Assembly: GCF_001194135.2 (NCBI RefSeq)
Contig: NC_069003.1
Location: 25,285,030-25,349,029 of the forward strand
DNA: 64,000 nt
Reading direction: 5' to 3'
Source: Octopus bimaculoides
Taxonomy: Eukaryota
Below, one piece after another: positions 1 to 64,000 of the stretch. A model generated the notes under the pieces. That model was not told where the DNA came from, searched no databases, and saw only the letters and a list, made by a program, of their open reading frames with translations. The position numbers and the translations under genes were made by a program. Position 1 is the stretch's first letter. The number at the start of each line of letters is the position of its first letter.

Positions 1-129
1 CATATATACGACAGGCTTCTTTCAGTTTCCGTCTACCAAAATTCACTCACACGGCTTTGGTCGCCTAGAAATAAATATATAAATATTCAACTCTCACAGT
101 AAAGTAATTAGAAACTGTTCATTCTTTTT

Positions 130-520
130 TTCTTTAACTTGTTTCAATCATTTGATGACGACCATGTTGGAGCATGAAGGGTTTTAGTCGAACAAATCGA
201 CCCCAGGACTTTTTTTCAAGCCTAGAACTCAGCTAAGCTATGCGCCCTTTTTTAAAGCCCAGCCAGGCTCATGGGCTCGGTTTCCTGGTTTCAATGGCGT
301 ATGTGTTCCCCAGCTGGACGGGACGCCAGTCCATCGCAGTCTCAGCTAAGTTACGGGGAGGGGACGTAAACACACCAACACTGGCTGTTAAGCGGTGATG
401 GTGAGAAGGACACGACGGGCTTCTTTCAGTTTCCGTCTACCAAATCCACTCAGAAGGTTTTGGTCTGCCCGAGGCTACAATAGAAGACACTTGCCCAAGG
501 TGCCACACAGTGGGACTGAA
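130..520 (-). mobile_element. SINE family A
   Basis: Plus strand reads ACTTGTTTCAATCATTTG...CTTCTTTCAGTTTCCGTCTACCAAATCCACTCA...GGGACTGAACCCGGAAC...CACTCCTGCGCC. Confidence 0.85.
238..340 (-). mobile_element. 5'-truncated SINE fragment with a V-domain-like motif, inserted into a family A SINE
   Basis: Reverse complement CTGCGATGGACTGGCGTCCCGTCCAG (313-339); 10-bp direct repeat CTCAGCTAAG at 228-237 and 341-350. Related 3' part at ~24520-24595. Confidence 0.65.
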
Positions 521-751
521 CCCGGAACAATGTGGTTGGAAAGCAAGCTTCCTACTACACAACCACTCCTGCGCCTAATTGTTTATTCTGCCACGAAAAT
601 TTTATGCTGAATAGTTTTTTTTTTGTTTTTGTTTTTTTAATGAAGTCACGGAGAGTCGTTTATCGCTCTGACGGCGTAACACAGGTTAGAGCTTGCTTTG
701 GTCTGAATATTAATCCATATTCTATGAATTTGGTCTTAATCTACTGTTTAA

Positions 752-995
752 TATATTTGCCACTTAAATGTAGCTGACCCCTAAGGGTGGATGTTACTGT
801 TGCTTTTAGCCCCAGGAGAACATCTCCTCCAGCTGGCTATCGACACACATCTGTGTCCTGTCTATATTTGCAAAGGGAAGTTATCTTTCCCATCTTGATC
901 TGCGATATCGCCAGCTGGAGGAGATGTTCTCCTGGGGCTAAAAGCAACAATAACATCCACCCTTAGGGGTCAGCCACATTTAAGTGGCAAATATA
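752..995. mobile_element. Fold-back MITE, ~90-bp inverted arms
   Basis: TATATTTGCCACTTAAATGT...CCAGCTGGC is mirrored by GCCAGCTGG...ACATTTAAGTGGCAAATATA; TA-rich ends. Confidence 0.8.
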
Positions 996-2488
996 CTTCA
1001 CTTTATCGTGCAGTTACTGTTAATACCTCGTTCAGAGATTTAACACTACTGTTTAATAGTTTTACTCTTCTACTCTTCCTATTCCTCTCGGGTTACTTTT
1101 GCCGTTCATCCTTCAGGTGTAGATTCAAAAACGTCCAAGTCATATTCTGAGGTCAAATGTAAACTGCTATACCCCAACTCTTTCTGCCTATGTTAGAAAA
1201 CAATATTTTGTATTTTTGCCATCATTCTCTATCAACAGAGTTCACCAAAGTAGGTCATGCTATTCATTGTAAATTAAAAGAATTTTTGTTTTCGTTTTTG
1301 TTTTGTTGTTTGTTGTAGTTTAGTGGGGGAAGCGTTTTTTGTGACTGATACGGACGGTTTACTTGATGGAAATTAAGCAATAAAAAAGAGCTCTACAGAA
1401 CGGCTTGGTCTGAAAAAATAACAGACGGTCACTTCTGAAACACCTTTTGACTCTACATCAGCTCTATGACGACTGGACCAAAAACAACACTCTTTATTAC
1501 CGATAATATGCAGCTGAGGTATGCAGCGTTAAAAATTTTAAAAATTAATCTGAGTTACCTACCTTACATCGTAAACATAAAATAAGGATTACTTCCCTTG
1601 GTCTAATTTGAAATGTTGGAATTTTTTTTTATAAAAAGAAAATCTTTTCAAAAGTAATATTAGACGAGCCAACTTTTGTGCATCTGGGCAGTCGTTCGAC
1701 CTGCTAGAAATAGTAACCAAATATTTTTCAAAGTACAAAATACCATCATAGAAAAAAGGAAAGAAGCCGTAGAGGCTTTCGTCTTACCCTTTCGTCTAAA
1801 CTAGCGTTTCTCACTCAACAAGGATCCATAATGACCCATGGAGAACTATATAAGATTTTATTAAAATTTATCAACAATAATTTTGTTATACTACGACAAT
1901 AAACAAAATATTTTAACAATTTTTTATACAATTCTTAATAGTATTTAATTAAATAAATATATTTGGATTTTTTAGACATTGAATGGCTATGAGGGTCCAT
2001 CCGAGTAAAATAGGAATGAAAGGGGTCCTTAGACAAAAAATGGTTGAATAACAAACAACAAAGGGTCCTCCTCAGTTTAAGCAAACAATAAAGGATCTTC
2101 CTCGAGTTCGCTCAACGTTTAAGAAATGGCAGTCAAATACCATTAAATTACATCATATTTTAAAACGGGAAGGATACATTAGATACTTTACATCTGAAAA
2201 TAAACGCGATGGTCATGGGAAGAATGCCTTTGTTCGTAGGTTTTTTTTCTTACTAAGTATCAAAAAGTTCTCGAATTAGGTTTAATAAAAAAAAGAAATC
2301 GTGTGTTGAAACAGATATTGATGTATTTCGGGGTGGTCATTTTTTTCTTTTTTTTTTTTGCCAAATAAACACACGCACTATATATTTGTTCTTCACTCGT
2401 TTATTACAGTTCTTATTACAACTCATGCCCAGTGACTGGGAATCTTTCGTCGATCAAGAGCACACACGATGAGCTAGCACGATGAGCA

Positions 2489-2721
2489 GGCGGTGAGCTG
2501 GCAGAAACGTTAGCACGCCGGGCGAAATGCTTAGCGGCATTTCGTCTGCCGCTACGTTCTGAGTTCAAATTCCGCCCAGGTCGACTTTGCCTTTCATCTT
2601 TTCGGGGTCGATTAAGTAAGTACCAGTTACGCACTGGAGTCGATATAATCAATTTAATTCGTTTGTCTGTCCTTGTTTGTCCCCTCTGTGTGTAGCCCCT
2701 TGTGGGCAGTAAAGAAATAAG
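2489..2721 (+). mobile_element. SINE family B, full length
   Basis: GGCGGTGAGCTGGCAGAAACGTTAGCACGCCGGGCG...GAGTTCAAATTCCGCC...AAAGAAATAAG; short direct repeat GAGCA. Confidence 0.88.
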
Positions 2722-2894
2722 AGCAGACACGAAAACGAAACGTGTCGCTGAAGAGGTCACAGATGTGTGACGAAAGAGTTCCGGACAATGGACATGAGTT
2801 AAAATAAGAACAGTAATAAATGAGTGAAGAACAAATATATAGTGCGTGTGTTTATTTGGCAAAAAAAGAATGGCCGTCCCGAAATACAACAAAA

Positions 2895-3062
2895 TACGGG
2901 AGGATCAGTCAATTATGATTTTATTCAATATATTCCCTCTCAGGTTCACACACTTATTGCAGCAGCTCTTCGATTTTTCTAAGCCCTGTAAAAGACCTCG
3001 GAAAGGGTTGGGCCTCCAGCCAAGCCCTTCGCGATTCCCTTAAATTCAGGGACTTTTCAGCG
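2895..3062. mobile_element. Mariner-like non-autonomous fragment
   Basis: Starts TACGGGAGGATCAGTCAATTATG; a related partial copy at ~52541-52600 starts TACGAGGATCAGTTAATTATG. Confidence 0.55.
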
Positions 3063-3082
3063 CATGAGTGCATGTGTATCTT

Positions 3083-3480
3083 CGTACGTGCGTGTGCGTG
3101 TGCGTGCGCGCGCGCGTGTGAAAATGGACATTCTTTCCTATCCTGGGTGCGTATTAAACGCATATGGTCAAGCTAATCACGTCACCTTAAAACCTCACCG
3201 GATGTCACTGCTGATGTCACCGCGTGTCATAGGTTCGCCTTCATTATAGTAAGGTGTTTTTTGGCAGCTATTTCGAGCAGGTTGAGTGCCTACCGTGAAG
3301 AAAGCGGATGTCTGATCTCTTGGGCAGGGACCTTTCTGCAACCAAAAGAAAAGAAGAAAGTGAGAGGAGTTGTAGTAGTAGTAGTAGTTTTTGTTATTGT
3401 TTAGTCCATTGTTTATCAGAGAAAGGAGCAATTTCCCTAGAGAGGGATCTGAAAGGATTGAAAAGTGGGCGGACAAGTTG
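3083..3480. promoter_or_regulatory. CpG-rich unique region, possible promoter of the sulfotransferase-like gene
   Basis: 38-nt alternating purine-pyrimidine tract (3083-3120), CACGTCA, CGGATG twice, GGGCGG at 3467-3472; no transcript evidence. Confidence 0.25.
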
Positions 3481-4740
3481 GCATATTTAATAAATAAATC
3501 CAGAGTTTTAAATTTTTTTAAATATTAGGCGCAGGAGTGGCTGTGTGGTAAGTAGCTTGCTTACCAACCACATGGTTCCGGGTTCAGTCCTACTGCATGA
3601 CACCTTGGGCAAGTGTCTTCTACTATAGCCTCGGGCCGACCAAAGCCACTCTCACGCCTATAATAACTAGGGTATTGTTAGTTTTCATTGATAATAATAA
3701 AAAAAAAACTATGTTGGCCCCAGGTCATCTCCAACTGAGCAACTCCATTCATTATCAATCGTTACATGCAGGGCAAAATGCTTAGTGGCATTTCGTCTGT
3801 CTTATGTTCTAAGTTCAAATTCCACCGAGGTCGATTTTGCCTTTCATCCTTTCGGGAGTCGATAAAATAAGATATATAAATAAAATAAACACCAATTGAG
3901 CCCTGGGATCGATGAAATGGACTAGACGCCTCCCACGAAATTTCAGACCTTATGGCTATGGTAGAAACGACTATCATATTTTACTTCTCAGAGCTCTTGA
4001 TTTTACTTGCTCCGGTTAATTCCGTTTATCTTCTTGTTCTGAGTTCAAATTCCGCCGAGGTCGATTTTACCTTTCATCCCTTCGGGGTCGAGAAAATAAG
4101 TACCAATTGATGTTATCGACGTGCCCTTCCCCCGAAATTGCTGGCCTTGTGCCAAAATTTGAAACAAATATTTCTATGAATCATCCTTAAAGTAAATAAA
4201 ACTATGAGCATTTTTTTTTTTTCCTAACACAGTAGAGTATGATCTGCAGAAGATTTGGTTGCTATTTCTAGCTTTCAGAACGATTACGTATACGATAAAA
4301 GAAGAGTGGTGAATAATCCCTTCATTAAAAACAAGTAAAACTGGATAACTAATTGTAAATTAAGCAAAATAATAACTGCTGCATAGACGGAATGTAGCGT
4401 TAAATTGCTTAACGATAATCACTGACTTGTAAAAACTGTGATTGCAAACGGAATAACAAATAAAAAGAAGATAATGTATGATTAATAGTCATGAAGTGTG
4501 ACTATAAGCGGAATTATTGACTCGTATCGGGGTGGGCTGGTGTGCTTATGAATAGGTGTATATATGTCTGGTAATACTAGCATCCCTTGAAAGCTGGGTT
4601 CATCAGCAACAATTCTTTCTCGTCTCCCTTCCTCTGGCACTCTTTCTCTCTATCTTCCCACGCATTCCCAAATAATCTCGGTCTTTCACTCGCTCTAACA
4701 ACACACATATTCTTTCACTAATAAAGCATGTATCATATTG

Positions 4741-4744
<4 letters not shown>

Positions 4745-4786
<42 letters not shown>
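4745..4786. repeat. (TA)n microsatellite
   Basis: Direct reading. Confidence 0.95.
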
Positions 4787-4789
<3 letters not shown>

Positions 4790-4904
4790 CATTTTGTCGC
4801 CAATATTAATAGTGTTGTCTGTTAGTAATTTTTTTAATTGGATACGGAACAACGGCTACTGCGAAGAGGGCACTAACTCTGCACGAAAATACGCGACAAA
4901 GAGA

Positions 4905-5340
4905 ACGAAAGAAACTTAGTAATAAATGGAGAAAAGCTAGAGAGAGGAAAAAGGATTGTGTAATAAAGGGGTGGAAGAGAGATAGGAAAAGAAACACTAA
5001 TAAAGAGATAGGAGTGAGGAATAGTAATAAAGAAACGCGAGAGAAATAGAGTAAGAAATAAAACGAAGAGAGCGAGGTCTATAGTTATAAAAGAGGAGAG
5101 AGAGAGAGAAAGAAACAGTAATAAAGGGAGGGAAGAGAGAGAAAGAAACAGTAATGAAGGGAGAGGAAAGAGAGAAAGAAACCGTAATAAAGGGAGGGGA
5201 GAGAGAAAGAAGCAGTAATAAACGAAATTGGGGAGTGAGAGAAAGAAACAGTAATAAACGAAGGTGGGGAGAGAGACAGGAACAATAATAAAGGGAGGAG
5301 AGAGAGAGTAAGAAAGGAAGGTGGGGAGAAAGAGAAGTCA
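4905..5340 (+). repeat. Purine-rich degenerate minisatellite, ~33-bp unit, about a dozen units
   Basis: Recurring AGAAACAGTAATAAAGGGAGGGAAGAGAGAGAA-like unit. Confidence 0.85.
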
Positions 5341-7060
5341 AGTAAATTAACTCAAGCCATGGAAGGTGTAAACTTAATCCCTCCGTTTTATCTAAATTAC
5401 ATCGCAAACCACTGCTCAGAAAATACTATTTCATGTTGATTCTTTATTAGTTTTTTTTTTTCACCAATAGAGACCCCGGACAAGTAGGAAATAATTTATT
5501 TCTAGATTTATTTACGTCTTTTTTATGCTTTAATTTCTAACTGAATCTCACCAGTTGTTGACATTGCCTTTTCACTTTATAATCCGTCTCATTGAACACA
5601 TTTCGCCAAAACTATAATATTTACCTCGGTTTTATTATTGGGCTTTTATTTTTGGCAAATATCAATTATATGAAGTAAGTTCTTGTTTAATATCATTAAC
5701 TACTATTTTCTTTTCTGATCGTCCATCCGTCTTACTACAGCTTTCTACCGTCCAGCATCAGTTTTATTTCGATTGCTGTTACCTTGAAAGGAGGACATAT
5801 TTCTTCCCTATATTTTTTAAATTAACATCAACAACACAATACCAACCTGTCGTGCAGGTGAAAGAAAAAAAAACAATTGAAATTATTGAGAAGATAGCAA
5901 ACCAGCAGAAGAAAGTCGTTAATCTTCCTCCTGTTAATTATGTAAATATTCTATTTTTATTTTAACTTATTTCATATTCACCCTTCTACGAAACGTCCAA
6001 TGCAGAATACTTGAAGAAATTTGTAATCGAATTTTGCTGCTCATTTTCTGAAATAGAAATAATTCTAACGATAATTTAATGTTTCTCAAGACAGGAGGAA
6101 ATTTGACACCAAGAACATCCGACAGTTCGTTTGCTTCCGAAATTATTTACTCGTGTTTCGTTTTTGTTTTCTTTTAAATTTTTCTATATCTACTGGACTA
6201 TCCGAAATTAGACATGACTTTTTCCATGGGTGTTTCGTGGTTCCTTCCAAGCTTTCATTGCTTTACTGCTGCTGATAATTTAAAGAAACGCGTCTGGATG
6301 TCTTGTGTACCACCACTGAATGTTTCTTGATTCCAAATGGCCTGACATGGATCGCCCTCTCTTCTGAGTCCTCTCTATTTACTGACGAACATCGAAGCTG
6401 CAAGTGCTACCTATAATCCGTCCATCATTCCGTCACTTAAAAACCTCATTTTGTTGGGGGTTTTGCCACTATCAATTAACCAGCCTTCAATATGGATTTA
6501 TAATGAAACAAATCATGTAACGAAACTAATGAGAATCATTTGTAAAATCTAATTAATCGGACCATATTACTTATTTACATTTCTTATTTATTTATTCTCC
6601 TTCGTCTTCAACGAACAACCTTTCCACATACCAAGTTGTAAATGAATAGTCAACTATAATTAGATATTGTAACAAACATACCAGCTACTGCATTGCTGAA
6701 GGAAGTGTTCGTTATATAAATGCTCGCTCGAGCCTGTAAGCTTCAGCTTGTTTCTACTCAACCTCCTATATTACACACCATATTCAGTGTCCCAACCAAG
6801 TTTTTAAAAATCGTCATCGTACTGTTTGCATGAAAGTTATTCTTTTGAATAACTTTTACAGTTCCAAGGCGCTATCTTATATTGACAGTCTAATACACAC
6901 ACTAACGAGTTTTTCTAGATAGTGTTGGTATTATCTCTACTGATCAAAATCTGTTATGGTTTAAGTCGGAATATATACAAATATACAAGAAGAAGTGTGT
7001 AACATTGACTTGTGAGAAAGAAACTACGTTGTCCAGTATCATTTGCAGCAGGCTTTTACA

Positions 7061-7191
7061 ATGAAGTTTGCCATGTGGAAGAAATCCTCCATGTGGATTT
7101 TATTTGGAGGAATGGTGATGTTTTTCCTGTCATTAAGCACTTGTTTCGCCTATCTACTGGCCGGTGTCTACCACCGGTGGCAACTCGACAG
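7061..7191 (+). CDS. Coding exon 1 of a sulfotransferase-fold type II membrane protein (signal anchor)
   Basis: ATG at 7061 reads MKFAMWKKSSMWILFGGMVMFFLSLSTCFAYLLAGVYHRWQLD + AG, then GTAAGT donor at 7192. Basic N-terminus followed by a ~25-residue hydrophobic run. The phase-2 end matches the 1-nt overhang of the exon at 20318 (AG+G = Arg). Possible tandem CAGCAG acceptor upstream at 7046-7051. Confidence 0.8.
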
Positions 7192-10109
7192 GTAAGTTTC
7201 CAACTTGTGTACATTTACTTGTTTTCGGCTTCTTTGTGACTACCAGAACCTCAGTATGTTTTCTAATATATATATATATATATAAAGAATGGTGGCAGCT
7301 GATGAAGGAAACGTTCTCTATGTGGCCTGTGTGTTTTCTGTACTCTGTTTATCATTTTGTCCACGTTTTGTTTTGCATTGTCCTGTACCCAGATATGCAT
7401 CTATATATACAGGTAGATGTAAGTATGTATATATGCATATACTCATTTATTATTTATATATATGTATATATATATATATATGGCATAGCTGATTCAAGGA
7501 CTTTGAATTTTTTATGTTTTTCTCCTCCAATTAACAACTCAACACTAACATACTTTGCATTCAGTTTAATATGCAATCTTTCCTGTATAGGAAAACCTGC
7601 TGACATTCGTAAGTTTTTAATATATAGTCCTTTACTAAGGCGACGAGCTTACAGAATATGCTTAGTGGCATTTCGTCCGTCTTAAATTTCTGAGTTCAAA
7701 TTCCGCATTTTTTGCCTTTCATCCTTTCGGGGTCGATAAAATAAGTACCTGTTGTACACTGGAGTCGATGTAGTCGTCTTATCCCTTCCCAAAATCTCCT
7801 GCCTTATGCCAAAATTTGAAACCTATATATAGTCATTTACCGTTACAGAACACGAGCAAACTTAAAAGGTGGCACAGAGATTTCATACCGTTAAAATATA
7901 TATATATTAATTTTTCTGGTTTTAATTGCTGGACTATGGCCCTGCTCGGTCATACTACCATCGAGGTTTCCCTCCCAGTTGACCCTAGCTCTCTCGGATC
8001 GACCTCGAAAAACCAAATTGACCTCGTCGTGAAGGGAGATAACCATTTTGCTTGATCTTATCTGACCCGGGACGAAACGATGTAAAAAGACAAATACATT
8101 CCAAGATAGATATGGGCAAAATGCTGAAATGCACACGCACACACATGCTGTTTTGCCTCAGATCAATCTTTATGTATAGACAGTCCACCCGTAACTAACC
8201 TGTTGTTTCAATGGAACATTAGATAAGCTTCAACTGTCGGCTACCTTACCCAATGTCTCATTTTTTTTTTTTGACGGTGCTAGGCTATTTCTAATTGACC
8301 GAACGATCTCGACGCACACACATCGACTGACTTCAGCTCTACATAATTCTTCACCATTTTTAACCATCGTCGTAAGTTTAGGACTTTTAGAGGTTATGTT
8401 TTATGGTATGATGCATTTCCTATCGCCAACTCTTTGCAAGTCGCTCTTTACAATGCAGTCTATGCAATTAGTTGACTTATTGCTTAAAGAGATAGTCATA
8501 GCTTGAATGCCTTAATGCTAAACAATCAAATGGTCAAAGCAAGTCTTAGAGCTGTCACTTGTCCCGAATATATTGCAGAGTGACATGATTTTTGTCCTTG
8601 GGTAGCAACTGTTATGTGCTTCAGTTGACAAGAATTATAATTAAAACGAAAGATAGCCCTTATTTGCTTACCCTTAGAAAGTGTGAAAAACGGCTTCAAA
8701 CTTTGCTTTTGTTACATTTATTCAAACCCCCAAACAATCCTCTCAGCACATGGCTATGATGCTCCCCCACTACTCCTGTTCATGATCAGAGATGCACATA
8801 TTGTCGGCCACTAAGGGACCTGCTCTAGTGGTTATGGTCAAGTAACTAACAAGCAAATCTGTGGTATTGAGCAGAATATTTGCTATAACAAGATTTCTGC
8901 TTCAGCAACTCAGCACTGAATCTGTCTGAAATGTAATGGAAAATAGGTCAGTTTTAAAATATTGATGTCCAGGTGACAAAAGCAAAGTTTGAAGGGAATA
9001 GTAGTCATTTCCTTTAATTTCTAGACAGAAGTAAATAGGAATTTTACACTTACTAACCAAAGACAAAAAAAGATTTAATTTTCTTTTGATGTTATTTAAC
9101 TGTTGAATTCCTATGTTTCGAGTCATATCGAAGGAATGCCTGAATGAATCTGTTTGCATAATTAAGTAGTGGCTATATTCATTTCCCCCCCATTTTAAGA
9201 GATTAGTTTAAATACTTTAACACAAGGATTTTAATACAATGCATTTATTGTCCGTGCCAGTATAAGAATTACTCAGTCTAATAAACCAAGCATCTAACAT
9301 TAGTTTTTAACCTGTTTGGAAATGGATCCACCTCAGCCAACCTGAGAACTTTTATCAGCTTGAAAGAGTGGTGCAGATTCCCTATATATAATTGTCTAGT
9401 TTGCTTTATAGAGTATAGCTGTTCTGAAACTTAGTTGCTGTTCAAATTAACAAACGATCATTAGTATAACATTATTCAATGTCTTCCTTTTCTTAAACTA
9501 TTTCAAGTCTTTGAAGGAAACTTGGTTGCTATTTCTGATTGTTCCAGCTACTATGTAGGTTGAATAATGGTAGTTTCTAAGTGCACTAGATTTTGTTTTC
9601 ATGTTCCACAAAAAGCTAGTTCAATTGGTAGATGGTAGAGTCCATATGGCTATAAGCCACACTGAGGTACTAAAAGACCCAGACACCATTCTACAATTAC
9701 ATCTCTTCATGAGTAAATGGGGGTGCTTCTACCAGCTTAGAAAAAAAATAATGGAGCTCCTTAACTCTTTAGCATTTCTACTGGCTATATCCAACCCAAA
9801 TATTCTTCCTGTTTTATATCCAAATTAGCCAGATCTGGCTTCTTATACCTATCCTAGAATGCCATTCCTAAACTAAAGAGATCTCATCATTGAAATCTCA
9901 AAGCTACAAAAGAACACATGTAATTCAAAATAATGTAGATATATAAGCATTCTATTTGATAGGGTCATCTGACTGCTAAAGGGTTAAATAAACCTATATA
10001 AATTCTAAGGAGAAGGTTATTGTAGCTAGAAAACCTCTGATCATAGATCTGATCAGTAGTTAAACAAATTTGAGCCAATTTAGAGTCAAACCTCCTTCAA
10101 ACTACATCA

Positions 10110-10900
10110 GCTGCAACAAGATGAATTTAAGCATGTCACACCGAGGATAATAGAAGTCTCCAGAATATAACATCTGATACGGTCTTTTGTTCAGCGTAGA
10201 AGTAAACAGGAAAGTCTTGGTTAGAGATGGGTGAAATGTGTCCAAAAATCTCCTCTTTGGTCTTGGGTTGATGCCATGAAATGTTTTGAACCTTCATGAG
10301 AGGCTTTGTGTATGTACCATCAAGGCAATCTTGAAACTCCTTCTTCATGGTCTGGGTGTTGACTTTCTAGAGAAGGTGGCTCTCTACTGTCATTAGGAGG
10401 GCCAGCTTTGTTGACTTTGAGTTACTTGATTGCCAGATGTTTTGAAGCTTGTTACAGGCACCCTAGGCTTGTCTCTTGCATGTCAGAAAGTCTTTCTTTC
10501 TGTCTCTTGCATTGAGACCTGAGGTACTTAAAGTTACTTATCTCCTTGAATTGTGTGCTGTTAGAACAATTTTGCAGCTGGCTTTCATCTTTACTGTTGG
10601 TCGTGTATTCCATATTCTTTGCATTGAGAGACAGACCAACTTTGACTGCAGCATTCTCAAGGGATATTAACTAGTTTTGTGCATCACACAGTTGATGAAA
10701 TATGAAGGGAAATATTATCAAGATAGACAAGGACATTGAGATACTGGATCTGCTAGCATCTTGATCTCTTCTGCTTATAATGGTGAGAGCTTTGGCTTAT
10801 ATGGGGGTCAGAACTTTGCCTGAGGATGTAGTCCTCAATTGTCACAAAGAGAAAAAGTAGCTGGGATGTCTCCTTGGAGGATACTGGCAGTCACAAATTC
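10110..10900 (-). mobile_element. RTE-clade LINE reverse transcriptase fossil (stops and frameshifts); probably extends to ~11850
   Basis: Minus-strand fragments SILQGDI, ENAAVKVGLSLNAK, NFKYL, KDFLTCKRQA*GACNKLQNIWQSS, LDGTYTKPLMKVQNISW resemble RT and C-terminal motifs of RTE LINEs. Confidence 0.8.
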
Positions 10901-11920
10901 TCTAAGTTGGATCATCATCATCATCATCATCCATTTTCCATGCTAGCATGGTTCAGATGGTTTGATCAGAGTTGGTAAGCAAGAGAGCTGCACCAGGTTC
11001 CGGTCTGATTTGGCTTGATTTCTATGGCTGGATGCCAACCACTTTGCAGAGTGTGTTGGGTGCTTTTTTTTATGTGACACTCTCACTTATGCTTACCATA
11101 TTTTACTGTTCTAAGAGGTGAAGGCATCATTGGAGAATGTAATTGATGTTTTCACCAAAGATTCTTTCCTATGTGCTTCCAAACATTTTCTATTGACTGA
11201 TATCAAATTAACTCCCTTACTTACTTTTTAAATCTTCAGCACCCTCTACAGGGAGACTTCATCGACTAATTGCATGAATAACATGTAATAACCTGCAAAA
11301 CTCTGACAACCAACAGCATCGACAAACTAACAAGAAATCTTCTTCATGGTCTCTCCAATAAGCTCCCTTTCCGGCACCACACAAAAAGCATTCTTGCTGG
11401 TTCCACACAAATGCACCCATGCAGGTGCCACATGCAAAATTCCCCAATGCACTTTGTAAAGTGTTTGGCTTTAAGAAGGGCATCCTACTGTAGAACTCAT
11501 GCCAAAACAGAATTGAAGCCTGGGCAGCTCTCTAATGGGTCAGCTCCTGTCAAACTGTCCAACCTATGCCAGCATAGAAAACAGACACTAAATGATGATG
11601 ATTACAGCAAAGGAAACATGAGCAAACACTTGATCAATGACAGTCCAGTCATGACCCTCTGGAAGTCATTAACTAACAGCGTCAATCTCACTGATCTCAG
11701 CTCAGTCTTTCTAGGATTGCAAAGGCCATGGTTACTACTCTCTTTGTTTGTCCAAACCTCTAGGTTTGGAGGAAGATACTCGTGGCAATGAATTTATAGA
11801 CAAATCCATAATTGATTGATATTCTGTAATTTTTCTCCACTTTGACTGATTTGGTGGAAATCTTCACCACCACTACAGCTGTGCAGTATTTATTCCTGTC
11901 GGTTCTAGATCCTTTTATAT

Positions 11921-12630
11921 CAGTGTTTCTCAGTAATTTTTTTTTTACCTGTGGACCCCTTTGATTCCTGTTTTATTCAGATGGACCCTCCTAGCCATTT
12001 GATGTTTTAAGCCGATGGACTGGCTCCTGTGCAGATGGCACGTAAAATACACCATTTCGAGCGTGGCCATCACCAGTACCGTCTGACTGGCCCTCGTGCC
12101 GGTGGCACATAAAAGCACCCACTACACTCTCGGAGTGGTTGGCATTAGGAAGGGCATCCAGCTGTAGAAACTCTGCCAAATCAGATTGGAGCCTGGTGTA
12201 GCCATCTGGTCCACCAGTCCTCAGTCAAATCGTCCAACCCATGCTAGGATGGAAAGCGGACGTTAAACGATGATGATGATGATGATAGTATTAGAAACTG
12301 TATAAAAAGAATTTACCCTTTAGCATTCAGACTACTTTTTCAAATATAATGCTTATTCAATTTTTTTTTTTTTATTAATTATGTATTATCTTGTACCTTA
12401 GAGATTTTGAAGATGTAATTGTTTATTTTTAGAATGACATTGTAGGGTAGGTATGAGATGCTGGATATGGCGAGTTTGAGCATAAAAGAGATAGACTATT
12501 TGGGCCAGATATGGTTAGTTTACGATATTTTGTGTATTGTAGAAGTATAACCAATTTATTGCACAAATTTTGCCACCAAAATCTTATGTGTACCTCCAAG
12601 GATCATATGGATCCTAGTTATGAACTACTG
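11921..12630. mobile_element. hAT-like MITE hosting two nested insertions
   Basis: Begins CAGTGTTTCTCA, ends TATGAACTACTG; related internal sequence (TGGACCC...TTGATTCCTGTT...CAGATGGACCC) also at ~61045-61125. No clear 8-bp TSD. Confidence 0.5.
12015..12286 (+). mobile_element. RTE-tail SINE/LINE 3' end (family C) with a (GAT)n tail
   Basis: GGTTGGCATTAGGAAGGGCATCCAGCTGTAGAAACTCTGCC...CGTTAAACGATGATGATGAT. Confidence 0.85.
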
Positions 12631-12912
12631 CTCTAAGTGGATGCAGCGCTTCTGAATGGATGGAAGAGAAGCCAAAAGTTTTGTGCAATGGTTAATACAT
12701 CCATCATGGGTACAGAAAATGCAGGTTGACATCCTTTGGATAGCCATTGACCTTTTCACCATTCAAGGGGTTTTTAACCTAAAATACTACTTATTATTTC
12801 TAGCTGTATCCACTTCAAAACTAACTCTTAAAAATGATTAATTTCACATTTTCTCAGAGCTTCTACATTTTACATGCAGACAGACTGTCTTTACATGCAA
12901 TATTATGCAAAA

Positions 12913-13149
12913 CTGTTGTGTCTGGGGTGAGTCATTTTTTTTATTGTGCCTTAAAAATTAACACACTCACCGTTACAACTTCCACTTATTTTTATTTTCC
13001 TAAAATTTTCGTTGCGTCTTGCAACCTTTTCGATAGTCTTGACACAACGAAAATTTTAGGAAAATAAAAATAATAAGTGGAAATTTTAACGGTGAGTGTG
13101 TTAATTTTTAAGGCACAATAAAAAAAATGACTCTCCCCAGACACAACAG
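12913..13149. mobile_element. Near-perfect 237-bp palindromic (fold-back) element
   Basis: CTGTTGTGTCTGGGG...CCCCAGACACAACAG, ~105-bp arms with a ~22-nt loop; the ORF track shows HFFYCALKINTLTV on both strands. Confidence 0.85.
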
Positions 13150-13269
13150 AATATGCTTCAACACACGAAATCACATAAAAAATCTTGCAAACCAAATCCA
13201 AAAACGAAATATTATACAAAACACTATTTGTTAAATGCACCGGTCTTGTGGGGCTAGACAGACCTGTTG

Positions 13270-13836
13270 NNNNNNNNNNNNNNNNNNNNNNNNNNNNNNN
13301 NNNNNNNNNNNNNNNNNNNNNNNNNNNNNNNNNNNNNNNNNNNNNNNNNNNNNNNNNNNNNNNNNNNNNNNNNNNNNNNNNNNNNNNNNNNNNNNNNNNN
13401 NNNNNNNNNNNNNNNNNNNNNNNNNNNNNNNNNNNNNNNNNNNNNNNNNNNNNNNNNNNNNNNNNNNNNNNNNNNNNNNNNNNNNNNNNNNNNNNNNNNN
13501 NNNNNNNNNNNNNNNNNNNNNNNNNNNNNNNNNNNNNNNNNNNNNNNNNNNNNNNNNNNNNNNNNNNNNNNNNNNNNNNNNNNNNNNNNNNNNNNNNNNN
13601 NNNNNNNNNNNNNNNNNNNNNNNNNNNNNNNNNNNNNNNNNNNNNNNNNNNNNNNNNNNNNNNNNNNNNNNNNNNNNNNNNNNNNNNNNNNNNNNNNNNN
13701 NNNNNNNNNNNNNNNNNNNNNNNNNNNNNNNNNNNNNNNNNNNNNNNNNNNNNNNNNNNNNNNNNNNNNNNNNNNNNNNNNNNNNNNNNNNNNNNNNNNN
13801 NNNNNNNNNNNNNNNNNNNNNNNNNNNNNNNNNNNN
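13270..13836. other. Assembly gap (other gaps: 17374-17502, 27075-27224, 28785-29188, 34356-34486, 35755-35764, 48874-49255, 52462-52534, 62857-63547)
   Basis: Runs of N. Confidence 0.99.
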
Positions 13837-13899
13837 TTTTTTTTTTTTTTTTTTTTTTTTCGTCTCCTCAACCCCATCTTACTAGTGATGTTGCTGTCG

Positions 13900-14700
13900 G
13901 TAACTATATAGTACGGTAGCGATGTTGATGGTGTTATTGTTGTTGTAGTAGTGTTGCTGTCAGTAATATAGTGGTGGTGGTGGTGGTGTCAGCCGAGACA
14001 GGGATACATTCCTCTATAATCAGTTCTATTTGGCAGAGGAGAGAGAGAGCTAAAAATGACATGCAGTGTCTGAAATGTTTGACACTAGCTCTATAATAGA
14101 TGTCAACACTGAATAGCTACCGGGGTGGTTTAGGGAGCTACGTAGAGCTGTGGTGGTGGTGGCGGCGATGTAGTGAAGCTATCAGCTTCCACTCCGACTT
14201 CCCTACCCCCGCTTCACTCTCTTTTTCAGTTTTTTTTTTGTCTTTTCGTCTTGTTTTTTTTTAAGTATTGCTGATAAACTTCCCGAGGGTGGAAGTGAGA
14301 GAGTGCTCTGTGTGAGAGTGTCAGTGCCAAAAACTTTTATTGTAGACATGCTACTTGCCAACCCTTCTCCCAACGTTTTTTTTTTTTTTGACGGGGGGAG
14401 GGGGGTTGCAATTTTTTTTTAAATTTTTTTGTGTACTCACCGCCTCCATCAACCTCCTTTATGTCATCGTGTCACTACCACTACCACGACTACTAAACTA
14501 CTGCGGTTTACGTCTGTCTTGCTTTCTCTCTCTCTCTCACTGCCTGCCATACTAAGCCTTGTTTGACAGGTCCTCGGTAAACAACCACATTCACATCTGG
14601 CATTCGCGAACCCCCCTCCCCCTCTTTCACCTCACTCTCGTAAATACACACTTAACTGTTGAAAAAATATTAATGTGGGTTATATAGGTTTACGTAAGCA
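13900..14700. promoter_or_regulatory. CpG-rich promoter-like island inside the sulfotransferase-like gene intron
   Basis: Unique sequence with roughly 20 CpG in ~600 bp (by eye), flanked by CpG-poor DNA; GGT/GTA triplet runs and a (CT)n tract; candidate donors on both strands. Confidence 0.35.
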
Positions 14701-14917
14701 TGCAACTATAAGAGATTTTAAAACTACACGTTTACACATTCTTTCTCTTTTTCTCTATCGCACCTGTACACACACACACACACACACACACACTCTCTCT
14801 CTTTCTCCCTCTCTCTCTCTCTCTCTCCCCCCCTCTCTCACACACACACACACAAATGCCCCTTAAACACAATAGTATTGTCTCTCCTAAATCCTTGTAA
14901 TCTACCCTCTTATTTTT

Positions 14918-15540
14918 ATCATTTACTTGTTTCAATCATTAGACTGCGGCCATGTTGGGGCGCCGCCTTGAAGAATTTTTAATCGAATGAATCGACCCCA
15001 TTCCTTTTCTTTTTTTTTTTTTTAGCCTGATACTTATTCTATTGGTCTCTTTGCCCAACTGCTAAGTTACGGATACGTAAACACAAACAAGTTGTGGTGA
15101 GGGACAAACTCACACACACACGGCAGGCTTCTCTCAGTTTCCGTCTACCAGAACCGCTCACAAGGCTTTGGTTGGCCCGAGGTTACAGTAAAAGACACTT
15201 ACCTAAGGTGCCATGCACAGGGACTGAACCCGGACTGTGTGGTTGCGAAGCAATCTTCTGACCACACAGCCACGCCTACGCCTCGGGCCGACAAAAGCCT
15301 TGTGTGTGGATTTGGTTGACGGAAACTGAAAGAAGCCCATCATTTTATGTGTGTATGTGTGTACATATATCTGTGTCTTTGTCCCTCATCACTGTTTGAC
15401 AACCAGTGTTGGTGTGTTTGCATCCCTGTATCAGCAGTTCGGCAAAAGAGACAAATAGAAATAAGTACTGAGGTTAATTCTTCGATGTGGTGCCCCAGCA
15501 TGGCTGCAATGTAATGACTGAAACTAGTAAAAGCTAAAAG
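14918..15540. mobile_element. Inverted dimer of family A SINEs (minus 14918-15287, plus 15288-15540)
   Basis: The minus copy ends ...CACAGCCACGCC and is directly followed by the plus-strand body TCGGGCCGACAAAAGCCTTG...GACTGAAACTAGTAAAAG. Confidence 0.8.
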
Positions 15541-15543
15541 ATT

Positions 15544-15574
<31 letters not shown>

Positions 15575-16003
15575 CAGTCTTGCTACATCTACACCCAACA
15601 CCAAATCTCTATCATATTTACCTCCCACCCAAAACCACTCTGCTGTATCTACTTTCCACTCACATCCATACACACATCCTACACAGTGTCTCTGTTACCT
15701 GTCAGCTTGTAGATGGAGAAGGAATTCCATCTGCATCTCGTACCATCTCCCAGCCTCAGCTGTAAATGAAATTGCCATCCTTCAGTACAACCACATTTTC
15801 TACTTTGGATGTTTTGTAAAACAAATCTTACACAAGTGAAATATGTTGAAAGGTAATACCAAAGTAAGATGCTATGAGCACATGAAAACAAACTTATTTT
15901 TTAGAGATAGGTTGGGTGACATTCGAGGAAAGTTTGACTGCTATTTCTAACCACTTTGAATACCAGCATCGTTTTAAGACATTGTACTCTTTTATGTGTA
16001 TAG

Positions 16004-16207
16004 CTCTTTTACTTGTTTCAGTCATTTGACTGCGACCATGCTGGAGCACTGCCTTTAGTCGAATCAAATCGACCCCAGGACTTATTTTTTGGAAGCCTAG
16101 TATTTATTCTATCGGTCTCTTTTACCGAACCGCTAAGTTACGGGGACGTAAACACCAGCATCGGTTGTCAAGCGATATTGGGGGGACAAATACAGACACA
16201 CACACAC

Positions 16208-16241
<34 letters not shown>

Positions 16242-16404
16242 GATGGGGCTTCTTTCAGTTTCCGTCTACCAAATCCACTCACAAGGCTTTGATTGGCCCG
16301 AGGCTATAGTAGAAGACACTTGCCAAACGGGCCACGCAGTGGGACTGAACCCAGAACCATGTGGTTGGTAAGCAAGCTACTTACCACACAGCCACTCCCA
16401 TGCC
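16004..16404 (-). mobile_element. SINE family A, full length
   Basis: Complete body with a central (TA)n. Confidence 0.9.
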
Positions 16405-17207
16405 TAGCTGCATTACTCTCGCGCATGCAAAAATGTGATCATATGTAATGTACATACACACTTAACACATGTACAATTATGTTAATAGTCTTCACACCTG
16501 CAAAACTGCAATTGCGCATAATCGCAATCAACACCTGCTTTTACGACTATTATGCTCTGAAAAGTGGTTGCCCGGGAGGGGGCGAGGTCTGTTTTTGTGT
16601 TGTTCTTTTTTAAACTGTTACGCATGGCTTTTGCAGACTCTGCTCTGCAAGGCTGTTGGGATGGCACACAGTTAACATTCTTGAACATTTGTTGCAAGGC
16701 GACAGCTGCAGGGAGGAATAACTAGTTGCAGCGCAGGGGAGAGGATGCCTGTGTAGGTGGTGAGAGGAAAGATGAGTGAGTGAAAGGTGCCTGGTTGTAT
16801 GTGGCACGAGACCAGCTGTAGCAGTTGGTAGTTGAGAAAGGAGATAACACACTGGAGGAAGGAGTCAAGTATGTTGGTAAACAACTTAATGCTAATTAGG
16901 CAAGCAGTCTTTATTTGGATATGGTCCAACGTTCCCTCTAATTCTTTTGTTTTGTGTGTGTGTGTGTGTGTGTAGAAATTTGCTTATGCTTGCTCTTTTA
17001 CTTGTTTCAGTCATTTGACTGCAGCCATGCTGGAGCACTGCCTTGGAGGGTTTTAGTCGAACAAATCAACCCCAGCATTTAATTTTTTAACCCTAGTATT
17101 TATTCTATCAATCTCTTTTACTGAACTGCTAGGTTATGGAGACATAAACACATCAACACCAGTTGTCAAGCAGTGATGGGGGAACACACATATACATAGA
17201 TATACAT

Positions 17208-17873
17208 ATCATCATCATCGTCGTTTAACGTCTGCTTTCCATGCTAGCATGGGTTGGACGATTTGACTGAGGACTGGTGAACCAGGAGGCGACACCAGGC
17301 TCCAATCTGATTTGGCAGAGTTTCTACAGCTGGATGCCCTTCCTAACGCCAACCACTCCGAGTGGTTATATATNNNNNNNNNNNNNNNNNNNNNNNNNNN
17401 NNNNNNNNNNNNNNNNNNNNNNNNNNNNNNNNNNNNNNNNNNNNNNNNNNNNNNNNNNNNNNNNNNNNNNNNNNNNNNNNNNNNNNNNNNNNNNNNNNNN
17501 NNTCATACCACACACACACACAAGCATGCTCGTGTAAAATGAATATACATATATCTATAGACACACGCACACACATATACATACATATTCGAGCGAGGTT
17601 GTTGCCAGTGCCGCTGGACTGGCTCCTGTGCAGGTGGCACGTCAAATACACCATTTCGAGCGTGGCCGTTGCCAGTACCGCCTGACTGGCCCTCGTGCCG
17701 GTGGCACGTAAAAGCACCCACTACACTCTCTGAGTGGTTGGCGTTAGGAAGGGCATCCAGCTGTAGAAACTCTGCCAAATCAGATTGGAGCCTGGTGTAG
17801 CCATCTGGTTTCACCAGTCCTCATTCAAATTGTCCAACCCATGCTAGCATGGAAAGAGGATGTTAAATGATGA
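17208..17873. mobile_element. Inverted pair of family C elements around an N-gap (minus 17208-17362, plus 17590-17873)
   Basis: (ATC)n-GTTTAACGTC...TGGATGCCCTTCCTAACGCC on the left; the reverse-complement sequence on the right. Confidence 0.8.
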
Positions 17874-17875
17874 CA

Positions 17876-17992
<117 letters not shown>

Positions 17993-18275
17993 ACAGACTT
18001 CTTTCAGTTTCCGTCAACCAAACCCAGTCACAAGGCAAGAAGACATTTGTCCAAGGTGCCACATAATGGAACTGAACCTAGAACCATGTGGTTGGGAAGC
18101 AAGCTTCTTACCAATGCGCGAATTTTATTTTGCATATCTAAAAGAATAATCACCTTCATTTAAAAAAATTCAATTTCACCTTTAAAATTATTTGTGCACG
18201 TTTTTTACTCCCATGCACTAGATGCAAAATGTGTGATGTCACCTAAGAAGTCTGTATGTGTGTATCTGTAATCTT

Positions 18276-18593
18276 GGCACGTGGCTTAGTGGTTAGAGCA
18301 TTTGGCTCACAATCGTAAGGTCGTGAGTTCAATCCCCGGCAATGTGTTGTGTCCTTGAGTGAGACACTTTATTTCATGTTGCTCCAGTTCACTCAGCTGG
18401 CAAAAATGAGTAGTACCTGTATTTCAAAGGGGCCAGTCTTGTTGCACCTTGTGTCACACTGAATCTTCCTGAGCACTACATTAAGGGTACACATATTTGC
18501 GGAATGCTCAGTCACTTGCACGTTAATTTCATGAGCAAGCTGTTCCGCTGATCGTATCAGCTGGGACCCTCACCGTCATAACCAATGTAGTGC
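18276..18593 (+). mobile_element. tRNA-derived SINE sharing the family D 3' half but with a different head and centre (relatives ~29760-29950 minus, ~51565-51720 plus)
   Basis: GGCACGTGGCTTAGTGGTTAGAGC...GAGTTCAATCCCC, then GTGTTGTGTCCTTGAG...ACACTTTATTTC, then TACCTGTATTTCAAAGGG...CACTTGCACGTTAATTTC as in family D. Confidence 0.75.
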
Positions 18594-18849
18594 TCCTACT
18601 ACATCTGTAGCCCAAGCTAAAGTATGCGATCTGTAGTTTATTGTGGGGTTTCAGTTCAGCTTTGTAGAGTATTTGGTAGCTAGTGTGGAGAGGGCCAAAG
18701 ACATTTTTGATCTGAAGAAGGTGGCTAGCTTATGGCTGTTGCCAGTAGTGATTGCCACTGATGGTGAGGCCCAGAATTTATAGTGATATTGAGGGTTCTA
18801 GTTTGTTGTTGTTCATGTTCAGTGGATGACTATGATGTATAGTGATATC

Positions 18850-19275
18850 TTGTGAAGGCCAGAAATTTGTAAGTGTAAAAAAAACCAACCTCTTCGACTG
18901 TGATAAACTTTTTACATGAATTGTTTGCAAGATTTGGCATCCCAGACAAGATAGTGTCTGACAATGGAATACAATTTGTGTCTACCGAATTTTAAAAGTT
19001 TTGTGAAATGTTCGTGGTAGAACATGTAACTACTGCACCATATCATTCCCAGATCTAATGGACAGGCAGAATGCTTTGTCGATACCTTCAAAAGAACCGT
19101 TAGAAAATCAAATAAGGAAGTCATGGATGAAGTAGCTCTACAACAATTTTTAAGAGTATACTGTGTGACACCAAATCTGAACACACCAGCAGATAGCTCA
19201 CCAGCAGAACTGATATTTGCAAGGAAAGTAAAATCAATCTTTGATAAATTGCTACCAGGCAAGAAAAGAAAAAGT
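18850..19275 (+). mobile_element. Gypsy/Ty3 LTR-retrotransposon integrase remnant
   Basis: LFARFGIPDKIVSDNGIQFVSTEF*, TTAPYH (frameshift) RSNGQAECFVDTFKR, SPAELIFARK: rve integrase core with an in-frame stop and a frameshift. Confidence 0.85.
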
Positions 19276-20317
19276 GCTAGGGAACTGCTAAGTGACGCGG
19301 GACATAATAAACACACTAGCATCGGTTGTCAAGCAATGCTAGCAGGGACAAACACATACACACACACACACACATACATATATACGACGGGCTTCTTTCA
19401 GTTTCCGTCTACCAAATTCCACTCATAAGGCTATAGTAGAAGACACTTGCTCAAGATGCCACGCAGTGGGACTGAACCCAGAACCATGTGGTTGGTAAGC
19501 AAGCTACTTACCACACAGCCACTCTTGCATTATGCAATTAATTTTTTTTTTTTTTTTTTGCTTTCCACAATGCAGCAGTGTAATCAAATCTTTCCATGGG
19601 TCTACCTTAAGTGGTATTTGAAAACATGCTAAAGAGAGAGTCGCGATGTTATTGCTCATCGTACTAGAAACAACAGCAAATCCCACCTCGAATTACCCTA
19701 ACATCTTTAGAAAGATTAAAAGAATGACATGTTGGATATTGTAGACAGGGATATACAATACTGGAAAAAGTACTGTGATGGTCATGGCTAGAAGGCCTTC
19801 GTTCATAGGTTTACTTGATCAGTACTGGTTTAATTCTACCACTAATCTTTCAGCTATGAAAGGAGTATGTCGAAGTAAGAAGAATTGTGCCCCTTAATTC
19901 AGAAGTACAACAGGACAGCTTTAGCAAGTTTTATGTAGCACCTTTACTGTAGAAGTAAGAGTAAAGCCCATCTTGTGTCTTTACTATACAAATGTCTTAA
20001 TTGTTGAAGCTGTATTAAATATAATGACTTGTTTGGAAGAAAGAAATTATTTTAAACCGGCCATATCCAGCCAGAATATTTTACAAGTTTTATGTTCAGA
20101 TCGGTCAGATCTGGTCTCTCACACCAACTCTACAATACCATTCTAAAAATTAGTGGTTACCTCATCAAAATCTCAAAGCTACAAGACAATGTATACCTCA
20201 TTCAAAACTATGTGAATAAAGAAGCTTTACTTTTGACAGAATAATATGAATGATAAAAGGTTAATAAAACAAATTTGAAGAACATTTTCTAAAACTTTTT
20301 ACTTTTTTTATTTTCAG

Positions 20318-21377
20318 GAAAGAATCGGTTGAATTACAAAACATAATGGTGTCTCTGGGCCGGCTGAAAGACAACTCCAATGTATATAAAGTCCTGCAAG
20401 AGGAACTAATGGAATCTACAGTTCAAAGAGTATTTCCATGGTTACCAAAGAACAACACTTTGCCAAACTATTTCTTTCACCAGCAAACCAGAAAGTCTCC
20501 AGCCAGTTACCAACACAGCAATATCGTCTTTATGACAAATACTCATGACAGTAGCAATTCATTCTCAGATTGTCTTCATGACATAGCCACTGACCACTCG
20601 TTGCCCATGTCTCCATTCATGTCCATTCGCAACCGGAGGGCATGGGAAGAGGCTGAGGGCAACGAGCGCATGCTCCATGACCGGATTAAGATCCACCATG
20701 GAAATTATGCCTTTGGCATGTGCGAGAATCTCACCAGTTCATGCTCGTATTTTTTAATGCTCCAAGATCCAATAGAGCGAGCCATCTCGACCTACCATTA
20801 CTGTAAGGATGCCATCAGAGATGAACTCTGCAGTGTAGTGAATGCCAACAAAGTTTCCGTCCATGATTGGGCAGTCCACCAAGGAAGTTTGTTCTTCCGT
20901 CAGTTATTGTTCAAACCTGACTTTTGCGACATAGAAGTGAATAGTTCTCTCATAGCAGTCCAAAATATTAACAAGCTCCCCTGTTGGTACAAGCAAAAGC
21001 TTTATTTTGATTCCTTATCGAATGCTGATGTTACAGAAGCTCTCAACTATGTTGGAAAGCATCTTGACCAGTGGTTTTCAGTTGTGGGTCACGTCGATGA
21101 CTACTCCGCCTCCGTCAAAATGTTTGAATATGTTTACCGGTTACCATTTTCTAAATGTTATGATTCCTCTCTGGCCTTCCAAGAAGAACCTAGCAATAAT
21201 AACAGGGCATACACAGTAGATCAAAATGAAGAAACTTTAGACAAGCAAGAAGTGTTCCTTCTAAAACAAAGTGTCACTGTTCAAAAAGCTTTACATGCCG
21301 ACTACAGAATTTATAATGAAGCCAAAAAGTTATACCAAATTCAAAGACAGGTTTTATTTAATCAAATAGGACATTAA
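20318..21377 (+). CDS. Coding exon 2: sulfotransferase-like lumenal domain (Sulfotransfer_2/HS2ST/Gal3ST-like), motifs degenerate
   Basis: Polypyrimidine tract + TTTCAG acceptor at 20317; open frame G-KESVELQNI-MVSLG... to TAA at 21375-21377. Contains YFLMLQDPIERAISTYHY (3'-PB-like), FSVVGHVDDY and DYRIYNEAKKLY (typical C-terminal sulfotransferase motifs), 8 Cys, and NNT/NLT/NSS sequons. Confidence 0.85.
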
Positions 21378-22040
21378 TGAGATGTTTGATAACAATCTGA
21401 TCATTGATGAAACCAAGCAACAATTTGTATATAGACTGTATTGTGTATATAAAAATCAACAACTGTACATCTGTATAAAGTATTTAAAAAGATTTTACAT
21501 TCTAAAATATTTATTTGTTTAGAATTTTTTGAATATTTTGTGTTTTCTGTTTTTAATTAAATTCCCTTAAATTCTGTTCTTTTATTAACTTCCCCACTGC
21601 CTTTTATCCATGTTCCTCTAAATTCTTGAAAAACCAATTCATCACTTTAAAAATCCTCAGGATCACTCTACTTTTAGGGTCTTGTCTGTGATAGGCAAGT
21701 TTTCTCAAAGCTAAAGTAATTCCATGAAATGGGGCAGTAGCAATTTGAGGATGATTCCAAGGTTCAAACTGAAATATTGGGTTTGTGTACTGCGTATAGG
21801 ACAACAATTGGTAAAGTCGTTAGAGCATCAGATAGAATGGTTTGTGGTACTTTTTCAACGGTTTGAGTTCAGATACCACTGAAACCAACGTTGTTAATCA
21901 CCCCACCACCACCACCACCACTACCACCATCCATACCAAAAAACAAAAACAAAAGGACAAGTAAAGTAGCAGTACAGAGCAGTGTATTAACAGGTTTGTT
22001 AGAGCATTGGATCAGATGCCTTGTAGGATCTGTTCTGGCT

Positions 22041-22432
22041 CTCTTTACTCTTTTACTCTTTTACTTGTTTCAGTCATTTGACTGTGGCCATGCTGGAGCA
22101 CCGCCTTTAGTCGAGCAAATCGACCCCAGTACTTATTCTTTGTAAGTCTACTACTTATTCTATCAGTCTGTTTTGCCGAACTGCTAAGTTACAGGGACGT
22201 AAACACACCAGCATCGGTTGTCAAGCGATGGTGGGGCGACAAACACAGACACACAAACACACATACATATATACGACGGGCTTCTTTCAGTTTCCGTCTA
22301 CCAAATCCACTCACAAGGCTTTGGTCGGCCCGAGGCTATAGTAGAAGACACTTGCCAAAGGTGCCACGCAGTGGGACTGAACCCGGAACCATGTGGTTGG
22401 TAAGCAAGCTACTTACAACACAGCCACTCCTG
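22041..22432 (-). mobile_element. SINE family A, full length
   Basis: (CTCTTTTA)n tail and complete body. Confidence 0.9.
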
Positions 22433-23811
22433 TGTGTAATTTCTTTTTTTTTTTTTTTTTTTTTTGTGGAATACAAGATATGAACTTGTTAGTATGCATT
22501 TTAAACAATTTTAGGACGTTTGTTGCCTAAAATTTAGTTTCCAGTATCTCACTGCCTGACATACAAGAACATTGCACCTTCTTGTATGCCAGGCATTGCA
22601 TCACTGTGTCTCTTCATATGCAAGATATGTTGCTATATTTAAGCTATATTCAGAATAGATGTATGACAGCAGGCTGGCAACTCTTGAGGTGTGTTGCTAA
22701 ATAAGATACAAAAGGATGATCAACAAAGATAAATGGAGGGTGCTTACGTGTATAGATATACTGTCTGCAGTAAAATTATTAAAGATATTCTGTTCAAGTA
22801 GTGCATTTGTTTGTGTTGTATTCCAGTTCTAAGTGGAAATTACTTATTAAGAATGAGGAATTCTGCTGAAAGGTTAAAAATAAGGTGTGAGATTTTAATG
22901 TAAATGATATGGATTTCTCACAAAAGCACAATAACTCGAATTTAAAGGAGAGGTCATCATCATCATTTAACATCCGTTTTCCATGCTGGCATGAGTTAGA
23001 TGGTTTGACCAGAGCTGGTAAGTTTGAGAGCTTCGCTAGGCTCCAGCCATGTTTCAGTTTGGTCTCTATGGCTGGATGCCCTCCCTAATGCCAACCACTT
23101 TATAGAAGTGTACTAGATGCCCTTTTATATGTCATTGGCATGAGTACTCTTTTACGTATCATTGGCAGATGTGCCCCTATTGTGTTACTGGCACTGGCCA
23201 CAACCACAATTTTACCTAGCTTGATGTCTGTTAAGCACTGCAAATCACCAGGAATCTTGGTCACTTGCCATCACTTCCATGAGACTCAACAACCAAAGAT
23301 CATAGATCAACACCTCATCCCACGTCTTCCCGAGTCTACCTCTTCCACAGGTTTCCTCCACAAATAGAGATCAGCACTTGTTTACATAGAGTTGTTTATA
23401 TCAACTTCTGTACATGACTGGTTCTTTATCAAATCTGGAAAGATAAAAGGCAAAATTGAACTTAACATCATAAGGGACTTTTTTTTTTTAGTATTTTGTC
23501 AGAGTTTCAAGGAAAGTGGGAGTAAGTTATCCTCATTGGAGACCTGGCCTAAATGCTTGCAACAGACTGAAGTCAACAGCACCCAGGGAGGAAATGAAGA
23601 TGCTAAACTTGACAGGGGAACTAATTCTGCCACCCAGCAACTCAGAATACACAAAAGAGTCACCAGATATTACAAGGTGTCACATCTAATGTGTTGACTA
23701 TTCCACCAATCTTCTACCCTTTTTCAACCTTGAAAGGCAAAGTTAACTTCAGTAAAATTTAGACTCTGAGCATAGGCAACTAGAACAAATACTGCTGATA
23801 TGACTGATTAA

Positions 23812-24034
23812 CCCTTTCGTTACTGTATTTTTTTTTTTGAGAAGCTCTCTATTTTTTTCAGTTACTTTAAATATAACAAAGAATTTAGTAAAATAACTTA
23901 GTTATCATTAAGCTAGTGTTAGAAACCTAAATTGTGACTAAGGTTTGGTGGAAGATTTTAATTCAAAACTTATGAAAACAAGACATTTGTACTCAGAGCC
24001 AGAGCTGGTTTCAGCCAGGTTGGTAACGAAAGGG
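23812..24034. mobile_element. piggyBac-type MITE
   Basis: TTAA|CCCTTTCGTTAC ... GTAACGAAAGGG|TTAA (12-bp TIR, TTAA target site). Confidence 0.85.
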
Positions 24035-24599
24035 TTAAGGAGCTTGACAACTGGTGTTAGTGTGTTTACATCCCCATAACTTAGCAGTTTGGCAAAAAAG
24101 ATCAATAGAATAGGCTATAGGAAAAATAAGTTTTGAGGCCAATTCATTTGATTAAAAATTCTTCAAGGAGGTACCCCAGCATGGCCTTAACCAAATGGCT
24201 GAAACAAGTAAAAACAAAAACAAAAATATCCAGGATAATGTAGTCCTGATGAATGGCCAAGCTTAAACACAGCTTACATAGTTTAAACATTGTTTGCATA
24301 GTTCTGTTTAGTCAGGACTTATCAAAGATTATGTAAAGGATTAAGAGCTCTACTAGCTTAGCAATAAAAATGGCAACAATTTACTTTAGTCCATCAAATC
24401 AAGTTAGAGAAGTAACGAAATAAGGATATCATCATGCAAGTAAATGAAGGTAAAAAAAATGCCGTCCAACACAACTCTCAGATTATTGTTTTTCATGTTA
24501 GATTGTTGATGTTGTTTGTTCCTTCTCAAGCCATGCCTGGCTCTTAAGGGCCAGTTTCCCTGTTTCATTGGCATATAGGTTCCCCACTGGTCCATTGCA

Positions 24600-24802
24600 G
24601 GTGAGCTGCTAAATGCAGGAGGAAAGGGTGAGAGAAAGTCGTGGCAAAAGAGTCAGCAGAAGTTCACCATTACCTTCTGCCAGAGCCACGTGGAGCTTAG
24701 GTTCTTCGCTCATAAACACACACATCACCCGGTCTGAGATTTGAACTTGCAATCTCTTGACCGCGAGTCCACTGCTCTAACCACTAGGCCATGTGCCTCC
24801 AC
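24600..24802 (-). mobile_element. tRNA-derived SINE with a family-D-like head
   Basis: Reverse complement reads GTGGAGGCACATGGCCTAGTGGTTAGAGCAGTGGACTCGCGGTC. Confidence 0.65.
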
Positions 24803-24849
24803 ATCATTTTCCCCACCAGCATGTGGGAAAACATTTTTTTTTTCTTTTT

Positions 24850-25243
24850 TCCTTTACTTGTTTCTTTAATTACACTGTGGCCATATTGGAGCACTGCTTT
24901 GAAGAATTCTTAGTGAAGTGAAATGCCATCGGTACTTTTTTTCCCCTGTACTTGAAGCCTGACACTTATTCTATCAATTCCTTTTGCTGAACCACTAAGT
25001 TACAGGGACATACCCATAAACACACCAACACTGGTTGCCAAGCAGTAGTGGAGGACAGACACACACACACAGACATATATATGACAGACTTCTTTCAGTT
25101 TCTGTCTACCAAATCTATTCTCAAGGCTTTGGTCAGCCCAAGGCTCTAGTAGAAGGTACTTGCCCAAGGTGTCATGCAGTGGGACTGAACCCAGAACCAT
25201 GTGGTTGTGAAGCAAGGTTTTTACCTCACAACCACAGCTGCAC
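24850..25243 (-). mobile_element. SINE family A, diverged (CpG-decayed)
   Basis: Same body with CpG to TpG/CpA changes. Confidence 0.8.
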
Positions 25244-25995
25244 CGAAGTCTGCTTCATTGATGAGGTTACAATAATACTGGTACTTGTCTGGAGTTCTTA
25301 ATGAAAATAATCAAACAAATGTCAGTTATTGACTAATATTGAAATTTTTATTTCTTCACTTCAGTTATTTTCTTAACTTCTTAATCATTCTTGCGTTAAA
25401 TGTATTAACACTAACTTACCATTCAATTAAAACAAGACGTTGTTAACAGTAACATTTACCTGTTTCTTTCAATACACATAATTCCTCAATGAGTGGGTTT
25501 TTATTAACATGGAACCAACTAATAGAAATATATCGGTGCTACTTTGGCGTGTGATCTACAATTTAAAGGGGGATTACTTTAGGTTACTTTTTCAATTTCA
25601 AAGTTTTTTTATAAATTCCTTTATACATAGGTATTTTTCAAAAAATTTTACAATTTTAATAATAATAACCATATTTCATTGATATCTTAGTAAATGATAA
25701 GGCCCGAAATTTTGAGGGAGGAGGTAAGTCGATTACATTGACCCCAGTGTTTCACTGGTACTTAATTTATCGACCCCAAAAGGATGAAAGTCAAAGTCGA
25801 CCCCAGCAGCATTTGAACTCAGAACACGAAGACAAACGAAATACCACTAAGCATTTCGTCAGGCGTGCTAACGATTATGCCAGCTCACTGCCTTTCTTAT
25901 GTGTAACAAATATTGATACTGAAAAATGCCTGAAAGGCAAAACGGTGTAAGAAATTTGAAAAACATGGATTTCTGAAATATTTATTTATTTATTT

Positions 25996-26059
25996 GGTAC
26001 TACTAAAGCAGCGCGGACCCGAACGCGCAGTCGCGCGTCCGCGCTGCTTTAGTAGTACC
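25996..26059. mobile_element. 64-bp GC-rich hairpin / minimal MITE
   Basis: Perfect 23-bp inverted arms GGTACTACTAAAGCAGCGCGGAC / GTCCGCGCTGCTTTAGTAGTACC, 18-nt loop; flanks TATTTATTT / TATTTGTTT. Confidence 0.6.
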
Positions 26060-26744
26060 TATTTGTTTATTCCGTGATTTACAAGTGTTTCAGAATGTTC
26101 GATATAATAAAATGATGAGAAGTACCAAAAAAAATTCATTTTAATCATGACAGCTATTTCGATGTCATGATACACAAACAAGAAGCTTGAAAAACATGGA
26201 TTTTAAAAAAAATAAATTTAATACGAATTATGCGTTTTAGAATGTAGGATATAATAAACTGACGAAAAATACCGAAAAACAAATTTCTTTTTAAACGTGA
26301 CAGTTATTCTGAGCTGGTAATATCATAAGGAATTGCCATAATAAAGTATATCCTTCCAAGTGGTAGTGGTATCAGTTACATATGGCTGCTATTTCTAGCA
26401 CATCGATGCTCTCTTGTCTGGCCACACGTTTTCGCGGGTGAAATGATATAGTAAACCATACTAGAAGGTTCTATCTTTAAGGTTGTCATCTTACCAGCAT
26501 TCATTGCATTAGATAAATAACTAGAAATAAGAGTCACGTGGTTATTCTTTTCGTGTTGTGCTGGCAATAACCAGTTCGTGAAACAATTAAAATTATGATG
26601 GCCTGGCGGTTTAATCAGAATCAAGCAATACTTCCAGCTGCTGACTACGAGGAAACTAATAATGCTCCGTAAGTTACTTCCCCTTTACCATTGTAAACAT
26701 CACATACACATGCATACATTTTATTCACACACACACACATATAC

Positions 26745-27572
26745 TCTTTACTCTTTTACTTGTTTCAGTCCTTTGGCTGCAGCCGTGCTGGAGCACCGCC
26801 TTTAGTCGAGAAAATCGACCCCGGGACTTATTCTTTGTAAGCCTAGTACTTATTCTATCGGTCTCTTTTTGCCGAACCGCTAAGTTACGGGGACGTAAAC
26901 ACACCAGCATCAGTTGTCAAGCGATGGTGGGGCGACAATAACACATACATATATATATATGGTAATCATCAAGTTTAGGGGAATAAAAAAAAATTTAAAA
27001 AAATATTCAAGGGAAGTAACTGAACGTCTTACCAGTATTCTCCGTACATCTCTGTTTATAAATAAATCACACACNNNNNNNNNNNNNNNNNNNNNNNNNN
27101 NNNNNNNNNNNNNNNNNNNNNNNNNNNNNNNNNNNNNNNNNNNNNNNNNNNNNNNNNNNNNNNNNNNNNNNNNNNNNNNNNNNNNNNNNNNNNNNNNNNN
27201 NNNNNNNNNNNNNNTATATATAAATATATATATAGGATCTTTCTGATTTGACGGGCAACACTTGTTTTCTTAACGAAACACTTTCAAACTTGGGATACTG
27301 GTAGAATGTATCATATAAAACATCTTTTTCTCTTAGCTTTCTTAACAAAAATTTATATATTGCAAGTTATTTCATGTTAAAGTTGTATTTCTGTAATTTC
27401 AACCAATCACTGTCGTCTATATATATATATATATACACACACACATATACGACAGGCTTCTTTCAGTTTCTGTCTACCAAATCCACTCACAAGGCTTTGG
27501 TCGGCCCGAGGCTATAGTAGAAGACACTTGCCCAAGGTGCCACGCAGTGGGACTGAACCCGGAACCATGTGG
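26745..27572 (-). mobile_element. SINE family A split by an N-gap and a TIR element
   Basis: Tail half at 26745-26945 and head half at ~27440-27572 flank the gap and 27235-27419. Confidence 0.65.
27235..27419. mobile_element. GGATC-ended TIR element, left arm only, inside a (TA)n tract of a SINE
   Basis: GGATCTTTCTGATTTGACGGGCAACACTTG...CAACCAATCACTG matches the left arm of 28452-29524. Confidence 0.75.
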
Positions 27573-28451
27573 TGTCCACAAAGTCTGGGTACATAAGGAT
27601 TAATATATACTTTAAGATCGCCGAAATAGTAATTGCGATCTTTCGATACTAATCCTTTTTCTGTCATCTCTTTATTTACATCAATTCGGCAGTCTCCGTA
27701 AAAAAATGTTTTGTTAGGCAAGTGGGAAAGGACGCGAAAGAGATAGATCGCCCCCTGGATATATATAAACATGAATTTTAATATATATATTACACACAAG
27801 ACGGAGAGCTGACAGGATCATTACCACGCTCAGCAGGATTTCGTTCCTCTTTATGTTGAGTTCAAATTTCGCCGAGATCGAGTTTACTTTTCATCTTTTC
27901 GGGATCGATAAAAGAAGTACCAGTTGAGTATAGGGGACAATGTAATCAACTTAATCCCTCCCCGGAATTTCTAGCATTGTGCCAAAATTTTAAACCAACG
28001 TGTGGGGGGTGGATAAGGTTCCTAGTTTTAAGGGTGTCGCGTAAAGCTTGGTTGGAGGCCCAACGTTCCAAGATCTTTTACAAGGCTTAGAAAAACTGAA
28101 GGGTCGCTGCAATAAGTGTGTGAATCTGAGAGCAGAATATGTTTAATAAAATCATAATGAACTGATCCTCCTGTATTCTTTTTTACCCAAAGCCAAGAAT
28201 TTTTCAGCCCCCACCCCCTTACAGACCTCGTATATATTATACACACAGGAGCCAACGAGAGGTAGAGCTACATCGAGCAGGAGTTATTAAACTTTCTTAC
28301 AATTCTTGACCTACAAGAGGTTGCTTAATATCTTCCATAGCCCCATTGTTCCTTTTGAATGACTTCGGAAGATGCCAATAGGCTTGATTTCTTCTTGGAA
28401 AAGAACGAGAAGGAAAATCATGAAAGATTTTATTATATTAATATAAAGAAA

Positions 28452-29524
28452 GGATCTTTGTGATTTGACGGGCAACACTTGTTTTCTTAACGAAACACTT
28501 TCAAACTTGGGACACTGGTAGAATGTGTCATACAAAACAACTTTTTCTCTTAGCCTTCTTAACAAAAAATTATACATCGCAAGTTATTTCATGTTAAAGT
28601 TGTCGTATTTCTGTAATTTCAACCAATCACTGACGTCTATTCAGCTGAATACAGTCAGTGCTTGCCGGTCATAAAAATGTTATTCCCTGTGACATTTCAT
28701 CCGGTTTAATCGTAATTTATACGCATATATTGTTTATATAATAAATTACGCTGTGCGTATCTGTGTGTATATTTTTCCCATAACNNNNNNNNNNNNNNNN
28801 NNNNNNNNNNNNNNNNNNNNNNNNNNNNNNNNNNNNNNNNNNNNNNNNNNNNNNNNNNNNNNNNNNNNNNNNNNNNNNNNNNNNNNNNNNNNNNNNNNNN
28901 NNNNNNNNNNNNNNNNNNNNNNNNNNNNNNNNNNNNNNNNNNNNNNNNNNNNNNNNNNNNNNNNNNNNNNNNNNNNNNNNNNNNNNNNNNNNNNNNNNNN
29001 NNNNNNNNNNNNNNNNNNNNNNNNNNNNNNNNNNNNNNNNNNNNNNNNNNNNNNNNNNNNNNNNNNNNNNNNNNNNNNNNNNNNNNNNNNNNNNNNNNNN
29101 NNNNNNNNNNNNNNNNNNNNNNNNNNNNNNNNNNNNNNNNNNNNNNNNNNNNNNNNNNNNNNNNNNNNNNNNNNNNNNNNNNNNNNNNGTCAGAACTAAC
29201 GGGGATTAATACCATATACACCGTCACAGCACTGACTGTATTCAACTGAATAGACGTCAGTGATTAGTTGAAATTATCGAAATAAGACAACTTTTAACGT
29301 GAAATAACTTCGAATACAAAATTTATTATCTGTTCTATACCACAAAATATACAAGTATACGAAGTTTGAAAGTGTTTCGGTACCAAAAACACTACATAAA
29401 AAAATGTTGACCGTCAAATCACAAAGGTCCAAAATATGTTTTATATGACACATTCTACCAGTATCCCAAGTTTGAAAATGTTTCGTTAAGAAAACAAGTG
29501 TTGCCCGTCAATTCAGAAAGATCC
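28452..29524. mobile_element. GGATC-ended TIR element (subfamily 1), middle lies in an N-gap
   Basis: ~60-bp TIR: GGATCTTTGTGATTTGACGGGCAACACTTGTTTTCTTAACGAAAC vs GTTTCGTTAAGAAAACAAGTGTTGCCCGTCAATTCAGAAAGATCC. Confidence 0.8.
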
Positions 29525-30057
29525 CCATCGTCTTTTCCTTGAAGAACATCGGTGGATGGAGAGGCTGGTGTGTATGGGCGACTGCTGGTCTTCCATAAAC
29601 AATCTTGCCCGGACTTGTGCCGCGGAGGGGAACTTTCTTGGTGCAATCTCATGGTCATTCATGACTGAATGGAGTCTTACATAACTATATTTCATTCAAA
29701 GCTGCTTTGTATGCCTCGTTTATTCCATCATGACGAAGCTTTACGCATATCTGCACGTCAATTGAGAAAGATCCGACAATGGCCGATACAGCTTGGCACC
29801 AATGACGTTGCAACTCAAATTCTACAGCTGAGTGAACTGGAGTAACATGAAATAAAGTGTCTTACTTAAGAACACAACACACAGCCGAGTCTGTGAATCG
29901 AACTCACTACCTCATAATTGTGAGCCCGACGCTCTAACCACTGAGCCATGTATAGTTACGTTTAACATGCTCATAAGGCTGGTTTCCCAGATTCTTTGCC
30001 GAACATATTACCAACCGCTTGAACGAGACGCCGGCCCGTCGCAAGATTACTCATTTT

Positions 30058-30670
30058 GGATCTAGTTTAAAACGGGGGCACCAGTATATTCTTAACGAAA
30101 CACTAACGAAACACTTTGAAACTTGGGACACTGGTAGAATGTGTCATATAAAACATCTTTTACTCTTAGTCTTCTTAACACAAAAAAAAAGGAATTCGCA
30201 AGTTATTCCATGTTAAAGTTGTCGTATTTCTGTAATTTCAACCAATCACTGACGTCTATTCAGCTGAATAGAGTTACTGCTGGGCGGTCATAAAAATGTT
30301 ATTCCCTGTGACATATTTCATCCGGTTTAATCGTAATTTATACGCATATATTGTTTATATAATAAATTACGCTGTGCGTATCTATGTGTGTAACAATTTT
30401 AGAGTTCGGATTCTAGAGTTAGGGTTACGGTTAGGGTTAGGGGATTAATAGGATACACACCGTTACAGCGCTAACTGTTTTCAACTGAATAGACGTCAGT
30501 GATTAGTAGAAATAAGACAATTTTTTACATGAAATAAATTCGAATACAAACATTTTTTTCTGTTCTATAACACAAAATAGATAAGTATACGAAGTTTGAA
30601 AGTCTTTCGGTACAAAAAACACTACATAAAACATAAATGAAAACTGGTGCCCCCGTTTTAAAATAGATCC
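30058..30670. mobile_element. GGATC-ended TIR element (subfamily 2) with internal TTAGGG-like repeats
   Basis: TIR GGATCTAGTTTAAAACGGGGGCACCAG / CTGGTGCCCCCGTTTTAAAATAGATCC; GTTAGGGTTACGGTTAGGGTTAGGG at 30418-30446. Confidence 0.85.
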
Positions 30671-31639
30671 AACGATTCTCCCAGCTCGTCGCCATCCCTT
30701 CAGACTAATATTAACAGACTCAGAAAAAGTATTGCACAATCAAATTATCATTAAGTGCAAAGTGAATAATAAATTCAGGAAACACCAGCTGCAACTTTAT
30801 GATAGACTGTTCAAAGTCAATAGAAACTGCCGACAAGAAACTTAACGAGCAAACTAATCTCCTCCAAATACGAATTGCGAGCTGCTTGTCAAGATTTTCG
30901 TTACCGGGGGAAAAAACTTGAATTCAAAACCGTCAATTGCAAGTGTGCACTAAAAGCGGATGTATCGCGCAGTATTGTAACACTTGAGTTTATAGGTCGT
31001 TGTTTGTTAGTATTAGTTAGCAGCATGTTGTCCCATAATAAACCAAATACGAACTTTGTTGAAATACATTTTGTTGTTGTTAGAGTAATTTACATTTACA
31101 CACAGTTTTCTAGGTGTTATCAGTAGTGTATTGCAGAAAGCTAGAAGCGAATACAGCTGTAATTAAATTACGGATAAAAATGATAACTGTCCCGTGGGAG
31201 GAGAAAATAGTGTTTGCTCGTCCTAGAGGAAGAATTTCTTTTTACCCTGGGCTGAATTTCAGTGAAGGAAAACTTGACGTTGCAAAGGCTGAAGGGCCAC
31301 TTTCTGGTTGATCCTGGTGAGCTTTCGCTTTATAAATACAAACACTCGGGAACTTGTAGAACCTTGTAGAATATTCTACTATATGTCGTGATATATTTCT
31401 ACAAACCTATTAATTAATAACCAGGATACATCACCTGACTTGAGTGTGGTCTTATATTGGCAACTGAAACTGCTAGGCTTCGATTTTAGGTCTCGATACA
31501 GTATTAAAGGCCATACCATGAAGGTTATAAAAGCCCTACTCCAGGATGACCTAGAGTAATTTTGAAGCCATGAAATCACGTGGTTAAATGAGTACTGCAC
31601 GCACATCTCCAAAAATTTATACCAACCGTGAAACTCTCC

Positions 31640-33420
31640 TAACGATTGTTGCAAAACTACCGACAGAAGATCACATAGAAGAGACCAAGTAAATGTTTAT
31701 TGGTACAGAAAGCTCACATTCTAAAGAGAACCTTTCGCCAACCCGTTCAAAAGAACAATGAACGCTGGAATTGACGTGCCAGACTGGCTAACAGTTTCAC
31801 GTACAACACTAGTAGCTGAAATCTGGGAGATACATGAGGACGAAAACTAGACCATGGCATGTTTGAATGTGATGTATAAATCATACACAAGTTACTTGAA
31901 GCTTTCTTCTATGTTCACTGTGAAACACAATGTGTTGACTGAAAAGCATGTAGGAAGAAATAAAGGAGCCTGAGCCCGTGTCGAACAGCTCCTCGTCAAC
32001 AAAGCTGTGCTTAAAGAAGCGAAACAGCACCGTCGAAACCTGCTGATTATATGGTTAGACTGTAAGAAGGCGTTTGACTCTGTTCCTCACTCACAAGTAA
32101 CAGAACCACTACGTCTTGCCAAGGTTCCAGTTGCTCTAGTCTGTACCATTAAGAGACTGACAACATCATGATCTGCTGAGCTATCGATAAGAATTGAACC
32201 TACCACTAAAATCACTAACAGAATTTATACATCAACAGGAATATTTCAGGGCGACATCTTATCAGTAATGCTTTTGGTTCTGGCAGTAAACCTTTTGTCA
32301 GCTCTGTTAAGGAAATCCAAAGGCTCTGCAAATAAAAGGAAGATGAGTTTCATCCAAATCTTATTTGTTGATGACCTTGAGTTGTACTCGAGTAATTTTC
32401 ATAACAAAATGTAGTTAGATTTTGTCACAACATTCTCACAGGGCTTAAGAACGGAAGGGATCTTTTTTAAAACGGGGGCCACATTTTTCATTAACGAAAA
32501 ACTTTGAAACTTGGAACACTGGTAGAATGTGTCATATAAAACATCTTTTTCTCTTAGTCTTCTTTAAAAAAAAAGAAATCCATAAGTTATTCCATGTTAA
32601 AGTTGTCGTATTTCTGTAATTTCAACCAATCACTGACGTCCATTCAGCCGATATACATTAAGTGTCGACTACATAAACAAACGATTCTGAAACAATTAAC
32701 CCTAACCCTAACCCTAACCCTAACCCTTGGGTTAGGGTTAGGGTTAAAGCAAATTTAAAATGAAAAAAGCAAATAAAACGAAGGTATGGAGATTAAATAC
32801 GCTTTACATCGCTTAATCAGCCAAAGGAGTAAATATAAACAACTGAATACTTGTCAGTGATTGGTTGAAATTATCGAAATAAGACAATTTTTTACATGAA
32901 ATAAATTCGAATACAAAAATATTTTTCTGTTCTATAACACAAAATAGATAAGTATACGAAGTTTGAAAGTCTTTCCGTACCAAAAACACTACGTAAAACA
33001 TTAATGAAAAATGTGGCCCCCGTTTTAAAATAGATCCGAATGAAGCTTGATCGGAACAAGTGTTTATATTTGATTGCCAAATGAGAAAACATGTCGACCA
33101 AGCAAGTAATATGGACATCAATGGTTTCTCTAACTCCCCTATCACTAGTGAAAAATGTTACAAATAACTTGAAATTGATGAGAATATTGTATGTGTTAAT
33201 GTCGTGAGCAAAGCTAGAGTAATAAAAGAATTTCGGAAAATATGAAAGTCAGAACTGGCATCATTCAATAAAACTATATCCAAAAATGCTTTCGCAATAT
33301 CAATGCTAGAATAAACATTTAGGGTATTAAACTGGACACTTAAATCCGCAACATGGATAATCTTTGGTAAATTCTACAGTAACAGCAACACTGGCAGGAT
33401 CTATGTAAAACAGTGGGCTG
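31640..33420 (+). mobile_element. R4/Dong-like non-LTR retrotransposon RT fossil, interrupted by a TIR element at 32458-33037
   Basis: VPDWLT; EQLLVNKAVLKEAKQHRRNLLIIWLDCKKAFDSVPHS; GIFQGDILS; LFVDDLELY; after the insertion MKLDRNKC and SELASFNKTISKNAFAI...VLNW. Multiple stops. Confidence 0.8.
32458..33037. mobile_element. GGATC-ended TIR element (subfamily 2) with a central telomeric palindrome
   Basis: ~37-bp TIR GGATCTTTTTTAAAACGGGGGCCACATTTTTCATTAA / TTAATGAAAAATGTGGCCCCCGTTTTAAAATAGATCC; (CCCTAA)4 CCCT T (GGGTTA)3 at 32700-32746. Confidence 0.88.
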
Positions 33421-34312
33421 ACAGTTGATACAGTCGAGAGATCTAGCTAGTTCCGAGACACGTGCACATCATGCCCAAGTCATACGGTCTTGTCTTGATT
33501 TTTAACCAAATAGCTTGCAGTGATATCATGAACACTATCTCAAATGTCCTTAAAGTCCACGCACTTTTCTCAATATTAAAACAGTTTCGCATCAAGAATA
33601 ACGGCAGAAGTCCGAGGCTTCCACCAGAGACACGCATTTTCACTCCTCGCCACAAAGAAGCAGAACATAGCCTAGTATGGCAGAAGCAACGCTAAGTTTT
33701 TCCTGCTGAATTCCAGCCAGAAGCAGGGCCGGCACCAGGAAGTGCGGGGACCAATTAGAAAATTGTCAGTGGGGCCCTCTACTCTACAAGAGCTGAAGAT
33801 TGGTGTTTTGTGCTTCGTGTAGTACGCTAGTCCCAGCTAAGAATTGTTGAGGGCTTGGGGCTCCACCATACACTACAATGATATGCTAAAAATTGAAAAC
33901 TTATATGAAAATTTGATGTTTTATTACAAGTCAAGATAATTACTGACATACTGCTTGTGAGTAGGCCTTCTAAAAACAGGCTTTCCTGGCTTTTCTTTTT
34001 ATATTTGAGAAGTCTTTCAAAATCATTTCAAAGTCGATAGTTCTTATAGTCATTTTCTATAAATAGCATGCATGCATGTATTCATACATACATACATACA
34101 TAGATACATACATACTCAAAGGTGTAGCGCAAGTTACGCTGACCGCATCCACTTTAGATGTTTGCTGTAGTCGAAGGCATGTTACGTTTGAGGATAAGGA
34201 CAACTAAAAAGAGAAACCAAAAACCCACGATACGTTATTGCGATCATGAGTGCGCGCGCTTAATTTTTTCTGCTTGTGTGTGTGTGTGTGACTGTCTGTA
34301 GCGTATGTGCGT

Positions 34313-34355
<43 letters not shown>

Positions 34356-34486
34356 NNNNNNNNNNNNNNNNNNNNNNNNNNNNNNNNNNNNNNNNNNNNN
34401 NNNNNNNNNNNNNNNNNNNNNNNNNNNNNNNNNNNNNNNNNNNNNNNNNNNNNNNNNNNNNNNNNNNNNNNNNNNNNNNNNNNNNN

Positions 34487-34840
34487 TTTCAGTCTTTTGA
34501 CTGTGGCCATGCTGGAGCACCGCCTTTTTTTAGTCGAGCAAATCGACCCCAGGACTTATTCTTTAGAAGCCTAGTACTTATTCTATCGATCTCTTTTGCC
34601 GAACCGCTAAGTTACGGGGACATAAACACATCAGCATCGGTTGTCAAGCGATGTTGGAGGGACAAACACACACATACAAACATACACACATACATATATA
34701 TATATATACATATATACGACGGGCTTCTTTCAGTTTCCGTCTACCAAATCCACTCACAAGGCTTTGGTCGGCCCGAGGCTATAGTAGAAGACACTTGCCC
34801 AAGATGCCGCGCAGTGGGACTGAACCCGGGACCATGTGGT
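34487..34840 (-). mobile_element. SINE family A
   Basis: Body starts right after the N-gap; head truncated. Confidence 0.85.
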
Positions 34841-34904
34841 GTATGTATGTATTTATGTTTGTTTGTGTATGAGAGAGATAGAGGGTGAGGCATAATCAGT
34901 AACC

Positions 34905-35794
34905 GGGGCAAAATGAGTAACTTCTGATTTCTCGTTATTTTCTCCTTATCTGTTTGAAATCATTACATTGCAAGTATTGCATCGTTATTTTATACTGTTG
35001 AATCATGTTCAGGAGTAAAAATTGATCGCTATTGTTGTTGTTGAAATTGAGAGAATCCGAAACAAAGTCAGGTGGCAGGTTCTCTTTTTTTTTTTTCCAA
35101 GAAATTTTTCATCAACTTTTGACCAGATTTTAATTGAGGTTGGATAATTTTTGGTGTTTAACCATCGATATTCTTTTTCCGTTGGACTCTAAGTTAATTT
35201 TTCCCACACTAATGTCTAATTTGATAATTTTCAAGTTTCAAAACATGATGTCTAAAATGGGGTAAAGTGAGTAATGACTAATTTAGAAAATTTCGTCTTT
35301 TTCACTGCATGGTACATAAATATATCAAGAAAAGTACTCACCAGCAGATTGTGAAGAAGCTATAGAGAATATTCTATGTTGAGTTTTTTTTTTTTTTCTT
35401 TTCATCTAGTCGAGTTTCGTTAATTTCATATCACATGCCATTTTCCCCTGATCCTCTCTCATTTGACCTAGATATTTTAATTTTCTATTTTCCATTTCTG
35501 ATCTTTCTGCTGCCTAGGGGTGGATGTTAATGTGTATGAGTCTGTTTCCTGGAGAACTGAAGCGGCAAATTTACTTTTATCTTGGCCTACTCGTTTTTGG
35601 CCCAGCCAAATTTGTCTTTTATATGCTCAAAGAGAACGGCGATAATTTTCTGAAATAATGATCAGATTATATTATAATGCTTTTAATGCATTTAGGGAAG
35701 GTCATTTGCTTAGTTGAACAGTTTGTTAAATATATATATGTATATATATATATANNNNNNNNNNAATTGCAGTAAAAATACCTCATTTTGCCCC
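34905..35794. mobile_element. Putative non-autonomous DNA transposon upstream of VPS11
   Basis: 13-bp inverted ends GGGGCAAAATGAG / CTCATTTTGCCCC; a similar internal motif at ~35260. Confidence 0.45.
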
Positions 35795-35864
35795 ACAAAT
35801 ATTCAACTTATCGACGAGAGAGGTCAGCGAAAATTAATGTTGTATTATATTATACACACACAGA

Positions 35865-35900
<36 letters not shown>

Positions 35901-36251
35901 AGTCTATTATAAATATTTATATTCTACACTGTGCAGTGAGTAAACGTTTCTAAACTTGTGTGTGTGTGTATTACATATGAAATCACGTCTTAAATGCTAT
36001 AATTAATATACTTAATTTTTTCTAAAAAGAAAATAATACATTTATTAGAAATTTTTATTCTCCGTTATGAATAATTTCAAAATTATGTTTGAAATTTAAT
36101 TAATTTTCTTGAAAGAAAAACCGAAGACAAAAAGGTAAGTAACGGAATAAAAATTTTAAGGGTTTAAAAAATGAGGAGGAATGGTATGAGAAACAGAATG
36201 AAAGATTAATCGAATAACAGAATACTAAAAATACGAAGGTAGCGTTACAAG

Positions 36252-63855
<27,604 letters not shown>

Positions 63856-63894
63856 GTAAAGTCATTAGAAAGAAGCAGTAACAGAGCTCAACCT

Positions 63895-64000
63895 CTTTTA
63901 CTCTTTTACTTGTTTCAGTCATTTGACTGCGGCCATGCTGGAGCACCACCTTAGTCGAGCAAATCGACCCCAGGACTTATTCTTTGTAAGCCTAGTACTT
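63895..64000 (-). mobile_element. SINE family A tail, 40 bp after VPS11 exon 13, runs off the window
   Basis: CTCTTTTACTCTTTTACTTGTTTCAGTCATTTGACTGCGG. Confidence 0.85.

What the first reader, a model, noticed from the sequence alone, without database searches (positions are those of the whole stretch)
20318..21377. Intact sulfotransferase-fold protein that has lost its PAPS-binding and catalytic residues (candidate pseudo-enzyme)
Seen: an uninterrupted ORF with sulfotransferase scaffold motifs, 8 Cys and 3 sequons. Established: Golgi sulfotransferases of the HS2ST/Gal3ST/CHST type use a 5'-PSB loop like FLHIPKTGGTS, a catalytic His in YHGH, and LRDPxxRxxS (3'-PB). By my manual alignment these read FMTNTHDSSNS (Lys to His at 20544, acidic Asp in the phosphate loop), HHGN (His to Asn) and LQDPIERAIS (Arg to Gln at 20763). 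Inference: three key positions are changed while the frame stays open, suggesting a protein kept for a non-catalytic job (glycan binding, scaffold or regulator of active sulfotransferases) or one using a different donor.
Basis: partly seen in the sequence, partly recalled or inferred. Interest (0 to 1): 0.72.

Follow-up and report, generated by a model that had tools for sequence, protein, structure and literature searches.

The report
Cephalopod sulfotransferase-fold protein lacking PAPS site
This octopus gene encodes a membrane-anchored protein with the shape of a sugar-sulfating enzyme that has lost the residues that hold the sulfate donor, yet cephalopods have kept it intact under strong selection, so it is a credible "dead enzyme" with an unknown new job.

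Summary
Window 20318-21377 (+) is the last coding exon of a two-exon gene; exon 1 is 7061-7191. The 396-aa type II membrane protein is identical to Octopus bimaculoides "uncharacterized protein LOC106876511".

The protein itself has no Pfam hit. Its family has about 1,380 representatives in molluscs, nemerteans, brachiopods, hemichordates and echinoderms. That family links to Sulfotransfer_2 (78 of 110 members), and its profile hits HS2ST and HS6ST. A confident model (pLDDT 91) finds HS2ST as best structural match.

- **Donor-site losses:** in 105 non-cephalopod relatives the 5'-PSB Lys/Arg is 92% conserved and the 3'-PB Arg 93%. All 21 cephalopod sequences, octopods and decapodiforms, carry His and Gln/Glu there. 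They also lose H73, T146 and K83, and the octopods lose G79.
the His-to-Asn change in HHGN is not a loss, because the family never has His at that position.
- **Selection:** dN/dS is 0.10 in two independent species pairs, and all eight Cys are kept. The 5'-PSB loop alone has become variable within cephalopods.
- **Expression:** the cuttlefish orthologue is a spliced mRNA.

Best reading is a conserved coleoid pseudo-sulfotransferase (about 0.65). No assay has tested loss of activity, and the non-catalytic role is unknown. Similar motif loss recurs in scallop and Lingula.

The parts
7061..7191 (+). Coding part of exon 1. It encodes residues 1-43 plus the first two bases of codon R44, giving a short basic cytoplasmic tail (MKFAMWKK) and a hydrophobic signal-anchor of about 25 residues. 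The donor is AG|gtaagt at 7192.
   Evidence: tblastn of O. sinensis, Argonauta and Sepia orthologues. Sequence and translation. The spliced product is identical to XP_014780574.1. The topology call is inference from sequence.
7192..20317 (+). A phase-2 intron of 13.1 kb between the anchor/stem and the sulfotransferase-like domain. It contains two N gaps and SINE-like repeat copies.
   Evidence: The same two-coding-exon structure, with a phase-2 intron at the equivalent place (within one codon), is found in O. sinensis, Argonauta, Solemya and Haliotis.
20318..21377 (+). Terminal coding exon, covering residues 44-396 and the TAA stop. It encodes a long stem helix and then the whole sulfotransferase-fold lumenal domain.
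   Evidence: AlphaFold2 model with pLDDT 91.3 and pTM 0.88. Foldseek best hits are HS2ST 4NDZ/3F5F and HS6ST 5T03.
20520..20570 (+). Degenerate 5'-phosphosulfate-binding (5'-PSB) strand-loop-helix: NIVFMTNTHDSSNSFSD, exon-2 residues 68-84. Relatives read vVFlHhpK/RaaGTTxK.
   Evidence: Model secondary structure is strand 68-72 and helix 77-92. Column statistics: H73 is 88% and becomes T; K/R76 is 92% and becomes H; G79 is 90% and becomes S; K/R83 is 72% and becomes S. An acidic D77 is inserted. Only 2 of 12 positions are invariant among cephalopods, against 0.54 for the domain.
20544..20546 (+). Codon CAT = His76 (full-length His120), at the position of the catalytic or phosphosulfate-contacting Lys/Arg (HS2ST K83).
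   Evidence: The Solemya orthologue has CGT (Arg) here. All 21 cephalopod sequences have His.
20694..20705 (+). HHGN (residues 126-129), which aligns with HS2ST Y-H140-G-H142. H126 and G128 are conserved in the lophotrochozoan branch. Position 129 is variable across the family, so Asn here is not a loss.
   Evidence: HMM alignment to 4NDZ/3F5F. Column statistics. NJ tree with motifs.
20742..20795 (+). 3'-phosphate-binding (3'-PB) strand-helix: CSYFLMLQDPIERAISTY, residues 142-159. The first Arg is lost (Q149) and T146 becomes L. P151, R154 and S157 are kept.
   Evidence: Model secondary structure is strand 142-148 and helix 151-164. R149 is 93% in relatives, with Q or E in all cephalopods. The segment is otherwise 18/22 invariant among cephalopods.
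20763..20765 (+). Codon CAA = Gln149 (full-length Gln193), at the position of the 3'-phosphate-binding Arg (HS2ST R164).
   Evidence: Solemya has CGA and Haliotis CGG.
20451..20459 (+). N-glycosylation sequon NNT (N45), inside the near-invariant family motif PWLPKNNTLPNYF.
20727..20735 (+). Sequon NLT (N137).
20940..20948 (+). Sequon NSS (N208).

Best explanation
The gene encodes a type II membrane protein of the secretory pathway. Its lumenal domain has the HS2ST-like (Pfam Sulfotransfer_2-related) sulfotransferase fold. It belongs to an uncharacterised family of marine invertebrates whose typical members carry canonical PAPS-binding motifs.

Before octopods and decapodiforms split, the cephalopod lineage lost the side chains that hold the donor. 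These are the 5'-PSB Arg (now His, followed by an acidic residue), the His and Gly/Thr of the same loop, a nearby Lys, and the 3'-PB Arg (now Gln/Glu). The protein therefore most likely can no longer bind PAPS or transfer sulfate.

The rest of the domain stays under strong purifying selection, including four putative disulfides and the remaining conserved surface. So the protein is kept for a non-catalytic role. The most plausible roles are binding the former acceptor (a glycan or other lumenal ligand), or partnering with and scaffolding another Golgi enzyme.

- **Shown:** gene structure, family membership by homology and fold, motif loss, its age, selection, and transcription in cuttlefish.
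- **Inferred:** membrane topology and Golgi location, that intact-motif relatives are active enzymes, loss of PAPS binding, and the non-catalytic role.
For: **Homology and fold**
- 78 of 110 family members hit Pfam Sulfotransfer_2, with best E=3.6e-8.
- The family profile hits HS6ST3 5T03 (E=2.6e-5) and HS2ST 4NDZ (E=3.7e-5), with both motifs aligned.
- The AF2 model has pLDDT 91.3. Its best PDB matches are HS2ST at E=7.9e-6, probability 1.00, TM 0.43/0.51, and then HS6ST.

**Motif loss is specific**
- Of 71 columns conserved in 105 non-cephalopod relatives, cephalopods keep 64, including all Cys.
- They change 7 in at least four of five sequences. Three of these (H73, K/R76, R149) lie inside the PAPS motifs, and T146 lies just upstream of the 3'-PB Arg. 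Fisher p=0.027, or 0.004 if G79 is counted.
- Basic residues K83 and R/K140 are also gone, and an acidic residue sits next to His76.
- The motifs are functionally coupled in this family. 89 of 105 relatives have both intact and 7 have lost both (Fisher p=4.8e-6, not corrected for phylogeny).

**Release of constraint**
- The 5'-PSB loop is 2/12 invariant among four cephalopod lineages, against 0.54 for the domain. In other taxa it is one of the better conserved segments.

**Not a pseudogene**
- dN/dS is 0.10 for O. bimaculoides versus O. sinensis (dS 0.20), and 0.10 for Sepia versus a second decapodiform (dS 0.80).
- The reading frame is intact in every cephalopod sequence seen: 19 full-length or ORF-complete, one 367-aa genome gene model and one 273-aa fragment.
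- Identity to the Solemya orthologue (38-41%) is about the same as for Haliotis (41-43%).

**Expression**
- Sepia esculenta RNA-seq assemblies carry the CDS contiguous across the exon junction, in more than 100 contigs.

**Literature**
- Arg can replace Lys in the 5'-PSB of active enzymes: R79 is listed among the catalytic residues of TPST1 in PMC5562738, and its placement in the 5'-PSB loop rests on my own knowledge.
Against: - No biochemical data exist for any member of this family, so 'intact relatives are active' and 'cephalopod form is inactive' both rest on motifs.
- His76 is invariant in all cephalopods while its neighbours drift. This suggests it has a function of its own. A protonated His in the acidic Golgi could in principle still contact an anion.
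- S157, R154 and P151 of the 3'-PB, and the whole 3'-PB helix, remain conserved.
- The family's catalytic base is not identified, so I cannot say whether it is retained.
- No octopus expression data were obtainable here; the only extra octopus contig was genomic.
- No intact paralogue that the protein could regulate was found in cephalopods, but the searches used were not sensitive enough to exclude one.
Confidence: 0.65

Rival explanations
1. It is still a PAPS-dependent sulfotransferase with an atypical donor site. His76 (protonated in the Golgi lumen), backbone amides of the loop, S157/R154 and other residues would bind PAPS well enough for catalysis.
For: - His76 is invariant in 21 cephalopod sequences while the surrounding loop varies.
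- The 3'-PB Ser, the second Arg and the helix are kept.
- The 5'-PSB loop binds largely through backbone amides in known structures (own knowledge).
- Overall constraint is as strong as expected for an enzyme, with omega 0.10.
Against: - Several donor-contacting side chains are lost together: H73, K/R76, G79, T80/81, K83, T146 and R149.
- An Asp/Glu follows His76 in four of five lineages.
- The loop sequence drifts freely among cephalopods.
- In the same family, loss of one motif goes with loss of the other, as expected once donor binding is abandoned.
Confidence: 0.15
2. The domain has been repurposed as an enzyme or binding protein for a different small ligand or donor. The remodelled Ser/Thr/Asn/Asp/His-rich loop (TNTHDSSNS) would form a new site, for example for a metal, a sugar or a non-nucleotide donor.
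For: - There are cephalopod-specific, invariant new His residues at 76, 160 and 258, and new acidic residues at 77 and 204.
- Purifying selection is strong.
Against: - The loop is not conserved between octopods and decapodiforms (TNTHDSSNS versus VNPHESGMS). That argues against a precisely shaped new site.
- I know of no precedent for PAPS-independent chemistry in this fold (own knowledge).
Confidence: 0.1
3. Catalytic competence is restored after transcription. Coleoid A-to-I RNA editing would recode His76 (CAU to CIU = Arg) and Gln149 (CAA to CIA = Arg), and possibly Ser78/79 (AGU/AGC to Gly). The genome would then encode a dead enzyme and edited mRNAs a live one.
For: - Both lost Arg codons are exactly one G-to-A step from the Solemya codons (CGT and CGA), and both are of the type that editing converts back to Arg.
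- Sepia transcripts exist in two forms that differ only by two A-to-G changes 14 nt apart. One recodes H217R, and both lie 19-33 nt downstream of the Gln codon. This is compatible with an editing cluster in this very segment.
Against: - None of 21 cephalopod sequences shows Arg at either site, including consensus transcripts from more than 100 Sepia contigs.
- The second decapodiform has GAA (Glu) at 149, which editing cannot turn into Arg.
- H73, T146 and K83 are not restorable by editing.
- The His76 codon's third base and neighbouring codons differ synonymously between octopus species, so nothing suggests a conserved RNA structure here.
- RNA folding of the region is no more stable than shuffles, with z = -0.04 and +0.81.
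- G-to-A transitions are the commonest route from Arg anyway.
Confidence: 0.05
4. It is a decaying pseudogene whose frame happens still to be open.
For: Catalytic motifs are degenerate, and the protein has no Pfam hit.
Against: - omega is 0.10 in two independent pairs.
- The frame is intact in octopods and decapodiforms, whose split is roughly a quarter of a billion years old (own knowledge for the date).
- 64 of 71 conserved columns and all Cys are kept.
- The gene is spliced and expressed in Sepia.
Confidence: 0.02

Closest known systems
Heparan sulfate 2-O-sulfotransferase (HS2ST; PDB 3F5F, 4NDZ), Pfam Sulfotransfer_2 (PF03567)
   Same: It is the best structural match, at Foldseek E=7.9e-6 and probability 1.0. 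The family profile aligns over the 5'-PSB, the YHGH strand and the 3'-PB. Both have a type II membrane layout and the same strand-loop-helix donor motifs.
   Different: - Identity is only 15-16% and TM is 0.43-0.51.
- The octopus protein scores nothing against PF03567.
- HS2ST K83, R164 and H142 correspond to His, Gln and Asn.
- The family has eight conserved Cys and an N-terminal PWLPKNNTLPNYF motif that HS2ST lacks.
Heparan sulfate 6-O-sulfotransferase (HS6ST3; PDB 5T03)
   Same: It is the top sequence-profile hit (E=2.6e-5). 'VIVFLHIQKTGGTT' and 'ITMLRDPVSRYLS' align to the family consensus. Foldseek probability is 0.97.
   Different: TM is lower (0.38). The same donor residues are missing in the octopus protein.
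The unnamed marine-invertebrate family itself, for example Solemya velum ScPMuIL_007733, Haliotis rubra LOC124257414, Saccoglossus LOC102801845, Tubulanus LOC141909849 and Apostichopus/Holothuria proteins
   Same: Identity is 38-45% over the full length in mollusc orthologues. They share the two-exon structure with a phase-2 intron, the same Cys pattern and the same N-terminal motif.
   Different: These carry FLHHP-R/K-AAGT and RDPxERxxS. 89 of 105 have both motifs intact. All are annotated 'uncharacterized', and none has been assayed.
Secretory-pathway pseudoenzymes that act on or with paralogous enzymes, for example FAM20A activating FAM20C and Cosmc chaperoning T-synthase (own knowledge), and pseudoenzymes in general (PMC5106787)
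   Same: The enzyme fold is retained under selection, cofactor or catalytic residues are lost, and the location is lumenal.
   Different: No partner enzyme is known here. No intact paralogue of the same family was detected in cephalopods. The analogy is functional only and is untested.
Tyrosylprotein sulfotransferases TPST1/2
   Same: They use Arg rather than Lys in the 5'-PSB: PMC5562738 lists R79/R78 among the catalytic residues, and their placement in the 5'-PSB rests on my own knowledge. This supports the view that the Arg-type lophotrochozoan relatives are active.
   Different: They are a different sulfotransferase family, with no detectable sequence match to this protein.

Membership tests
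Pfam Sulfotransfer_2 (PF03567) / HS2ST-HS6ST-like Golgi sulfotransferases | Scores at or above the Pfam gathering threshold (22 bits) | tested here: not met
   The window protein has no hit even at E<=10, and the same is true of the Argonauta and Sepia orthologues. The nearest non-cephalopod relatives score 15-20 bits, below threshold. 78 of 110 family members hit at E<=0.01, with best 3.6e-8.
Pfam Sulfotransfer_2 (PF03567) / HS2ST-HS6ST-like Golgi sulfotransferases | Sulfotransferase alpha/beta fold superposable on a solved member | tested here: met
   AF2 model pLDDT is 91.3. Foldseek gives 4NDZ_A at E=7.9e-6, probability 1.00 and TM 0.43/0.51, then 3F5F, then 5T03 at probability 0.97. I could not inspect the coordinates residue by residue.
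Pfam Sulfotransfer_2 (PF03567) / HS2ST-HS6ST-like Golgi sulfotransferases | 5'-PSB loop with Lys (or Arg) and the G-T/S-T/S turn | tested here: not met
   The sequence reads T-N-T-H-D-S-S-N-S where relatives read H-x-P-K/R-A/S-G/A-G-T-T.
Pfam Sulfotransfer_2 (PF03567) / HS2ST-HS6ST-like Golgi sulfotransferases | 3'-PB motif R-D-P-x-x-R-x-x-S | tested here: not met
   The sequence is Q-D-P-I-E-R-A-I-S. The first Arg (93% in relatives; HS2ST R164) is lost. Pro, the second Arg and Ser are kept.
Pfam Sulfotransfer_2 (PF03567) / HS2ST-HS6ST-like Golgi sulfotransferases | Catalytic base (His142 in HS2ST) | tested here: inconclusive
   The aligned residue is Asn129, but the column is G/D/E/P in intact-looking relatives. 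The family uses a different, unidentified base. H142 as the HS2ST base comes from PMC6094399.
Pfam Sulfotransfer_2 (PF03567) / HS2ST-HS6ST-like Golgi sulfotransferases | PAPS-dependent sulfotransfer activity | not testable with these tools
   This needs recombinant protein and 35S-PAPS or PAP-binding assays.
Pfam Sulfotransfer_2 (PF03567) / HS2ST-HS6ST-like Golgi sulfotransferases | Type II membrane topology with a lumenal, disulfide-bonded, N-glycosylated domain | tested here: inconclusive
   A basic N-terminus plus a hydrophobic stretch of about 25 residues is encoded by exon 1. Eight family-conserved Cys and three sequons are present. No topology predictor was available, so this is read from the sequence.
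Pseudoenzyme (catalytically dead homologue retained by selection) | Homologous to, and shares the fold of, an enzyme family | tested here: met
Pseudoenzyme (catalytically dead homologue retained by selection) | Lacks residues essential for cofactor binding or catalysis that are conserved in relatives | tested here: met
   H73, K/R76, G79, K83, T146 and R149 are lost, against 72-93% conservation in 105 relatives.
Pseudoenzyme (catalytically dead homologue retained by selection) | Maintained by purifying selection and expressed | tested here: met
   omega is 0.10 in two pairs. The state is shared by octopods and decapodiforms. Spliced mRNA is present in Sepia esculenta larval RNA-seq. Octopus expression was not verified here.
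Pseudoenzyme (catalytically dead homologue retained by selection) | Demonstrated absence of catalytic activity | not testable with these tools
   This needs a biochemical assay.

The most novel reading that the evidence does not exclude
The genome encodes a donor-site-dead sulfotransferase whose two lost arginines (His CAU and Gln CAA) are rewritten to Arg by coleoid A-to-I mRNA editing. Sulfotransferase activity would then be switched on only in edited transcripts, tissues or conditions. That would be an enzyme whose catalytic competence is gated by RNA recoding.
Probability: 0.05. Interest if true: 0.85.

Novelty: new variant of a known kind. Interest (0 to 1): 0.45.

Why it matters
Golgi-type carbohydrate sulfotransferases are not a class in which conserved pseudoenzymes have been described. 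Two full-text searches found none, and no paper mentions this gene.

Here an uncharacterised, marine-invertebrate-wide branch of the HS2ST-like fold yields a clean natural experiment:
- Intact-motif orthologues exist in bivalves and gastropods.
- A donor-site-dead but strongly constrained orthologue exists in all coleoid cephalopods.
- Apparently independent dead copies exist in a scallop and a brachiopod.

This gives a tractable system for asking what a sulfotransferase scaffold does without PAPS, such as glycan reader, chaperone or regulator. It also gives an assayable entry point into a family with about 1,400 representatives and no known function.

If the finding is only what it seems, it is a modest annotation gain: 'uncharacterized protein' becomes 'Sulfotransfer_2-like pseudoenzyme'.

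Tried and rejected
- **Pfam and PDB sequence searches with the octopus protein alone, or with the 8-sequence alignment.** These found nothing relevant. Only the 110-sequence profile reached HS2ST/HS6ST.
- **First structure prediction with 8 sequences.** It was unusable, at pLDDT 43.8, and was replaced by the 110-sequence run.
- **Word-indexed protein search with the family alignment and with the Solemya orthologue.** It returned only 12-13 proteins and missed members of its own query alignment. It therefore cannot exclude an intact cephalopod paralogue or tell the Nautilus state.
- **RNA-editing restoration.** I checked codons, transcript variants and RNA folding. There is no positive evidence at the two key sites, so it is kept only as a low-probability reading.
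- **Decaying pseudogene.** Rejected on dN/dS and deep conservation.
- **dS beyond the two close pairs.** It is saturated, so no omega could be given for the coleoid stem.
- **Octopus expression evidence.** The one extra octopus contig (L016) is genomic or unspliced.
- **tRNA, Rfam and tandem-repeat scans of the window.** They added nothing relevant to the gene.
- **NJ tree.** It has no support values and was used only for coarse grouping.
Full report
**What is at the coordinates**

The window contains an uninterrupted reading frame at 20346..21377 (+), 343 codons from the first ATG. It is the only long ORF in 64 kb that is not made of assembly-gap Ns.

tblastn with orthologues found the missing N-terminus at 7061-7191, ending in AG|gtaagt. 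Splicing 7061-7191 to 20318-21377 gives a 396-aa protein. It is 100% identical to Octopus bimaculoides XP_014780574.1, 'uncharacterized protein LOC106876511'. It differs at 21-22 residues from the O. sinensis and O. vulgaris proteins.

So the window is O. bimaculoides, and the gene is already modelled but unnamed. No paper in the library mentions it. Exon 1 encodes a short basic tail and a hydrophobic stretch of about 25 residues, read here as a type II signal anchor (inference from sequence).

**Is it a sulfotransferase fold?**

This cannot be shown from the protein alone. Pfam finds nothing even at E<=10, and PDB sequence searches find nothing.

The word-indexed protein search gave only seven relatives. 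They are O. sinensis, Argonauta, two transcript-derived cephalopod sequences, the bivalve Solemya velum and two unnamed sequences. The three non-cephalopods score just under the Sulfotransfer_2 threshold. The best is 20.2 bits against a cut-off of 22, and it aligns over profile positions 11-232 of 252.

An exhaustive profile search then showed a large family: 1,380 cluster representatives at E<=1e-3 and 115 at E<=1e-30. Named members come from these groups, and all are 'uncharacterized':
- molluscs (Solemya, Haliotis, Argopecten);
- nemerteans (Tubulanus, Lineus);
- a brachiopod (Lingula);
- hemichordates (Saccoglossus, Ptychodera, Glandiceps);
- echinoderms (Holothuria, Apostichopus).

Three lines of evidence connect the family to known sulfotransferases:
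- Of 110 aligned members, 78 hit Sulfotransfer_2 (best E=3.6e-8) and 8 hit Gal-3-O_sulfotr.
- The 110-sequence profile hits HS6ST3 (5T03, E=2.6e-5) and HS2ST (4NDZ/3F5F, E=3.7e-5). Both donor motifs are aligned.
- With that alignment AlphaFold2 gives a confident model, pLDDT 91.3 and pTM 0.88. The 8-sequence attempt had failed at pLDDT 43.8.

Foldseek against the PDB ranks HS2ST first (4NDZ_A, E=7.9e-6, probability 1.00, TM 0.43/0.51). HS6ST follows at probability 0.97, and cytosolic SULTs and P-loop kinases come far behind.

The model has strand 68-72, loop, helix 77-92, and strand 142-148, turn, helix 151-164. These are the strand-loop-helix and strand-helix elements that carry the 5'-PSB and 3'-PB motifs in all sulfotransferases (PMC5562738). 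The fold claim is therefore supported, but only through relatives and the predicted structure.

**Are the key residues really lost?**

I used exon-2 numbering (add 44 for full length) and compared five cephalopod sequences with 105 non-cephalopod representatives.

| Position | Role or HS2ST equivalent | 105 non-cephalopods | Cephalopods |
|---|---|---|---|
| 73 | 5'-PSB loop | His 88% | Thr/Ser/Val |
| 76 | HS2ST K83 | Lys 70% + Arg 22% | His in all |
| 77 | 5'-PSB loop | Ala/Ser | Asp/Glu/Gln |
| 79 | 5'-PSB loop | Gly 90% | Ser in octopods, Gly in decapodiforms |
| 80-81 | 5'-PSB loop | mostly Thr/Ser | Asn/Ser/Ala/Met at 80; Ser or Gln at 81 (Ser kept in four of five) |
| 83 | near 5'-PSB | Lys/Arg 72% | Ser/Thr/Met |
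| 146 | 3'-PB strand | Thr 74% | Leu |
| 149 | HS2ST R164 | Arg 93% | Gln, or Glu in one decapodiform |
| 151, 154, 157 | 3'-PB (157 = HS2ST S172) | Pro, Arg, Ser conserved | retained |

A wider check shows His at 76 in the 20 sequences that cover that site, and Gln/Glu at 149 in all 21. These 21 sequences comprise four Octopus, Argonauta, 13 in the Sepia cluster and 3 in a second decapodiform cluster.

The survey was made unbiased by listing every column conserved in the 105 relatives. There are 71 such columns. Cephalopods keep 64, including all the Cys, and change 7. These are 73, 76, 146, 149, 241, 258 and 318. The changes are enriched in the predefined donor motifs, at Fisher p=0.027, or 0.004 if G79 is counted.

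**The third claimed loss does not hold**

The HMM alignment confirms that HHGN lines up with HS2ST Y-H140-G-H142. His142 is the putative HS2ST base (PMC6094399). In this family, however, the 129 column is Gly/Asp/Glu/Pro in intact-looking members and is never a conserved His.

The Asn is therefore not a cephalopod loss, and the family's catalytic base is unknown. H126 is conserved in the lophotrochozoan branch (motif IHRG) and is kept in cephalopods. D/E136 is 82% conserved and is kept as Glu.

The immediate ancestors also used Arg, not Lys, in the 5'-PSB (FLHHPRAAGT in Solemya and allies). That is compatible with activity, since TPST1/2 use R79/R78 among their catalytic residues (PMC5562738).

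**Is it kept by selection?**

Nei-Gojobori estimates on exon 2 give the following:

| Pair | dN | dS | omega |
|---|---|---|---|
| O. bimaculoides vs O. sinensis | 0.020 | 0.201 | 0.10 |
| Sepia sequence vs second decapodiform | 0.082 | 0.80 | 0.10 |

Deeper pairs are saturated at synonymous sites.

Identity of the Solemya protein to cephalopods (38-41%) is about the same as to Haliotis (41-43%). There is thus no wholesale acceleration.

All four genomic loci examined share the same two-coding-exon structure. These are O. sinensis, Argonauta, Solemya and Haliotis. Each has a phase-2 intron at the equivalent place, within one codon, which supports orthology.

The constraint has shifted in an informative way. 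Among four cephalopod lineages the 5'-PSB loop (73-84) is invariant at only 2 of 12 positions, Asn74 and His76. The domain overall is 0.54 invariant, and the 3'-PB strand-helix is 18/22. In non-cephalopods the same loop is one of the better conserved segments. A donor loop that drifts while the rest stays fixed is what loss of donor binding predicts.

**Expression**

P0003 is carried by contigs assembled from runs SRR20545812 and SRR31864755. These are Sepia esculenta larval RNA-seq (PMC10466719, PMC11917092). In those contigs the exon-1 and exon-2 coding parts are contiguous, so they are spliced mRNA. The cluster is seen in more than 100 contigs.

The only extra octopus contig I could fetch is genomic or unspliced. 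Octopus expression is therefore not shown here.

**The same thing happens elsewhere in the family**

Of the 105 non-cephalopod representatives, 89 have both motifs, 2 lack only the 3'-PB Arg/Ser, 7 lack only the 5'-PSB features, and 7 lack both. The association gives Fisher p=4.8e-6, not corrected for phylogeny.

The double-loss members include Argopecten irradians XP_069106196.1 and Lingula anatina XP_013400337.1. Motif loss with scaffold retention therefore seems recurrent in this family. The NJ tree places these away from the cephalopods, but it carries no support values.

**Most likely explanation**

This is a coleoid-wide pseudo-sulfotransferase. It is a lumenal HS2ST-like domain that has most likely lost PAPS binding and sulfotransfer, and it is retained for a non-catalytic function. 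I put this at about 0.65.

By analogy with other secretory-pathway pseudoenzymes (own knowledge, for example FAM20A and Cosmc; general review PMC5106787), the role would be one of two things. It could bind the former acceptor, a glycan or other lumenal ligand. Or it could partner with or scaffold another Golgi enzyme. Nothing here discriminates between these.

**Rivals**

- **An atypical but active enzyme (0.15).** The invariance of His76 is the best argument for it.
- **A repurposed ligand site (0.10).**
- **Restoration by A-to-I editing (0.05).**
- **A decaying pseudogene (0.02).** This is effectively refuted.

The editing idea arose because both lost Arg codons are exactly the editable kind. 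His is CAT against Solemya CGT, and Gln is CAA against Solemya CGA.

Sepia transcripts also occur in two forms that differ only by two A-to-G changes 14 nt apart, inside the 3'-PB helix. One is silent and the other is H217R. The two forms appear in 34 and 70 contigs.

Several observations count against the idea:
- No transcript consensus shows Arg at either key site.
- One decapodiform has GAA at 149, which editing cannot turn into Arg.
- Several other losses are not editable.
- Local RNA folding is unremarkable, at z = -0.04 and +0.81.

**Verdict**

The finding is a new variant of a known kind: a pseudoenzyme inside the Golgi sulfotransferase fold, in an uncharacterised invertebrate family. 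It is of moderate interest. It is useful for annotation and as an experimental entry point, but not a surprise in principle, since pseudoenzymes occur in most enzyme families.

Noticed in passing
L003-L006 versus L010-L015 (Sepia esculenta transcript contigs), CDS nt 636 and 650; equivalent to window residues A155 and H160 (about 20783-20798): Two transcript forms of the cuttlefish orthologue differ only by two A-to-G changes 14 nt apart. One is GCA to GCG (silent) and the other is CAT to CGT (H217R). The H form is in 34 contigs and the R form in 70. This could be an A-to-I editing cluster inside the 3'-PB helix or a two-SNP haplotype. His160 is itself a cephalopod-specific residue.
   Followed up: partly
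P0018 (Argopecten irradians XP_069106196.1), P0022 (Lingula anatina XP_013400337.1), and P0023, P0030, P0040, P0068 (unnamed): Other members of the same family have independently degenerate 5'-PSB and 3'-PB motifs while keeping the Cys scaffold. Pseudoenzyme formation may therefore be recurrent in this family.
   Followed up: partly
window 16004-16398, 19282-19559, 22056-22431, 26751-26960, 34487-34840, 49256-49611, 50288-50684: A SINE-like interspersed repeat of about 390 bp occurs in many copies at 78-92% identity. Copies lie in the gene's intron and immediately 3' of it. Translated, it gives the recurring 'LFYLFQSFDCGHAGAPP' pseudo-ORF.
   Followed up: partly
window 43795-44183 / 47387-47774 / 60619-61004; 12011-12287 / 17585-17884 / 38119-38424 / 54679-54988; 2488-2722 / 45688-45925 / 53969-54193 / 55968-56172: At least three further interspersed repeat families are present at about 88-93% identity. 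The second family contains a 67-bp internal tandem duplication (17588-17713 and 54688-54814).
   Followed up: no
window 13270-13836, 17374-17502, 27075-27214, 28785-29188, 34356-34486, 35755-35764, 48874-49255, 52462-52534, 62857-63547: Nine assembly gaps (runs of N) show this is draft scaffold sequence. Two of them lie in the 13-kb intron of the gene, so intron content is incomplete. The apparent long 'ORFs' across them are artefacts.
   Followed up: yes
whole window: There is no other convincing protein-coding ORF, no tRNA and no Rfam family in 64 kb. The gene sits alone in repeat-rich, AT-rich (about 36% GC) sequence.
   Followed up: partly
P0002 (Argonauta hians), residues about 300-350: The Argonauta orthologue carries an Asn-rich low-complexity insertion of about 30 residues (NNNNNNNNYNNLNNNNDYNSNDNNNNN). 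It sits in the loop that is disordered in the octopus model (pLDDT below 50 at 298-303).
   Followed up: no
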